NCBI GenBank assembly: GCA_002305115.1
Contig: DBQF01000001.1
Coordinates: 309,767-373,766 of the forward strand
Reading direction: 5' to 3'
Length of the DNA stretch: 64,000 nt
DNA from: a candidate division WWE3 bacterium UBA1401
GTDB lineage: Bacteria; Patescibacteriota; WWE3; UBA101185; UBA10185
Within the stretch, counting starts at the first letter, position 1; the number at the start of each line of letters is the position of its first letter. The notes under the pieces were generated by a model, which saw only the letters and a list, made by a program, of their open reading frames with translations, searched no databases and had not been told where the DNA came from. Below are positions 1 to 64,000 of this stretch, piece by piece. The position numbers and the translations under genes were made by a program.

Positions 1-492
1 GTAGCTAAGGGTGACAAACTTACGGCGGGACACCTCAATTTAGCCGAACTGTTTAGAGCTACAGGTGTTGATAAGACCAAGAAGTATATCTTAGATGAAG
101 TTCAAAAAGTGTATGCTTCACAAGGTGTGTCTTTAAATGATAAACACATTGAAATTGTTATAAAACAGATGTTTAGCAAAGTTACTATTGAAGAATCAGG
201 CGATACCGAATTTTTGACCGGCGAACTTGTGACCAGAGACTCTTTTGATGAAGCTAACGCCGAAGTATTAGCCAAAGGTGGTACTCCGGCTACAGGCCAA
301 CTCACGCTTTTAGGTATTACTAAATCTTCGCTGGCCACAGACAGTTTCCTTTCAGCTGCTTCGTTTATTCAGACCAGTTCTGTATTGACCGATGCTGCGA
401 GTTCTGGTAAAGTCGACAAGCTCTTAGGTCTTAAGGAAAATGTCATTATTGGAAGGCTTATTCCTACAGGTGAAAGAGCTAGATTGGAGTAA
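1..492 (+). CDS. rpoC: DNA-directed RNA polymerase subunit beta-prime, C-terminal fragment (5' end outside window)
   Basis: Frame 1 is open from base 1 to the stop at 490-492. The translation (..[45 protein letters not shown]) looks like the conserved beta-prime C-terminus. It lies directly upstream of rpsL-rpsG-fusA-tuf. Confidence 0.85.
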
Positions 493-495
493 AAA

Positions 496-903
496 ATGCC
501 TACAATTAATCAACTCGTTAGAAACGGACGAAAAACAAAAATAAAAAAGAATAAGACACCCGCTTTAGGTGAGGTTTACAATTCTATTGAAAGAAGAACT
601 AAACCAACTCAGTCGCCCTTCAAAAAGGGTGTGTGTTTAGCAGTAAAGACTCAAACTCCTAAAAAGCCAAACTCCGCATTGCGAAAAGTAGCTAGAGTAA
701 GGCTATCTAATGGTAGAGAAGTTACGGCTTACATTCCCGGTGAAGGACATAACCTTCAAGAACATTCTGTTGTAATGGTTAGAGGTGGCAGAATTAAGGA
801 TCTTAATGGCATCAAATACACTATTGTGAGAGGTGTTTATGACTTAGCTGGTGTTCAAAACAGGAAATCCTCCCGTTCTATTTATGGAGCCAAGAAAGCA
901 TAA
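496..903 (+). CDS. rpsL: 30S ribosomal protein S12
   Basis: MPTINQLVR.. start, [16 protein letters not shown] and [10 protein letters not shown] motifs. A GGAG lies upstream of the ATG. Confidence 0.97.
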
Positions 904-1370
904 TGCGAGCTAAAAGTGCCAAGAAAAGGATTATAGAATCTGATCCCATTTATAAATCTAAAGTTGTTACCCGTATGGTTAATGTGGTAATGATTGGTGG
1001 CAAAAAATCAATAGCGGAAGGTATTGTTTATGGTGCTATTGAAAAGCTTTCTGAAGATAAAAAAGATGCAATAACTGTGTTTGAGGAAGCTGTAAAAAAT
1101 GTTATGCCCTCTTTAGAGGTACGTTCGCGTAGGGTTGGTGGTGCCACTTATCAGGTCCCTACTCCTGTAAAACATGAACGCGCCGAGGCCTTGGCTGCTC
1201 GTTGGATAGTAAGTGCCGCAAAAAGCAGAAAAGGCAAACCCATGGCAGATAAATTGTATGAGGAGTTAAGAAACGCCAGCGAGGGTACTGGTGACGCAAT
1301 TCGTAAAAAGGAGGAAACGCACAGGATGGCTGAGGCTAACAGAGCATTTTCCCATTTTGCTAGGTTCTAG
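903..1370 (+). CDS. rpsG: 30S ribosomal protein S7
   Basis: 155 aa with an S7-like sequence (..LEVRSRRVGGATYQVP..). The TAATG junction overlaps the rpsL stop. Canonical str-operon position. Confidence 0.97.
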   Translation: MRAKSAKKRIIESDPIYKSKVVTRMVNVVMIGGKKSIAEGIVYGAIEKLSEDKKDAITVFEEAVKNVMPSLEVRSRRVGGATYQVPTPVKHERAEALAARWIVSAAKSRKGKPMADKLYEELRNASEGTGDAIRKKEETHRMAEANRAFSHFARF

Positions 1371-1393
1371 TTTTTCTGTACAATAAATAAATT

Positions 1394-3475
1394 ATGGCTG
1401 AATCTAATAGTAAAACTTATCCACTAGATAAAATCAGGAATATTGGAATTATTGCCCACATAGACGCAGGCAAGACTACCACTACTGAAAGTATTCTCTA
1501 TTATACTGGTAAAACTCATAAAATTGGAGAGATTGATTCTGGTGACACTCAAATGGATTGGATGGATCAGGAAAGGGAAAGAGGTATTACTATACAATCG
1601 GCTGCTACGACTTCTTTTTGGAAAGATCACCGTATTAACATTATTGATACTCCCGGCCACGTAGACTTTACGGCAGAAGTTGAAAGGTCTTTGCGTGTAC
1701 TAGACGGTGCTGTAGTAGTTTTTGATGGTAAGCAGGGTGTAGAACCTCAATCCGAGACTGTATGGCGCCAGGCTGACAAATATCACGTACCTAGAATTTG
1801 CTTTATAAATAAGATTAACCAAATTGGCGGTGACTTTTTTAAAAGCTTAAGTTCTATTCATGAGCGCTTAAGCCCAAATGCTTTTCCAATTTACATTCCT
1901 ATTGGTTTTGAAAAAGATCTAAGAGGCAGTGTCGACCTGGTTAGAATGAAGGCCTACATATACTCAGATTTCAAACAAGACAACCTTGTAGAAGAAGATA
2001 TTCCTGAAGACCTTAAGGAGCAAGCCCTAGAATATAGGAAAGAACTAGTAGAAAAAGTGGTTGAGTTTGATGATGCCTTAATGGAAAAGTATCTAGAAGG
2101 TGGAGAAATTACTGAGGAAGAGTTGGTTGATGTTATTAGAAAAGCTACCATTTCAGGCAAATTTTACCCGGTCTTAGGTGGTGACGGTCGTGGTATTGCC
2201 GCTAAGTATGTTTTAGATTCTGTTGTGGCCTATCTCCCATCTCCTGCCGATTTACCTCCTGTAGTTGGTCATAAGGTTGGTACGGGTGAAGAGCTTATGG
2301 TTACGTCAGATGAAAATGGCCCTTTTGTAGCTTTAGCTTTCAAAGTGCAAACCGATCCCTATGTAGGTAGGCTTACATACTTCAGAATTTATTCAGGCAG
2401 GGCCGCTGCGGGATCTTACCTTTACAATTCCACTACTGGTAACAAAGAAAGACTGGGTCGTATTCTTTTAATGTATGCAAATAAAAGAGAAGAATTAAAG
2501 GAAATTAAGGCGGGTGAAATTGGAGCTGCTGTGGGTCTAGACGCCACAACCGGTAACACTTTATGCACAGAAGAAAACCCAATTGTTTTAGAAGCTATAA
2601 AGTTTGCTGAACCTGTTATTGGTATTGTGGTTGAACCAAAAACAAGCGCGGATAGGGATAAATTGGGTGAATCTTTACGCAAATTTACAGAAGAAGACCC
2701 GACATTAAAAGTAAAAAGCGACGAAGAAACTGCACAAACAGTACTCTATGGTATGGGCGAGCTCCATCTGGAAATTATTGTAGATAGAATGAAGAGGGAA
2801 TTTGGTGTGGAAGTAGTAACGGGCCAACCTCAGGTTGCTTACAGGGAAAGCATTCACAACAAAGTGCGGGTTGAAGATAAGTATATTCATCAGTCTGGTG
2901 GTCGTGGCCAGTATGGTCATGTTGTTATCGATATGGAACCTCTAGAGCCTGGTATGGGCGTATCATTTGAAGATAAAATCGTGGGCGGTGCCATTCCAAA
3001 AGAATTTATTCCGGCGGTTGAAAAGGGTATTAAGGCAGCTGCTGAGAGTGGTATTGTAGCTGGGTATCCTGTAGTTGATGTGAAAATTAGTTTGGTTGAT
3101 GGATCTTTCCACGAGGTAGATTCCTCAGAAATGGCGTTTAAGATTGCTGCGTCCAGCGCATTTAGGAAGGCACAACAGCAAGCTAAGCCTTATTTATTAG
3201 AACCAATTATGGCAGTGGAAGTAGTAACACCTGAAGACTTTATGGGTGACGTTATCGGTAACTTGTCTGGAAGAAGAGGTAAAATTGAAGGCACTTCAAC
3301 TAGGGGTACTGCCGTTGTCATTAAAGCAAAAGTTCCTTTGGCAGAGATGTTTGGTTATGCCACAGATCTTAGGGGTATGACACAAGGTCGCGCATCCTTT
3401 ACAATGGAACCAAGCCACTATGAGGAAGTACCCGCTCAAGTTGCTGAAAAGATTGTTTCAGGCCGCGCAAAGTAA
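1394..3475 (+). CDS. fusA: Elongation factor G
   Basis: 693 aa with GTPase motifs [14 protein letters not shown] and NKID-like NKIN. The EF-G domain IV/V sequence is conserved. Confidence 0.98.
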
Positions 3476-3597
3476 GCCGGAGGGCTTGATTTCCTACTAA
3501 GAATCTGGTTAACTTCTAAGCGCGCATATTAGTAATATTTATTTTCTACATTAGGAGTTAATGAAGTTTAAATCCTAAGTAGTCAGAAAGGTTAAAT

Positions 3598-4776
3598 ATG
3601 GCCGAATTCGTAAGAAATAAAGAGCATGTTAATGTTGGTACCATTGGACATGTTGACCATGGTAAAACTTCATTAACTGCAGCCATTACTAAAGTTTTAG
3701 CTGAAAAAGGTCAAGCCTCTTACAGAGGCTACGACAGTATCGATAGTGCTCCGGAAGAAAAAGAAAGAGGTATTACCATTAACATTACTCACGTTGAGTA
3801 TGAGACCGAAAAAAGGCATTATGCTCACATAGATGCCCCCGGTCACGCAGACTATATTAAGAACATGATTACTGGTGCTGCTCAGATGGATGGCGCTATT
3901 TTGGTTGTTTCCGCTCCAGATGGCCCTATGCCTCAAACTAGAGAGCATATCTTACTTGCTAAGCAAGTAAACGTTCCTGCTATGGTTGTTTTTATGAACA
4001 AAACAGACATGGTACAGGATAAAGAGATATTAGATTTAGTAGAACTTGAAGTTAGAGAGCTTCTTACTAAATATGGTTTTGATGGTGAAAGCGTGCCTGT
4101 AATTAAGGGTTCAGCTACCAAAGCTTTGGAAGGTGACGCTGAAGCTGTTAAAGCTATTGAAGAGCTTATCGAGGCTATTGACACTTATATTCCAAGCCCA
4201 CAAAGAGAATTGGATAAGCCATTCTTAATGCCGGTAGAAGACGTTTTCTCAATTTCTGGTAGAGGTACAGTTGCTACCGGAAGAATTGAAAGAGGTAAAG
4301 TCACTCTTAACGAAGAAGTTGAAATAGTTGGTATTAGAGATACTAGTAAGTCAACCGTTACCGGTATTGAGATGTTTAAGAAATCTATGCAAGAAGGCCA
4401 AGCAGGCGATAACGTTGGAATTCTTCTTAGAGGTCTGACCAGAGATGATATTGAAAGAGGCCAGGTGCTTGCTAAGCCAGGGACCATTAGTCCTCACACC
4501 GAATTTGAGGCAGAAGTTTACATTCTGTCTAAAGAAGAAGGTGGTCGACACAAGCCCTTCTTTACCGGATACAAGCCTCAGTTCTATCTTAGAACTACAG
4601 ATGTTACCGGTGATATTACTCTCCCGGAAGGTGTAGAAATGGTTATGCCTGGGGATAGAGTAACTATTAAAGTTAAGTTAATTACTCCGGTTGCTCTGGA
4701 GGAAGGTTTAAGGTTTGCTGTTAGAGAAGGCGGCCACACAGTTGGTGCTGGTGTTGTCTCTAAAGTAATTGCTTAA
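3598..4776 (+). CDS. tuf: Elongation factor Tu
   Basis: 392 aa with [13 protein letters not shown] and NKTD motifs. Typical EF-Tu C-terminus. Confidence 0.98.
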
Positions 4777-4788
4777 GGAAATAACAGT

Positions 4789-4811
4789 TTCCCTCCCCTG
4801 CGGGGGAGGGA
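4789..4811 (+). promoter_or_regulatory. Perfect 10-bp hairpin (TTCCCTCCCC-tgc-GGGGAGGGAA) between tuf and rpsJ, without a U-tract
   Basis: Base pairing checked by hand: 4789-4798 pairs with 4802-4811 around a 3-nt loop. No T-run follows, so I do not call it a classical intrinsic terminator. Confidence 0.5.
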
Positions 4812-4824
4812 AGCGTTAGACAGT

Positions 4825-5148
4825 ATGGCAAAAGGTACAAGTAAGGAAACAAGAATAAGAATAAAATTAAACTCGTACGACTCTAAAATTATGGATGTGA
4901 GTTGTTCCAAAATTGTTGATACAGCAATTAGAACAGGTGCTAAAGTGGTTGGACCTATTCCTTTGCCTACCAAAAAAGAAAGATTCACGGTTATTCGAGG
5001 TCCTCATATTGATAAAAGGTCTAGAGAGCAGTTTGAATTAAGAACCCATAAGCGAATCATTGATGTGCTTAATCCAACGCCTTCAACTATAGACAGTTTG
5101 TCTCACTTGGCTTTGCCCGCAGGCGTGGGTATAAGCCTGAAGATGTAA
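4825..5148 (+). CDS. rpsJ: 30S ribosomal protein S10
   Basis: 107 aa with the S10 sequence (..IRIKLNSYD...[34 protein letters not shown]). Confidence 0.97.
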
Positions 5149-5160
5149 AACTACTCTATT

Positions 5161-5188
5161 TTGAATTCTCCAATTTACATACTATAAT
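5161..5188 (+). promoter_or_regulatory. Sigma70-like promoter candidate (TTGAAT-16 nt-TATAAT) just after the rpsJ stop
   Basis: Hexamers and spacer counted by hand. It lies ~40 nt upstream of the first island ORF. Confidence 0.4.
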
Positions 5189-5228
5189 TCAACCCAGGTT
5201 GTAATATTTATTGAAAGGGCTGAGAGAA

Positions 5229-5801
5229 ATGCTTGATGATTCGGTTTTGTCGCCGATAGAGGTGGAGATTGTTACATTGGCTATGACAATGCCCCAAAGC
5301 TTAAGTGTAAGGGAGGCATTAACAAGTTCGTGGGTTGATAGGGTGCTTGTATTTGGTCATACTGCTTCGAATGCTGTTTTTCAAAGAGTGCAATCCGGAG
5401 TAGTTGTGGCAATTCAATCGGAACCTCCTAGCATACACCTGGTCTCCGTGAATTTCGCGGACTTATTGGCTAAGGATACTATGATCTATATTAAGCTAGC
5501 GGAGATGAAGGGGGGTCTGTTTGATTCTGTATTTAATGTTGTTGATGTAGCACCTTATTCTGGAACTTTTACCTGGTTTAGGTATGTCTTGGGAGACGCG
5601 AATCCCTGCGAGATTATCTATGATAGCGCAATACAACTAGATGATAATCCGCTTAGCGCTTTTCTGGAGAGATCCCTAAGTTTTTATGACAGGTGTATGT
5701 TTTACTTCAGGGTAATTGAGGCTGCGAGAAGAAACCCTTCTATAGTATCCGGCTTTGGGCGGTTGGCGAATTTGAAATCAGCTTGGCGACTTGAAGACTA
5801 A
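5229..5801 (+). CDS. Hypothetical protein (island ORF A); alternative TTG start at 5211
   Basis: Long ORF with no family I recognise. It sits between rpsJ and rplC and is followed by a hairpin plus T-run. Confidence 0.5.
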   Translation: MLDDSVLSPIEVEIVTLAMTMPQSLSVREALTSSWVDRVLVFGHTASNAVFQRVQSGVVVAIQSEPPSIHLVSVNFADLLAKDTMIYIKLAEMKGGLFDSVFNVVDVAPYSGTFTWFRYVLGDANPCEIIYDSAIQLDDNPLSAFLERSLSFYDRCMFYFRVIEAARRNPSIVSGFGRLANLKSAWRLED

Positions 5802-5849
5802 GCAGTAGAAACGGTGGTATGTGCCTCTGGCGCTTACTGCCGTTTTTTT
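5801..5849 (+). terminator. Putative intrinsic terminator after island ORF A
   Basis: AGCAGTA (5801-5807) pairs with TACTGC (5835-5840). An alternative pairing is AAACGG/CCGTTT with an inner GTGCC/GGCGC helix. T7 run at 5843-5849. Confidence 0.4.
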
Positions 5850-5891
5850 GGTATGATTAGCGAAGGTCGCTCAAAGTGAGAAAGGAAGCAG

Positions 5892-6116
5892 ATGAACCTT
5901 GTTTCCGGATTTACTCGGCTTGGGTGCACTACTTTGCAAGCAGCCTATCTACAGCATCGTATTGATGTAAGGATACTCCTTTCTAGAATTCAGAGTTCCG
6001 GTTTAGATCCTAATCACCGCATTTTGATGCTTCGGAGACTATGGTGGTTACGGGCTTATCCTTGGAGGGTTTTGCCAAAGACGCAGGAGAGTTACTATAA
6101 CTCTTCGTGCCCATAG
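5892..6116 (+). CDS. Doubtful small basic ORF (74 aa) inside the island; the region could instead be non-coding RNA
   Basis: AGGAAG lies a few nt before the ATG. The peptide is Arg/Leu/Trp-rich with no recognisable family. The unit ends at a good terminator (6124-6159). Confidence 0.25.
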   Translation: MNLVSGFTRLGCTTLQAAYLQHRIDVRILLSRIQSSGLDPNHRILMLRRLWWLRAYPWRVLPKTQESYYNSSCP

Positions 6117-6123
6117 GGCCTTG

Positions 6124-6159
6124 TCCTCGGGGTTTCTCCCTCCCCTACCCGAGGATTTT
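6124..6159 (+). terminator. Intrinsic terminator (TCCTCGGG / CCCGAGGA, 16-nt C-rich loop, then TTTT)
   Basis: 8-bp perfect stem: 6124-6131 pairs with 6148-6155, followed by TTTTC. Confidence 0.6.
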
Positions 6160-6176
6160 CTAATCTTTACTTAACC

Positions 6177-6184
6177 TGTATAAT
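6177..6184 (+). promoter_or_regulatory. Extended -10 element TGTATAAT, 6 nt upstream of the ATG at 6191 (would give a leaderless mRNA)
   Basis: Exact TGnTATAAT read in the sequence. I see no convincing -35 and no SD before the ATG. Confidence 0.3.
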
Positions 6185-6190
6185 TTACCC

Positions 6191-6958
6191 ATGACCGAAG
6201 ATCTTAGTTATCCTGGTTATGAGAATGCTGATAATGACTGGCAGTCCAAGCCCGAGAGAGAGCATTATTACAATGAAATTAAGGCCGCTGCTAACATCTT
6301 CTTTAATCTTAGGGAGTTATCTCTCTTAAATGAAACTGATGTTAAAGAATATCCAGAAATTGAGGATTTAAGATCTCGGCTGAATGGTGTTGTCAGGATG
6401 GCTCGTCAGATGTTTGGTAAAGAGTCCGAACTTTCACTCGATTATAGAGGTCTAGACTTAATGGGTAAATACTCTCCATTGCACGCCGCAAAGGAGTTAA
6501 CACCTAAAGCATTTGAAGACTGTGCCCCCTTAGTTATAGTTCAGGTTATATCGCTTAAAAGAGATGATCCTGAGTATATTCAAGAGCTGGTAGAAACGAT
6601 GCGTTCTTACGCGTTAGCCAAGGGGGCTGAAGATTCTCTTAAGGTTGCGAAAGCTACTTACAGAAATAAAGCCGACTTGTTTTCGGATAAGCCCTTAAAT
6701 ATTGCAGACGTTATTTATAGATGCAGTAATGTGCATGAGTCGATGCAATTTACTCAGGCTAAGTACGAAAATTTTTGGAAGAGAATTAGCCTAAGTGAAA
6801 AGGTGTCTCCAGAGGACAAGGAAAGTGCTGTTACAGAAGCTAACAATGTTCCCGATATAGAGGTTTTGAACAAGAAAATTCTAGAAGCTACTAAGATGAA
6901 TGAAGCCGATCTTACACCCCCCTCGGAGACACCTTGGCATTGGGGGAAGCAGAACTAA
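6191..6958 (+). CDS. Hypothetical acidic protein (island ORF C, 255 aa)
   Basis: Long ORF with no signal peptide and no family I recognise. It is followed by an intrinsic terminator at 7073-7102. Confidence 0.6.
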   Translation: MTEDLSYPGYENADNDWQSKPEREHYYNEIKAAANIFFNLRELSLLNETDVKEYPEIEDLRSRLNGVVRMARQMFGKESELSLDYRGLDLMGKYSPLHAAKELTPKAFEDCAPLVIVQVISLKRDDPEYIQELVETMRSYALAKGAEDSLKVAKATYRNKADLFSDKPLNIADVIYRCSNVHESMQFTQAKYENFWKRISLSEKVSPEDKESAVTEANNVPDIEVLNKKILEATKMNEADLTPPSETPWHWGKQN

Positions 6959-7072
6959 AAAACTTCCTATAAGAAACCACTTGGAAAACTGGGAAATTCT
7001 TGCTAAAATCACCCAGATGCTTTTAGCCATCACATAACAAAATCATTGACTACGTCTAGTGCGGCACCTAGC

Positions 7073-7102
7073 CCCCGCCACGACGCGGGGATTTTTTGTT
7101 TT
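7073..7102 (+). terminator. Intrinsic terminator (CCCCGC-cacgac-GCGGGG followed by ATTTTTTGTTTT) ending directly at the rplC ATG
   Basis: 6-bp GC stem: 7073-7078 pairs with 7085-7090. The T-rich run covers 7092-7102 and the rplC ATG is at 7103. Confidence 0.65.
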
Positions 7103-7534
7103 ATGACTGAAAAACTATTAAAAGGCAAAAAACTGAATATGACACAGGTCTTTAAAGAAGACGGTAAAGTAATTCCCGTTACCATCATCAAGATGGTAGA
7201 AGCTTTTGAACCTGAGCTAAAAGATAAAGACGTCACAGTTATTGGTACTTCAAAAGGTAAAGGTTATACCGGCCCTATCAAAAAATGGAACTTTGCCAAA
7301 CAACACGTCACAAGAGGTTCTTCCGATAAGATTAGAACCGGTGGTTCTATTGGTGCTCAAACTCCCGGCAGAGTTTTTAAAGGCAAAAAAATGGCTGGCA
7401 GGCATGGTAACAAGCGAGTAACAATTAAAGGGCTAAGAATAGTGGATGTAAATCAAACTCAAAATGAAGTATTTGTTTCAGGGCCAATACCTGGTGCCAG
7501 AAACTCCCAAGTAATTTTAAAGGTTGTAGGATAA
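7103..7534 (+). CDS. rplC: 50S ribosomal protein L3 (short form, 143 aa)
   Basis: MTEKLLKGKKLNMTQVFKEDGKVIPVTII.. matches the L3 N-terminus. GTSKGKGYTG, WNF and GSIGAQTPGRVFKGKKMAGRHG match the conserved core. The ORF-track start at 7046 adds a non-L3 extension that covers the terminator hairpin. Confidence 0.9.
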   Translation: MTEKLLKGKKLNMTQVFKEDGKVIPVTIIKMVEAFEPELKDKDVTVIGTSKGKGYTGPIKKWNFAKQHVTRGSSDKIRTGGSIGAQTPGRVFKGKKMAGRHGNKRVTIKGLRIVDVNQTQNEVFVSGPIPGARNSQVILKVVG

Positions 7535-7535
7535 T

Positions 7536-8162
7536 ATGAAACAACAAGTACTAGATATACAAGGAAACAAAGTAGAAGAACTTGAGCTTAGTGAAAATAT
7601 CTTTGGAATTAAACCTAATGAAACAGTCTTAGCTCAATACGTTCGTGTATTTTTGGCCAACCAGCGCCAGGGTACGTCTTCTACAAAAACTCGAGCAGAA
7701 GTGTCTGGAGGTGGTAAGAAACCCTGGAGGCAGAAAGGTACCGGTAGAGCTCGCCATGGGTCAACCAGAAGCCCTATTTGGCGCCACGGTGGCGTTGCTC
7801 ATGGTCCCAAGCCAAAAAGCTGGAGCTTAAGTTTACCTCAAAAAATTAGACAATTGGCTCTAAAGTCTGCCCTTTCCCAGAAGCAAGCTAATGACAAAAT
7901 AAAAATACTGTGTGAACTGGAAACTAATACTCCTTCTACAAAATTTATGAGGGAAGTTCTCACTAAACTGGAGTCAAATGGTAAAACATTAATAGTACTT
8001 GATACAGTTAAACCTAATGTGATAAAAAGCTCTTCAAACTTACCGGCTGTTAATACAGTTTTCTGGGAAGCACTAAATGCATATGACATATTAAGTACAG
8101 ATACTTTGATATTTACAAAAGATGCCGTACTAAAGCTACAGGAGAAATATGAAGCTAAATAA
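7536..8162 (+). CDS. rplD: 50S ribosomal protein L4
   Basis: 208 aa with SGGGKKPWRQKGTGRAR and GGVAHGPKP motifs. Confidence 0.95.
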   Translation: MKQQVLDIQGNKVEELELSENIFGIKPNETVLAQYVRVFLANQRQGTSSTKTRAEVSGGGKKPWRQKGTGRARHGSTRSPIWRHGGVAHGPKPKSWSLSLPQKIRQLALKSALSQKQANDKIKILCELETNTPSTKFMREVLTKLESNGKTLIVLDTVKPNVIKSSSNLPAVNTVFWEALNAYDILSTDTLIFTKDAVLKLQEKYEAK

Positions 8163-8439
8163 TATTGTAGAAAAACCTATAATAACCGAACAATCTATGG
8201 CCGATGTACATCAGGGCAAATACACGTTTAAGGTTAATACTAAGGCGTCAAAAAAAGAGATTGCTCAGGTTGTGCAAAGATTATTTAACGTACAAGTAAC
8301 CAATGTGACAACTCGTATAATGCCTGGAAAACAGAGAAGAATCGGCAGAACCAACAAATTTACAAAGACGAGCAGCTGGAAAAAAGCGGTAGTTAGTTTA
8401 GAGGAAGGACAGAAAATAGATCTGTTTGAGAAAAAATGA
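8149..8439 (+). CDS. rplW: 50S ribosomal protein L23
   Basis: 96 aa. L23-like sequence (..PIITEQS...KYTFKV...KKEI..) in the canonical position. Confidence 0.95.
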   Translation: MKLNNIVEKPIITEQSMADVHQGKYTFKVNTKASKKEIAQVVQRLFNVQVTNVTTRIMPGKQRRIGRTNKFTKTSSWKKAVVSLEEGQKIDLFEKK

Positions 8440-9263
8440 TAAAGGTACACAAACCAACCAGTGCAGGACAACGCGGTAGAAAGAGCCTTGTAAGAAAGGT
8501 TGCAACCAAACGTCCCGAGAAAGCGCTAACCGCTCCTTTAAAAGGCCCAGCTGGGAGAAATAACGGTACAGTTTCCAGCAGACACAGGCAGCGTGGAGCA
8601 AAAAAGCACTACAGAATAATAGATTTTAAGCGCGATAAGCTGGATATTCCCGCAAAAGTGGCTGCTATTGAACACGATCCTAATAGAGGTGCTGATATTG
8701 CACTACTGCACTATGCCGATGGTGAAAAAAGATATATTTTAGCCCCAGAAGGTTTGGAACCGGGGATGACTGTTATTTCCACAGATAATAAGGTAGAATT
8801 GGCACCCGGAAATACTGGTAAGCTTGCTAATATACCGTTAGGTACAGAAATTCATAACATTGAGTTTGTTCCTGGTAGAGGTGGGCAGATCGTAAGAGGA
8901 GCAGGCAACGCTGCTGTTATTTTGGCTAAAGAGGGCGACTATGTTAATGTTAAGCTGCCTAGCGGCGAGGTAAGAAAAGTATTTACAGAGTGTAGAGCTA
9001 CCTTAGGTAGAGTAAGTAACGTTGATTTAAGAAACGTTAATGCAGGTAAAGCTGGTAGAAAAAGACACTTGGGTAGAAGACCCCACACTAGAGGTGTGGC
9101 AGTCGCAAGTCCTAAGCAGCACCCACACGGTGGCTCCTACAAAGATACTGGTATTGGAATGGCGTCGCCTAAGTCACCTTGGGGTTGGAAGACTCGAGGA
9201 GTTAAGACTCGCAAGCGCAAACATACGGATAAATTTAAAGTTTCAGATCGTAGGAGAAAATAA
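8436..9263 (+). CDS. rplB: 50S ribosomal protein L2
   Basis: 275 aa with the L2 C-terminal motif [15 protein letters not shown]. Confidence 0.97.
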
Positions 9264-9264
9264 C

Positions 9265-9531
9265 ATGGCCAGATCACTTAAAAAGGGACCATTTGTAGAT
9301 GAAAAGCTATTAAAGAAAGTACAAAAGGCTAAGGAAGCCGGTGGTAAAACAGTGATTAAAACCTGGTCCCGTAGGTCTACAGTGATCCCTGAAATGGTGG
9401 GTTTAACTATTGGAATTCATAACGGTAGAGACCATAAAGAAGTATTTATTACCGAAGCCATGGTCGGTCACAAATTAGGTGAATTTGCCCCTACTCGAAC
9501 ATTTAGAGGGCACGCAAAGAGTGGATTATAA
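9265..9531 (+). CDS. rpsS: 30S ribosomal protein S19
   Basis: [18 protein letters not shown].. starts at the ATG at 9265. The ORF-track entry 9040-9531 is an upstream extension overlapping rplB. Confidence 0.96.
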
Positions 9532-9533
9532 CA

Positions 9534-9881
9534 ATGACTAAAGCTGTGGTATATGCAAAACATAATAATGCAAGAATAGCACCCAAGAAGATGGCTGTGG
9601 TTATGGATATTGTTAGAGGTAAGAGCACAGAAGAAGCTAAGAAAATTCTAGCCTTTGACGAAACCAAATCTGCAAGGATGCTGTTAAAGGTACTAAAATC
9701 TGCCGAGGCTAATGCAAAAAATAACCTGAACATTGATCCCTCTAGGTTAGTTGTTTCGGATCTTCAAGTCAATGGTGGCCCTATGTTTAAAAGAGGCAGA
9801 TTTGCAGGTAGGGGCTACTTCAACCCGATTCTAAAAAGAACAAGCCATATTGTTGTTGGTTTATCTGAAAGGCAAGATTAA
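9534..9881 (+). CDS. rplV: 50S ribosomal protein L22
   Basis: 115 aa. L22-like (..ARIAPKKMAVVMDIVRGK..) in the canonical position. Confidence 0.95.
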   Translation: MTKAVVYAKHNNARIAPKKMAVVMDIVRGKSTEEAKKILAFDETKSARMLLKVLKSAEANAKNNLNIDPSRLVVSDLQVNGGPMFKRGRFAGRGYFNPILKRTSHIVVGLSERQD

Positions 9882-9882
9882 C

Positions 9883-10515
9883 ATGGGTCAAAAAATACAT
9901 CCCTTAGGATTTAGAATTGGAATATCAAAAGACTGGCGATCGCGATGGTTTTCGGATAAACACACTTATGCCGATAACTTGTTTGAAGACTATACAATAA
10001 GGAAAGTTTTAGAGGAAAGACTTAGTACTGCCGGGTTACAACAGATTGAGATAGAAAGATCGGTAAATGAAGTGAACATTACACTAAAGGTCTCTAAACC
10101 CGGGTTGGTTATCGGTAGAGGCGGCTCTGGTATAGAAGAATTAGAAAAAGAACTAAGAAAAATTACCAGTGCCAAGCTTAAGATTACAGCGGTTGAGGTA
10201 AAGACTCCGGAAACTCAGGCACAGCTTGTTGCTGATTACATTTGTAGACAAATGAAAAGACGCGTTCCATACCGAAGAGTGGCAAAAAGTGCTATTCAAA
10301 GTGCTATGGATAAAGGTGCTAAGGGTATAAGAATTAAGCTGTCAGGCTTATTAAGCGGTGGTAATACTATTGGCAGAACTGAGAGTTTCTCAGAAGGTTC
10401 TATACCTACTCAGACACTGCGGGCAGACATAGATTATGCTCAAGTAGATTGCCAAATGCTTTTCGGTACTATTGGAGTAAAAGTGTGGGTTTATAAAGGC
10501 GAGATGGAGATTTAG
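9883..10515 (+). CDS. rpsC: 30S ribosomal protein S3
   Basis: [13 protein letters not shown].. starts at the ATG at 9883. KH-domain sequence [10 protein letters not shown]. Confidence 0.96.
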
Positions 10516-10516
10516 T

Positions 10517-10927
10517 ATGTTATTACCAAAAAGAGTTAAGTTTCGAAAACACATGCGCGGAGTTAATAAAGGTTTAGCTACTCGTGGTAATTCTGTTGAC
10601 TTTGGTGATTATGGGCTAAAAGCTACTGACAGAGGTTTGCTTACATCCCGTCAGATTGAAGCCGCCAGAAAAGCCATCGCTCATAAAACTAAAAGAAGTG
10701 GTAAACTTTGGATTCGTGTGTTTCCTGATAAAGCTGTGTCAAAAAAACCTAATGAAACCAGAATGGGTAGTGGTAAAGCGCCCACCGATCACTATGCCGC
10801 AGTAATTAGGCCTGGAAAAGTAATTTTTGAGCTTGCTGGTGTTACGGAAGATGTAGCCAGATCTGCCCTACAACGCGCTGCTGACAAGCTTCCTGTTAAA
10901 ACGCAGTTTGTAAGCACCGAGGATTAA
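10517..10927 (+). CDS. rplP: 50S ribosomal protein L16
   Basis: [15 protein letters not shown].. L16 signature. Confidence 0.97.
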
Positions 10928-10929
10928 CC

Positions 10930-11139
10930 ATGATAGATTTAGCTAACTTAAGAACAAAGTCAATAAAGGAATTAGAAGAAGAGCTAACCAAGTTTAACAC
11001 TGAACTTGAAAACACAGTAAAGGTAGTGCAGGACGGTAAAGAGAAGAACGTGTCAAAAATTGGCTTTATGAAAAAAGATTATGCTAGAATAGCCACTATT
11101 TTGAAAGAGAAAGTTATAGAGGAAAACACAAATGACTAA
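10930..11139 (+). CDS. rpmC: 50S ribosomal protein L29
   Basis: 69 aa helical protein (..LRTKSIKELEEEL..) in the canonical position between rplP and rpsQ. Confidence 0.9.
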   Translation: MIDLANLRTKSIKELEEELTKFNTELENTVKVVQDGKEKNVSKIGFMKKDYARIATILKEKVIEENTND

Positions 11140-11386
11140 AAGAATATTCGAAGGCCAAGTAGTATCTACAAAAATGCAACAAACTATTGTTGTGGCTGTA
11201 GATATTCCTAAGAGACATAAAGTATATGGTAAGGTTATTCGTAATACTAAAAGGTTTAAAGCACACGATGAACTTGGTGTAAATTTAGGCGATATAGTTA
11301 GGATTGAAGAAAGTACTCCGTACAGTAAGGAAGTTTGCTGGAAGGTTACCGAAGTTATTGAGCCGGTTGAAGGGAGTAAGCAATGA
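11132..11386 (+). CDS. rpsQ: 30S ribosomal protein S17
   Basis: 84 aa. G.VVS.KM..TIVV and H.KY.K.. pattern in the canonical position. Confidence 0.95.
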
Positions 11387-11751
11387 TACCTGTAGGTGCC
11401 GTGATAACTCCAGCCGATAACGCTGGGGCAAAGAAGCTTAAACTAATTGGTATTCCCGGTGATAGCAAAAAGAGGTTTGCGTCAGTTGGTGATTTGGTAA
11501 CGGTAGTTGTTAGTGGTGCTGCTTCTACAGGAACTGTGAAAGACCATTCGGTAGTAAAAGCAGTTATTGTGCGAACCCGAAAAGAAAAAAGACGCAAAGA
11601 TGGCAGTTACATCAGATTTGATGACAATGCCGCGGTGATTGTAAACAAAGATAAAGATATGATTGGTACCAGAGTCTTTGGTCCGGTAGCCCGTGAACTA
11701 AGGGATGCTGGTTTTATGAAAATAGTTTCTTTAGCAAAAGAAGTTTGGTAA
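11383..11751 (+). CDS. rplN: 50S ribosomal protein L14
   Basis: 122 aa with an L14 sequence (..DNAGAKK...IRFDDNAAV..). Confidence 0.97.
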
Positions 11752-11756
11752 GTATT

Positions 11757-12071
11757 ATGAAAATAAGAGCTAATGACAAAGTATTAGTAATAACAGGAAA
11801 AGACAAAGGCAAGATCGGAGCCGTGTTGAGAGTATTTCCTGAGGTTAACAGGGTTTTGGTTGAAGGTGTTAATAGAGTCAAGAGACATATTAAACCCGGT
11901 ACTGTAACAAAAGAAGGTGGTATTGTCAGCATAGAACGCCCTATTCATGTATCTAACGTTATGTTTTATGATGAAAAAGCGGGCAAGCCGGTAAAACTAG
12001 GTACTAAGATTGTTGATGGTAAGAAGTATAGAGTAAACGCAAAAACCGAGGAGGCTATAGATGGCAAATAG
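11757..12071 (+). CDS. rplX: 50S ribosomal protein L24
   Basis: MKIRANDKVLVITGKDKGK.. (KOW motif) from the ATG at 11757. The ORF-track start at 11745 overlaps the rplN stop. Confidence 0.93.
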   Translation: MKIRANDKVLVITGKDKGKIGAVLRVFPEVNRVLVEGVNRVKRHIKPGTVTKEGGIVSIERPIHVSNVMFYDEKAGKPVKLGTKIVDGKKYRVNAKTEEAIDGK

Positions 12072-12606
12072 ACTTTACGAAAAATACAAAAAAGAAGTTG
12101 TACCTGCAATGATGAAGCAGTTTGATCTGGAGAATGTACATGAAGTCCCCCAGTTAACGAAAATTATCATCAACGCCGGAGTAGGAAGTTTTAGAGATAA
12201 CAAAGAGGCTTTAGATTCATTTATTCAAGAAGTTGCCGACTTTTCGGGCCAGCTTCCCCATACTACTAAAGCCAGATTATCAGAGTCGGGGTTTAAGATT
12301 AGAAAAGGTGATGTTGTTGGGGTTGCAGTAACCTTAAGACATGATAGAATGTGGGCATTTCTTGACAAGTTTATTAATATAGCCTTGCCAAGAGTACGAG
12401 ACTTTAGAGGGTTAAGTGTTGATTCTTTTGATGAAGAGGGTAACTATTCGGTGGGGATTAGGGAACATATCATTTTCCCAGAGGTCAATCCAAATAAAAC
12501 TAAGGGTGTAAGAAGTCTTCAGATCACATTAGTAACTAGTACAGACGATAAGGAAAGGGCTAAGGCATTATTGGCACACTTAGGGATGCCTTTCAGCGAG
12601 GACTAA
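12061..12606 (+). CDS. rplE: 50S ribosomal protein L5
   Basis: 181 aa with an L5 sequence (..[10 protein letters not shown]...GNYSVGI.EH.IFPE). Confidence 0.96.
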
Positions 12607-12607
12607 T

Positions 12608-12793
12608 ATGGCTAAAAAAGCACTAATAGAAAAACATAAAAAAACTAGGAAATTTACTGTAAGAGATTACAACAGATGCCGTATTTGTGGCAACCCTAGG
12701 GGGTATATGCGCAGATTTGAAATTTGCAGGAAGTGTTTTAGGGAACTTGCTCACAAAGGTGAACTTCCCGGTGTAAGAAAGGCCAGCTGGTAA
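12608..12793 (+). CDS. rpsN: 30S ribosomal protein S14, short zinc-ribbon type (61 aa)
   Basis: CRICGNPRG...CRKCFRE gives a CxxC..CxxC zinc ribbon. The 61-aa length is typical of type-Z S14. Confidence 0.95.
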
Positions 12794-12795
12794 CT

Positions 12796-13188
12796 ATGGA
12801 TTTAATTGCTAACATGCTAAGTACTATAAAAAATGCAGCCATGGTTGGTAAACCTTTTGTGGAGATACCTTATTCTAAGGAAAGTGAAGCAGTTGCCAAA
12901 ATCTTGAAAGACTCCGGCTTTCTAGCAGAAGTAAAGTCTTTTAAAGAAAAAGACAAGGCCTACAAAATGCTTCACTTAGCAATTGCTTATGCAGATGAGC
13001 TACCTGTGGCTTCTCAGCTTAGAAGAGTTTCCAAGCCTGGTAGACGTATTTACAGAAGGAGCTCAGATTTACAGACTGTAAGGGGTGGTAGAGGTGTAAC
13101 AGTTGTATCTACTTCCCAGGGTATTATGTCTGCTGTTGAAGCAAAGAAAAGAAAATTAGGCGGAGAAGTTATTTGTAAAGTTTATTAA
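12796..13188 (+). CDS. rpsH: 30S ribosomal protein S8
   Basis: 130 aa with an S8 sequence (D.IANMLS.IKNA...) in the canonical position. Confidence 0.96.
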   Translation: MDLIANMLSTIKNAAMVGKPFVEIPYSKESEAVAKILKDSGFLAEVKSFKEKDKAYKMLHLAIAYADELPVASQLRRVSKPGRRIYRRSSDLQTVRGGRGVTVVSTSQGIMSAVEAKKRKLGGEVICKVY

Positions 13189-13192
13189 AAGT

Positions 13193-13735
13193 ATGTCTAG
13201 AATAGGTAAGAAACCAATTACAATTCCAGAAGGCGTGACTGTAGAGGTCAAGGACAGTACAGTTACAGTGAAAGGTCCTAAAGGGGAACTTTCTAGGACC
13301 TTAAGGCCCGAAATTAAAGCCGTTGTAGAAGATGGTGAATTGGTTCTTTCTTTAAAAAGAGAAACAAACGAAACAAGTGCGCTTTGGGGGACTGCCAGGG
13401 CTATTATTGCTAACATGGTTCAGGGTGTAACCGAAGGTTATCAAAAAAGGTTACAGATAGTTGGCGTTGGTTATAGAGCAAAAGGTGACGGTAACGGTGC
13501 TACTATTTCTATTGGTTACTCTCATCCGGTAGAGTTTGTTGCTCCCGAGGGTATAAAAGTTGAAGTTGAAGATAATACTAACTTAATAGTTAGTGGTATA
13601 GACAAGCAGTTGGTTGGGTTAACTGCCGCAAAATTACGTGCTATTAGGGGTCCTGAGCCTTACAAAGGCAAAGGTATTAAGTATGTAGATGAAGTAATTA
13701 GAAGAAAAGCTGGTAAGTCTGGGAAGGTTGCATAA
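13193..13735 (+). CDS. rplF: 50S ribosomal protein L6
   Basis: [14 protein letters not shown].. L6 signature, 180 aa. Confidence 0.96.
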
Positions 13736-13736
13736 T

Positions 13737-14096
13737 ATGTATAAAGTTATTTTAAGAAAAACTAATAAACTAAAAAGAAGGCTAAGAGTTCGCAAGCGTG
13801 TTTCTGGTACAGCGGATAGACCAAGATTAGCTGTATTTAGATCTAATAAGTATATCTATGGTCAGTTAATAAATGATGTTAAAGGTGAAACATTAGTATC
13901 GATAGGCGATAGAGTAAAAGATACCCATAAGGGTGTAACGAAAACCGAAGCCGCGTTTACTCTAGGTAGAGAACTTGCGGCACGAGCTTTGGATAAAAAA
14001 ATAGATACTGTTGTGTTTGATAGAGGTCCTTATAAATACCACGGTAGAGTAAAAAGTTTTGCCGAAGGCGCAAGAGAAGGGGGCTTAAAGTTCTAA
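13737..14096 (+). CDS. rplR: 50S ribosomal protein L18
   Basis: [30 protein letters not shown].. L18 signature. The ATG at 13737 follows the rplF stop. Confidence 0.94.
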
Positions 14097-14097
14097 C

Positions 14098-14547
14098 ATG
14101 GCTGAAGGTTTTGTAGCCTCAAAAGAATTTCAAGAGAAAGTTATTGAAATTAAAAGAGTTTCCAAGAAAACCAAAGGTGGTAATAGTATTGGTTTTACTG
14201 CGCTGGTAGTAACAGGTAATAAAGCTGGTAAGGTGGGTAGTGGTCTAGGTAAAGCTCTTGACGTAGCAGAGGCGGTTAGAAAAGCAACCGAGAAGGCAAA
14301 AGATAACCTAATAGATGTGGTTATTGCTAATGACACCATTCCACATGAGGTTACTGCAAAATATAAGTCAGCTGTAGTGTTAATGAAGCCAGCTCCTAAA
14401 GGTTCTGGTATTATTGCAGGCGGCGCCGTTAGAAATGTTGTCGAACTCGCAGGTATTAAAGACATTTCCTCTAAAATGCTTGGTTCAAGCAACAAGGTAG
14501 CCAATGTCAGATGTGCATTAGAAGCACTATCTAAGCTAAAGGAATAA
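14098..14547 (+). CDS. rpsE: 30S ribosomal protein S5
   Basis: 149 aa with an S5 sequence (..RVSKKTKGG....F.ALVV.GN..G.VG.G.GKA). Confidence 0.96.
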   Translation: MAEGFVASKEFQEKVIEIKRVSKKTKGGNSIGFTALVVTGNKAGKVGSGLGKALDVAEAVRKATEKAKDNLIDVVIANDTIPHEVTAKYKSAVVLMKPAPKGSGIIAGGAVRNVVELAGIKDISSKMLGSSNKVANVRCALEALSKLKE

Positions 14548-14548
14548 C

Positions 14549-14992
14549 ATGCAATTAGATAAACTAACAAAAATAAAAGGGCTTAAAACTAAAAGTAAAA
14601 GGTTAGGTCGTGGTAGAGGTAGTGGTAAGGGTGCGCATACTGTGGGCAAGGGTGCCAAGGGTCAGAAAGCCCGCAGCCGTGTTCCCGCAGGGTTTGAGGG
14701 TGGTCAAACCCCTCTGTATAAGAGATTACCTGAATACGGTGGTTTTACTAATCCGGCTAAGAAGCGTATTGTAATTGTGCCCTTATACAAACTGAATGTT
14801 TTTGCTGATGGCGCAGAGGTTACTCCAACTGCTTTGGTTGAGGCAGGCATCATCAAAACTGTACCTGCAGATGGTGTTAAGATCCTTGGGAATGGTAAGA
14901 TAGAAAAGAAGCTAATCCTGAAAGGGCTTACGTTTTCTAACTCCGCTAAAGATAAGCTTGAACAGGCTGGCGGCACAATTGTAAATGCTTAA
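14549..14992 (+). CDS. rplO: 50S ribosomal protein L15
   Basis: LGRGRGSGKGAHTVGKGAKGQKARS.. L15 signature. It starts 2 nt after the rpsE stop, leaving no room for rpmD. Confidence 0.95.
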   Translation: MQLDKLTKIKGLKTKSKRLGRGRGSGKGAHTVGKGAKGQKARSRVPAGFEGGQTPLYKRLPEYGGFTNPAKKRIVIVPLYKLNVFADGAEVTPTALVEAGIIKTVPADGVKILGNGKIEKKLILKGLTFSNSAKDKLEQAGGTIVNA

Positions 14993-16247
14993 ACTATTTA
15001 AAATACCTGAACTAAGAAGAAAGATTGGCTTTTCTCTTGGAGTTATTGTTTTATTCAGGTTTTTGGCTCATATACCCGTCCCGGGCATAGATGTTTCCGC
15101 TATTAAATCTTATTTAGAAAGTAATGCTTTACTTAGTATTTTTAATCTGTTTAGCGGCGGCGCTTTCGAAAACTTCTCTATAGCCACTCTGGGTGTTGGT
15201 CCTTACATTAACGCGTCTATTATTGTTCAGCTCTTTACTGTGATGATTCCTTCCTGGGAGGAATTGTCTAAAGAAGGAGAATACGGTAGAGATAAGCTCA
15301 ATTTATATACCAAACTGTTTACTATTCCTATTGCCTTTTTGCAGGCATATGGCATTTACTATTTACTTAGTCAGCAGGGTGTTATAACTTCCCTTAACAT
15401 GTTCAATCTACTGGTACTGATTTTAACTTTGGTGGGCGGTACTATGCTTTTGATGTGGATTGGTGACTTAGTTACGGAATATGGGTTAGGTAATGGTATT
15501 TCTATTATCATTTTTGTAGGTATTGTAAGCAGGCTTGTTCCTTCGATCTTTCAGATTATAAGTGCTGCCCAATTTGGCGCATTATCTTTGTTGAGTGTAT
15601 TACCCTTTTTGGCCTTAACTTTGTTGGTTGTAGTAGGTGTAGTGTTGGTTAACGAGGGTACTAGAAATATCTTAATCGAATATGGTAGAAGAAGTACCCG
15701 TTCGCAAACTGTTACCAACTACTTGCCTATTAAGATCAACCAGGCTGGTGTTATCCCTATAATTTTTGCTGTGGCCGTTATTTCTATACCGTCTTTGTTA
15801 AGCGGTCCCCTGATTGCATCGAGTAATGCATTTTTGCAAGGGCTTGGTAATTTTTTGGCCACCTATTTTTTGCCTAACTCGTTACCTTATAACATTTTAT
15901 ATTTTGTATTAGTTTTTGGGTTTACTTTTTTCTATTCTTCTGTGCAGTTTGACCCTGTAAAAGTAGCTGATGATATTAAAAAGCGCGGCGGCTTTATCCC
16001 CGGTATAAGGCCTGGGAACAGTACCGCCAGCTATCTAAAAACTATTCTTGTTAGAATTACTTTTATTGGGGCTTTATTTTTAGGGTTAGTCGCTGTCCTT
16101 CCGTTTATATTACAATCCCTGTTCCCATTAGGAGGTCTGGTTATTGGTGGTACTAGCCTGTTAATCGCGGTGTCGGTTATTTTGGAAACTGTCAGGCAGG
16201 CGCAATCACTTATGGCGGTTCGCGATTACCAAAGTTATTTACGGTAG
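14985..16247 (+). CDS. secY: Preprotein translocase subunit SecY
   Basis: 420 aa and about 10 TM segments. SecY-like sequence (..GI.P.I.ASII.QL......) in the canonical position after rplO. Confidence 0.96.
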   Translation: MLKLFKIPELRRKIGFSLGVIVLFRFLAHIPVPGIDVSAIKSYLESNALLSIFNLFSGGAFENFSIATLGVGPYINASIIVQLFTVMIPSWEELSKEGEYGRDKLNLYTKLFTIPIAFLQAYGIYYLLSQQGVITSLNMFNLLVLILTLVGGTMLLMWIGDLVTEYGLGNGISIIIFVGIVSRLVPSIFQIISAAQFGALSLLSVLPFLALTLLVVVGVVLVNEGTRNILIEYGRRSTRSQTVTNYLPIKINQAGVIPIIFAVAVISIPSLLSGPLIASSNAFLQGLGNFLATYFLPNSLPYNILYFVLVFGFTFFYSSVQFDPVKVADDIKKRGGFIPGIRPGNSTASYLKTILVRITFIGALFLGLVAVLPFILQSLFPLGGLVIGGTSLLIAVSVILETVRQAQSLMAVRDYQSYLR

Positions 16248-16265
16248 TGTATAATTCCTTACGCA

Positions 16266-16538
16266 ATGTTGGATAAACTAAAAGCACTAAATGATTTTAG
16301 GAAAGCCCAGTCCGGAATAAAAAAACAGATGGAAGCTATCACTGTTTCTAAGGAAAAAGGTGATACGCTTGTTGTAGTTCGTGGCGATAAAAAAATTGAG
16401 AAACTGGTAATCAATGGTGAAGAAAAAAAAGATCTTCGTGATCTTCTAAATGATACTATGAAAGAGGTTGACAAAAAAGTTGAGAAACAACTTCGGGGTC
16501 AAATCTCAGACTTAGGAATAAATATTCCTGGATTATGA
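16266..16538 (+). CDS. YbaB/EbfC-family nucleoid-associated DNA-binding protein (90 aa)
   Basis: Its length, K/Q-rich N-terminal helix, central ..VVVRGDKKIEKLVING.. strand region, DLLNDTMKEV helix and C-terminal G..IPGL resemble YbaB/EbfC. TGTATAAT lies at 16248-16255, just upstream. Confidence 0.7.
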   Translation: MLDKLKALNDFRKAQSGIKKQMEAITVSKEKGDTLVVVRGDKKIEKLVINGEEKKDLRDLLNDTMKEVDKKVEKQLRGQISDLGINIPGL

Positions 16539-17152
16539 AAATACTTTTAATGGGCCCCCAAGGCTGTGGAAAGGGCACAATAGGCAAAATGCTGAGTGAA
16601 AAACTTGGTTTGCCTCTGATTGAGGTGGGTGGCTTGCTTAGAGCTGCTTCAGAAAATAACCCCAATTATAAAAATTTAGCTGAGTACTTAAATAAAGGTA
16701 AATTAGCACCATACGGCCTAACCGCGGATATTATAATTGAGAAAATAGCTAGCTTAGATTCAGCTGGTTACATTCTGGATGGTTGGTGTAGGGCTATGGA
16801 TGAACTTCCATACTTTGATCCAAAGCCAGATATTGTTATTGTGTTGAATATTTCCCGTGAAACCTCCATAAAAAGAATAACTGGTAGACGCATCTGCGAT
16901 TCCGATGGCAAAACATATAACATTTATACTCTTCCAAAAGACGAATTGGAGAAGTGTGCGGGAAATCTAGTACAAAGAGCTGATGATACAGAGGAAGCTG
17001 TTAATCAAAGGCTTGCTATTTATTATAACGAGACCACACAGGTGATTGAGTACTACAAAAAGCAAGGGAAGGTCTTGGAAGTTAGTGCCGAACCTTTACC
17101 TGACGAAATACTGGAAAATATTCTATCCTCAGGTAAAATACGTCCTCGATGA
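16535..17152 (+). CDS. adk: Adenylate kinase
   Basis: P-loop GPQGCGKGT. LID segment with C-x2-D...C. Canonical position after secY. Confidence 0.93.
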   Translation: MKILLMGPQGCGKGTIGKMLSEKLGLPLIEVGGLLRAASENNPNYKNLAEYLNKGKLAPYGLTADIIIEKIASLDSAGYILDGWCRAMDELPYFDPKPDIVIVLNISRETSIKRITGRRICDSDGKTYNIYTLPKDELEKCAGNLVQRADDTEEAVNQRLAIYYNETTQVIEYYKKQGKVLEVSAEPLPDEILENILSSGKIRPR

Positions 17153-17889
17153 TAGAAATTAAGTCTCCTCAAGATATTAAGATCATGCGCAAGGCTGGGA
17201 AAATTGCTGCAAAGGCAATGGCTGAGATTGTTGGAAACATTAAGCCGGGTATTACTACACTTGAACTGGATGCTATTGCGGATAAAGTGATAGTGGAAAA
17301 CGGCGCTTTTCCTGCTTTTAAAAAAGTAAAAGACTATTATCACGCCACATGTATAAATATAAATGCGGGCATTGTACACGGGTTACCCAGTGATTATGAG
17401 CTGCAAAGCGGTGATGTTGTAAGTATAGATTTGGGGGCATATATTGATGGGTTTTATTCCGATATGTCTACTTCGGTAGAGGTTGAAACTTCAAAAGAGC
17501 AAACTTTTCTTGAAACCGGTAAGAGAGCTTTAGCCAAGGCTATTAGTAAATGTATAGCCGGCACCCACTTGGGAGATGTTTCCCATGCTATCCAGAGTGT
17601 AATAGAGGCTCAAGGTTATAGTGTATCTACAGAGCTTGTAGGACACGGTATTGGCAGGGAACTGCACGAGAAACCTCAGGTTTTTTGTTATGGTAGAGAG
17701 GGTACCGGACCAGTGTTAAGGGAGGGTATGGTATTAGCAGTAGAGGTTTTATATCAGAAAGGTAAACCCGAATTAACGCTTGCCGATGATCTCTGGACAT
17801 TAATAACGCTTGATAACAGCCTTTCCGGCTTGTTTGAGCACACAGTGGCTATTACTAAGCATGGCCCCGAGACTTTGACTGTTTTATAG
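17149..17889 (+). CDS. map: Methionine aminopeptidase, type I
   Basis: 246 aa with MetAP metal-ligand context (..DVVSIDLGAYIDGFYSD.., GHGIGRELHE, ..LAVE..). Confidence 0.95.
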   Translation: MIEIKSPQDIKIMRKAGKIAAKAMAEIVGNIKPGITTLELDAIADKVIVENGAFPAFKKVKDYYHATCININAGIVHGLPSDYELQSGDVVSIDLGAYIDGFYSDMSTSVEVETSKEQTFLETGKRALAKAISKCIAGTHLGDVSHAIQSVIEAQGYSVSTELVGHGIGRELHEKPQVFCYGREGTGPVLREGMVLAVEVLYQKGKPELTLADDLWTLITLDNSLSGLFEHTVAITKHGPETLTVL

Positions 17890-17926
17890 TTGTTGTTATA
17901 ATATCTTTTGATGTCTTATATGGTTA

Positions 17927-17955
17927 TTGACCGATGTTATCATATTTGTTAGAAT
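17927..17955 (+). promoter_or_regulatory. Sigma70-like promoter TTGACC-17 nt-TAGAAT upstream of infA
   Basis: Hexamers and the 17-nt spacer counted by hand. It lies in the 78-nt map-infA spacer. Confidence 0.55.
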
Positions 17956-17967
17956 CAACCCCGTCTA

Positions 17968-18186
17968 ATGACTGATAACGAAACGATAGTTAAAAATGCA
18001 ACAATTAAAGAGGCTCATATGGGAGCTACCTTTAAGGTTATGCTAGAAGATGGTGAAGAAGCCCTTGCCACCATATCTGGTAAGATGCGAAAATTCAGAA
18101 TACGTATTCTGCCGGGTGATAAGGTCAAAGTAGAGTTTTCGCCTTATGATTTGAAACGAGGCAGGATTGTTTACAGGTATAAATAA
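17968..18186 (+). CDS. infA: Translation initiation factor IF-1
   Basis: 72 aa S1-like fold (..[36 protein letters not shown]). Confidence 0.96.
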
Positions 18187-18189
18187 AGT

Positions 18190-18306
18190 ATGAAAGTAAG
18201 ATCGTCAGTAAAACCTATATGCAGAGATTGCAAAATTGTTAAAAGAAGGGGTGTTGTATGGGTTGTATGCAAAAGAAACCCTAAACACAAACAAAGACAA
18301 GGATAA
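18190..18306 (+). CDS. rpmJ: 50S ribosomal protein L36 (38 aa; absent from the ORF track because of its size)
   Basis: Hand translation gives [38 protein letters not shown], with the C-x2-C..C-x4-H zinc motif. It lies between infA and rpsM. Confidence 0.93.
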
Positions 18307-18309
18307 ATT

Positions 18310-18696
18310 ATGGCTAGAGTAGCAGGTGTAGAAATACCAGATCAAAAAAGAGTGGAAGCGTCCCTAACATATATAAAAGGGATAGGTTCTACATTGTCAA
18401 AAAAGGTTCTGACGGCTATTGGCATTAGTCCTGATACTAGAGTTAAAGACTTATCGGAATCTCAAATTAGCGAACTTAATAGTGCTATAGCAAGTTTAGG
18501 TACTCCTATCGAAGGTGAGCTTAGAAGAATGGTCTCTCAGAATATTAGGAGGCTTCAGGAAATTAAAAGCTATAGGGGATCACGGCACGCAGCAGGTTTG
18601 CCCGCCAGAGGCCAATCAACTAAGCGCAATTCCAGAACGCGAAAAGGTAAAAGAAAGACAGTGGGTGGTATCAAGAAAAAGTTGGAGAAGAAATAA
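18310..18696 (+). CDS. rpsM: 30S ribosomal protein S13
   Basis: MARVAGVEIP..KRV..SLTYI.GIG S13 signature. Confidence 0.96.
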   Translation: MARVAGVEIPDQKRVEASLTYIKGIGSTLSKKVLTAIGISPDTRVKDLSESQISELNSAIASLGTPIEGELRRMVSQNIRRLQEIKSYRGSRHAAGLPARGQSTKRNSRTRKGKRKTVGGIKKKLEKK

Positions 18697-19076
18697 TGGC
18701 TAGAACAAAAAAGAGTAAAACAAAAGAAACACCAAAAACCGGAAGAGTTTACATCTCAGCCGGGTTTAATAACACAATTATTACTATCACAGATGCTGAG
18801 GGTAATGCTTTATATTCTGGTAGTGCCGGTGGTGCCGGTTTTAAGGGTTCCAGAAAGGCTACGCCTTATGCAGCAACCAAAGCTGCTGAGCACTTGGCTA
18901 AGACTGCCGCCAGTGCTGGTATGCAAGACGTTTCCGTATTTGTAAAAGGTCCTGGGCTTGGCAGAATTGCCTCCATCAAAGCTCTAAAAAGTTCGGGATT
19001 AAAAGTTGTATCAATTTCAGACCTTACGCCCATTCCCCACAACGGGTGCCGCGCTAAGAAAAAGAGGAGGGTATAA
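18696..19076 (+). CDS. rpsK: 30S ribosomal protein S11
   Basis: 126 aa with an S11 sequence (..FNNTIITITD..GN......GG.GFKGSRK.TPYAA). Confidence 0.96.
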   Translation: MARTKKSKTKETPKTGRVYISAGFNNTIITITDAEGNALYSGSAGGAGFKGSRKATPYAATKAAEHLAKTAASAGMQDVSVFVKGPGLGRIASIKALKSSGLKVVSISDLTPIPHNGCRAKKKRRV

Positions 19077-19078
19077 CA

Positions 19079-19684
19079 GTGGCCAGATACACCGGTGCGA
19101 AATGTAGGTTATGTAGAGCTGTGGGCGAAAAGCTTTATTTAAAAGGTACTAAATGTTTAGGTCCTAACTGTACTATTCAGAAAAAACCTCAGGTGCCCGG
19201 TCAGCACGGTACTTCCCGAAGAGGTAGACCTTCCGATTATAAAATCCAACTTCTAGAAAAGCAGAAGGCCAAGCGCGTGTACGGTATCTTGGAAAAACAG
19301 TTTAGAAAATACATAGAACAAGCTTTGGGTTCTAAGGGTGTCACCGGTGATGCACTAATTAAACTTTTGGAAACCAGACTGGATAACGTTGTCTACAGAA
19401 GTGGGTTCGCAGTTTCCCGCGCCCAGGCCAGACAGCTTATTAGAAGCGGTTTCTTTACCGTGAATGAAGCACCGTCAACTATTCCTTCAATGCACGTAAA
19501 GTTGGGTGATGTGATAAAGCCCGTCAGTTTTGAAAAGCTTCAACCCAGAGAAGGCTTTGTTCTTCCGGCCTGGATATCCGCAAATGTAAAGGAAAAAAGT
19601 GTAAAAGTAGAAAACCTTCCTACATTAGACGATGTAAGTGAAAATGTAGATGTATCATTAATTATAGAATTTTATTCCAGATAA
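19079..19684 (+). CDS. rpsD: 30S ribosomal protein S4 (GTG start, zinc-finger type)
   Basis: MARYTGAKCRLCR..KC...NC four-cysteine N-terminus and an S4 domain. Confidence 0.95.
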   Translation: MARYTGAKCRLCRAVGEKLYLKGTKCLGPNCTIQKKPQVPGQHGTSRRGRPSDYKIQLLEKQKAKRVYGILEKQFRKYIEQALGSKGVTGDALIKLLETRLDNVVYRSGFAVSRAQARQLIRSGFFTVNEAPSTIPSMHVKLGDVIKPVSFEKLQPREGFVLPAWISANVKEKSVKVENLPTLDDVSENVDVSLIIEFYSR

Positions 19685-19695
19685 GGAGAACATAA

Positions 19696-20619
19696 ATGAT
19701 TGTGAATCCATCAGATCTAAAAATTCAAACTACATCAGAAAAAAATAATGTAGGAGAATTTACTTTCGAGCCGTTACCCACCGGGTTTGGTAATACTCTG
19801 GGTAATGCGCTAAGACGAGTCCTATTAACTTCCATAAAAGGTGCCGCCGCGACTCAACTTAAGCTTTCCGGTGCCGATCATCAGTTTACTACTATTCCTG
19901 GTGTTAAAGAGGATGTAGTTGAACTTACGCTTAATCTTAAGAGTATCAAGTTCAAGAGTCATTCCGAGAATCCGGTTGTAGTTACAATTAATAAAACTGG
20001 TCCTGGAGAGGTTACTGCGGGCGACATTCAGTGTCCTTCCGATGTAGAAGTTGTAAATAAAGATTTATATCTTGCCACATTAGCCGATAGTAAGGCCAAG
20101 CTCGAGGCGGAGCTTGTAGTTGAAGCAGGTTATGGTTATTCCCCTTCTGAAGAAAGAGAAACGTCCAGAGTAGGTGTTATTTTGCTTGATGCTCTTTTTT
20201 CACCTATTTTAAGTGCTAATTATGCAGTAGAGTCTACAAGGTTTGGTTCAGTAACTAACCTTGACAAACTAGTTTTAACTGTAGAAACAGACGGTAGCGT
20301 ATCACCCTCTAACAGTGTACTTGAGGCCTCAGAATTACTTAGAACCTATTTCGAAAGAATTGACCAGTGGGAAGATGGTGTTGTTGAAGAAGAGGAAGTA
20401 GAGGAATCGGAGGAAGAAGAAGCTTCAGCTAATGAGGATATTATGGTCGATGAGTTACCCTTACCTACCAGAACCATAAATGCTTTAAAGAAGAGCGGTA
20501 TTGAAACGTTGAAGCAATTGGCTAACAAAAACCCGGAAGACTTGGCCGATATCAAAAACTTAGGTGAAAAGTCTGTAGATGAAATTGAAAAATTACTCAA
20601 AAAGGAAGGTCTTAGATAA
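19696..20619 (+). CDS. rpoA: DNA-directed RNA polymerase subunit alpha
   Basis: 307 aa with an NTD (..FEPL..GFG.TLGNALRRVLL), an acidic linker and a CTD helix-hairpin-helix (LPTRTINALKKSGIETLKQL). Confidence 0.96.
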   Translation: MIVNPSDLKIQTTSEKNNVGEFTFEPLPTGFGNTLGNALRRVLLTSIKGAAATQLKLSGADHQFTTIPGVKEDVVELTLNLKSIKFKSHSENPVVVTINKTGPGEVTAGDIQCPSDVEVVNKDLYLATLADSKAKLEAELVVEAGYGYSPSEERETSRVGVILLDALFSPILSANYAVESTRFGSVTNLDKLVLTVETDGSVSPSNSVLEASELLRTYFERIDQWEDGVVEEEEVEESEEEEASANEDIMVDELPLPTRTINALKKSGIETLKQLANKNPEDLADIKNLGEKSVDEIEKLLKKEGLR

Positions 20620-20621
20620 TA

Positions 20622-20996
20622 ATGAGGCACAATGTAGCAGTAAAGAAATTAAATAGAGATACTCCTCATAGAAAAGCGATGCTAAGAAATCTTTCCGACT
20701 CGCTAATCTTGCAAGAGAGTATTACTACTACATTGGCTCGAGCTAAAGCTTTGAGGCCTTATGTTGAAAAAGTAGTAACTAAGGCTAAGAACAATAAAAC
20801 ATATGTTTCACAGAATAGGCTTGCTGCAAAATTGGCTACCCCTGAGGCGGCAAGAAAGCTGTTTGAGGATATTGCTGGAAGATTTGCCAAAAGAGAAGGT
20901 GGCTATACAAGAATAGTTAAGTTGCCACGCCGAGACGGTGATAAAGCTCCTATGGCTAGGATAGAATTTGTTGAGGAAAAGAAAAATGAACAGTAA
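20622..20996 (+). CDS. rplQ: 50S ribosomal protein L17
   Basis: MRH....KKLNR.T.HRKAMLRNL L17 signature. Confidence 0.95.
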   Translation: MRHNVAVKKLNRDTPHRKAMLRNLSDSLILQESITTTLARAKALRPYVEKVVTKAKNNKTYVSQNRLAAKLATPEAARKLFEDIAGRFAKREGGYTRIVKLPRRDGDKAPMARIEFVEEKKNEQ

Positions 20997-21408
20997 TACA
21001 TATGTACCGGATACAAGAAACATAAATAGAGAGTGGAGTTTTATTGATGCTAACGATAGAGTACTTGGAGATGTAGCTTCTGAAATAGCTACTAAGCTGA
21101 TTGGTAAACACAGACCAGATTATGTACCTAATGCAAATATGGGGGATAAAGTGGTAGTTACTAATGCTGATAAAGTAGCTGTGACTGGTAAAAAAATGCG
21201 TAATAAGGTGTATTATCGTCACACCGGTTATCCGGGGGGTATTCGCTCAGAAACTTTGGGTCACCTTTTTCAGAGGGATGCCAGACAGGTTATTAGAAGA
21301 GCAGTTAAGGGTATGCTTCCAAGAAATAAATTGTTAAAACAAAGAATGGCTAATTTATACATTTATGAAGGTGCCGAACACCCTCATAAAGCGCAGGAAA
21401 CCAAATAA
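20986..21408 (+). CDS. rplM: 50S ribosomal protein L13
   Basis: ..REWSFIDANDRVLG..AS.IA..L.GKH.P.Y.P L13 signature. I prefer the ATG at 20986 over the ORF-track start at 20968. Confidence 0.94.
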   Translation: MNSNTYVPDTRNINREWSFIDANDRVLGDVASEIATKLIGKHRPDYVPNANMGDKVVVTNADKVAVTGKKMRNKVYYRHTGYPGGIRSETLGHLFQRDARQVIRRAVKGMLPRNKLLKQRMANLYIYEGAEHPHKAQETK

Positions 21409-21410
21409 TT

Positions 21411-21815
21411 ATGCAAAAGAAAAATCTTATTACAGGAACAGGTAGAAGAAAGACAGCTGTAGCTCGTATATTTTTACACGAGGGAGCTGGCGATATCATT
21501 ATTAATGATAAACCAATTAACGATTACTTCCCTTCGGAGAAAGAGATCCTTGCTTGGCAGAAGCCCTTTCACCTAATAGGTGTCTCACACCCGGATTCCA
21601 AGTACAATGCTACTATCAAAGTTTCTGGCTCCGGTAAATCAGCCCAACTTGATGCCGTTGTGCATGGTGTTTCCAGAGCTTTGGCTGATCTTAGTGAAGA
21701 AAACGAAAAGATTCTTAAGAAAAACGGTATGTTAACCCGAGATCCCAGAATGGTTGAGCGCAAGAAGTACTATCTCAGAAAAGCTAGAAAAGCACCTCAG
21801 TACTCTAAGCGTTAA
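21411..21815 (+). CDS. rpsI: 30S ribosomal protein S9
   Basis: 134 aa ending ..RKARKAPQYSKR, the typical S9 C-terminus. Confidence 0.96.
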   Translation: MQKKNLITGTGRRKTAVARIFLHEGAGDIIINDKPINDYFPSEKEILAWQKPFHLIGVSHPDSKYNATIKVSGSGKSAQLDAVVHGVSRALADLSEENEKILKKNGMLTRDPRMVERKKYYLRKARKAPQYSKR

Positions 21816-21818
21816 GGT

Positions 21819-22028
21819 TTAATCCATTAAATCATCTAATAAGCTTGAGATCTCTACATTATATGTGTCTGCTATTCTTTCAAGAACTTTAAGTGGTGGC
21901 GCTATTCTGCCTGTCTCATAGGCAGAAATTGTTTTCCCAGATAAACCCACTTTTTTGCCAAAACTGTGTTGAGATAAATTTTTGTGTTTTCTTAATTTTT
22001 TAATGCCTGCAGGTATGGGGTTTTGCAT
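21819..22028 (-). CDS. XRE-family helix-turn-helix transcriptional regulator (69 aa)
   Basis: ..LRKHKNLSQHSFGKKVGLSGKTISAYETGRIAP.. is a typical Cro/C1-type HTH. Confidence 0.85.
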   Translation of the reverse strand: MQNPIPAGIKKLRKHKNLSQHSFGKKVGLSGKTISAYETGRIAPPLKVLERIADTYNVEISSLLDDLMD

Positions 22029-22031
22029 AAA

Positions 22032-22077
22032 ATTCTAGCTAGACTAGAATATACATTATTGCAATTGGCATTGCAAT
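22032..22077. promoter_or_regulatory. Operator-like palindromes in the XRE/RadC divergent spacer
   Basis: ATTCTAG-ctaga-CTAGAAT lies at 22032-22050. Two copies of the self-complementary octamer ATTGCAAT lie at 22058-22065 and 22070-22077. Confidence 0.35.
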
Positions 22078-22124
22078 ATATTATAGTGCTACCAATGCTT
22101 ACAGCTAAGGCTACTATCACTAAT

Positions 22125-22811
22125 ATGACCTCCGAAAACAGGCCCAGGGAGAGGCTGAAAACAGTAGGCACATCTGCCCTTTCGGATGCCGAGCTTGTTG
22201 CTATTATTTTGCGCTCTGGCGGAGGCGGCCTATCTGCCCTTGGTCTTGCTAATGACCTCATTAGCAAGTTCGGGGGCATAAGGGGGTTATTAGCTGCCGA
22301 TATCCATCAGCTTCTTGCTGTAAGGCACATGGGTTTGGCTAAGGCCTGCTCTATAAAAGCAGTGAGCGAGCTTTGCCAGAGATCACATAGGGTATTGGAT
22401 GAATCAACAAAGGTTTATGTCCGTAATCCGGAAGATGTGTACAGTTTGTTAAGGCCCTTTTTATTTGCCAAGAAACAAGAGTGCTTGTATGTACTCTGTC
22501 TTGATAGTCACAAAAGACTGATTGCTAAAGAACTTGTTTCTGTAGGAAGTCTTACAGAAACTGTTGTAAGTGCGCGCGATATCTTTGCCAGGGCTATACA
22601 CAAGAACAGTGTGTCAATTATTTTGGCCCACAACCATCCTTCTGGTGAACCCACACCAAGTGATCAAGATATTGCTGTTACCAAAAGAATCTTGAAAGCA
22701 GGTACTATTTTGGGTATTCCGCTTATTGACCATGTAATTATCTGCGACAATGAATTTGTAAGTCTGAAAGTAGCTAATTTGTTGATTTCGGGAGGAGGTG
22801 AGCATTTTTGA
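22125..22811 (+). CDS. radC: RadC-like JAB-domain protein (UPF0758)
   Basis: N-terminal ..RPRERL...G...LSDAELVAIILRSG.. and the C-terminal JAMM motif HNHPSGEPTPSDQD. I prefer the ATG at 22125 over the ORF-track start at 22023. Confidence 0.85.
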   Translation: MTSENRPRERLKTVGTSALSDAELVAIILRSGGGGLSALGLANDLISKFGGIRGLLAADIHQLLAVRHMGLAKACSIKAVSELCQRSHRVLDESTKVYVRNPEDVYSLLRPFLFAKKQECLYVLCLDSHKRLIAKELVSVGSLTETVVSARDIFARAIHKNSVSIILAHNHPSGEPTPSDQDIAVTKRILKAGTILGIPLIDHVIICDNEFVSLKVANLLISGGGEHF

Positions 22812-23386
22812 CTAGACCTTTGAAAGTTTATTTCTCGCTGTTTTTATTAGTACTTTTGGTTGGAGGTGTAACTGTCGCCGCATTTACAGATAAAGCATCT
22901 ATTTTGGGAAGCTCATTTAGAGTGGGTAGTTCAGACATCAAGCTACTAGACATAATAGGAGGTGGCATAGATGTTTCCAACTTAGTAGATGAGAAGGCTG
23001 GCCCGGTTTTTGAGCAGATAAGCCCTGATTGGCAGGAGGATTATCTTGTACAGATTTATAACAATTCGCCAGCAAGTGTACTGCTTTCATCTAACGCAAA
23101 TTATGAAACCGCTAGTGACCCGGAGGAGTTAAGGCAACTTATTTTTGTTGAGCCTTTTGTGTGGGAGGATGCTAATGAAAATGGATTGGCGGAAGAGGGT
23201 GAATATGATCAATCGCTTGGTAGAAAAACTATTGTGAAGTGGAAGACCGAAGGGTTTGATTTCGGAGAATTACCCAGCGGTGCAGTTGTAGGGTTTTTAT
23301 TAAGATTTTCTACAGATAGTGTTCCGGAGTCTAAGCAGGGAGCAACCGGAGTGTTCGATTTTGAGTTCGATGCTATTGGGCTTTAA
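22808..23386 (+). CDS. Secreted TasA/camelysin-like protein with a SipW-type signal peptide (TTG start overlapping the radC stop)
   Basis: The N-terminus MTRPLKVYFSLFLLVLLVGGVTVAAFTDKASILG has a basic n-region, a hydrophobic core and an A-A-F-T-D box like TasA/TapA/camelysin. It ends ..GATGVFDFEFDAIGL. GGAGGAGG lies 8-9 nt upstream of the TTG. A SipW-type peptidase gene follows. Confidence 0.65.
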   Translation: MTRPLKVYFSLFLLVLLVGGVTVAAFTDKASILGSSFRVGSSDIKLLDIIGGGIDVSNLVDEKAGPVFEQISPDWQEDYLVQIYNNSPASVLLSSNANYETASDPEELRQLIFVEPFVWEDANENGLAEEGEYDQSLGRKTIVKWKTEGFDFGELPSGAVVGFLLRFSTDSVPESKQGATGVFDFEFDAIGL

Positions 23387-23862
23387 TGAGGTGTTGGGGG
23401 CGCCGGATGGCGCCCCTTTTACTTATGAAGTTACTTATAGTTATCTTATGTATCTATATAGCCATAAAGCTTTTGGATGTAGGCTTGTTTGTGGTAGGTA
23501 CTAATTCCATGGCACCGCAGATACCCCAAGGCAGTATTGTAGCTGTAGCCCCAGCAACAATTGTTGAAAAAGGTGATGTTATTACTTACAGATACAAAAA
23601 TAATCCTGCGCATCTAGTGACTCACAGGGTTATAGCTGTCAGACAGGCTGGTAAAGCTAATCTGTATACTACAAAGGGTGATAATAACTACTACAATGAC
23701 GCAGTACCTGTTAGCGCCCACGAAGTTGTCGGCAAAGTAATTTTTCCAATACCTTTTTTAGGCAATATTTACGAATTGATGCTTAATCCAATAATGCTGA
23801 TCTTGTTTTTTTATATTCCGATGGGTTATCTGGCCGGCAAGCTTATTAACGGTATAGACTAA
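23386..23862 (+). CDS. sipW: Signal peptidase I, SipW/archaeal-ER type (copy 1); the real start may be the ATG at 23425, downstream of the hairpin
   Basis: S26 motifs of the Ser-His type: GTNSMAPQI, LVTHRVIA and KGDNNYYND. It has an N-terminal TM and a C-terminal TM. Confidence 0.8.
   Translation: MRCWGRRMAPLLLMKLLIVILCIYIAIKLLDVGLFVVGTNSMAPQIPQGSIVAVAPATIVEKGDVITYRYKNNPAHLVTHRVIAVRQAGKANLYTTKGDNNYYNDAVPVSAHEVVGKVIFPIPFLGNIYELMLNPIMLILFFYIPMGYLAGKLINGID
23397..23420 (+). terminator. Strong GC hairpin plus T-run (GGGGCGCC-ggat-GGCGCCCC-TTTT) right after the TasA-like gene stop
   Basis: 8-bp perfect stem: 23397-23404 pairs with 23409-23416, followed by TTTT at 23417-23420. It lies inside the first 35 nt of the longest sipW ORF. 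Confidence 0.55.
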
Positions 23863-24668
23863 GCAGCTTTTCCTAGCCCTGTCGAGTTTACTGCCTTTAA
23901 CACTGGTATGTCTGCCCAATCATCTGTTTCTACTGTGCCTTTTTGCATTCCGCGTATGCCATTACCGTCACCATCCTGTCTCCATTCAGTAATCACGTAA
24001 AAGGGATTTTCGGTACTATCTCTGCCCACTAGCCCTACGTGATCTCTAGTTTTTACGCTGGTATATCTGGTGTTGAGTCCCCTACCCAATTCTATTTCTT
24101 CGTAAATTCTTACTTGTCTATCCAGAGTTCTGTAAATAGAACTGGGATTTTTCATATCATTTTCAATCCATACGGGTATTTCAGCTGGCTGATCTAAGAC
24201 TCTGTAATCTGCCGTTTGCTTTAGGTACGGGGCCTCCTCAGAATTTGCATTTATAAATGTTGTTAAGGTTCCCTCTCTGGTTTCAACTTCTATACTCATT
24301 CTTTCATCACCCGAAATAATAGTTTCCCTTCTGCCCCCCTCCCATGTCTCAGTGTAAACTTGCTCTGTTACAGGTGCTATCTCTACCATTCCTTCGCCTT
24401 CTCTATACTCATAACGTGGAGCTTTTCTTGATGATAAATCAATAGCATAATCTGTCTCGTTACTTCGATTGCCAAACATTATTTCCATTTTATCTGGATT
24501 AATTACTTGTCTTGTTTCTGGAGTTGCGATTTTGTCACATACTTGTAGCAAATCTTCCCTTACGTTGGCGCTGGCCGCGCCTAAAAATTCCATTTGTTCT
24601 TGAGTAACTTGTGGCTCACTACTTTTTTGTAATTCATCTGGAATTTGACTATTTAGTTCATCTGACAT
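23859..24668 (-). CDS. Hypothetical protein (269 aa, acidic, no signal peptide)
   Basis: Long ORF convergent with sipW copy 1. No family recognised. Confidence 0.6.
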   Translation of the reverse strand: MSDELNSQIPDELQKSSEPQVTQEQMEFLGAASANVREDLLQVCDKIATPETRQVINPDKMEIMFGNRSNETDYAIDLSSRKAPRYEYREGEGMVEIAPVTEQVYTETWEGGRRETIISGDERMSIEVETREGTLTTFINANSEEAPYLKQTADYRVLDQPAEIPVWIENDMKNPSSIYRTLDRQVRIYEEIELGRGLNTRYTSVKTRDHVGLVGRDSTENPFYVITEWRQDGDGNGIRGMQKGTVETDDWADIPVLKAVNSTGLGKAA

Positions 24669-24769
24669 AAGAGAATCCCCTTTAAAATAAATGCAATTTC
24701 AATGTATAGTGTAAAGATTTAGAAATGCTAATTCAAGTATTTGTTATGTGAATATGCTATTCTAAAGTT

Positions 24770-27340
24770 ATGCTAAACCTGCCATACCACTTAGCAGAAC
24801 CGTTATACTGGTGGGCTGTTAAGGCTCCCAGAAAGATACACACCCTCTGCAGAAGACTAATTAGAATCTCTAACAATGAATTAGGTTTTGGTCTAAACCT
24901 GCGTTTGCTCTTTGTCCCACTTTTTAATGATTACACTAAAGCGGGTAGGATAATTGGTTTCATAATAAGAGTAGTCCAGTTTATCTTTGGCGGAGTTTTT
25001 TTGCTGATTTTAGTGCTATTAAGCTTGTTGCTACCTATCTTGTGGTGGCTTGCTCCTTTTATTATCACGTATTACTGGGCACTCTGGATTATTCCCATTA
25101 CCCTATTTGTATTGGGTGCGCACGTACTGTTTATTTGTAAATTTCCCCGCAAGAGAGTTACCGAAGTAACCGAAGCTAATCTTGAGCTCGCTTTTAGGAA
25201 GGAAGCGCTTCATTTCCTTAACCTATTCAGAAGAGATAACGTAACTGCCTTTGTGCCTCTGTTTTCACAGCCTCAGATAAAGTATTTGCTCCAAAAGGCA
25301 GAACTTCCGGATATGGTGTTGCTAGAGAAAGTAACTACAAATGTTTATTTAAACATAGCAGGGCTAGCAGATAAGGCATTAGATTATGCTAGAAATCACG
25401 ATTGTAGATATGTCGAGTTGGAACATGTTTTTGTAGCCTCGCTTTCCTGTATAGATAGTATCGATAATATGCTTACAACGCTTAATTCCTCATTAACTAT
25501 TTGTGAAGATGCCGCTAGGTGGATCGTTAGTGATAGGGAAGCCTTGGCTAAAATCTATTTTTGGCAGGATGATTACGAAGTTCCCCTTATGGGCGGTATT
25601 GGCAGAGGTATGACCAACAGGGTAACACCCTTTTTAGACTCAATTTCGGAAGATTACACCAAGATGGCTCAGAAGGGTTATTTGAAGAAAGTAGTTGGTC
25701 ACTCTGCTGTAGTAGAAGAGGTAGCTAATATCTTAAGTGGTTCTAAAGATGATGTCCTTATTATTGGACCCCCCGGGTCAGGTAAAACTTCCATAGTTAA
25801 AGGTATAGCTATCAGGGTTATTAAAGGTACCAAATATAAGTCTTTGCAAAATAAGCGCATTATTAAAATTGATGCAGGCTCTTTGATTGCCGGAGCAAAC
25901 AACCCCGGGCAAGTGGCTGAAGTTGTGAAAAAGATGATGGACGAAATAACTGGTTCAAATGACATTATTTTATTTATTGATGAAATTCATGAATTGGTGG
26001 CAAGCTTTTCGGGTGAATCGGCGGAAGTGGCTAGTATGTACTCTATTCTAGAGCCATATATTGCTAGTGAAGGTATTAAGATTGTTGGCGCCACTAACTT
26101 GGAAAATTACAGAAAATATATTGAACCGCATGGCGCTTTTGCCAGGTTGTTTCATATAGTGGAAATTCCACAGACGCCGCGAGAAGAAACGGTAGAAATA
26201 CTGAGGTTGTTGGCGAAAGATATAGAAAAGGAGCAACATGTTTTCATTACAGTTCCTGCCCTCTATAAAATACTGGATCTTTCAGACAAGCTTATTCACG
26301 ATAGAGTACATCCGGATAAAGGTATAGATATTTTAAATAGGTCTGTTGCATCGATTGTTGGCAAGACTAATGTAGTAACTACCGAAGTTATTGCGCAGAC
26401 AATTTCCAAGTTAACCAATGTACCTGTTACTTCAGTCTCTCAGGATGAATCACATAAGCTTATAAATATTGAAGCTGAGCTTAAGACCAGGGTAATTGGT
26501 CAGGACCACGCTATAGATGAGATCGGAAAAGCTCTAAAACGTGCACGTATGGGCATACGTAATGAAAAGAAGCCTATTGCCAGTTTTATGTTTATTGGAA
26601 CTACCGGTATTGGGAAAACAGAAACTGCCAAGGCTTTGGCAGATATCTATTTTGGAGACGAAGATGCCATGATTAGGCTAGATATGTCTGAATATCAGCA
26701 GCTTGATAGTATGGATAGGTTAATTGGTGCACCTGATGGTAGTAATAAGGGTGTATTAACAGAAGCTGTAAGAACTTCGCCATTTTCTTTAATTTTGCTG
26801 GATGAACTGGAAAAGGCCTCTTACAATGTGCTACTTACATTTTTACAGGTTTTGGATGATGGCAGGTTATCGGATGCCACCGGGAAGACGTATGATTTCA
26901 CTAATACGATAATTATTGCCACGAGCAATGTTGGAACTAGAGAAATTCAGGAAGTTGCTAGCCGCGGTGGTGATACTGAAGAGATGAAAACTAAGGCGCT
27001 GTCTAAAGTAAAAGAGCATTTTGCTCCTGAGTTTTTAAACAGGTTTAATGGCCTAATAGTATTCAATCCGCTGAGTATGGATAATGTTAGGGTGATTGCG
27101 CAGTTGATATTACAGCGGGTGGTAAAGATGGCAGATTCTAAGGGGATTAAGGTGAGTTTTAAGCCGGAACTGGTGGAGGAGCTGGCTAGAAGAGGTTATT
27201 CGCCTGAATGGGGTGCTAGGCCTTTGGCTCGTGTAGTTGAGGAATATGTTGAAACATATTTGGCAGTCAAGCTTTTGGCGAATGAGCTTGTGCGGGGGGA
27301 TAGTGTGGAGCTTGGGCTTGAGGTGTTCGAGGAGCCGTAG
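24770..27340 (+). CDS. Clp/Hsp100-family AAA+ ATPase with two ATPase modules and an N-terminal membrane domain
   Basis: D1 has GPPGSGKTS and LFIDEIHEL. D2 has GTTGIGKTETAKALA and LILLDELEKA. Residues ~60-125 form very hydrophobic segments (..IIGFIIRVVQFIFGGVFLLILVLLSLLLPILWWLAPFIITYYWALWIIPITLFVLGAHVLFI..). Confidence 0.9.
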   Translation: MLNLPYHLAEPLYWWAVKAPRKIHTLCRRLIRISNNELGFGLNLRLLFVPLFNDYTKAGRIIGFIIRVVQFIFGGVFLLILVLLSLLLPILWWLAPFIITYYWALWIIPITLFVLGAHVLFICKFPRKRVTEVTEANLELAFRKEALHFLNLFRRDNVTAFVPLFSQPQIKYLLQKAELPDMVLLEKVTTNVYLNIAGLADKALDYARNHDCRYVELEHVFVASLSCIDSIDNMLTTLNSSLTICEDAARWIVSDREALAKIYFWQDDYEVPLMGGIGRGMTNRVTPFLDSISEDYTKMAQKGYLKKVVGHSAVVEEVANILSGSKDDVLIIGPPGSGKTSIVKGIAIRVIKGTKYKSLQNKRIIKIDAGSLIAGANNPGQVAEVVKKMMDEITGSNDIILFIDEIHELVASFSGESAEVASMYSILEPYIASEGIKIVGATNLENYRKYIEPHGAFARLFHIVEIPQTPREETVEILRLLAKDIEKEQHVFITVPALYKILDLSDKLIHDRVHPDKGIDILNRSVASIVGKTNVVTTEVIAQTISKLTNVPVTSVSQDESHKLINIEAELKTRVIGQDHAIDEIGKALKRARMGIRNEKKPIASFMFIGTTGIGKTETAKALADIYFGDEDAMIRLDMSEYQQLDSMDRLIGAPDGSNKGVLTEAVRTSPFSLILLDELEKASYNVLLTFLQVLDDGRLSDATGKTYDFTNTIIIATSNVGTREIQEVASRGGDTEEMKTKALSKVKEHFAPEFLNRFNGLIVFNPLSMDNVRVIAQLILQRVVKMADSKGIKVSFKPELVEELARRGYSPEWGARPLARVVEEYVETYLAVKLLANELVRGDSVELGLEVFEEP

Positions 27341-27345
27341 GGGCA

Positions 27346-27368
27346 ACTTCTAACTTCTAACTTCTAAC
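27346..27368. repeat. Tandem heptamer (ACTTCTA x3, plus AC) just after the clp stop; an inverted 9-mer copy GTTAGAAGT lies at 27825-27833
   Basis: Read directly in the sequence. The inverted copy abuts the stop codon of the minus-strand gene ending at 27833. Confidence 0.8.
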
Positions 27369-27499
27369 ATACACTTTACTTGCTTGTCCAAAAATCCCAT
27401 AATGTTACTGGTCGAGTTCCGGCCCTCCCCATACCCCATAGCGTAAAATAGGTTTCTTTGATAAAATACACCTAATACTATTCTAGAGGGAGGCAAATC

Positions 27500-27769
27500 A
27501 TGTCTTCGATAATAATACGGTTACTTATTGGAAAGAGTGGGGGTTGCACACCTCATCTCCTTTGCATGCCCCGCTACGGTAGAATGGGTCCATGGCCAGG
27601 GGGCCTCAAAAAGACTACGGATCCGGCTGAGGTAGTATGTGTTGTCCTAATTGCAATTTATGCATGTATAACTGCAATTGGAGGACTCACTGCTTTGGCC
27701 TTGTATTGGCTACTGCAACTAGTCTTTCTTCTTCACGCCCTGTATCAACTACTGAGTCTGTTGGCGTGA
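27500..27769 (+). CDS. Possible small membrane protein (89 aa) in a convergent spacer; coding status uncertain
   Basis: GGGAGG lies 6 nt before the ATG. The C-terminal half contains two hydrophobic helices. The N-terminal half is encoded by an atypically GC-rich patch and is Gly/Pro/Cys-rich, which is equally compatible with structured RNA. Confidence 0.3.
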   Translation: MSSIIIRLLIGKSGGCTPHLLCMPRYGRMGPWPGGLKKTTDPAEVVCVVLIAIYACITAIGGLTALALYWLLQLVFLLHALYQLLSLLA

Positions 27770-27832
27770 CCCTGGGGGGATGTCTTGCTTGCTTATGCAC
27801 GCCAGATATCCCCTTGTATTTCTAGTTAGAAG

Positions 27833-28681
27833 TCAGTTGTTAGTTGTTATTTCTAACCTCTTTACCAGCTCATCCAGCGCTTTGGGATTATTCACCGCGA
27901 TCCAACAATTATTAGGAATTGGTACAGCCCCCAGCTTTTGCTCCTTTGCTAACTCCGGGAACAACACCTTCTCAAAATCCATCTTCTGGCCAAAATCAAA
28001 CAACCTATCAAAATAACCATATACTTCTGGTGAAAACAACGTAACACCAACGTGTGTAGGTACAGGAATTGGCGGATACATCTCAATATCCTTCACCAGT
28101 CCCTTCTGTACACTCATACCGGTATACTGATATGGCGTTTCTTCCACAACAACCACAGTAGCCAAGGCACCTTGTTCCACAGCTTTTAAATGCCCTTCAA
28201 TAATATCCTTCACATAATTTCCTTTGTAATTCACTATCATGTCATCCGGATTATGAATGATTAAGTTACTGGTACTTGGAATAGCCCCCGTTAACAGCGC
28301 ATTTTTAACAGCTCCCCCCTTACCTGCAGGCGGTTCCGGATCATACGAATAATTAATAGTCACGCCAAGTTTTTTTCCATCACCTAGAACATTAATAATT
28401 GACTCAGCTTTGTGATACACCAAGGCCAGAAAATTTGTGATGCCTGCATCTCTATACAGCTTGATGGTTTTCTCAATCATAGTTTCGCCATCTGGCAGTA
28501 TGAGGGAGGTTTTGTGTACATTCTGCGAATCTGTGACAGTTTTTAACCTGGATCCTAAGCCGCCTGCCATCAAAGCCACTATTGTGTTATTAGCAAACTC
28601 CTTCCATAAAGTTTCATCTCTAATTGTGTTTTGGGAAAATGTGCAAATATTCTGCTTAAGGTTTAGTAGTGCATCTTTCAT
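27833..28681 (-). CDS. Sugar-phosphate nucleotidyltransferase (NTP_transferase family)
   Basis: ..[13 protein letters not shown].. pyrophosphorylase signature (GxGxRL) and a ..PAGKGGA.. motif. 282 aa. Confidence 0.85.
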
Positions 28682-29710
28682 ATGTATGATAGATTATACA
28701 TTAGTCCTATGGATGAAAGAAAAAAGCGTCTGGAGGCGCTTAATCAAAAATTATATATAGCCGATAAACGCGCAAAGATAAAAAGCCTTGAAGAGCAATT
28801 GCTTGACGAAACTCTTTGGCAGGATTGGGAAAAAGGCCAAAGTGTTACGCAAGATTTAGCTGAGCTAAGAAAGGATGTGGAAGATTATGACCTGCTTGAG
28901 CTGTACTTGGTAGAAGAAGATTTTGAGAGTTTTGATAAAGAAATAGATAAATTAGAAGAAAAAACTTTTCTATCTGGCAAACACGATAAAGCAGATGCCT
29001 ATCTGTCTATTCATGCCGGTCAGGGTGGCACCGAAGCTATGGATTGGGCAGAAATGCTGCTGCGTATGTACGCGCAGTATGCCGAAAGAAAAGGTTGGAA
29101 GGTGCAGGAACTAGATAAGCTTCAGGGTGAAGAAGCAGGCGTTAAAAGTGTTACTTTAGAAGTTACGGGAAGGTACGCTTACGGTTTTTTAAAGAATGAG
29201 TCTGGTGTACACAGATTAGTTAGGCAATCTCCATTTAACGCAGATAATTTGCGGCAGACCTCTTTTGCTCTGGTAGAAGTTATTCCGGTGGTGGATGATG
29301 ATATTGATATTGAAATTAAAGATGAGGACATAGAATTTGAAGCTTTTCGAGCGGGCGGCCACGGTGGCCAGAACGTGAACAAGGTATCTACAGCAGTGAG
29401 AATCAAGCATGTTCCGACAGGGATTGTAGTGGAAAACCAAACAGAGCGTTATCAGGCGCAAAACAGAGAAAAAGCCATGAAGGTGTTGAAGTCTAAGCTT
29501 TATGCGTTGGAACTACAGAGGCAAGAAGAAGAGATGGCGAAGCTTAAGGGCGTACATAAAACTCCTGGCTGGGGAAATCAAATACGCAATTATGTTTTGC
29601 ATCCTTATAAGTTAGTAAAAGATCTAAGAACAGGTGTAGAGAGTACTAACCCCGAGGCGGTTCTAGATGGTGATTTAGATGTATTTATAGACGCGCTCCT
29701 ACGGCTATAG
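28682..29710 (+). CDS. prfB: Peptide chain release factor 2 (single in-frame ORF; the start could be the ATG at 28709)
   Basis: Contains the SPF tripeptide (VRQSPFNAD), the GGQ motif ([10 protein letters not shown]) and an RF2-like N-terminus. I found no in-frame TGA or CTT-TGA shift site. Confidence 0.93.
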
Positions 29711-29875
29711 CTGCTAATAGTGTTGGTATAGTTTAAAACTATAGTGTCACATGTGTTATTTGTGTTTTATCCTTTATTTTATTTAGTATATAGGTCAAAG
29801 TTTTTATTTTAGGCACAATATTTATCGCTATATTGCTTGGGAGTAGACATTACGCTAATGATTGTTATACTTTTC

Positions 29876-29904
29876 TTGACAGATCAATATGACCTATATA
29901 GCAT
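29876..29904 (+). promoter_or_regulatory. Sigma70-like promoter candidate TTGACA-17 nt-TAGCAT upstream of the TasA-like locus
   Basis: Hexamers counted by hand. It lies in a 306-nt AT-rich spacer after prfB. Confidence 0.4.
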
Positions 29905-29967
29905 ATTTATTACATGAGTATTTTGTGGTTTGCAAAAAATCATGAGTTAGTTTGAGTAGGTATTGAT

Positions 29968-29999
29968 TCCCGGCTTTTTGGCTGGGATTTTTTTGTTTT
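29968..29999 (+). terminator. Terminator-like hairpin plus long T-run in the 5' leader, 17 nt before the first TasA-like ATG (possible attenuator)
   Basis: TCCCGGC (29968-29974) pairs with GCTGGGA (29981-29987), with one G-U pair and a 6-nt loop. It is followed by TTTTTTTGTTTT. The RBS AAGGGGGTGA and the ATG at 30017 follow. Confidence 0.5.
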
Positions 30000-30016
30000 A
30001 AAAGGGGGTGATTTAG

Positions 30017-30676
30017 ATGAGAAGAGCTTTAGTTAGTTTGTTTGTGGTTGGTGCTGTGGTGGCTGCAGCGGTGGGTGTTACACGCGCTGTGTTTACGGAT
30101 AGGGAGGTCTCGCAGGGAAATGTCTTGGGAGTAGAGGACAATTTCACTTTAGTACTGGATGGTGAAAATAACGCTGGTAACAGAATTGGTTCTCTCAAGA
30201 AGCTGTTTAATGTTTCGAATTTGGTGCCTGGTGGTGAACCGGCTGTGGCTTATCTTGAGATCAAGAACGCCAGTGATATGCCTATGATCTTTAGGGTGTA
30301 TGCTGACAATGTTTCGGATAATCCTACTTCAGAAGGAAGACTGCGCGACAAGTTGCATGTTAAGGCCACTCTAAACCCGACAGACTATCCCAATCCTTAT
30401 CTAGATGGTGACCTTTATGGCAGTCCTGGTAATGTTATCGTCCAAGATGTTCGTGTACGGGATATCATAGGAACAGCACATGCGCTAGATAATATATCTG
30501 CTGCGTTTGATTATACAGAACCTCTTGAATCTGGGTATGTAGCTGTTTACAAGCTGGAGGTTTGGTTAGAGTTAGGTGCGGGTAACGCTTTCCAGGGGGA
30601 AGAATTAACTGGGGATTTGGTAGTTGATGCAACGCAGTACGATGGGCAAACAGAGAGCAGTGTTTTATGGAATTAG
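30017..30676 (+). CDS. Secreted TasA/camelysin-like protein, SipW-type signal (candidate major subunit)
   Basis: N-terminus MRRALVSLFVVGAVVAAAVGVTRAVFTDREVS. Internal LFNVSNLVPGGEPAVAYLEIKNAS motif. C-terminal AGNAFQGEELTGDLVVDATQ motif, as in TasA/camelysin. Strong RBS. Confidence 0.7.
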   Translation: MRRALVSLFVVGAVVAAAVGVTRAVFTDREVSQGNVLGVEDNFTLVLDGENNAGNRIGSLKKLFNVSNLVPGGEPAVAYLEIKNASDMPMIFRVYADNVSDNPTSEGRLRDKLHVKATLNPTDYPNPYLDGDLYGSPGNVIVQDVRVRDIIGTAHALDNISAAFDYTEPLESGYVAVYKLEVWLELGAGNAFQGEELTGDLVVDATQYDGQTESSVLWN

Positions 30677-30682
30677 GGGTTT

Positions 30683-30721
30683 TTCAGTTGCTGCTTGATC
30701 AAGTCCTGCCAAGCAACTGAA
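30683..30721 (+). promoter_or_regulatory. Intercistronic 10-bp perfect hairpin (TTCAGTTGCT ... AGCAACTGAA, 19-nt loop), no U-tract
   Basis: Pairing checked by hand. It lies 7 nt after the stop of the first TasA-like gene. Confidence 0.5.
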
Positions 30722-30762
30722 AGATCTGAGTTCTAGTTTAGAGTCTAAGGAGGTGAAAAGAT

Positions 30763-31371
30763 ATGAGAAGAATGTTAGCAAGTTTAGTGGTAGTTGTGAC
30801 TGTAGTTTCTGCTGTTGCAGGCGCAACTGGTGCAGTCTTTAGTGCCAGTGACAGCATTGAGGGCAATATTATAGCAACCGGTGTCATAAACCTTACTGTA
30901 AACGAATCCGCGGGCAAACCCTTTGAACTCTCAGGTGTATACCCTGGGTATATGAGTGACTGGGAATATCTGGATATTTATAACAATGATCACAGTCCCG
31001 ATGGTGTTCCTTTTGAGGGTTATATGGGTCTGGCCTATACAAGTGGTGAGACTTCCCTTTGGGATAAAGTCTGGGTAACTATGAAGACCGTTGGTCACGA
31101 CTCAGACTGTGACAATGGTGATGCAGGTGAAAAGGTTATTTACGATGGTTATGCCAAGAATTTTGGTAGTCATAGATTAGTAAGCTCCAGTAACTATTGG
31201 CACTTAGCTAATGAAGAAGATGGTTCTGGTACTCCTGCTGACAACATTAGAGTTGGCTATTCCGAGCGAGTTTGCCAGAAAGTAGGGCTTCACTCGTCTG
31301 CTGATTCCTCACTTATGGGCAAAAATGTAGAATTTACAGAAACCATAACTGCGGATAGCGATAATGACTAG
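30763..31371 (+). CDS. Secreted TasA-like paralogue, SipW-type signal
   Basis: N-terminus MRRMLASLVVVVTVVSAVAGATGAVFSASDSIEGN. Contains PFELSGVYPGYMSDWEYLDIYNN. AGGAGG RBS (..taaggaggtgaaaagatATG). Confidence 0.6.
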   Translation: MRRMLASLVVVVTVVSAVAGATGAVFSASDSIEGNIIATGVINLTVNESAGKPFELSGVYPGYMSDWEYLDIYNNDHSPDGVPFEGYMGLAYTSGETSLWDKVWVTMKTVGHDSDCDNGDAGEKVIYDGYAKNFGSHRLVSSSNYWHLANEEDGSGTPADNIRVGYSERVCQKVGLHSSADSSLMGKNVEFTETITADSDND

Positions 31372-31390
31372 TTGGTGTTGGTTTTGAGGT

Positions 31391-31418
31391 TGTATAAGGG
31401 AACGCGTGCCCTTATACA
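31391..31418 (+). promoter_or_regulatory. Intercistronic 10-bp perfect hairpin (TGTATAAGGG-aacgcgtg-CCCTTATACA), no U-tract
   Basis: Pairing checked by hand. It lies between the second TasA-like gene and sipW copy 2. Confidence 0.5.
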
Positions 31419-31451
31419 GCCCACTAAGCCAATAAATAATATAATAAAGCT

Positions 31452-32108
31452 ATGGCGATCAGACCAAAAAAACTAATTAACATAGGCTATTGGGCACTGC
31501 TGGTGCTTTTGCTGGTTATAGCCTGTACTTCTGCTTTGTCTATCTTTTCAATTCCCAGTGGCATACGTCTTTTTGTTGTTCAGTCCGGTTCAATGCAGCC
31601 TGCCATTAAAACAGGCAGCATTGTTGTGGTAAAAAAGAGCACTTCTTATGCCAAAGGTGATGTTATAACGTTCTCAGCTAAAAAAGGCAGTGATATAAAA
31701 AATCCAAAAAACCTTATTACGCATAGAATAATTGATATCAGAACAGACAATGACTTAACTAGCTATATAACTAAAGGTGATGCCAATAACGTAGAAGACT
31801 TTATTTCACCTGAGAGGGAACAAGTTCTAGGCAAAGTCATTTTTGCTATTCCTTATTTAGGTTATCCAGTTAGTTATGCAAAGACGCAGACCGGTTTTAT
31901 CGTACTTATAGTTATTCCTGCTACCCTTATTGTCTATAGTGAATTGCTACATATAAAAAACGAAGCTAAACGGCTTATGCAAGAAAGGAAAAAACGCAAA
32001 CTGACAAAGACAGAAGAACTGGAAGAAAAAGTTGGTGAGGAAATAATGGAAGTTGAACAAGATGTTAAAGAAATGTTTAAGAAAAAAGGTAAAAATGCAA
32101 AAGCCTGA
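31452..32108 (+). CDS. sipW: Signal peptidase I, SipW/archaeal-ER type (copy 2), with a C-terminal TM and a ~55-aa K/E-rich tail
   Basis: Motifs VVQSGSMQPAI, LITHRIID and KGDANNVED. It has an N-terminal TM, a second TM (GFIVLIVIPATLIVYSELL) and then a charged tail. Confidence 0.85.
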   Translation: MAIRPKKLINIGYWALLVLLLVIACTSALSIFSIPSGIRLFVVQSGSMQPAIKTGSIVVVKKSTSYAKGDVITFSAKKGSDIKNPKNLITHRIIDIRTDNDLTSYITKGDANNVEDFISPEREQVLGKVIFAIPYLGYPVSYAKTQTGFIVLIVIPATLIVYSELLHIKNEAKRLMQERKKRKLTKTEELEEKVGEEIMEVEQDVKEMFKKKGKNAKA

Positions 32109-32841
32109 AATCCTTAACCAAACATTAAAAGGGACAGTACTTATTATCCTGGTGGGTATATTACTAATGCCAGCAACTAACGCTGAGTTTTCGGATAAAG
32201 AAGAATTACCAGGGCATAAGGTTACTACGGGGTATTGGGTGGAGCCTGAGGTGGAGGTGCAATATCCAAATGGCGGAGAAGTTTTCGAATTGGGTGACAA
32301 AGTAACCATAAGCTGGACTGCTTCTAGTGCAGATCCTAATTCCGATCTATTTATAAAAGTTTTTTTGTCTACAGATGGTGGCAACAACTATACTTTGCTA
32401 AAAGATGGGTTAGTTAATGCTACTGAATATGAGTGGACAATAGAGACTAAATCAGATGCTATGCGTGTTGGCGTAGAAGTAACAGATGAACACGGGCTTG
32501 TGGGTTGGGATGAAAGTGACGCAAATTTTGACCCTGATGACTCAGAGGAAAAGGATGATAAAGAAGATAAAGGTAAAAAAGATAAAGATGATGGTAAAGA
32601 CAGTGACAAAGATAATGATAACGATAAGAAAGATGATAATACCAAAGTTCCTGAGGTTCCCGCGCAGGAATTGACTGCCCCTGTAGAAATCCCTGAAAGT
32701 ACGCCTAGTGCTTCCCCAGAAGAACCTGCTCAACAGGAACAAGAAGAACAGCAACAGCCGGAAGAAGAACCTACTAGTAATGACCCAGAGCCTTCCGACG
32801 AACCTGCCGCAGAGGAACCCCCCACCGATGTACAGGAATAA
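32095..32841 (+). CDS. Secreted protein with a SipW-type signal, an Ig-like domain and a long acidic/Pro-rich tail
   Basis: From the ATG at 32095 (14-nt overlap with sipW) it reads MQKPEILNQTLKGTVLIILVGILLMPATNAEFSDKEE. It then has YPNGGEVFELGDKVTISW..STDGGNNYT..EYEWTI and a D/K/E/P-rich C-terminal third. Confidence 0.65.
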   Translation: MQKPEILNQTLKGTVLIILVGILLMPATNAEFSDKEELPGHKVTTGYWVEPEVEVQYPNGGEVFELGDKVTISWTASSADPNSDLFIKVFLSTDGGNNYTLLKDGLVNATEYEWTIETKSDAMRVGVEVTDEHGLVGWDESDANFDPDDSEEKDDKEDKGKKDKDDGKDSDKDNDNDKKDDNTKVPEVPAQELTAPVEIPESTPSASPEEPAQQEQEEQQQPEEEPTSNDPEPSDEPAAEEPPTDVQE

Positions 32842-33769
32842 TCTGGTATTTAAAATTGCAGCACTACTTATACTAATGTATGTATTGCCAAGAAAAGCTT
32901 TGGCATACGATATTCAATTTACATGTGATAACTCCAATTGTAATATCACTTCAGACAATACAAAACTATTTAACGAAACTAATATTTATCCGAACTGGAC
33001 TACTACCAAAGTCTTGCAGGTAGTAAACACTTCCTCAACTACTAATACTTTTGGTATAAAGCTTGCAAGTTCTGGGTTTTTAACTAGCTTTGCCAAATTT
33101 CCTGATGAATTAGCTATTACAATTACCAAGAGTTCCGACTCTAGTCACATTTACGGGCCAAAGACCTTTTCTGAATGGAAGGCTGATGATTATGTAACGC
33201 TTGGGGCTGTGGAATCATATAGTACACAAGACTTTGACTTTGCGGTTGCTTTTGCAGATGTAGGCAATGATTTTCGGGGAAGTATATTGTCATTTGATTT
33301 GGCCTTGGGCATAGAACATGGTACAAAATCTACAAAACAACCGTCTGGAGGTACTGATAATGACGATGATGACGAAGATGATCGAGACACTGATGCTGTT
33401 ATTCAGAGTGTTCAGGGAGTTATGATCCATGCTCCGTCGGATCTTACTAGACTTCAGGAGCCCATCACATATGCATCAGAAGCTGTTGTAGTAGATCCTG
33501 TGGTTGAAGATTTGACCGGTGCGTATTCCATAGCTGGGGCAGCTACATGTAAAGACCCCTTCTGGTGGCCTCTGTTATATATACTAGCAATTTTTGCTCA
33601 TTTAGTTGTTTCGGGGCTAAGGCTAAAGAAAGTGCCTGCTAAGACCTTGCAATTAGGTGTTGCGTTAGTCTTTGTGTATGTTTTCCTTAAATATTTTTGT
33701 CCTTGGTGGGACTTTATTCCCAGTGTTGTCTTAGGTCTGGTATTCCTTCTTGTACCTAAAACCAGCTAA
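32828..33769 (+). CDS. TasA-like protein with a conventional signal peptide, a poly-Asp linker and a C-terminal multi-TM anchor
   Basis: From the ATG at 32828 (14-nt overlap) it reads MYRNNLVFKIAALLILMYVLPRKALA-YD. It contains LFNETNIYPNWTTTKVLQVVNTS and VGNDFRGSILSFDLALG, then DNDDDDEDDRD. It ends with three hydrophobic helices (FWWPLLYILAIFAHLVV.., LGVALVFVYVFLKYF.., VVLGLVFLLV). Confidence 0.6.
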   Translation: MYRNNLVFKIAALLILMYVLPRKALAYDIQFTCDNSNCNITSDNTKLFNETNIYPNWTTTKVLQVVNTSSTTNTFGIKLASSGFLTSFAKFPDELAITITKSSDSSHIYGPKTFSEWKADDYVTLGAVESYSTQDFDFAVAFADVGNDFRGSILSFDLALGIEHGTKSTKQPSGGTDNDDDDEDDRDTDAVIQSVQGVMIHAPSDLTRLQEPITYASEAVVVDPVVEDLTGAYSIAGAATCKDPFWWPLLYILAIFAHLVVSGLRLKKVPAKTLQLGVALVFVYVFLKYFCPWWDFIPSVVLGLVFLLVPKTS

Positions 33770-33784
33770 AAATCTAGACAAACT

Positions 33785-34996
33785 TTGTACCCAATGTATA
33801 ATAAGCATATGGATCAGGTACAAAATCTTGGGCAGGATAGTTCCTTAAATCCTGCATTTAATACCTTTAGTGATAATATTACCCCTCATAACAAGAGCCC
33901 ACGGCTTCCGTTCATCATATTAGGCATCTTACTTATAGTTGCTGCAGTGGGTACCTTTGGTTATTTTCTAGTTAAGAATAAGCTTACTACCGAGGATCCT
34001 TTGATTAAGCCGGTTTCCTATAACGATTCCTTTGCAGATTTGGCAGACATTCCCAGTGAAGTAATAAGCCCAATAACAGGTGAAATCTTTAGGGGTATTG
34101 AAGCCAAGGACTGGTGGATCAGAAGGCCTCTCGCTGTCATGATAAATAACTATGTAGATGCGCGCCCTCAGTCAGGGCTTACTGCGGCTGACATTGTGTA
34201 TGAGATAGTAGCAGAGGGTGGTATTACAAGGTTCCTGGCCTTCTATTTATCTAGTACACCTGAAAAAATCGGCCCTGTAAGAAGTACTAGAGAATACTAC
34301 TTGGTACTTGTAAAGGAACTGGGTGATGCCATGATTATGCATATTGGCTGGTCTCCTCAAGCGCTTGTTGCTATAGAAACCTGGCCGGTAAGAAGCCTGG
34401 AAAGAGGTGGCGCCACTTTTTGGCGTGAAAATCCTAGAAACGTTGCAACAGAACACACTGCTTATGTTAATGGCGTTGAACTTTACGAAAAAGGTATGGA
34501 ACTTGGTTGGGAAGGTAAACGTGCACTGGAAATGTGGCAATTTAAAGATGAGCCTAAGTACCAGACTTTACCGGATGCAAAAAATATAACTATTGATTTT
34601 TGGTACGAAGGTGACTATTCTGCTATTTGGAAGTACGATGAAGCTACCAACACTTATATGAGGTATACAGGTTACAATGAAGCAGGTGACCCTATTGCAC
34701 ACAAAGATCAGGAAACAGGTGACCAGGTGCGGGTAAGTAACTTACTGGTGCAGTTTGTGGATGAAGCACCTATAGCGGGTGATGACAAAAATAGGCTTAC
34801 CTATGAACTTCTGGGTAGTGGTGAAGGTTATGCGTTTATTGATGGTAAAGTGCAAGATGTCACATGGCTTAAGGCAGAGAGAGATGTGCGTACCAGGTTT
34901 TATGATATAAACGGTAATGAATTAGAGTTCACCCGTGGTAAATTCTGGGTAAGTGTTGTACCTAGTAGAAATAAAGATCAAGTTATTTTTAACTGA
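33785..34996 (+). CDS. DUF3048 (YerB-like) extracytoplasmic protein with an N-terminal TM
   Basis: ..RPLAVMINNYVDARPQSGLTAADIVYEIVAEGGITRFLAFY.. matches the DUF3048 core as I remember it from B. subtilis YerB. The exact start is uncertain (33785, 33794 or 33809). Confidence 0.8.
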   Translation: MYPMYNKHMDQVQNLGQDSSLNPAFNTFSDNITPHNKSPRLPFIILGILLIVAAVGTFGYFLVKNKLTTEDPLIKPVSYNDSFADLADIPSEVISPITGEIFRGIEAKDWWIRRPLAVMINNYVDARPQSGLTAADIVYEIVAEGGITRFLAFYLSSTPEKIGPVRSTREYYLVLVKELGDAMIMHIGWSPQALVAIETWPVRSLERGGATFWRENPRNVATEHTAYVNGVELYEKGMELGWEGKRALEMWQFKDEPKYQTLPDAKNITIDFWYEGDYSAIWKYDEATNTYMRYTGYNEAGDPIAHKDQETGDQVRVSNLLVQFVDEAPIAGDDKNRLTYELLGSGEGYAFIDGKVQDVTWLKAERDVRTRFYDINGNELEFTRGKFWVSVVPSRNKDQVIFN

Positions 34997-35042
34997 TCTG
35001 CTCCGTAGGTGTTAGGAGCCTGTCCCAGTCAGTTTGGAGGTT

Positions 35043-35621
35043 ATGTTAAAAGAATTATTTATATCTCAAGTCAGGATTAAGATCCTGGAAATTATGCTAC
35101 CCCATCCCGATGCTCAATACCATATCAGAGCATTGGTACGTGAAGTTGGTTCGGAAATTAATGCTGTAAGGCGGGAACTTTCCAAACTAGAAAAGATAGG
35201 ATTACTTACAAAAAGAAAGAGTAGCAACAGAGTTTACTATACTGTTGATACCACAAGCCCTTATTACCCCGAGTTATTGTCGCTTATTGGTAAGGAAATT
35301 GGTTTAGGTGAAGCTATCCTAAAAAATAAAAAGCAACTGGGTGATGTGAAATTTGCGGTTTTGGCCAGGGAATATTTGCGTGGCCGTGAATCTACCGTAT
35401 TAGATGTTGATTTGTTTCTGGTAGGTACTGTGAATAAGGATGTTATGAAGAGAATTATTGAAGTAGAAGAGCGTACTCGAGGTAAGGAGATTAACTATAC
35501 TGTGCTGGATGAGGCTGAATTTCTACATAGAAAGCGCAGAAATGACACTTTTGTTTCCAGGTTTATGACCAAAAGTAGAACTATGTTAATAGGGGATGAA
35601 GCTGAGTTTTGCGCTATATGA
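35043..35621 (+). CDS. Winged-helix (ArsR/MarR-like) transcriptional regulator with a C-terminal domain of unknown function
   Basis: ..RIKILEIML.....YHIRALVREVGSEINAVRRELSKLEKIGLL....SNRVYY.. is a wHTH pattern. GGAGG lies 3 nt before the ATG at 35043. Confidence 0.6.
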   Translation: MLKELFISQVRIKILEIMLPHPDAQYHIRALVREVGSEINAVRRELSKLEKIGLLTKRKSSNRVYYTVDTTSPYYPELLSLIGKEIGLGEAILKNKKQLGDVKFAVLAREYLRGRESTVLDVDLFLVGTVNKDVMKRIIEVEERTRGKEINYTVLDEAEFLHRKRRNDTFVSRFMTKSRTMLIGDEAEFCAI

Positions 35622-36940
35622 GAAGGTTCTGGAAGAGGTTGCAGTTTAGATTAAGCTTCATAGTTTTTGTATCTATCTTGTGTCTGTTGATAGTACTTCC
35701 AAGAATTCCCATCAAAGTTTCCTATAAATTTGTAACTATAGATACTTATGTTGGTGGTTATGCATTTTCCCTTGGTGATAAATTTGTTGATTTTTCCGGT
35801 TTTAACAAAGGGCTAGATTTCTCGCGCGGGAAGAGGTGGCTTTTTAGACCCGTTAATGAAGAAGTAGCTAGTGAAACCTTGCTTCCTCAACTGAGTAAAC
35901 GGCTGGAGGCTTTAAATATTACCAGCTACAAGGTAGATTTGTATACGGAGAATTCGGAAACACTAATTAGTGTGGATGTACCTGAAGCTCAAGCGAATGC
36001 CCTAATTCCGCTCGTGTTATCTGGCAGAGGTGCTATTTCACTAAAAAGCCTGGCCTCAGAAACTGAGTGGATTTCCGATGCTGCTGCTGAGATTGCAACC
36101 AACCCCGATGCTTGGACACAAGATGCCTTGGTTGCAGATGCTGCTACTTATCTGGGTGGCAGTTTAACCCTTCACTTTTCAGCTGAAAGCAGACAACGCT
36201 TTTCTGAGCTTGCCCTTGCTAATGTAGATAAACCTATTGGTGTTTTTTATAACGATGAGCCTATCCCTATAGCAATGCCTGTAATTTCTGAGCAGTATGC
36301 CCAAAGCGCGGGGCAAATTGACCCTGTAATTAGTGGTGACTTTGGAGGTGTTTTTAACAGTGTACTTGTGCCGCAACTTGCTTCGGGTAAATTGCCTACG
36401 CCGCTTAGTGTGGTTAGTGAACAGGAACTTGCCCCAGGAGTGCCTATTAGCTATTCATACAAGCATATAGCTGTTGGTATTGGAATTTTTGCACTGTTTG
36501 TTGTACTAACTCGCCGACGTATGGCCATAGCACAACTTGGTGCTCTGAGTGTATACACTCTGTTTACTTTGTGTTTAGTTAAAGTGCTTCATATAGCATT
36601 GACCCTTGTGTCTGTTCTTGCTTTATTGCTTTCTTTCATATCTGCTCTATACTTGCTGGAAACCTTTTTAACATATGTGTGGCTGCACTTTAGAAGCAGT
36701 GGTAACAAAAGCATTGCTCTACTAAACGGTCGTACTCAGTTTAGCAAAATTAAGATCTGCTCATTTATAGTTACAGCTATTGTAGCTATAATACTCTATG
36801 TTACAGGTGACAGTCTGGCGAGGGATTTTGCACAGATGCTTTTAGCCGGAAGTCTCGGATTGGTTTTTGCATTTATGACAGTAAATACCTTGCTAGAGCT
36901 TGTTGGAATAGGCAGGTCTTATGAAAAAAAAGCCAATTAA
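35609..36940 (+). CDS. Polytopic membrane protein, possibly a highly divergent SecD-like protein
   Basis: It has an N-terminal TM, a ~270-aa extracytoplasmic region and about 5 C-terminal TM helices. This topology resembles SecD, but the SecD signature motifs are not clearly present. Confidence 0.55.
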   Translation: MRYMRRFWKRLQFRLSFIVFVSILCLLIVLPRIPIKVSYKFVTIDTYVGGYAFSLGDKFVDFSGFNKGLDFSRGKRWLFRPVNEEVASETLLPQLSKRLEALNITSYKVDLYTENSETLISVDVPEAQANALIPLVLSGRGAISLKSLASETEWISDAAAEIATNPDAWTQDALVADAATYLGGSLTLHFSAESRQRFSELALANVDKPIGVFYNDEPIPIAMPVISEQYAQSAGQIDPVISGDFGGVFNSVLVPQLASGKLPTPLSVVSEQELAPGVPISYSYKHIAVGIGIFALFVVLTRRRMAIAQLGALSVYTLFTLCLVKVLHIALTLVSVLALLLSFISALYLLETFLTYVWLHFRSSGNKSIALLNGRTQFSKIKICSFIVTAIVAIILYVTGDSLARDFAQMLLAGSLGLVFAFMTVNTLLELVGIGRSYEKKAN

Positions 36941-37346
36941 GTCAATTTTAATAGCCATAGTTGGGTTGATTTTACTAACAGCCGTACAGCTTGTTGTGTT
37001 GAGTACTTTTGTAGGATCTACATTGCTAGCATTAGGTGGCTTTTTAGTCTTATTAACCTTTTTTTATGCCGCGGGTTTTTTTCAGCATTTCGTTGCAACT
37101 TTTTGCCGGGCAAAAAGGTCAGTTGCTAAAGAGCTGGTTTTGTCTTCTGCGATCACAAATCTCAAGAATGCCTTGACTGTTGTATTAAGTGTTGTTCTGG
37201 TAGGTGCCTATATATATTTCTATGTTGATATCACCGCTAGTACTCTCTTTCTTTTTACAGCTATCAGTTTCCTGGCAGCCGCTGTAAATGGCTTTATTAT
37301 AGTTCCCGTATTGACCTTGATAAGTTGTAAATTTACGAAGTACTAG
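36921..37346 (+). CDS. Small membrane protein (141 aa, ~4 TM)
   Basis: Hydrophobic ORF overlapping the previous gene by 20 nt. No family recognised. Confidence 0.55.
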   Translation: MKKKPIKSILIAIVGLILLTAVQLVVLSTFVGSTLLALGGFLVLLTFFYAAGFFQHFVATFCRAKRSVAKELVLSSAITNLKNALTVVLSVVLVGAYIYFYVDITASTLFLFTAISFLAAAVNGFIIVPVLTLISCKFTKY

Positions 37347-37363
37347 GTATTCTGACCCTACTT

Positions 37364-38995
37364 ATGCCCAATTGGAAAGTTCTACAAGAAGCACTAACCA
37401 AGGCTGACATTGTTAACAGCCTATTAACTATCCGTAACGTTACAGATATTGCAGATTTTCTAAATCCTCCACATCCATTGCTGTACTTAAAAAGTTTTGA
37501 TGCCAATTTTAAAGAGGCTCTAAAGGCCGCAAAAGACCTAGTTTATGACACTATCAGCAGAGATGAAGCTATTGTAATTTATGGAGATTACGATGCTGAC
37601 GGCGTATGCGCTACTGCAATCTTATATAATTTTTTCAAGTCTGAACTTAAGTATGCCAAATGCCTTTACTTTATTCCTAACCGGTTCGATCACGGCTATG
37701 GCCTTTCCAGAGAGTCGATAGATGAGGTATTAGCTAATATTGATAAGGAGAAAGTTTTGTTTATTACTGTGGATACCGGAATTACAGCAGTAGAAGCTAC
37801 AAAATATATCAAAGATTTAGGTCATAAGATAATTATTACAGATCACCACCAGCAGCCCGCCAAATTACCTAGTGCGGATATACTTCTGTGGACTGACCGG
37901 GCTGTTGGTGCTGCTATTGCGTGGTTTTTGGCGAGAGTGCTTGGTTCGGAAGATATTACCTCAATTGGGTTGGCAGCTTTGGCCACAGTTACAGATGTAC
38001 AACCTTTGTTAGATCTTAATAGATCTATTGTGAAAGCGGGGCTGAAAGTTTTAAACACAAATCCCCCTGCGGGTATTAAAGAACTACTTGTGTGTGCAGG
38101 CAAGTCTTTGGGAGAACTTTCTACTTATGAATTGGGTTGGGTAATAGGCCCCAGGCTTAATGCCTCAGGTAGGATTGAAGACGCAGCAAAATCTTTGGAA
38201 TTGCTTGTGGGTTCAATTGATACAATACCCCAAATTGCCCATTATCTTAATAATGTCAATACTGAGAGACAAACAAAAACCCTGGAAATGTATGAATTAG
38301 CAAAGCAAATGTTAGCAACAGAGGTGCCGGACGTTATATTTTCTGCCCACGCGAAATATCACGAAGGCATAATTGGGTTAGTTGCGTCTTGGCTTGTAAA
38401 AGAATTTAACCGGCCTTCTATTGTTATTGCCTTGGGAGACAGCGCTGGTAAGGGGTCTGTACGATCCATTGATGGTATTGATATCATTGCTATTTTGCGC
38501 CAGTATGGTGAATTATTTACAGAACTTGGTGGGCATCCTATGGCCGCAGGGTTTACTATTCCTATAGAGAATATTGATTCTCTCAAAGAAAGTTTGACTA
38601 GGCACTTTCAGGAAGTGTTTTCAGATGGCAGGGTATTTGAGCAACAACTTGATATAGATCTAAAGCTTCCTTTGCAGTGGGTAGATTTTGAATTAATAGA
38701 TTTGCTTGAGCAGTTTAAACCTTTTGGGGTTGGCAACAAAACTCCAGTTTTTCTAAGTGAGAAAGTGGGGTTAACCGATATAAAAACTGTTGGTAAAACT
38801 AATGAGCATTTATCTTTACGGTTTTATTCAGAGGGTGTCTTTCATAAGGGTATTCTTTTTAACCATGATCCTGCCCTTTGTGACATTCTTAAACCAGGTG
38901 AAACAGTTGATGTTGTATATTCCTTGCAGAAAAATAGTTTCAACGGGAGAGATTACATAGACTTGATGGTGAAAGATATAGCAAATTCTGTATAA
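37364..38995 (+). CDS. recJ: Single-stranded-DNA-specific exonuclease RecJ
   Basis: DHH-family motifs (..IYGDYDADGVCA.., ..TVDTGI.., ..ITDHHQ..) and a DHHA1 region (GGHPMAAGF). Confidence 0.92.
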   Translation: MPNWKVLQEALTKADIVNSLLTIRNVTDIADFLNPPHPLLYLKSFDANFKEALKAAKDLVYDTISRDEAIVIYGDYDADGVCATAILYNFFKSELKYAKCLYFIPNRFDHGYGLSRESIDEVLANIDKEKVLFITVDTGITAVEATKYIKDLGHKIIITDHHQQPAKLPSADILLWTDRAVGAAIAWFLARVLGSEDITSIGLAALATVTDVQPLLDLNRSIVKAGLKVLNTNPPAGIKELLVCAGKSLGELSTYELGWVIGPRLNASGRIEDAAKSLELLVGSIDTIPQIAHYLNNVNTERQTKTLEMYELAKQMLATEVPDVIFSAHAKYHEGIIGLVASWLVKEFNRPSIVIALGDSAGKGSVRSIDGIDIIAILRQYGELFTELGGHPMAAGFTIPIENIDSLKESLTRHFQEVFSDGRVFEQQLDIDLKLPLQWVDFELIDLLEQFKPFGVGNKTPVFLSEKVGLTDIKTVGKTNEHLSLRFYSEGVFHKGILFNHDPALCDILKPGETVDVVYSLQKNSFNGRDYIDLMVKDIANSV

Positions 38996-39003
38996 TAGGC
39001 CGT

Positions 39004-40299
39004 ATGAGTAAGCAAAGAACGTATATTAATAAGCTGCCCGAACATATTGGCCAGTCCGTTGTACTTAAGGGTTTTGTGCAGGCTATAAGAAACCAGGGTG
39101 GTATAAAATTTTTAATCCTTCGCGATGTCACAGGGTTAGTCCAGCTAGTGGTTTTGAAAAGTTCTGCCGCATTTGAAAAAGTTTCCGGCTTAACTCTAGA
39201 ATCTGTTATTGAGGTTATCGGAACGGTTAAAGAGGAAAAGCAGGCGCCGGGCGGCATAGAAGTCGCCGCAGATGATTTTGTCGTTTTAGGTGAAGCAGCT
39301 CCGGAACTGCCTATACCTGTTGTAGTTGAAAAGGGTGGAGAAGAAACTGAAGTCAGCAAAAGGCTAGATTGGAGGTTTATTGATCTACGCAAGCCTGAGA
39401 AAGCGCAAATATTTAGAATCTGGACCGAATTGGAAAGAGGAGTCCGCGATTTTTTTTATTCACGGGGTTTTACGCAAATTTATACCCCTTCTTTTATGGA
39501 TGCCCCCAGCGAATCGGGCGCAGAGGTTTTTGAAGTAGCGTACTTTGAGAAAAAGGCATACTTGGCGCAATCACCTCAGTTTTATAAACAAATGGCCATG
39601 GCAGCAGGCTTGGAAAAGGTTTTTACTATGGGACCCGTATATCGGGCAGAACCTTCTTTTACTACCAGGCATATGACAGAGTTTACCGGCTGGGACTTTG
39701 AGATTTCTTATATTGAGTCACACTTTGATGTCATGGCAGAACTCGAGCAGATGCTACTTGCAGGGTTTGAACGGGTTAAAACCACAGTTCTGCCCGACCT
39801 TAAGGTTCCAACTGTACCCTTTCCAAAACTTACTATGCTAGAAGCTAAGGCAAAACTTGCTGCCAGAAACGTTCCAAGCGAAAAGCCCTCAGACTTAAGC
39901 CCTGAAGAGGAACGCGCGTTATATGATATTTCCAAAGAAGACTATAACAGTGATTTTATATTTGTTACTGATTATCCTGTAGAAGTCAGGCCTTTTTATC
40001 ATATGCGCTATGAAGATAATCCCGGTATCACTAAGAGTTTTGACTTGCTATATAAGGGTATTGAAATTGTAACAGGTGCTCAAAGAGAGCACAGGCTAGA
40101 CATCCTGGAAAAACAGGCCTTAGAAAAAGGTATGCCTTTGGAGTCCATAAGCAGCTACTTGAGCTTTTTCAAGTATGGCTGCCCGCCGCATGGTGGTGTT
40201 GGGATTGGCCCAGGTAGAATTGTTATGAAAATGCTTGATTTACCAAGTGTCAAGGAAGCTACCTATTTGCCAAGAGACGTCAAACGCTTGTCACCATGA
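39004..40299 (+). CDS. aspS: Aspartate--tRNA ligase, short archaeal/type-2-like form (431 aa)
   Basis: OB-fold N-terminus (..V.L.GFV...R.QGGIKFLILRD..G.VQ.V), class II motifs and the ending ..GGVGIGPGRIVMKML.L.SVKEATYLPRDVKRLSP. Discriminating status was not determined. Confidence 0.9.
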   Translation: MSKQRTYINKLPEHIGQSVVLKGFVQAIRNQGGIKFLILRDVTGLVQLVVLKSSAAFEKVSGLTLESVIEVIGTVKEEKQAPGGIEVAADDFVVLGEAAPELPIPVVVEKGGEETEVSKRLDWRFIDLRKPEKAQIFRIWTELERGVRDFFYSRGFTQIYTPSFMDAPSESGAEVFEVAYFEKKAYLAQSPQFYKQMAMAAGLEKVFTMGPVYRAEPSFTTRHMTEFTGWDFEISYIESHFDVMAELEQMLLAGFERVKTTVLPDLKVPTVPFPKLTMLEAKAKLAARNVPSEKPSDLSPEEERALYDISKEDYNSDFIFVTDYPVEVRPFYHMRYEDNPGITKSFDLLYKGIEIVTGAQREHRLDILEKQALEKGMPLESISSYLSFFKYGCPPHGGVGIGPGRIVMKMLDLPSVKEATYLPRDVKRLSP

Positions 40300-41279
40300 C
40301 GTGGGTTGTAAAACTTAAACTTTTTTTTGTTTTTCTATTATTAAACCTATTATTGCTACTGGAATGTTTTGATAGAACATGCCGTTGGGTTGTACGTATA
40401 TGTGTTTTTTGTTTGTTTTCCCTTCTATTGCTTACGGGGTTTTATCTGGAGTCTGAGGAGTCGTACTTTTATAGATATCATCCACTTTTTCTTGTTGCTT
40501 CTTCTCCGGTTGTCAGAGAAGTACCTTATTTAGCGTCTATTGTGGACTTTCCCAGTATCTCAGCCAAAGCTGTATTTGCCATAGATCCTGTGCACGATAA
40601 GGTTTTTGTAGATCAAAATAGCCGTATTTCCTATCCGCCTGCTTCTACTACTAAGCTTATGACAGCCCTAGTAGCTCTAGATCTCTATGGTTTGGATGAA
40701 ACACTTATTACTCCTGCTGAATGTACTGACATAGAAGGTACTAGGCTTGGGTTATTAGCCGATGAATCGATGCAAGTAAAAGATCTTCTCTATGCTACTT
40801 TAATAAGCTCTGCCAATGATGCTGCCTGTGTCTTGGCTCAAGGAAAGGTAGCAATGGCCGACTTTGTTTCCTTGATGAATGCCAAGGCTGGCGAGATAGG
40901 TCTTGAAACCACAAATTTCACTAACCCTATTGGGCTTGATGATGCATATGGTGATCACCATTCCTCGGCTTACGACTTGTATCTTTTGGGTGAAAATGCT
41001 TTAGCTAATGAATTTATTAGAGATGTGGTGAAAATTAAGGAACATGTACTAAAAACAGAAATAGTAGAAAGGAAAATTTACACTACTAATCATCTGCTGT
41101 GGGCTATTCCGGAGACAGTCGGTATCAAAACCGGCACAACTCTGGCTGCCGGAGAAGTACTTATCTATAAATATGCAGACGAGAAAAGAGAAATTGTTAT
41201 TGTAGTAATGGGCAGCGAAGAGCGGTTTTTAGATACCAGGCAGATTCTAGACTGGATTTTAGCAAGCTATGTTTGGTAA
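40296..41279 (+). CDS. D-alanyl-D-alanine carboxypeptidase (peptidase S11, low-MW PBP)
   Basis: SxxK (ASTTK), SxN (SSAND) and KTG (IKTGTT) motifs in the correct order. N-terminal hydrophobic region. Confidence 0.85.
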   Translation: MTWVVKLKLFFVFLLLNLLLLLECFDRTCRWVVRICVFCLFSLLLLTGFYLESEESYFYRYHPLFLVASSPVVREVPYLASIVDFPSISAKAVFAIDPVHDKVFVDQNSRISYPPASTTKLMTALVALDLYGLDETLITPAECTDIEGTRLGLLADESMQVKDLLYATLISSANDAACVLAQGKVAMADFVSLMNAKAGEIGLETTNFTNPIGLDDAYGDHHSSAYDLYLLGENALANEFIRDVVKIKEHVLKTEIVERKIYTTNHLLWAIPETVGIKTGTTLAAGEVLIYKYADEKREIVIVVMGSEERFLDTRQILDWILASYVW

Positions 41280-42422
41280 TTATTGTGAAATACCCTGTTG
41301 AATGTATTCTCCGGTAATGGCTGGGTAATAAATTGCGATATCTCCCTTACCTCCGTCTTTTGCTGTGTACGCACCCTCAAAAACGTATATGGGTTGTAAA
41401 TATCTGCATGGATTAATGTCCTCGAAGTAGGCTAAATATATTTCATTTATGAGTATTGTGTCTACCTTTACCGGTTGATAAGTCTCAAAATGGCTTTGGT
41501 CCCTTGGCAGTATTCCGGAAATCACACCGTTGCCTTTTTGCACCTCACGCCAGGCTTGACTTATCGGTACTAGAGGGTATGTTGCATCTACGGTTGTGTT
41601 AAGCTCTCTTCCTTTATACCTGATTTTAGGGTACTTTAGTATAGAAGCTCCCTCTTTTTCCCTATAGGTACTTCCTACGTATGTATAGATAAGCCCCTCA
41701 TATTTGTCGGGACCTACGACAGGCACTTCTCCTACGGATCTGAAGAAGTTTACTTTAGCAATTTGGGCTTCAGAACTAGTAGCAGCATTTACAATTTTGT
41801 TACCCTCAAATTTACCTAAATACACTGTCTGAGTGCCTTGTGAATAGTGTGTGTCACTGAATCTGCCAATTCTAGACAGCATAGCTTTGGCTGAATCTAC
41901 CGCTGTATATGTTCTTATTGAGCCTGGAAAATAATAGTATGCTTTATTGGATAAGTTAGTGTCCACTTTGAGTTCTTTAGTATTAATATTGATCTCTAAT
42001 GTGCTATCCATATCACCATTTCGCCACTTGTATATTTCTCCCTTTAGGTCACTGCTTAGGTTTTTTTCGGAAAACCCTAAGTATTGGGCTTGCTCAAACG
42101 CTTCCTTACCTGCTGAGTAAGAGTAAATCCAAGGTTTGTATATATAGATTCTAAATTTATTTGGTAAGTTATTAGGCAATCTTCCTGTAGTTGTGTTAAG
42201 AACATAGGTTGGTTTATCCGTTAAAACTGTTTTTTCTGTAAATTGAATTGGATCTAGCTTGCCATATGCTACATTAGGCAAATCTTTTGGTGGGTTGATG
42301 CTGCGATACAGGTTTATTCCAGTTGGAATAATAATAACTCTTACTACAATATAAACTACAATCAGTAATCCGATAGCTCTTAAAATATTTTTTACCAGTT
42401 CCGCAGTTTTTGTTAAGTTCAC
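41280..42422 (-). CDS. Hypothetical membrane-anchored extracytoplasmic protein (380 aa)
   Basis: Single N-terminal TM (AIGLLIVVYIVVRVIIIP) followed by a beta-rich region. No family recognised. Confidence 0.65.
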   Translation of the reverse strand: MNLTKTAELVKNILRAIGLLIVVYIVVRVIIIPTGINLYRSINPPKDLPNVAYGKLDPIQFTEKTVLTDKPTYVLNTTTGRLPNNLPNKFRIYIYKPWIYSYSAGKEAFEQAQYLGFSEKNLSSDLKGEIYKWRNGDMDSTLEININTKELKVDTNLSNKAYYYFPGSIRTYTAVDSAKAMLSRIGRFSDTHYSQGTQTVYLGKFEGNKIVNAATSSEAQIAKVNFFRSVGEVPVVGPDKYEGLIYTYVGSTYREKEGASILKYPKIRYKGRELNTTVDATYPLVPISQAWREVQKGNGVISGILPRDQSHFETYQPVKVDTILINEIYLAYFEDINPCRYLQPIYVFEGAYTAKDGGKGDIAIYYPAITGEYIQQGISQ

Positions 42423-42467
42423 TTTACTTATATATTATCAAAGTTTTGATTGTGTTAGAATGCTTTT

Positions 42468-43913
42468 ATGGAAGTAAAAGTTAGGATGGCTCCCAGCCCA
42501 ACAGGTGAATATCACATAGGACACATTAGAACTGCTCTTTATAATTGGGCTTATGCCAGAAAAACCGGCGGTACTTTTTTGCTCCGGATTGAAGATACAG
42601 ATAGAAGCAGGTTTATTGAGGGTGCCGCTGACAAAATTATGGATGTTCTGCATAAGTATGGATTAGCTTGGGATGAGGGGCCTTATTATCAATCGGAAAG
42701 ACTCGATATTTATAAAAAATATGCTCTTGAACTTGTAGAAAAGGGATATGCCTACTATTGTTTTTGTTCACAAGAACGCTTGGGCGAGATGCGTAAAACC
42801 CAGCAAGCCCAAGGTGTTCCTACAATCAAATATGATAGACATTGTCTTGCATTATCTCCCGAAGAGGTAAGCCAAAAGCTACAAGCAGGGGAGCCTTACG
42901 TAATTAGGCTTAAAGTTCCTGATAATGAAGACATTGTTTTCGAAGACAAAGTTTTTGGTACTATCTCAATTAATACTAACGACATTGATGACCAGGTTCT
43001 ACTTAAGTCAGACGGTTTTCCTACTTATCACTTGGCGGTAGTTGTGGATGATCACTTAATGAATGTAACCCACGTTATGCGTGGCAATGATTGGCTACCT
43101 TCCACGCCAAAACACATTATCCTGTATAAAGCTTTTGGTTGGGAATCACCTGAGTATGTTCATTTACCTAACCTAAAAGAAAAAGGCCAAAACAGAAAAC
43201 TATCCAAGAGGTTCGGGTCTGTATATGCCGTGGAATTTTTAAAAGAGGGTTATTTACCCGAAGCTATTATGAATTTTCTGATGTTTTTGGGTTGGAACCC
43301 GGGGACGGAAAAAGAAATTTATTCGCTAGAAGAGTTTGTTGAAGACTTTTCTATTGAGAAGATTCACAAGACTGATCTAGTAGCCTTTGATAGGGAAAAG
43401 CTTTTATGGATAAATGGCGTGTATATTAGAAACAAGAGTGTGGAAGAGCTGTTGCTTGCTTTAAATCAATGGGCTCGTGAATTTAAAATAACCCTTGTAA
43501 GTGAAGGTGCTGACGAGGCCTATGTGTTGCAGGTTTTAAGATTAGTGCAAGAACGTATGAAATTATTTAATGAGTACAACAGTTTAGTCAGCTACTTTTA
43601 TTTGGAACCAGAGTTATCTGCAGAAATGCTCACAAAGTATACAAAAGATATGATTACAGCTAAAAAAACCATCTCTGGTTTTATAGAGCTATTTTCTCGC
43701 GAGGACAACTGGGAGGTAGATATACTAGATAAAGTTTCCCATGATTATATTGCGCGGGAAGACACTAAACCAAAAGCAGCTTTTATGACCTTACGAATTG
43801 CCGTAACGGGAAGTGAGGCCACACCGCCAATTTTTGATGTACTTGCAGCTATAGGAAAAGACAAGACCTTAAAGAGACTGAATAATGCTTTAGCTATAAT
43901 AAATTCTAGTTAA
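42468..43913 (+). CDS. gltX: Glutamate--tRNA ligase
   Basis: HIGH (PSPTGEYHIGHIRTA) and KMSKS-like (KLSKR) motifs. 481 aa. Confidence 0.95.
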   Translation: MEVKVRMAPSPTGEYHIGHIRTALYNWAYARKTGGTFLLRIEDTDRSRFIEGAADKIMDVLHKYGLAWDEGPYYQSERLDIYKKYALELVEKGYAYYCFCSQERLGEMRKTQQAQGVPTIKYDRHCLALSPEEVSQKLQAGEPYVIRLKVPDNEDIVFEDKVFGTISINTNDIDDQVLLKSDGFPTYHLAVVVDDHLMNVTHVMRGNDWLPSTPKHIILYKAFGWESPEYVHLPNLKEKGQNRKLSKRFGSVYAVEFLKEGYLPEAIMNFLMFLGWNPGTEKEIYSLEEFVEDFSIEKIHKTDLVAFDREKLLWINGVYIRNKSVEELLLALNQWAREFKITLVSEGADEAYVLQVLRLVQERMKLFNEYNSLVSYFYLEPELSAEMLTKYTKDMITAKKTISGFIELFSREDNWEVDILDKVSHDYIAREDTKPKAAFMTLRIAVTGSEATPPIFDVLAAIGKDKTLKRLNNALAIINSS

Positions 43914-43992
43914 ACTAGAATATGCCCCATTGATTTTATAACCTCGATTGATAAAATGAATGAGTTCTTTGGTTAATTTAAAGGAGTATTTT

Positions 43993-45096
43993 ATGTCTCA
44001 ACAAACAAAAACTAAGGTCAGTGACAAAACTTCCGATCAAGAAAACAAGCAGTTAGCTTTAAAATCCGCACTTGCGCAAATTGAAAAATCTTTTGGCAAG
44101 GGAGCTATTATGAAATTAGGTGAATCCCCAGCAGAAAGATCCATAAGAGTTATACCTACCGGAGCTATTGCGCTAGATCTAGCCTTAGGTGTGGGTGGTA
44201 TTCCCAGGGGCAGAATTGTAGAAATTTATGGTCCTGAATCTTCAGGCAAAACTACACTCGTTCAACACATGATTGCCGAGGCGCAAAAACAAGGTGGTAC
44301 AGCTGCCCTTATTGATGCAGAGCATGCTTTTGATCCTGTGTATGCGGAAAAAACTGGAGTGAATGTAGATGAACTATTGGTTTCTCAGCCGGATACTGGC
44401 GAACAGGCACTTGAGATAGCAGAAACACTTATAAGATCTAATGCTGTAGATGTGATTGCTATTGATTCTGTTGCCGCGTTGGTACCGCAAGCGGAAATTG
44501 AAGGTGAAATAGGGGATAGTACTATAGCACTTCAGGCAAGACTTATGAGCAAGGCTTTAAGACGAATTACAGGCGCTATTAGCAGGTCTAACTGTACCGT
44601 GATTTTTACCAACCAGCTTAGAATGAAAGTTGGTGTTATGTTTGGTAATCCCGAAGTAACTTCGGGTGGCCGCGCGCTAAAATTCTATGCGTCTGTCCGT
44701 ATGGAAATTCGCAAAATCGATACTATCAAGAAGGGTAATGACTTTTACGGTATTAGAGTGCGGGTAAAAGTAGTAAAAAATAAAGTAGCCCCGCCTTTTA
44801 GAGTTGCTGAATTTGACATTATGTTTAATGAGGGTATTAGTGAGGAAGGTAACTTAGTTGATGTCGGTTTGGAGTTTGGCATCTTAAAACGCAGTGGCGC
44901 CTGGTATCAGTATAACGATGAAAATATTGGTCAAGGTCGTGATGCGGCTAGAGATTACCTAAAAGAAAATCCTAAAGTAGCTCAAGAAATTGAAAAGAAA
45001 ATTAGGGAAAGTGTGCAAGCACAAAAGGGTGTTCCGCTTGAGATAGGTAGTGATGACCAAGTTACAGAAGATTCCGACGGAGAGTTCTCGGAATAA
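43993..45096 (+). CDS. recA: Recombinase RecA
   Basis: GPESSGKTT Walker A, ..IDAEHA.D...A...GV and ..FINQLR-like TNQLRMK. I prefer the ATG at 43993 (AAAGGAG RBS) over the ORF-track start at 43960. Confidence 0.97.
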
Positions 45097-45586
45097 TCTA
45101 TATCAAAGACTTCTAGCAAAAGCGCTAAACTTCGTTTCGTATAAAGCCCGAACCACGTACGAGTTGGCTCAGGCTTTGGATAGGTACTTGTATAAACGTA
45201 CACTTTCGGCTGCTGAAAAGGAACAGCTTAAAGAAGCAGTAATTGCCGAAATAGACTCAATGGCTATTCTGGATGATGTTCAATATGTTAAGGATTTCTG
45301 TTTTGATGTTGTTAATTCCTCAAAGAGCTACAGTATCCCAATGATAAAAGCCTATTTGTATAAGAAGGGATTGTCAGGTGATTGGGTGGATGCGCTTATT
45401 GCTGATACATATACCCCTGATATAGAAGAAACTATGATCCAAAGGCTTGTGGCGAAGAAGCTTCCCAAACGTGGTCAACATCCGGATGATCAGGCCAAAT
45501 ATAAGCTTATTAGTTATCTCTTGCGTAAGGGTTTTACCAGGGACGTAGTTTACACTGTAGTTGACACAAATTTCAAAAAAGCATAG
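45050..45586 (+). CDS. recX: Regulatory protein RecX (overlaps the recA 3' end by 47 nt)
   Basis: Repeated three-helix RecX pattern (..[14 protein letters not shown]...L.......; ..ILDD..Y...F.......; ..I...L..KG..). It lies directly downstream of recA. Confidence 0.75.
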
Positions 45587-45748
45587 AATTTCCTTGGAAT
45601 TTGATGAAGTTGAAATTGTGTTTTTATGGATAAAGTCAAACAAACATCCTTAAACCAGCCCTAAATTTTAAACCACTGGGTTAGTGTGCCCGGTTTTGGT
45701 TGTATTCTTCACAAATTCCATATAAAACAATTTAGTTGGAGAATATAT

Positions 45749-47287
45749 ATGGATATTACAAGCATTCTAAATGTCCTACTTTCGGTAGGTGTTGCTGCGG
45801 CGATTGCCTATTTTGTAGGAACAAAAGACAAGAAAAAAAGAGAGTCCACCCCGCAAGAGCCTCAAGTAGATGTCTCAAAAAATGAGGTAGTGCTAGAGGC
45901 AAAAACTACCGCCAAAGAAATTTTACTTGAAGCTAAAGACGCAGCACTAAGAGTAAAAAACGAGGCAGAAGAAACCGCCCGAAAGCTAGTACGTGCCGCT
46001 GAGGAGAAAGAAAAAAACTTAGCAATAGAAAAAGCAAAAATAGAAGAACGTGAGAAAGATATCGAAACAAAAGCCCGTTCCTTAAAACAAATCAAGGATG
46101 CGCTAGAAGAGAAACAACTCAAAATTGATGAATTGTATAAAGCGCAAAAAACTAAACTGGAAGATATATCCTCTTTAACAAAAGAAGAAGCTAGAAAGCT
46201 CCTAATGGAGCAGTTCGATAAAGATTTAGCTTCGGAAAAAGGCAGACGTATAAAAGAAATGGAAGAAAAGATTGCAAAAGATGTAGAGGATAAGTCTAGA
46301 GACATATTAATTGATGCCATGTCCCACGGTGTTACTGATTATGTAGTTGAATATACAACCTCTAGAGTAAAGTTGCCCGATGATGAAATGAAAGGCAGGA
46401 TTATTGGTAAAAGTGGTAGAAATATAACCTCTTTTGAGAAACTAACAGGTGTGGAGTTAGATTTAGATTCCAGTCCTGGTGAAATCATTATTTCTTCCTT
46501 TGATCCTGTGCGTAGAGAAGTTGCCAGAGCTTCTTTGGAAAGGCTTGTTGCCGATGGCAGAATCCAGCCTTCCCGTATTGAAGATATTGTGGCAGAAACA
46601 CAAAAAGAAATTGAACACTTGATTTTCAAAGAAGGTGACAACCTCTGTCACATCTTGGGTGTATACAATTTGCCAAAAGACGTAATTTATACTTTAGGCC
46701 GCTTTAAGTACAGGTTTTCATATGGTCAGAATATGATTAAGCATACTTTGGAAGTTACTAAGATTGGTATGGCCTTGGCTCATGAGCTTGGGGTTGATGT
46801 GGAGACTGTTAAGCTAGGGTGTTTGCTGCATGATATTGGTAAAGTGCTTAATGATGAAGAAGGTAGCCACATACAAGTGGGAGTGGACTTTCTTAAAAAG
46901 CATAAGCTATCTGATCAAATTGTGAATTGCGTGCTTGAACACCACGAAGATAGGCCTTTTAGTTCAATTGAAACCGCAATTGTTGCCTTGGCAGACCATA
47001 TTAGTGGTGCCAGGCCATCTGCCAGATCTGAAGACTATGAATCATACGTTAAGCGTATGAAAGATCTTGAAGATGCTGCTTTAAGCTTTGACGGTGTGGA
47101 GAATGTATATGCTATTTCAGCGGGAAGAGAAATAAGGGTATTTGTTAAACCTGAGGTAGTAGATGACGCTTCTACGGCTTTACTGGCTCGCGAGATTGCT
47201 CGCAAGATAGAACTTGAGCAAACATATCCTGGTGTTGTGAAGGTCACTGTGATTAGAGAAACCCGAGTTACAGAGACTGCCAAGTAA
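45749..47287 (+). CDS. rny: Ribonuclease Y
   Basis: N-terminal TM (ILNVLLSVGVAAAIAYFV), a long K/E coiled coil, a KH domain (GRIIGKSGRNI) and an HD domain (LLHDIGK..). The ATG at 45749 is preceded by GGAG. Confidence 0.93.
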   Translation: MDITSILNVLLSVGVAAAIAYFVGTKDKKKRESTPQEPQVDVSKNEVVLEAKTTAKEILLEAKDAALRVKNEAEETARKLVRAAEEKEKNLAIEKAKIEEREKDIETKARSLKQIKDALEEKQLKIDELYKAQKTKLEDISSLTKEEARKLLMEQFDKDLASEKGRRIKEMEEKIAKDVEDKSRDILIDAMSHGVTDYVVEYTTSRVKLPDDEMKGRIIGKSGRNITSFEKLTGVELDLDSSPGEIIISSFDPVRREVARASLERLVADGRIQPSRIEDIVAETQKEIEHLIFKEGDNLCHILGVYNLPKDVIYTLGRFKYRFSYGQNMIKHTLEVTKIGMALAHELGVDVETVKLGCLLHDIGKVLNDEEGSHIQVGVDFLKKHKLSDQIVNCVLEHHEDRPFSSIETAIVALADHISGARPSARSEDYESYVKRMKDLEDAALSFDGVENVYAISAGREIRVFVKPEVVDDASTALLAREIARKIELEQTYPGVVKVTVIRETRVTETAK

Positions 47288-47288
47288 C

Positions 47289-47495
47289 ATGTACTATGTT
47301 TTATTTTTAGTAATGATACTGATTGCTGCCACTTTGGTGTTTAAAGTGGTGCGCTCACTGCTTAGGGGATGTTTTGTTATAGTTACAGTATTTCTCCTGG
47401 GTGCTGTTGTGTGGATACTTTATGTATCAACAAAAAAACCCGTGACAATCCTGAATTATTATGTTATTGATAATTTCAGGATATCTAAACTATGA
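47289..47495 (+). CDS. Small membrane protein (68 aa, 2 TM)
   Basis: Hydrophobic ORF tightly packed between rny and the ymdB-like gene. Confidence 0.5.
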   Translation: MYYVLFLVMILIAATLVFKVVRSLLRGCFVIVTVFLLGAVVWILYVSTKKPVTILNYYVIDNFRISKL

Positions 47496-48265
47496 AAATA
47501 CTCTTTATCGGAGATATCGTAGCATCACCCGGGAGAAAAACTGTTCAAACAGTTCTTCCCAACCTAAAACATGAATTGAATATTGATTTGGTAGTAGCCA
47601 ATGCAGATAATCTTGCGCATGGTAGAGGGGCTACTGAAAGCACCCTTAAAGTTATGCAAGAGGCTGGTGTGGACTTTTTTACCGGTGGTGACCATTTGTT
47701 TTGGCACAAAGATTCGGAAGATGTGCTTGAGCAGCTGCCTGTAATTCGCCCGGCTAATTACCCCGAGGGTGTTGCTGGCACTGGACATAAGCTGCTAGAT
47801 CTTGGTGAACACGGCCAGGTGCTAGTTATCAGCCTTATGGGTAGAACTTTTTTGAATGAACGCCTCAATGATCCATTTACCACTGCGGATCAAATTCTAG
47901 AAATGTATGCCGACAAGGATATTGTTTTTAGTGTGGTTGATTTTCACGCTGAAGCCACCAGTGAGAAGTATGCTCTAGGGTTTTATTTGGATGGCAGAGT
48001 TGGTGCGTTGGTTGGTTCTCACACACATGTACCTACTTCTGATACTTTTGTTATGCCCAAGGGTACTATGTTTGTAAGTGATGTTGGTATGACAGGCATT
48101 ATTGATTCAGTATTAGGTGTTAAAAAAGAGATTATTTTGGATTTATACCTTACGGCGTTAAATCAACGGTTTGAATGGGAAGAAGCTGGTAGGAAAGTAT
48201 TTAGAAGTGTACTATTAGATACGCAACAAAAGGAAATAAGTAGAGTTGATTATTTTGATTTATGA
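47492..48265 (+). CDS. ymdB: YmdB-family metallophosphoesterase (2',3'-cyclic-nucleotide phosphodiesterase-like)
   Basis: MKILFIGDIV...GR......L........D.VVANADN.AHGRG and ..DFHAEATSEK.. resemble the TIGR00282/YmdB family. It lies downstream of rny, as in Bacillus. Confidence 0.88.
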   Translation: MKILFIGDIVASPGRKTVQTVLPNLKHELNIDLVVANADNLAHGRGATESTLKVMQEAGVDFFTGGDHLFWHKDSEDVLEQLPVIRPANYPEGVAGTGHKLLDLGEHGQVLVISLMGRTFLNERLNDPFTTADQILEMYADKDIVFSVVDFHAEATSEKYALGFYLDGRVGALVGSHTHVPTSDTFVMPKGTMFVSDVGMTGIIDSVLGVKKEIILDLYLTALNQRFEWEEAGRKVFRSVLLDTQQKEISRVDYFDL

Positions 48266-48306
48266 TTATTTGCCGCCAGGCGTGTTTTTGAAAGGGGGTG
48301 TTAAAA

Positions 48307-48579
48307 GTGACAAAACAAAGTTTAATTAGAGCTGTTGCCGATAAGGCAGGGTTAACAAATGTGGATGCACAGAAAGCAATCGATGCAGTTGCTGAAGTAG
48401 TATCTAGCGCACTTGGAAGAGGTGAAAAAGTTACCTGGACTGGCTTCGGTACATTCGAAGTTAGATCAAGAGCAGCCAGAATGGGGAGAAATCCTCAGAC
48501 CGGAGCTCCTTTACACATCCCTGCAACCAAGACACCTGCTTTCAAAGCTGGTAAGGGTCTGAAGGAATCCGTAAAGTAA
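48307..48579 (+). CDS. hup: HU-family DNA-binding protein
   Basis: ..GFGTFEVRSRAARMGRNPQTGAPLHIPATKTPAFKAGK.L is the HU signature. GTG at 48307 lies 8 nt after GGGGG (alternative GTG at 48298). Confidence 0.92.
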   Translation: MTKQSLIRAVADKAGLTNVDAQKAIDAVAEVVSSALGRGEKVTWTGFGTFEVRSRAARMGRNPQTGAPLHIPATKTPAFKAGKGLKESVK

Positions 48580-48606
48580 GGTTTTTCTTTTAAAACGCGC
48601 GCGTCG

Positions 48607-48668
48607 GAGAATATCGGCCGGTATTCTCTGTGGTGGGGGGTACAGCACTGTACCCCCCAAGCTTTTCT
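48607..48668 (+). terminator. Two consecutive hairpins after hup (GAGAATA..TATTCTC, and GGGGGGTACAG-CTGTACCCCCC followed by a T-rich stretch)
   Basis: Pairings checked by hand: 48607-48628 and 48635-48658. The ORF-track start at 48630 for the next gene would run through them. Confidence 0.6.
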
Positions 48669-48686
48669 GGTGCTACAATAAACTGC

Positions 48687-49820
48687 ATGAAGATTGGTAT
48701 CAATGGACAAAACTTACTAGATCAGAATCCTGCGGGGCCGGAGAAATATACTCATAGTATTATCAATGCTTTAGCAAAAGTAGATACCTGTAACAAATAC
48801 GTTATTTACTTTACGGGTGTTCCTCCTGCAGACTATTTTGCGCGTCTTACAAATAATAATGCTAATTTTGAATTTAGAGCTGTTACCAAGCAGCTTTCCT
48901 GGACTCACGTAAGCCTTGCTATGCAGTTAGCTAAGGATAAGCCAGACATTTATTTCACTCCTGTGCACACAATGCCTTTAGTTAGACCAGGAACTTTAAA
49001 AACAGTAGGTATGATTCATGGGCTTGAATATACCTATTCCAAGGAATATGGCAGCTTGCTAAAAAAGTTTCTGGTAGATAAACCTGTTAGGTTTGTTGCT
49101 ACCCATAGCGATGCATTAATTGTGCCTTCTGAATACACTAAAGCTGCTTTGCTGTCAAAACCTTGGCATATTAACGAAGCTAAGATTACTGTTGTACCTG
49201 AAGGAGTAGATGCTACTTTCTATAAAAGGCCGGATTCAGAAGTACTGGCCATAAGAAAGAAGTACAAGCTGGGCACGCAACCTTATTTGATTTTTGTATC
49301 TACCATACAGCCCAGGAAAAACCTTCCGGGGTTAATAGAAGGTTTTAGCAGGGCTCTTTCGGAGCTTGATCAGGCCATAAAGTTGGTAGTAGTTGGTAAA
49401 AAGGGGTGGCTAGTGGAAGAATCTCTAGAAGCCCCTAAAAAATTTGGTATTGGTGGGCGGATACTGTTTCTTGGGCGTGTGCCTGATGTTGATTTGCCAG
49501 TATTATTATCCGGAGCAGCTGTTTTTGTGAATACTTCGTTTGAAGAAGGTTTTGGCCTGCCGTTACTAGAAGCTATGGCCTGTGAAACTCCCTGCATGGT
49601 GTCTGATATTCCAAGTTTTAGGGCTGTTGGTGGTAACTTAGTAGGGTATGTTAACCCTTATGACGTAGCAGATATTGCCGGAGGAATTGTAGCCACTTTC
49701 AGGAATATCAATTCAGAAGTGCTTAGTGAAGCAATTGCCAAGGCCAAGTTGCGCTCACTGGAATTTAGTTGGGAAAAGTCGGCGCAACAGACGTTACAGG
49801 TGTTTCAGCAGTTTGCGTAG
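48687..49820 (+). CDS. Glycosyltransferase family 4
   Basis: MKIGINGQNL.. start at 48687. The C-terminal GT-B motif is ..SFEEGFGLPLLEAMACETPCMVSD. Confidence 0.88.
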   Translation: MKIGINGQNLLDQNPAGPEKYTHSIINALAKVDTCNKYVIYFTGVPPADYFARLTNNNANFEFRAVTKQLSWTHVSLAMQLAKDKPDIYFTPVHTMPLVRPGTLKTVGMIHGLEYTYSKEYGSLLKKFLVDKPVRFVATHSDALIVPSEYTKAALLSKPWHINEAKITVVPEGVDATFYKRPDSEVLAIRKKYKLGTQPYLIFVSTIQPRKNLPGLIEGFSRALSELDQAIKLVVVGKKGWLVEESLEAPKKFGIGGRILFLGRVPDVDLPVLLSGAAVFVNTSFEEGFGLPLLEAMACETPCMVSDIPSFRAVGGNLVGYVNPYDVADIAGGIVATFRNINSEVLSEAIAKAKLRSLEFSWEKSAQQTLQVFQQFA

Positions 49821-51024
49821 CCGAGGGGACTAAGCTGTTTATTGCTTCACTTTTTGTTTCACCATTTTCTTTATTATGTGTGATTAAGGGCTCTTTTACA
49901 GGAATAGTAATCCAGAAAGTAGAACCTTTGCCAATACCTTCAGAGATTACGCCAATACTTCCGCCCATTTTTTCGATTAAGTTTTTTGTAATATATAGTC
50001 CCAGACCTGTACCACCTGCCTCGGCTACTGTTCTATAGCTGTTATCAAGTCTTCCGAATTTCCTAAACAGCCTAGACAGGTCTTGTTTTTTGATACCCTT
50101 TCCGGTGTCTATAATTGATACTTTTACGTATCTATCTTTTAATTTTTGTGCACGGATTGTTATACCGCCTGTATCTGTGAATTTTATAGCATTACCAACC
50201 AGGTTGGTGATTATTTCCGTGAGTTTATTTTTATCTGTGAAAACCTGGATGTTCTTATCTATTTCTAAATGCAAATACAGGTTTTTCTCATCTGTTTTTA
50301 GTTTGAATTCTGTTCCCAGCTCAGTGAGTATTTCAGTGAGGTTAACCTTTTCTAGGTTATACTCAAGCCTGCCTTGTTCAATTTTGGAAATGTTAAGCAT
50401 GTCATTTACCAGAGCAATTAATCTTTCTGTGCCGCCCTCAGCTTTTTCAAGGTAATCACGTTGTTTGTCCGAAAGTTCCCCGGCTTTGTTGCTCATGAGC
50501 ATCCAAATGTAGCTTTTGATGATGGTCATGGGGGTTCTTAATTCGTGAGCGGCTACAGATAAAAAATCATCTTTTAGGTCATCAAGCATTTTCTCACTTG
50601 TTATATCTGTGATAGTTATTAAGCATTCCGGAGTGTCTACATCTTCACTTTCTAGTACGGCGGTTTTAATGTTTACATAGTAGTTTCTTTTACCTCTTAG
50701 GATAACTCCCTGGATAGCCTGGTTTGGTTTAGCAGGCACAAAGCATAGTTTTGAGAGTTTGATTGGTTTGTTATTCTCGGTGGTAAGTGTAAGTAACTTG
50801 TCAGCGTCTTTGCCAAGTACTTGGGCTTCGTCAAGCCCTAGCATGGTTTCAAGGGCACGGTTGGAGATTGTTATTTTGTTGTCTTTGTTGATGGCAAGTA
50901 TTGCTTCGGAAACAGAGTAGAGGAGTTGTTCTATTCTTCGGCCTTGTTTTAAAAGCTCAAGGTTTTTTTTGTATAGTTCTTTTGCGATATTCTGCGGGCT
51001 TTTTACAATAGTGTTTTCACTCAT
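49765..51024 (-). CDS. Sensor histidine kinase (coiled-coil/PAS-like N-terminus, HisKA, HATPase_c); no adjacent response regulator
   Basis: H-box AAHELRTPMT, N-box ..NLVGNAIKFT, G-boxes DTGKGI and GGTGLGL. The 3' end overlaps the convergent GT4 gene by 56 nt. Confidence 0.9.
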   Translation of the reverse strand: MSENTIVKSPQNIAKELYKKNLELLKQGRRIEQLLYSVSEAILAINKDNKITISNRALETMLGLDEAQVLGKDADKLLTLTTENNKPIKLSKLCFVPAKPNQAIQGVILRGKRNYYVNIKTAVLESEDVDTPECLITITDITSEKMLDDLKDDFLSVAAHELRTPMTIIKSYIWMLMSNKAGELSDKQRDYLEKAEGGTERLIALVNDMLNISKIEQGRLEYNLEKVNLTEILTELGTEFKLKTDEKNLYLHLEIDKNIQVFTDKNKLTEIITNLVGNAIKFTDTGGITIRAQKLKDRYVKVSIIDTGKGIKKQDLSRLFRKFGRLDNSYRTVAEAGGTGLGLYITKNLIEKMGGSIGVISEGIGKGSTFWITIPVKEPLITHNKENGETKSEAINSLVPSATQTAETPVTSVAPTFPN

Positions 51025-51136
51025 GACAGTTTTTGGTGAAGTTTGTATGGGTTAAGTATACAGTATTTAAACGGTGTTTCATTACTTTATTGTAATTTAT
51101 CCTTATGGTTATAAGGTGCTATAATAGCAATAGCAC

Positions 51137-51652
51137 ATGAAGCAACTTCGCGGCAAAGTTGTTAAGAAATACTTTAAGAAATTTCCCAAGCGTTCCCAGG
51201 AGATAATTCTAATTCTGGAAAATATACAATATGCTAAGAATGTTGCTAATATATTTAGGACAGCGGAATCTGCTGGAGTAGACAGGATTTATCTTACAGG
51301 TATATCACACATCCCCCCATTTGGTAAAGGTTTAAAAAAAGTTTCCAGAGGTTCTGAGAATAAATTACGGTATGAATATGCCGAAAAGACTTTGGATATT
51401 CTGCCCAAACTAAGATCAGAGGGCTATCATATTATTGCTATTGCACTTACAGATAAAAACATACTAATAAGTGATTTGAAAGCTCATCTTAAGGATGTAT
51501 CAAAGATTTGCTTTGTTGCAGGTAACGAAGATTCGGGGGTTAATAAAACTACTCTGGAAAAGTGTGATATTGCTGTAACAATACCTATGTATGGCAAGAA
51601 CCCTAGTTTGAATGTGAATGTTAGTGTGGGTATTGTTTTGTTTAGTTTTTGA
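51137..51652 (+). CDS. SpoU/TrmH-family RNA 2'-O-methyltransferase
   Basis: ..NVANIFRTAESAGVDRIYL.. and ..VAGNEDSGV......C.....IPM.G...SLNV.V..GIVLF are the SPOUT motifs. Confidence 0.85.
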   Translation: MKQLRGKVVKKYFKKFPKRSQEIILILENIQYAKNVANIFRTAESAGVDRIYLTGISHIPPFGKGLKKVSRGSENKLRYEYAEKTLDILPKLRSEGYHIIAIALTDKNILISDLKAHLKDVSKICFVAGNEDSGVNKTTLEKCDIAVTIPMYGKNPSLNVNVSVGIVLFSF

Positions 51653-51786
51653 AACCAAATTTTTCTTTCTCTGGCCATATTCTTGTGTCATTTTTATCTT
51701 GAATAATCATTGTGATTAGGGTTGCTGGTACGAAGTTTGTGCGGGTTTAGGGTACAGTATTGTGCTTATAGGACTACATTCTGTTA

Positions 51787-52935
51787 TTATAATAGTTCGC
51801 CGTCTTTTATGAAATATGATTTTGGAATTGGTATACCGTTGAATGCTGATGCATATTCTAAAGTATATGCACCTGTGTTAAGAAAATATAGTTTGTCCCC
51901 TCTACTAAGTTTGGGTAATGTGGCATTCCTTTTTATAATATCCATTCCATCGCAGGTTAGCCCAGCTATCTGGTATACTATATTTTTTTCCGTAACCTCC
52001 GTTTCATCAGTTACGACTGGATAATCTAGCGACGAACTCTTAAATTCCAATAATTCTAGAAAAGCCCCAAATACTGAGGTATCTACAAATAACCATTTTA
52101 CGTACTTCAGCTCTCTTACTCCTATTATGGATGTGGCAGTTAGCGCAATACTTCCTGCTAAATATCTACCTGGTTCTAAAATTATTTTGGGCACTCTTTT
52201 GAAGTTGCCATCAATGTTCTTCCGAATAGTATTTACAATGTCTTTTGGCTGGATTATTTTTTCCGAATATTCAATTGGAATGCCCCCACCTACGTTAATT
52301 GTGTCTAGCGTTGGAAATGTGGCAAACAGATATGCAGTTTTAGCAATACCTTCTTTCCAGTTATCTAAGTTGTTACATTGAGAACCTACTGTAAAAGTTA
52401 TCCCAAATGGATTTAATCCTGCCTCAATAGCCATACTCAGAAGCGTTTCTGCTTCGTCAAGAGGTATTCCAGTTTTTGTGTTCAGTCTTTGACCGCTCCC
52501 GTGGTTGCTAGTGTGCACTCGAAGATAAACATTGCTCCCAGGTGCGTACGTACTTAGCTTGTCTATTTCGTCTTTGCAATCAAATGCGAATCTATCTATG
52601 CCTTTTTTATAGAAATACTTTATGTCCTCAATCTTTTTTACAGGAGAACTGTTTATGATCTTATTTGTAGAAGCTCCGGTTTTGAGTACTTGATCTAGTT
52701 CAACACGTGAATTGACTTCAAATCCTGCTCCTAGTTCATTAAGAATTTCCAGAATGGGTGTGTTTCTATTAGCTTTTACTGCATAGTGTATATACACATC
52801 TTCCCACAGAGATGATAGTTGCTGGTAATTTTGTTTCAGTTTGTCAAGGTCGTATAGTATAAAAGGTGTTTTTGCTCTACTAAGTTTTTCTTCTGTAGTT
52901 TTATTAAGCTTTGCCCATGATTTTATATATCTCAT
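51787..52935 (-). CDS. PLP-dependent decarboxylase, Orn/DAP/Arg decarboxylase (alanine racemase-fold) family
   Basis: PLP-lysine context YAVKAN, ..GGGIPIEY.., EPGRYL and an active-site Cys context GLTCDGMD. The substrate cannot be assigned from the sequence alone. Confidence 0.85.
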   Translation of the reverse strand: MRYIKSWAKLNKTTEEKLSRAKTPFILYDLDKLKQNYQQLSSLWEDVYIHYAVKANRNTPILEILNELGAGFEVNSRVELDQVLKTGASTNKIINSSPVKKIEDIKYFYKKGIDRFAFDCKDEIDKLSTYAPGSNVYLRVHTSNHGSGQRLNTKTGIPLDEAETLLSMAIEAGLNPFGITFTVGSQCNNLDNWKEGIAKTAYLFATFPTLDTINVGGGIPIEYSEKIIQPKDIVNTIRKNIDGNFKRVPKIILEPGRYLAGSIALTATSIIGVRELKYVKWLFVDTSVFGAFLELLEFKSSSLDYPVVTDETEVTEKNIVYQIAGLTCDGMDIIKRNATLPKLSRGDKLYFLNTGAYTLEYASAFNGIPIPKSYFIKDGELL

Positions 52936-53846
52936 AATATTTTGCTATTTATAATATATTTTCTTAAATAATCAACAGGTTGCCAGGATTCTTTTGTTTT
53001 TCTTAGACCGGGCAGACCCAGATCCTGCTCATAGTTAAGAAGCTTATAGCCCATATTATACAGTATTTTTGCCGTTATGTATTCTAGGTATGTAAATATA
53101 CCTTTGTAGCTAAAGTCGGCTTTACCAAACCCCCCTATTATCCATTCGTCATTGAATGGTTGGTTAGTAGTCATTCCAATCATTTTGGATTTATCATAAA
53201 TTGCAATACAAATAATGTTTTCATACAGGTGTGCTGATTGCATGAATCTTTTTATTGCTTCTAGTTCATCAAACTCAGCGTCTACTTCTGTGGTTTCTGC
53301 TGTCTCTTCGTCTTTCAGCTCTTTCCACTTTATAAATAATTCTCCAATTTCTTTATGGATTCTTCTATCTGTGAAATCTACAGTTTTTACCTCATGCTGG
53401 GGGTACATTTCTAAAAATTTTCTTACCCTAGCTCTTTTAGACTTGAACTTTCTGCCTCTTAACTTTACTGTTCTTTCAAAAGAAAGCACGTAATCTTTAT
53501 TATTTTTGTCTTCCTGAACTATAAATCGCGAATCTTCTAATAAATCAGTGGATATGCTTTCTTCAGGTACCATTGTTAGTTCTGGATAATGGTCAAGAAG
53601 TATCGCCACAGTATCCACTATTTGGTTATCACCCATGTAGCTAATTAATTCATTGTCACTAGTGAAGTCTTTCATTTTGATTACTAGATTGTTGTTAAGA
53701 ATACTATATGCAGTTGGATTTTTGGGGGAACTCCAGTTGTAGATATTTGCAAAGTTGAAGTCGCAGTAGGGTTTGAACTTCTTGGTTATTTGTTCGATAG
53801 TATTTTTATCCTCAAGTTCCACTGACTTGAATTCAGGGAATATCAT
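52932..53846 (-). CDS. DUF2156 / LPG_synthase_C-like protein (aminoacyl-tRNA-dependent transferase fold, stand-alone)
   Basis: N-terminus FKSVELEDKNTIEQITKKF.PYCDFNFANIYNW.. and mid-region ..LRGRKFKSKRARVRKFLEMYP.HEV.. follow the DUF2156 pattern as I remember it (F.pl.leD......y......sdy.F.nlf.W ; l.G+k.+.kRn.in+F). This is recall-based, not a computed match. Confidence 0.6.
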   Translation of the reverse strand: MIFPEFKSVELEDKNTIEQITKKFKPYCDFNFANIYNWSSPKNPTAYSILNNNLVIKMKDFTSDNELISYMGDNQIVDTVAILLDHYPELTMVPEESISTDLLEDSRFIVQEDKNNKDYVLSFERTVKLRGRKFKSKRARVRKFLEMYPQHEVKTVDFTDRRIHKEIGELFIKWKELKDEETAETTEVDAEFDELEAIKRFMQSAHLYENIICIAIYDKSKMIGMTTNQPFNDEWIIGGFGKADFSYKGIFTYLEYITAKILYNMGYKLLNYEQDLGLPGLRKTKESWQPVDYLRKYIINSKIL

Positions 53847-53915
53847 CTATTAATCCAAAAAAAATACTGATCACGATTCTAACATATAAAAAACTATTGC
53901 CAAAGTTTATGAGAT

Positions 53916-54803
53916 ATGTATACTTTATTTATGGAACCTTACTTTGAGGACTTACTAAAAAGATCAAGAGTGTTGGTTACATTACTGACTATAGTTTTTA
54001 CTTTTTACGCATTGAGCTGGATTTACCTTAATTTGTTTGTTCCTCACGATAGCGCTCTGAATGATTACTTTACAGATACTTACGGTGTTGTTGCTTGTGT
54101 TGGCGGATTTCTAGGTTTTACTGTTGCCAGGTTATGGGGGGCCCTTAAGAGTATAGTTGGAAGATCCTTATCCTTTTTGTCCTTGGGCTTATTATTCCAG
54201 TTTTTAGGCCAGCTTAGTTACGCTATTTACTACTATGTCTATAACGTGGAAAACCCCTATCCCTCTTTTGGAGAGGTTTTCTATTTTGGCAGTATTCCTA
54301 TATATATTTGTGGTGTTTGGCTTTTAGCTAGGGCTTTGGGTGTCGGCCGTTCCCTACGAACTTCTAGAAGCAAATATGCCCTATTTTTGATCCCACTTAT
54401 TATGCTGTTCATTTCTTATCAGCTTTTTTTGAAGGATTATGAAGTAGATTCAACTTCTCCAGTAACAACTTTTCTTGATTATGGTTATCCATTTGGGCAG
54501 GCAATATTTATATCACTTACAATTGTAGCTTTTATATTTTCCAAAAAGGCTTTAGGAGGAATCTTACGTAAGAGTGTTATGTTCGTGTTTATGGCATTAG
54601 TGTTCCAGTACTTTGCTGATACCATATTTCTATATGAAACTCTAACAGATACTTGGCGACCAGGTGGGCTTGATGATCTATTATTTGTTACGTCTTACTT
54701 CAGTATGGCTTTTGCACTAAGTACATTCGCTAGTTCTTACAAAAAGCTTACTGTTTCACGTGTTAAAGTAGCTCAGGTAGAAGCTATTTCTACAACTGTT
54801 TAG
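53916..54803 (+). CDS. Polytopic membrane protein (~7-8 TM), unknown family
   Basis: Long hydrophobic ORF divergent from the DUF2156 operon. Confidence 0.65.
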   Translation: MYTLFMEPYFEDLLKRSRVLVTLLTIVFTFYALSWIYLNLFVPHDSALNDYFTDTYGVVACVGGFLGFTVARLWGALKSIVGRSLSFLSLGLLFQFLGQLSYAIYYYVYNVENPYPSFGEVFYFGSIPIYICGVWLLARALGVGRSLRTSRSKYALFLIPLIMLFISYQLFLKDYEVDSTSPVTTFLDYGYPFGQAIFISLTIVAFIFSKKALGGILRKSVMFVFMALVFQYFADTIFLYETLTDTWRPGGLDDLLFVTSYFSMAFALSTFASSYKKLTVSRVKVAQVEAISTTV

Positions 54804-54819
54804 TTTTTAATCGATTGAT

Positions 54820-55134
54820 ATGGACGATCTAGTAAAAGCAATAATAAAAGAGCAGGGTCAAATTATAGGATTGGATCTAGCCATTAGGCTTGCGAAACTG
54901 TCTGGCAATATTTCATTTTCTTCAGATAGTGTTGAAAGCCTTAAACTGCAGGGTGACCCTCGTGCTGTTCTTGATTCTTTGCTAAGGTCTTATTCAGATG
55001 TTTTTGGCCAAACATCAATTAACGTTTGTATAGATGTTATTCAGAGATTTCCCAAGCAAGAAGTTATGTCTGTAGTTCCGGACTATGTGAAAAATAAGTT
55101 GTCAGCTATGGTTGCTAATACCCCTAATAATTAA
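54820..55134 (+). CDS. Hypothetical soluble protein (104 aa)
   Basis: ORF 16 nt downstream of the membrane protein. No family recognised. Confidence 0.5.
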   Translation: MDDLVKAIIKEQGQIIGLDLAIRLAKLSGNISFSSDSVESLKLQGDPRAVLDSLLRSYSDVFGQTSINVCIDVIQRFPKQEVMSVVPDYVKNKLSAMVANTPNN

Positions 55135-55190
55135 CCTTTAAAAGTTTTTCTCTGGCAGTATAATGAAAGATACCTTATAATTTCTACATA

Positions 55191-56123
55191 ATGCTAGCTA
55201 GCCTGCCCTACAGACACGAAAAAGCCATACAGAACTGGCGGGAAGATCCCCGAGCCATTCAGAAATTCAAATTCATTCACCACTTCATTCCACATGCTTA
55301 TCACAAAACCCGCGCACAACTTCTATCAACCAGAGCATTCTTGGGTTATTTTCTGGCATTATTTCTGGTACTTGGCAGCATAAAACTTTTGCCAAAAGTG
55401 ATTCCGGGCATTCTTGGTTATGCCTCTAATATATTTTCTCGAGACTTGCTTACATTCACCAACCAAAAAAGGCAAGAAGCTGGTTTGCATACACTTACTG
55501 TAAATCCAGTACTTGCCGCGGCAGCAAAAAAGAAAGCCGAAGACATGTTTGAGAAAGGTTATTGGGCACACGTTTCTCCGGAAGGTGTAGAGCCGTGGGA
55601 CTTTATTCTAGCCGAAGGCTATGACTATTCATATGCAGGAGAAAATCTGGCTAAAAACTTTAATGACTCTAAAGATGTGGTAGATGCCTGGTATAAATCG
55701 CCTTCTCACAAAGAAAACCTTTTGTCCGCAAACTATGATGAGGTTGGTTTTGCCGTGGTGAATGGTGTACTAGATGGCTACGAGACTACACTGGTTGTTC
55801 AAATGTTTGGTAAATCCCGAAACCCCAAGCCTATTGCCACCCGTGTTGAAGTTCCCGAAACACCCGCACCAGTAACAGTTAGTGCCTTAGAAGAACAGGT
55901 AGCACCTGCGCAAGTTGTACCCAAAGTTGATGTTGCCATGGTGGTGAAGGTACTAGCCTTTTCACTTGGAGGCTTTTTAACCGTTCTCTTGCTTATAGAT
56001 TTATGGTATTCAAAAAAGCACGGTATCATTAAACTATCTGGGCATACATTGGCACATCTGGTTTTTCTGGTAGTTACCTTTGTAAGTATCTGGGTTGCGC
56101 TAGTCCCGGGAAGGGTTTTATAG
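55191..56123 (+). CDS. CAP/SCP/PR-1-like domain protein with N- and C-terminal TM segments
   Basis: ..NQKRQEAGLH.L..N..L..AA..KA.DM....YWAHVSP.G..PWDF.......Y..AGENLA.NF.....VVDAW..SP.HK.NLL...Y.EVGFAV matches the CAP (YkwD-like) pattern. Confidence 0.8.
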   Translation: MLASLPYRHEKAIQNWREDPRAIQKFKFIHHFIPHAYHKTRAQLLSTRAFLGYFLALFLVLGSIKLLPKVIPGILGYASNIFSRDLLTFTNQKRQEAGLHTLTVNPVLAAAAKKKAEDMFEKGYWAHVSPEGVEPWDFILAEGYDYSYAGENLAKNFNDSKDVVDAWYKSPSHKENLLSANYDEVGFAVVNGVLDGYETTLVVQMFGKSRNPKPIATRVEVPETPAPVTVSALEEQVAPAQVVPKVDVAMVVKVLAFSLGGFLTVLLLIDLWYSKKHGIIKLSGHTLAHLVFLVVTFVSIWVALVPGRVL

Positions 56124-56378
56124 ATGCTGGACGATAAACATTTAAAACATTATTTAGTCTTGTTTGTTGTGCTTTGTTTATGTCTTGCACTGCTTTTGTT
56201 TTTTAGATTCAACAGATTAGCGCAGATAGGTGTTGCAACTTTTGGTTCATCTTTCTATTGCTTTTGGGGTATAATGCATCATGCGTTGGAAGAAAGGCTT
56301 AACAAAAAGATTGTTACAGAATACATACTTTTTGGCATTCTAGCCTTTTTGATTATTTCCACTGCCCTTAGCGTTTAA
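56124..56378 (+). CDS. Small membrane protein (84 aa, ~3 TM)
   Basis: Hydrophobic ORF starting directly after the CAP-protein stop codon. Confidence 0.5.
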   Translation: MLDDKHLKHYLVLFVVLCLCLALLLFFRFNRLAQIGVATFGSSFYCFWGIMHHALEERLNKKIVTEYILFGILAFLIISTALSV

Positions 56379-56383
56379 TAAAG

Positions 56384-57496
56384 ATGGAAGTTGTTGTTGT
56401 CATTCCAACATACAATGAAGCAGATAATATCAGGCAATTAATTGCTATATTGGCTGAGGAGTTTGTGCAGATACCACATAATTGCCGGGCACTGGTAGTT
56501 GATGATTCTTCTCCGGATGGTACATACAGAATCGTAGAAGAATTACGATCTCAATATCCCTTTTTACACTTGTTAGTTCGCAAAGAAAAAACCGGTATTG
56601 GCGGTGCCTATTTTGCCGGGTTTAAACAGGCTATGGCTATGGGGGCGGACGTTGTTATTGAAATGGATGCGGACTTTCAGCACGATCCCAGAGATGTTAA
56701 AAGATTAGTCCAGGCTATTGACGAAGGTTATGACTATGCGGTTGGTTCTAGGTTTGTTGCCGGAGGCAAAATTCCCAAGGAATGGGCTTTTTATAGAAAA
56801 TTTTTGAGTTTCGGTGGCAGTTTGTTTTCCAAAATAGTATTAGGTATGCCTAAACACAATGATTTTACTTCGGGGTTTAAAGCTTCTAGAGTAAAGGGGT
56901 TTGTAGACCAGATAAACTTTGATGGCGTACTCTCCAAGGGTTTTGCCTACAAAATAGATTTGTTATACAGAATGCATAAATTAGGTGCAAAGTTCAAAGA
57001 GGTTCCCATAAGCTTTGGGCTTAGAGATAGGGGTGATTCTAAAATGGGCAAGGATAACATGTTTGATTGTCTGAAAGTAGTTTTGCGTCTCAGGTACAAT
57101 GATAGCAAGCATTTTGTGAAATTTCTGGCAGTTGGGCTTGCTGGATTTTTTGTAGATTTTGTTTTGGCTAATGGATTTAGGCTTTCTATATTACAGTCTG
57201 CCCAAGCAAGTTTACTCGCGGGGTTTATTGCTATGCTTACCACTTACACTTTAAATAACTTTTGGTCTTTTAGAGATCGCCAACAGATTGTTGGAGTGGC
57301 TAATAGAATAAAGAGCATAGTTATTTACGTTGTATCTTCTTATCTGCCCATTTTGTTTAGAAGTTGGCTGATTCGTACTTCCACTTTAGCTTTTGGCGAT
57401 AATGTATTAATATTTAATGTCACGTTTCTTTTGGGCGTCGTGATTGGGCTAATTTGGAATTTTACAGTTTATAGTAAAATTATTTGGAAAAAATGA
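56384..57496 (+). CDS. Polyprenol-phosphate hexosyltransferase (GT2, Dpm1-like) fused to a GtrA-like membrane domain
   Basis: VVIPTYNEADNI, VVDDSSPDGT and DADFQHDP motifs. The C-terminal ~130 aa have 4 TM helices with the GtrA-like start FVKFLAVGLAGFFVDF. Confidence 0.88.
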   Translation: MEVVVVIPTYNEADNIRQLIAILAEEFVQIPHNCRALVVDDSSPDGTYRIVEELRSQYPFLHLLVRKEKTGIGGAYFAGFKQAMAMGADVVIEMDADFQHDPRDVKRLVQAIDEGYDYAVGSRFVAGGKIPKEWAFYRKFLSFGGSLFSKIVLGMPKHNDFTSGFKASRVKGFVDQINFDGVLSKGFAYKIDLLYRMHKLGAKFKEVPISFGLRDRGDSKMGKDNMFDCLKVVLRLRYNDSKHFVKFLAVGLAGFFVDFVLANGFRLSILQSAQASLLAGFIAMLTTYTLNNFWSFRDRQQIVGVANRIKSIVIYVVSSYLPILFRSWLIRTSTLAFGDNVLIFNVTFLLGVVIGLIWNFTVYSKIIWKK

Positions 57497-58251
57497 TTGA
57501 GTATTCAATTGTTATACCTGCTTATAACGAAGCAGACAAAATAGTTTCAAGTTTAAATCAAGTGTTAGGATTTATGCCTTCTTTTGCTGACTCGTTCGAA
57601 GTACTGGTGGTAGATGATGGCAGTAAAGATGCTACTGCTCAGCTTGTAGCAAGAGAGGCTTCAGAACACTCGGAACTTCGGCTTATCAAAAATCCGCATA
57701 AGGGTAAAGGCCCTTCCATTTGGACTGGTGTTATGGAAGCTAAAGGTAAATATATTTATCTAGCTGATGCGGACCTTTCCGCGCCAATTTCCGAATTAAA
57801 AAAATTTGCCACCTGGATTAAAGATCACGACTTTGACTTAGTTATAGCTTCTCGTGAGGGTTTAGGTGCTAAAAGAATAGGCGAGCCCTTATATCGTCAC
57901 TTAATGGGCAGAGTTTTTAACTACCTGGTGCAGTTAATAATTCTTCCTGGTATTAAAGATACACAGTGTGGCTTTAAACTATTTAAGGCTTCTGTTGCTA
58001 AGGATATTTTTGGTCGGCTGAAAATTTACGGTGCTGATGCGAAAGAGATTCAAAAGTCTTATATGGGGGCATTTGATGTTGAAGTTTTATTTCTTGCGAG
58101 AAAACTGGGTTACTGTATTAAACAGGTTCCGGTTATATGGACTTACGCCACTACTACGCGCTTAAATCCTATTGCTGATGCTATCAAAATGCTGACTGAC
58201 ATCCTTAGGATTAGATTAAATAATTTAAAAGGAGTTTATAAAAATATATGA
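57493..58251 (+). CDS. Glycosyltransferase family 2 (dolichyl/polyprenyl-phosphate beta-glucosyltransferase-like)
   Basis: IVIPAYNEADKI, VVDDGSKDAT and ADADL motifs. The ATG at 57493 overlaps the previous stop (ATGA). Confidence 0.88.
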   Translation: MIEYSIVIPAYNEADKIVSSLNQVLGFMPSFADSFEVLVVDDGSKDATAQLVAREASEHSELRLIKNPHKGKGPSIWTGVMEAKGKYIYLADADLSAPISELKKFATWIKDHDFDLVIASREGLGAKRIGEPLYRHLMGRVFNYLVQLIILPGIKDTQCGFKLFKASVAKDIFGRLKIYGADAKEIQKSYMGAFDVEVLFLARKLGYCIKQVPVIWTYATTTRLNPIADAIKMLTDILRIRLNNLKGVYKNI

Positions 58252-59603
58252 ACGTATGTGTAATAGGCACAGGATATGTTGGGTTAATTGCTACTGCAGT
58301 TTTTGCAGACTGGGGTAATAATGTAGTTGGTGTAGATATTGATAAAGAAAAAATAGATATGATCAAGCAGGGCAAAATGCCAATTTATGAGCCCGGGCTT
58401 GCAGAAGTGGTAGAAAAAAACGTAAAAGAAGGAAGGCTCACCTTTACTACCAATATTGGTGACGGTATTCGGGATGCCGAAATCGTTTTCATTTGTGTAG
58501 GAACTCCTCAGGATGACACAGGTGCAGCTGATCTGTCTTATGTATGGGGTGCTGCTGAAGAAATCGGTAAGAATCTTAATGGTTACAAAATAATTGTTAC
58601 AAAAAGCACAGTTCCTGTTGGTACAAATGAGAAGGTAGCAATGATTGTTAAGGACAATCTTAAGAAAGATATTCCTTTTGATGTAGCCTCCAACCCGGAA
58701 TTCTTAAAAGAAGGTTCTTCGGTAGAAGACATGCGCCATCCAGATAGAACTATTCTTGGTTCAAATTCTCAAAAAGCTATTGATACTTTAAAGCAGTTAT
58801 ACGCACACTTAAATACTCCGGTTGTTGAATGTAATTTGCGTACAGCTGAAATGATTAAGTATGCTTCTAATGCGTTTCTTGCAACCAAGATCTCCTTTAT
58901 TAATGAAATAGCCCAGATTTGTGAACGCGCAGGTGCCGATGTTTCGGTAGTAGCAGATGGCATGGGGCTTGATAAAAGAATAGGTAGAGCATTTCTGTAC
59001 CCCAGTATTGGTTATGGCGGAAGTTGTTTTCCGAAGGACGTAGCCGCCTTGTATAGGACTTCTACAGATCAGGCTTATGACTTTAAGTTATTAAGAGGGG
59101 TTATGGAAGTTAATGAGCGCCAGAAGGAATATTATTTGGATAATATTGTTGGTGAATTAGGCAAGAATCTTGATGGAAAAGTTATTGCTTGTCTTGGGCT
59201 TTCCTTTAAGGCCAATACCGATGATGTTAGAAAATCTGTTGCTTTAACTGTAATACAGAGGCTCAGAGGCCTAGGAGCCGCACTTAGAGTATATGATCCC
59301 AAAGGCACTGACAATTCCAAGGATCATCTTGGTGATGCCAATATTTATTATGCTTCAGACTCGTATGATGCTGTAGAAGGGGCTGATGCGCTATGTATAC
59401 TGACTGAATGGAAGGAATTTCAGGAGCTAGACTTTGGTAAGGTAAAAGAGCTTATGAAGGGCAACTATGTTTTTGATGGTAGAAACCTTTTAGATATTAA
59501 TACAATTCAAGATCTTGGGTTTACGTACTTTGCTATCGGCAGGCCCACAAACGGCACAAAAAAGATCAGCAGCAAGTTTACCAGAAGCGTGTTGCTGTCT
59601 TAA
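58248..59603 (+). CDS. ugd: UDP-glucose 6-dehydrogenase
   Basis: N-terminal Rossmann motif VIGTGYVGL, catalytic GGSCFPKD, 451 aa. Confidence 0.93.
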   Translation: MNVCVIGTGYVGLIATAVFADWGNNVVGVDIDKEKIDMIKQGKMPIYEPGLAEVVEKNVKEGRLTFTTNIGDGIRDAEIVFICVGTPQDDTGAADLSYVWGAAEEIGKNLNGYKIIVTKSTVPVGTNEKVAMIVKDNLKKDIPFDVASNPEFLKEGSSVEDMRHPDRTILGSNSQKAIDTLKQLYAHLNTPVVECNLRTAEMIKYASNAFLATKISFINEIAQICERAGADVSVVADGMGLDKRIGRAFLYPSIGYGGSCFPKDVAALYRTSTDQAYDFKLLRGVMEVNERQKEYYLDNIVGELGKNLDGKVIACLGLSFKANTDDVRKSVALTVIQRLRGLGAALRVYDPKGTDNSKDHLGDANIYYASDSYDAVEGADALCILTEWKEFQELDFGKVKELMKGNYVFDGRNLLDINTIQDLGFTYFAIGRPTNGTKKISSKFTRSVLLS

Positions 59604-59608
59604 CCCAT

Positions 59609-60802
59609 ATGACAAAAAAGGTAGTGTACTTTATCCCCGAGTTTCCTCGGCTCACTGAAACATTTATTGAACGGGAAGTGGCAAAGCTTATCGAACGCGG
59701 CAATGTGGATCTAACTGTTGTTGCTGTAAAGAAAGCTACTGGGTCAACCTCTCCTGAAGTGTTAGCTCATACTGTTTATGCTAGACCCAATCTGTTGGAT
59801 TTAGTGCAGGGGTTGTTTCGCTATGCTGCAAGAAGCCCTCAAGCTTTCAAGCTTATTTCTGGTAACGACATGGCGTCAATCGTTAATCGTTACTTGTTAT
59901 TTATTAAGTCTTTTGGTTATGCCAATATATTTAGTAAGTATAATCCCGCCCATTTGCATGCCCATTTCCTGTCTTGGCCATCTACCGTAGGTATGGTGGC
60001 AGCAACCCTAATGAATATTCCATATAGTATCTCCGGTCATGCCAGAGATGTTATGGTAGATGGAACACTTATTGCTGCAAAAGTAAGAACTGCCAAATTT
60101 ATTGCTATTTGCAATAAATATGCTTATCAAAGCTGTAAAGATCAAGCTAAAGGGGAGAATTGTGCTAACGTTTATCAACAGTACCATGGTGTAGATGTGG
60201 CTAAACTCAATCTTGAAAAAATTCAAGCCGCTGCTCCCTCCAGACCTTTTATTTTTATTGGCTCTCGATTGGTTGAGAAAAAGGGTTTGGATTATGCTAT
60301 CCAGGCTTCCAGACTACTTAAAGATAAAGGAATTGCGCATGAAATGCATATTGTAGGCCCCGGGCCTTTGTACGAAAAGCTACTGCAGCAGATAGCAGCT
60401 TTAGGAGTGACAGACACAGTTATGATCCATGGTGAAGGCAAGGGCTTACCCTGGCAGGAAATATTACCCTTCTATAAGCAGGCTGCTGTTTTTGCTCATC
60501 CAAGCATAGATACTTCCACCGGTGATGCCGATGGTGTGCCAACTTTTATTATTGAGGCAGCGCTATGTAAACTGCCCATAGTTACAACCGATGCAGGAAG
60601 CATTGCTGACCTTATTATCAACAATGAAACTGGGTTAGTAGTAGAACAGCGTAATGCTCAAGATCTTGCTGACGCTTTAGCTAAAATCATCAACAATCCC
60701 AAATTAGGTAAATCATTAGGCGAAAACGCCTATAACAAGGCTTCAGAGATGTTTAGTCTAGACAAAAACATCGCAGAGTTGGAACAGTTATTACTTAGCT
60801 AG
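59609..60802 (+). CDS. Glycosyltransferase family 4
   Basis: GT-B C-terminal domain (..GSRLVEKKGLDYAI.., ..DADGVPTFIIEAALCKLPIVTTD..). Confidence 0.85.
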   Translation: MTKKVVYFIPEFPRLTETFIEREVAKLIERGNVDLTVVAVKKATGSTSPEVLAHTVYARPNLLDLVQGLFRYAARSPQAFKLISGNDMASIVNRYLLFIKSFGYANIFSKYNPAHLHAHFLSWPSTVGMVAATLMNIPYSISGHARDVMVDGTLIAAKVRTAKFIAICNKYAYQSCKDQAKGENCANVYQQYHGVDVAKLNLEKIQAAAPSRPFIFIGSRLVEKKGLDYAIQASRLLKDKGIAHEMHIVGPGPLYEKLLQQIAALGVTDTVMIHGEGKGLPWQEILPFYKQAAVFAHPSIDTSTGDADGVPTFIIEAALCKLPIVTTDAGSIADLIINNETGLVVEQRNAQDLADALAKIINNPKLGKSLGENAYNKASEMFSLDKNIAELEQLLLS

Positions 60803-60813
60803 CAAGAAAGGTA

Positions 60814-61998
60814 TTGTTTGTTACAATTGATAGTGTGAGAATTGCAGTATTTATCAAATCCACAACATTCCACCCACATTTTGGTGGCTTGGAAACCCAA
60901 AATAGGCAACTATGTGAAGGGCTTGCTACCAGAGGCCACAAAGTAATAGTTTTTGCCCCTAAGGGTGATGTATCTCAAGAGAGCATCGAAGAGAATAGAG
61001 TGGTGTATAAGTTTGTACCTGGTGTATATCGGCTGGGTGTGACGCAGGGGGCTAATAATTGGGTCAACACTTCTGTAGAAGCTTTTAAGACTATTCACAA
61101 TTCTGTACCTTTTGATATTGTTATCAGCCAGAGTTCCGCAGCATTAGGCATTATTAAAAACAAAGTTGAGTTGGGTGTAAAAGTATTGGCAATAGCCCAT
61201 GGCAGCATCTTAGGAGAATTTAAAACCAGATTTTCCAGTATTACCGGTATCAAAGATGTGTTAGCCCTGTTGCCGGATACACTTTTTACTTTACGCGTAT
61301 TTTTTGGCCGTCAACGTCAGTTTATTCATGGCGCTAACAAAATAGTTGCTGTTTCCAGCTTTGTTAAAACTAAACTTATAGAAGAGACTTTTGCTCCGGA
61401 GGAGAAATTTGTAGTTATTAATAATGGCATAAAGCCTGTTTCACTATCTTTGCAGAATAAGAGTAATGACTTTATTTTTGTAGGTAGACTTATTAAGTCT
61501 AAAGGGGTCTTTGATTTAGTTAAGCTATTTGCTAGCAAGGAGCTACAACCTTACACCTTGCGCTTTGTTGGTGATGGTGACGATAGAGAAGCTCTGGAGC
61601 ATGTAGTTACGCAACAGCGTCTGCAAAATATCTCTTTTAACGGCCAAGTTGCTCCGGATCAGGTGGCTCAATTGCTTGCACAATCTAAAGTTTTTGTTTT
61701 TCCTACAAATAGAGAAGAAGGATTTCCCATGGTTTTAGCAGAAGCTATGTTTGCAGGGCTTCCCATTGTGGCTTTTAATAAAGGAGGAGTAAGCGATGCT
61801 ATTGTGCATGAACAGACAGGTTATCTGGTAGACTATAAAAACATGGCTGTTTTCAAACAACAGTTAGTAGAGTTGGCAGAAAATTCTGCTCTAAGAAACC
61901 GCATGTCCCAGAATGCTTTAACTAGAGCAAGTGAATGTTTCAGTGCAGATGCTATGCTTGATAAGTACGAACAAGTTATAAAAGAAGTATTACTATGA
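60814..61998 (+). CDS. Glycosyltransferase family 4 (TTG start at 60814 with RBS; alternative GTG at 60835)
   Basis: ..VRIAVFIKS......GGLE.. N-terminus. Also ..VGRLIKSKG.. and ..REEGFPMVLAEAMFAGLPIVAF.. motifs. Confidence 0.85.
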   Translation: MFVTIDSVRIAVFIKSTTFHPHFGGLETQNRQLCEGLATRGHKVIVFAPKGDVSQESIEENRVVYKFVPGVYRLGVTQGANNWVNTSVEAFKTIHNSVPFDIVISQSSAALGIIKNKVELGVKVLAIAHGSILGEFKTRFSSITGIKDVLALLPDTLFTLRVFFGRQRQFIHGANKIVAVSSFVKTKLIEETFAPEEKFVVINNGIKPVSLSLQNKSNDFIFVGRLIKSKGVFDLVKLFASKELQPYTLRFVGDGDDREALEHVVTQQRLQNISFNGQVAPDQVAQLLAQSKVFVFPTNREEGFPMVLAEAMFAGLPIVAFNKGGVSDAIVHEQTGYLVDYKNMAVFKQQLVELAENSALRNRMSQNALTRASECFSADAMLDKYEQVIKEVLL

Positions 61999-63182
61999 AA
62001 ATACTACGATTGATTTATGATTGGCCGCCTCCTTGGGCAGGGTTGGGACCACATCCTTATGAATTAACTGCCGCCCAGGTTAATTTGGGTCATAGTTTTG
62101 ACATATTTTGTGGCAGTTGGCCAAGTTCGGGTTCTCCTGAACAATTGCCAAATACAACAATTCATTCTTTTGTTAGGGAGCCTTTGCCGGGTACTTTGAA
62201 TATTACCACTTCGGTGTTAATGTTTTTTTACTACCTTTTCTGGCGACGAACGCATGAAGTAGATTTAGTTCATTCGCATGGTCACTTTGCTATCTGGGTT
62301 TACCTATATAGGAAACTGCTCAAAAAATATAAATCCACTGCCACAGAGCTAAAAACCCCACTCGTTGTGCACTTCCATAACACTGTTGCCGGTAGGGAAG
62401 CTTCCCTTAAGGAAAAAGGCCAGACTCCAAAGGTTTATTCACAATATATTGCTTGGCCTTTGGCGAAATTGGCAGATCAATGGGCGGTTGAGGTGGCAGA
62501 TGCCTGTATTTTCGTGAGTGAAGACACTAAAAACGAAGCCATAAAGTATTACAATGCCGATCCAACCAAATGTTATGTAGTTGAAACAGGCGTAAATACC
62601 CAGTTATTTACTAAAGTTTTGGATGAGGAAAAAGATAAGACCCGTAAAGAAATAGGGCTGGATCCTCTTGATAAAGTGATTCTTAATCACGGTGTAATGG
62701 TAGAACGTAAAAATATTCATCTTTTGGTGGATGCCCTTAAGTTTTTACCACGTGAGTATAAGCTGTTGCTGGTTGGTTCAGGTGATAATGCCTATATAGA
62801 AAAGCTTGATGAACAGGTTGCAGAGTTAAAGCTGCAAAACAGGGTAGTAAGAGTAGGGTACACGCCCTATCCCCAAACCCCCATAGCATTCCAAGCCGCG
62901 GATGTCTTTGTATTGCCCTCTAGTTTTGAAGGGTTGCCCAAAGTTGTTATGCAAAGCTTATCATGTGGTGTGCCTGCTCTGGTTTCCGGTTTTCAGCTTT
63001 CTGAAGAGTTAAGAGGGCTTTATTATCTGGAAAATCTTGAGCCACAAACTATAGCTAATCAAATCAAAGAGGTTATTGACTATAAAGTTGATGTAGACGT
63101 TAATAAAGTTAGGCATCTGTATTCCTGGCATAACAGAGCCCATGAAGTAGACCGGATTTATGCGCAAGTTACGCGAGTTTAA
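61995..63182 (+). CDS. Glycosyltransferase family 4
   Basis: MKILRLIYDWPPPW.. N-terminus and ..SSFEGLPKVVMQSLSCGVPALVS.. (E-x7-E region). Confidence 0.8.
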   Translation: MKILRLIYDWPPPWAGLGPHPYELTAAQVNLGHSFDIFCGSWPSSGSPEQLPNTTIHSFVREPLPGTLNITTSVLMFFYYLFWRRTHEVDLVHSHGHFAIWVYLYRKLLKKYKSTATELKTPLVVHFHNTVAGREASLKEKGQTPKVYSQYIAWPLAKLADQWAVEVADACIFVSEDTKNEAIKYYNADPTKCYVVETGVNTQLFTKVLDEEKDKTRKEIGLDPLDKVILNHGVMVERKNIHLLVDALKFLPREYKLLLVGSGDNAYIEKLDEQVAELKLQNRVVRVGYTPYPQTPIAFQAADVFVLPSSFEGLPKVVMQSLSCGVPALVSGFQLSEELRGLYYLENLEPQTIANQIKEVIDYKVDVDVNKVRHLYSWHNRAHEVDRIYAQVTRV

Positions 63183-64000
63183 TCCAAACTTTTTTGTTTT
63201 CATCTTATTTGTTCTGGTACATTTGCTTTTCCTTAATGTGAATGCTGCAGAATGGGGTGATACCTATAGACTACTCAGGGCGGCCGAGTTCATTAAAAGT
63301 TTTACTTATCCGTTTGATGAAAAACGCCCTCCGTTGTTTTCAGCGCTTCTGGCCTTTAACCCAGCTGTAATTTCGCCTGTTTTATGGGGCAGAATTGTGC
63401 TATTTACTGCAAGTGTGAGCTCATTTATTGTATTTAGTAAGTTATGTGACTTTTTTCTGGATAAGAAGGCAAAGTTCATTGCACTTATTTTATTTGTTCT
63501 GAATCCGGTATATTTATACTGGTCTTTGCGGGTATATGCTGACGTGCCTTTTGCCCTTTTTGTTTTAGCTACGCTATTTTTATATGAAAAGTGGCGAGCT
63601 GAGTTGAAAGCTTACCATTTGTTTGTTCTAGGGCTTGTTACCGGATTAGCTATCCTCACCAGGTTTGAAGGTTATATTCTATTTGGTGCGGTGAGCCTTG
63701 CCTTAGTCTTAGTATCTGTAAAGAAGCTTGTTGTATATGCGTTAGCAAGTGTTTTAGCAATTTTGCCGTGGCTTATTTACAGAAACCCTTTGAATTCAAG
63801 CTATTTTCAGGAGCCGGCAGGCAGAACTTATGATGTTAGGATGGTGGCAATCTATATTGTCTCATTATTGTTTGTTTTTGGTTTTACTAGCGCTTTTGCA
63901 CTGTTAATTAGTCACAAAAAGAGTGTGGCAGCCTTTTTCAGGGAGCATATGGCACTGTTGTTTTTTGTGGTAGGGGAGCTACTGTTGATTTTGGCTTGGC
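63160..64000 (+). CDS. GT-C fold membrane glycosyltransferase (ArnT/PMT, GT39/83-like), 3' end outside window
   Basis: Hand translation from the ATG at 63160 gives MRKLREFNPNFFVFILFVLVHLLFLNVNAAEWGDTYRLLRAAE...EKRPPLFSALL...YWSLRVYADVPFALFVL.. It is open to the window end and polytopic, with a pattern typical of ArnT/PMT_2. It is absent from the ORF track because no stop lies inside the window. Confidence 0.7.
   Translation, partial: MRKLREFNPNFFVFILFVLVHLLFLNVNAAEWGDTYRLLRAAEFIKSFTYPFDEKRPPLFSALLAFNPAVISPVLWGRIVLFTASVSSFIVFSKLCDFFLDKKAKFIALILFVLNPVYLYWSLRVYADVPFALFVLATLFLYEKWRAELKAYHLFVLGLVTGLAILTRFEGYILFGAVSLALVLVSVKKLVVYALASVLAILPWLIYRNPLNSSYFQEPAGRTYDVRMVAIYIVSLLFVFGFTSAFALLISHKKSVAAFFREHMALLFFVVGELLLILAW

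What the first reader, a model, noticed from the sequence alone, without database searches (positions are those of the whole stretch)
5149..7102. ~1.95-kb island of unknown genes splitting rpsJ (S10) from rplC (L3)
S10 and L3 are normally adjacent at the head of the S10 operon across bacteria (established knowledge). Here they are separated by a block that looks like independent transcription units:
- a TTGAAT-16-TATAAT promoter candidate (5161-5188);
- ORF A (190 aa, 5229-5801) followed by a hairpin and T7 run;
- a ~300-nt segment holding only a doubtful 74-aa basic ORF (5892-6116), ending in a clear terminator (6124-6159);
- a TGTATAAT element directly before ORF C (255 aa, acidic, 6191-6958);
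- another clean terminator (7073-7102).

I recognise none of the three ORFs. I saw no integrase, no transposase and no flanking repeats.

Inference: the block is either an accessory cargo insertion in one of the most conserved operons, or a lineage-specific set of ribosome- or translation-associated factors. The 5850-6160 segment could be a non-coding RNA.
Basis: partly seen in the sequence, partly recalled or inferred. Interest (0 to 1): 0.7.

Follow-up and report, generated by a model that had tools for sequence, protein, structure and literature searches.

The report
Orphan-gene insert between rpsJ and rplC
In one uncultured candidate-division WWE3 bacterium, about 1.8 kb carrying two protein-coding genes with no detectable relatives sits in the spacer between the ribosomal genes for S10 and L3; that spacer is already an operon boundary in this lineage, so this is a modest lineage-specific insertion and not a break in a conserved operon.

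Summary
The order is rpsJ (4825-5148), ORF A (5229-5801), a 390-nt segment, ORF C (6191-6958), then rplC (ATG at 7103).

ORF A and ORF C are genuine coding sequences by frame-specific codon usage. ORF B (5892-6116) is not. Neither ORF A nor ORF C matches any family library, solved structure, phage or viral collection. Both found only themselves in multi-billion-protein searches.

All 11 closest relatives (WWE3-like CPR genomes and metagenome contigs) lack the block. They separate rpsJ and rplC by only 87-171 nt.

That short spacer is an operon boundary. Most copies carry an extended -10 promoter-like element. Nine of the 11 relatives carry a terminator-like hairpin 9-22 nt before the rplC ATG, or 56 nt in one of them.

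The same junction is interrupted by unrelated genes in all five true Saccharibacteria sampled, and in other lineages.

I found no mobility genes, no flanking repeats and no ncRNA support.

Verdict: a lineage-restricted orphan-gene insertion at a permissive inter-operon site. The function of the two proteins is unknown. Interest is low to moderate.

The parts
4787..4814 (+). Context: a perfect 12-bp G+C-rich hairpin with no T-run in the tuf-rpsJ spacer. It argues that rpsJ is co-transcribed with tuf.
   Evidence: dG -27.9 kcal/mol, z -6.9. Hairpins of different sequence occupy the same place in 8 relatives.
4825..5148 (+). rpsJ (ribosomal protein S10), the left flank.
   Evidence: Pfam Ribosomal_S10, E 3.4e-34. 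70-86% identical to WWE3-like relatives.
5161..5188 (+). Promoter-like TTGAAT-16-TATAAT in front of ORF A. No terminator lies between rpsJ and ORF A, so read-through from rpsJ is also possible.
   Evidence: 10 of 12 match, the best + strand site. The regional count is not above chance, so this is only suggestive.
5229..5801 (+). ORF A: 190 aa, pI 4.8, no TM segment. An orphan protein-coding gene.
   Evidence: Codon-frame score +0.167, at the 12th percentile of real-gene windows; no off-frame window scores as high. It found only itself among 5.8 billion protein clusters. No Pfam, PHROG, NCBIfam, PADLOC, PDB or phage match. AF2 pLDDT 36.
5803..5850 (+). Strong intrinsic-terminator-like hairpin with a T7 run (5843-5849). 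It would end the rpsJ/ORF A transcript.
   Evidence: dG -25.4 kcal/mol, z -5.66, matched by 0 of 200 shuffles. Its inner stem is listed.
5851..6190 (+). Middle segment, including the doubtful ORF B (5892-6116) and a weak hairpin (6123-6156 plus about four T). Most likely non-coding or decayed sequence. G+C is 46.5%.
   Evidence: ORF B codon-frame score is -0.069, unlike both real-gene windows and off-frame windows (0.1% each). It is not in the protein collection and has no homologue. No Rfam hit. Folding z -1.41 on the + strand and -0.61 on the - strand. Hairpin z -1.1.
6177..6184 (+). TGTATAAT -10 element six nt upstream of the ORF C ATG. The geometry predicts a leaderless mRNA that starts at or near A6191.
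   Evidence: Read from the sequence. The same geometry occurs at the host genes starting at 24770, 39004, 42468 and 48687.
6191..6958 (+). ORF C: 255 aa, pI 5.0, hydrophilic, predicted all-helical. An orphan protein-coding gene.
   Evidence: Codon-frame score +0.31, at the 75th percentile of real-gene windows. It found only itself among 5.8 billion clusters and in an exhaustive phmmer scan of 1.84 billion representatives. No family, PDB, phage or viral match. AF2 pLDDT 39.
6981..7009 (+). Ancestral rplC promoter-like element: TTGGAA-17-TAAAAT with an upstream TG (TGCTAAAAT, 7001-7009). Not part of the insert.
   Evidence: Seven of 11 island-free relatives have a TGnTAnnnT element in their short rpsJ-rplC spacer.
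7073..7097 (+). Ancestral rplC leader hairpin (six G-C pairs) plus T6, ending 12 nt before the rplC ATG. It is a candidate attenuator and also the nearest terminator downstream of ORF C. Not part of the insert.
   Evidence: A comparable hairpin plus T-run ends 9-22 nt before the rplC ATG in 8 of 11 island-free relatives, and 56 nt before it in a ninth.
7103..7534 (+). rplC (ribosomal protein L3, short 143-aa form), the right flank. rplD follows at 7536.
   Evidence: TIGR03625 E 1.9e-40 and Pfam Ribosomal_L3. Alignment with relatives.

Best explanation
About 1.8 kb (roughly 5149-6958) is a lineage-restricted insertion into the inter-operon spacer between rpsJ and the rplC operon of a candidate-division WWE3 (CPR) bacterium. 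In this clade rpsJ is the last gene of an rpsL-rpsG-fusA-tuf-rpsJ unit.

Shown: the insert carries two real protein-coding orphan genes, ORF A and ORF C. Both are co-oriented with the ribosomal genes. About 390 nt of probably non-coding or decayed sequence lies between them.

Inferred expression:
- ORF A is transcribed by read-through from rpsJ, from the 5161-5188 promoter-like site, or both. Its transcript stops at the strong terminator at 5803-5850.
- ORF C is transcribed as a leaderless mRNA from the TGTATAAT element six nt before its ATG. It stops at, or reads through, the ancestral rplC leader hairpin.

The ancestral rplC promoter and leader hairpin remain intact downstream of the insert, so rplC-operon control should be unchanged.

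Inferred role: the two acidic, cytoplasmic proteins are accessory cargo, not ribosomal components. Their biochemical function is unknown. The site is permissive because it is an operon boundary, as the unrelated insertions at the same junction in Saccharibacteria show.
For: Absence from relatives:
- All 11 closest relatives lack the block and have spacers of 87-171 nt. tblastn with ORF A, B and C against all 160 fetched loci found nothing.

The junction is an operon boundary and is recurrently interrupted:
- The spacers carry a TGnTAnnnT element in 7 of 11 relatives and a hairpin plus T-run in 9 of 11. From the shuffle rate, about 0.5 such hairpins would be expected by chance.
- Of 77 S10 loci, 63 have L3 adjacent, 8 are interrupted, and 6 show no L3 within 3-6 kb.
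- The Saccharibacteria inserts encode NUDIX, HAD, an ABC ATPase, a VTT-domain membrane protein and unknown proteins.

The two ORFs are coding:
- Frame-specific codon scores are +0.167 for ORF A and +0.31 for ORF C. Real genes score 0.10-0.38 and off-frame windows about -0.44.

The two ORFs are orphans:
-.

Expression signals:
- Strong terminator after ORF A.
- The ORF C -10 geometry is shared with host housekeeping genes.

Precedent:
[quoted passage not shown] They account for 67% of rearrangement events (PMC8046335).
Against: - No transcript data, so promoters, terminators and the leaderless start are predictions from consensus matches.
- No homologues exist, so selection on the ORFs cannot be measured and their function cannot be inferred.
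- The closest relatives are only 70-86% identical in S10. The insertion cannot be dated, and unsampled close relatives may share it.
- Composition is only mildly atypical, which says nothing about origin. G+C is 0.423 against 0.399. Tetranucleotide distance is at the 98.7th percentile for a 1.8-kb window but only 1.1-1.95 sd for 1-kb windows.
- Assembly was not checked against reads.
Confidence: 0.65

Rival explanations
1. ORF A and/or ORF C are lineage-specific ribosome- or translation-associated factors. They would be placed between rpsJ and rplC so that they are co-expressed stoichiometrically with ribosomal proteins.
For: Their position and orientation lie within the most highly expressed gene cluster. 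No terminator separates rpsJ from ORF A. ORF C has codon usage typical of host genes. Acidic proteins could bind basic ribosomal proteins, but that is inference only.
Against: They are absent from all 11 relatives, including those with 84-86% identical S10. There is no hit to any ribosomal or assembly-factor family. A strong terminator and separate promoter-like sites isolate the genes from the rplC operon. Genes at the same junction in Saccharibacteria are mostly general metabolic or membrane genes (NUDIX, HAD, a VTT-domain membrane protein).
Confidence: 0.08
2. The block is a remnant of a mobile element, prophage or defence/toxin-antitoxin cassette that has lost its mobility genes.
For: It is restricted to one genome. 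G+C and tetranucleotide usage are mildly atypical. The middle segment looks non-coding or decayed and has higher G+C. The structure is a set of small self-contained transcription units.
Against: There is no integrase or transposase, no direct or inverted flanking repeats, and no boundary duplication. There are no PHROG, PADLOC, IMG/VR or INPHARED matches. No tRNA lies nearby. Codon usage falls within the host range.
Confidence: 0.15
3. The ORFs arose locally, either de novo or by runaway divergence from expanded intergenic DNA. They may be young genes or proto-genes.
For: There are no homologues among billions of proteins. AF2 confidence is low. The neighbouring ORF B region has expression-like signals but no coding signature. 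The host-like -10 geometry could be home-grown.
Against: Uninterrupted ORFs of 190 and 255 codons with a clear frame-specific codon bias are long for de novo genes. The ancestral spacer is under 175 nt, so about 1.8 kb of new DNA still needs a source. No internal repeats or duplications were detected.
Confidence: 0.07
4. Assembly artefact: foreign DNA was chimerically joined into the contig between rpsJ and rplC.
For: The source appears to be a metagenome-derived genome (a 544-kb contig). The block occurs in no other assembly.
Against: Both flanks continue the syntenic str / S10 / spc order seen in relatives, so two precise mis-joins would be needed. There are no Ns. No repeat is present at the boundaries. 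Codon usage of ORF C is typical of the host. The proteins are recorded from two sources, NCBI and Logan.
Confidence: 0.04
5. The 5850-6160 segment encodes a structured non-coding RNA.
For: It has the highest local G+C (46.5%). It is bounded by a terminator upstream and a hairpin downstream. A TGGTATGAT extended -10-like element lies at 5849-5857 (read).
Against: There is no Rfam match even at E <= 10. The folding energy is not exceptional, with z -1.41 on the + strand and -0.61 on the - strand. No homologous sequences exist for a covariation test.
Confidence: 0.08

Closest known systems
Small gene insertions between concatenated ribosomal-protein operons (bfd-bfr between str and S10 in Gammaproteobacteria; ilvEBNC-leuABCD between str and S10 in Bacilli; Brandis 2021, PMC8046335)
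   Same: [quoted passage not shown] Flanking order and orientation are kept, and no mobility genes are involved.
   Different: Here the operon boundary lies one gene further along, after rpsJ and not before it. The cargo is two orphan genes of unknown function, not known metabolic genes. It is seen in only one genome so far.
Interrupted rpsJ|rplC junction in Saccharibacteria
   Same: The same CPR superphylum and the same junction. 0.9-3 kb of non-ribosomal genes lie between rpsJ and rplC, and some of them are orphans.
   Different: The gene content is unrelated (NUDIX, HAD, an ABC ATPase, a VTT membrane protein, a large acidic protein). Some of those genes are on the opposite strand. There is no sequence similarity to ORF A or ORF C.
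rpsJ as the tail of the str operon (rps12-rps7-fus-tuf-rps10), as described for cyanobacteria, plastids and archaea (from my own knowledge)
   Same: rpsJ follows tuf closely. A conserved non-terminator hairpin lies between them, and rpsJ is separable from rplC. Sampled loci such as Xenococcus (L054) have tuf-rpsJ with no L3 within 6 kb.
   Different: In the WWE3 relatives rplC still follows within 87-171 nt. The genes remain neighbours even though they look like separate transcription units.
E. coli S10-operon leader attenuator, which responds to L4 (PMC3616713)
   Same: A terminator-type hairpin sits in the leader immediately upstream of the first gene of the operon that encodes L4. That is the layout of the conserved hairpin before rplC.
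   Different: There is no sequence or Rfam similarity. It is a single short hairpin, not five helices. It precedes rplC, not rpsJ. A response to L4 is untested. This comparison concerns the flank, not the insert.

Membership tests
Inter-operon insertion in the ribosomal-protein gene supercluster | The extra genes lie in a spacer between transcription units, not inside one. | tested here: met
   Island-free relatives have a promoter-like TGnTAnnnT element and a hairpin plus T-run in the rpsJ-rplC spacer. The window keeps both downstream of the insert, at 6981-7009 and 7073-7097. Transcription units are predicted, not measured.
Inter-operon insertion in the ribosomal-protein gene supercluster | Flanking gene order is conserved, and relatives lack the insert. 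| tested here: met
   11 of 11 closest relatives have rpsJ and rplC 87-171 nt apart. The window order rpsL-rpsG-fusA-tuf-rpsJ ... rplC-rplD-rplW-rplB is intact.
Mobile genetic element or genomic island | An integrase, transposase or recombinase gene. | tested here: not met
   Only ORFs A, B and C are present. None hits Pfam, PHROGs or NCBIfam.
Mobile genetic element or genomic island | Flanking direct or inverted repeats, a target-site duplication, or a tRNA target. | tested here: not met
   There are no significant repeats. The boundary sequences are unrelated. The window holds no tRNA or other Rfam family.
Mobile genetic element or genomic island | Clearly foreign base composition. | tested here: inconclusive
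   G+C is 0.423 against 0.399 (97th percentile). Tetranucleotide distance is at the 98.7th percentile at 1.8 kb but only 1.1-1.95 sd at 1 kb. Codon usage lies within the host range.
Known anti-phage defence or toxin-antitoxin systems (PADLOC-DB) | A match to a model of a known defence protein. | tested here: not met
   No family matched at E <= 1 for ORF A, B or C.
Ribosomal protein or ribosome-assembly factor | Homology to a known family, or conservation at this position across the clade. | tested here: not met
   No Pfam or NCBIfam hits. Absent from all relatives.
Ribosomal protein or ribosome-assembly factor | Physical association with ribosomes. | not testable with these tools
   This needs proteomics of purified ribosomes from an uncultured organism.
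Structured ncRNA (any Rfam family), for 5850-6160 | A covariance-model match, or a structure with covariation support. | tested here: not met
   No Rfam hit at gathering score or at E <= 10. Folding z -1.41 and -0.61. Covariation cannot be tested because there are no homologues.
Intrinsic (Rho-independent) terminator, for 5803-5850 | A stable G+C-containing stem-loop followed directly by a T-run. | tested here: met
   dG -25.4 kcal/mol, z -5.66, T7 at 5843-5849. Termination activity itself was not measured.
L4-responsive S10-leader attenuator (E. coli type), for hairpin 7073-7097 | A terminator hairpin in the leader of the operon that encodes L4. | tested here: met
   The hairpin plus T6 ends 12 nt before the rplC ATG, and rplD is the next gene. 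It is conserved in 9 of 11 relatives.
L4-responsive S10-leader attenuator (E. coli type), for hairpin 7073-7097 | Sequence or structure homology to the E. coli leader, and L4-dependent termination. | tested here: not met
   No Rfam family matched this region at E <= 10, but I did not confirm that the library holds a model of the E. coli S10 leader. MAFFT and RNAalifold found no shared structure beyond the single hairpin. L4 dependence cannot be tested here.

The most novel reading that the evidence does not exclude
ORF A and ORF C are newly evolved proteins, either de novo or diverged beyond recognition. The lineage has wired them into its most highly expressed gene cluster, as a new translation-associated factor or as an effector of the CPR episymbiotic lifestyle. 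ORF C would be made from a leaderless mRNA. The case would also mark rpsJ|rplC as a recurrent cradle or landing pad for new genes across CPR, as the Saccharibacteria junctions suggest.
Probability: 0.1. Interest if true: 0.6.

Novelty: new member of a known kind. Interest (0 to 1): 0.25.

Why it matters
If the reading is right, the finding is mainly a caution and a small comparative point. In WWE3-like CPR bacteria, rpsJ belongs with tuf, and rplC starts its own unit behind a conserved promoter and terminator-like leader. "S10-L3 adjacency" is therefore not an operon constraint there.

The junction tolerates insertions. This genome shows one, all five sampled Saccharibacteria show others, and so do some Fimbriimonadales.

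The two orphan proteins add to the large unknown proteome of CPR. They would be worth attention only if they proved to be expressed at ribosomal-protein levels or shared by a wider clade.

The conserved hairpin directly in front of rplC is a more testable lead than the island itself. It is a candidate autoregulatory attenuator in a phylum where no ribosomal-protein leaders are characterised.

Tried and rejected
**Homology searches for ORF A, B and C (all empty)**
- Pfam, PHROGs, NCBIfam and PADLOC gave only noise at E >= 0.05.
- PDB sequences gave E >= 0.7.
- The 5.8-billion-cluster protein search returned only the query itself for ORF A and ORF C, and nothing for ORF B.
- Exhaustive phmmer of ORF C against 1.84 billion representatives returned only itself.
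- IMG/VR pattern scans found nothing.
- tblastn against INPHARED phages found nothing.
- tblastn against the window and all 160 fetched loci found no paralogues or relatives.
- Self-comparison and A-versus-C comparison found no internal repeats and no relationship.

**Structure**
- AlphaFold2 without an alignment gave pLDDT 36 for ORF A and 39 for ORF C.
- I did not run fold searches, because models of that quality give meaningless matches.

**Context look-up**
- The look-up of encoding contigs has neither protein on record, so the source contig could not be fetched.

**ncRNA**
- Rfam at gathering score on the whole window, and at E <= 10 on 4700-7300, gave only a chance CRISPR-DR57 match to the tuf-rpsJ hairpin.
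- Folding z-scores were unremarkable.

**Mobile-element signatures**
- The repeat search and the boundary alignment were both negative.
- The shared TCCCTCCCCT 10-mer (4790 and 6137) occurs at chance frequency.

**rplC leader**
- An automatic alignment and consensus fold of nine rplC leaders failed to align the hairpins.
- I relied instead on independent detection of the hairpin in each sequence.

**Literature**
- A search for rpsJ/rplC synteny in CPR found nothing relevant.
Full report
**What is there**

The window opens with rpsL (496-903), rpsG (903-1370), fusA (1394-3475), tuf (3598-4776) and rpsJ (4825-5148). rplC, rplD, rplW, rplB and the rest of the S10/spc/alpha cluster follow from 7103 (S10 and L3 identities).

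Between the rpsJ stop (5148) and the rplC ATG lie 1954 nt. The ATG is at 7103, not 7104 or 7106. The interval holds ORF A (5229-5801, 190 aa), ORF B (5892-6116, 74 aa) and ORF C (6191-6958, 255 aa), all on the + strand.

- TTGAAT-16-TATAAT at 5161-5188.
- A hairpin plus T7 after ORF A. This is a very good intrinsic-terminator shape (5803-5850, dG -25.4 kcal/mol, z -5.7).
- A weaker hairpin at 6123-6156. It has a 16-nt loop and about four T (z -1.1).
- TGTATAAT at 6177-6184, six nt before the ORF C ATG.
- A six-G-C-pair hairpin plus T6 at 7073-7097.

Promoter-like and terminator-like sites as a class are not enriched in 3400-9000 over shuffles. Individual promoter calls are therefore only suggestive.

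**Are the ORFs genes?**

I trained a frame-specific codon model on 50-odd genes of the window. ORF C scores +0.31 per codon, at the 75th percentile of equal-length windows from real genes. ORF A scores +0.167, at the 12th percentile. No off-frame or antisense window reaches either value.

ORF B scores -0.069. That value is unlike both real-gene windows and off-frame windows (0.1% each), which is what neutral non-coding DNA should look like. ORF B is also missing from the public protein collection, which does hold ORF A and ORF C from this 544-kb contig. It has no homologue.

So the block holds two genes plus about 390 nt of probably non-coding or decayed DNA. That segment has the highest local G+C, 46.5%.

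**What are the proteins?**

Nothing recognisable.
- There is no Pfam, PHROG, NCBIfam or PADLOC family.
- There is no PDB sequence match.
- Neither has a relative among 5.8 billion protein clusters.
- ORF C has no relative in an exhaustive phmmer scan of 1.84 billion representatives.
- IMG/VR and the INPHARED phages gave nothing.
- There are no paralogues in the window or in 160 related loci.
- There are no internal repeats, and ORF A and ORF C are unrelated to each other.

Both proteins are acidic (pI 4.8 and 5.0) and lack hydrophobic segments. Single-sequence AlphaFold2 models are unusable, with pLDDT 36 and 39, so I did not run fold searches.

In a spot check of ten other non-obvious ORFs in the window, five also lack any Pfam hit. 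Unknown proteins are common in this genome.

**Whose genome, and what do relatives have?**

S10 places the window in candidate division WWE3 (Katanobacteria, CPR). The best genome hits are WWE3 MAGs at 84%, 80% and 70% identity. Six metagenome contigs have 56-66% identical L3 and 77-86% identical S10.

In all 11 of these relatives rpsJ and rplC are neighbours, separated by only 87-171 nt.

**The junction is an operon boundary, not the inside of an operon**

Nine of the 11 island-free relatives have a terminator-type hairpin plus T-run in the short spacer. Its stem ends 9-22 nt before the rplC ATG in eight of them and 56 nt before it in the ninth. Seven have a TGnTAnnnT extended -10-like element further upstream. 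At the chance rate measured (about 0.4 per kb per strand), roughly 0.5 hairpins would be expected in these ~1.4 kb.

The window has the same pair downstream of ORF C: TTGGAA-17-TAAAAT with TG at 6981-7009, and the hairpin at 7073-7097.

The hairpin sits between a promoter-like element and the first codon of the operon that encodes L4. Its layout recalls the E. coli S10-leader attenuator (PMC3616713). There is no sequence or Rfam similarity, and a response to L4 is untested.

On the other side, the tuf-rpsJ spacer carries a very stable hairpin without a T-run (4787-4814, z -6.9). Eight relatives have one too, with different sequences. This suggests that rpsJ is transcribed with tuf.

The insertion thus sits between two transcription units. 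Both units' own signals appear intact.

**The junction is recurrently invaded**

Of 77 informative S10 loci from across bacteria, 63 have L3 adjacent, 8 have 0.9-5.5 kb in between, and 6 show no L3 within 3-6 kb. This sample is not random. One of the six (L006) has L4, so its L3 was probably just missed.

All five genuine Saccharibacteria loci are interrupted, each by different content:
- NUDIX hydrolase, with or without a HAD hydrolase, plus a small membrane protein;
- an ABC ATPase with two ABC domains;
- a VTT-domain membrane protein;
- an 810-aa acidic protein on the opposite strand;
- several unknown proteins.

Published work on the same gene supercluster reports that small insertions into inter-operon spacers are the commonest rearrangement. 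[quoted passage not shown] This case is another member of that class. The operon boundary is shifted by one gene, and the cargo is unrecognisable.

**Origin of the insert**

I found no integrase or transposase and no direct or inverted repeats. The two boundaries share no similarity. There is no tRNA in the whole 64 kb.

Composition is mildly off. G+C is 0.423 against 0.399, and tetranucleotide distance is at the 98.7th percentile for a 1.8-kb window. With 1-kb windows the distance is only 1.1-1.95 sd, which is no more extreme than tuf. Codon usage is within the host range.

The ORF C start has a -10 element 6 nt before the ATG. Host genes at 24770 (ClpB-like), 39004, 42468 (the gene I labelled gltX) and 48687 have one 6-7 nt before theirs. 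ORF C therefore looks well adapted to local expression rules.

These data do not discriminate between old horizontal acquisition, a decayed mobile or defence cassette, and local origin.

**ncRNA idea**

There is no Rfam match in the window at gathering score, and none in 4700-7300 at E <= 10 apart from a chance CRISPR-repeat match to the tuf-rpsJ hairpin. Folding of 5858-6160 gives z -1.41 on the + strand and -0.61 on the - strand. No homologues exist for covariation analysis. The idea is unsupported but not excluded.

**Most likely mechanism**

Shown:
- two orphan coding genes lie in a clade-specific insert;
- the ancestral rplC promoter-like element and leader hairpin are retained;
- a strong terminator shape follows ORF A.

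Inferred:
- ORF A is expressed by read-through from tuf-rpsJ and/or from the 5161-5188 site, and its transcript ends at about 5850;
- ORF C is a leaderless transcript that starts at about 6191 and ends at, or reads through, the rplC leader hairpin;
- the proteins are accessory cytoplasmic factors unrelated to the ribosome;
- the site was available because it is an inter-operon gap.

My confidence in this overall reading is about 0.65. The rivals are a decayed mobile or defence remnant (0.15), a translation-associated factor (0.08), an ncRNA in the middle segment (0.08), local gene birth (0.07) and an assembly artefact (0.04).

**Verdict**

The insertion is real and lineage-specific. It does not split a conserved operon, one of its "terminators" is ancestral, ORF B is not a gene, and nothing points to a ribosomal role or an ncRNA.

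It is a new member of a known kind of event. Interest is low to moderate (0.25).

Noticed in passing
window 7103-7534; L001-L005, L081-L086: L3 in this genome and its WWE3-like relatives has only about 143 aa. It lacks roughly 65 residues (about positions 33-100) that are present in the Saccharibacteria and Fimbriimonadales L3 sequences.
   Followed up: partly
window 7073-7097 and the equivalent position in L001-L005, L081, L082, L085, L086: A terminator-like hairpin plus T-run lies immediately upstream of the rplC ATG in 9 of 11 relatives. In most of them it sits downstream of an extended -10-like element. It is a candidate ribosomal-protein leader attenuator with no Rfam counterpart.
   Followed up: partly
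window 4787-4814; tuf-rpsJ spacers of L001, L002, L004, L081-L085: A very stable G+C-rich hairpin without a T-run (dG -27.9 kcal/mol, z -6.9) lies between tuf and rpsJ. It is conserved in structure but not in sequence across relatives, and often has a GNRA-like tetraloop.
   Followed up: partly
L012 6310-8119; L015 6304-9294; L017 453-1427; L021 6304-7890; L029 6313-8695: All five genuine Saccharibacteria loci have 0.9-3 kb of unrelated genes between rpsJ and rplC: NUDIX, HAD, an ABC ATPase, a VTT-domain membrane protein, an 810-aa acidic protein and unknown proteins. Fimbriimonadales loci L041 and L052 are interrupted too.
   Followed up: partly
window 24770, 39004, 42468, 48687 (and 6191): Several genes have a -10 or extended -10 element ending 6-7 nt before the ATG and no Shine-Dalgarno sequence. 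This suggests frequent leaderless mRNAs in this genome.
   Followed up: partly
window 22808-23862 and 30017-32108: There are two SipW-type signal peptidase I genes (23386-23862 and 31452-32108). Each sits next to small proteins with AFTD-type (SipW-dependent) signal peptides, at 22808, 30017 and 30763. The last two look like paralogues.
   Followed up: partly
window 1-64000: No Rfam family at gathering score, not even a tRNA, occurs anywhere in the 64 kb.
   Followed up: no
L004 (CAZXUJ010000001.1): The record title says Candidatus Saccharibacteria. However, its S10 is 79% identical to the window's, it has the short L3 form, and its rpsJ-rplC spacer is short like those of the WWE3 group. The taxonomic label may be wrong.
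   Followed up: no
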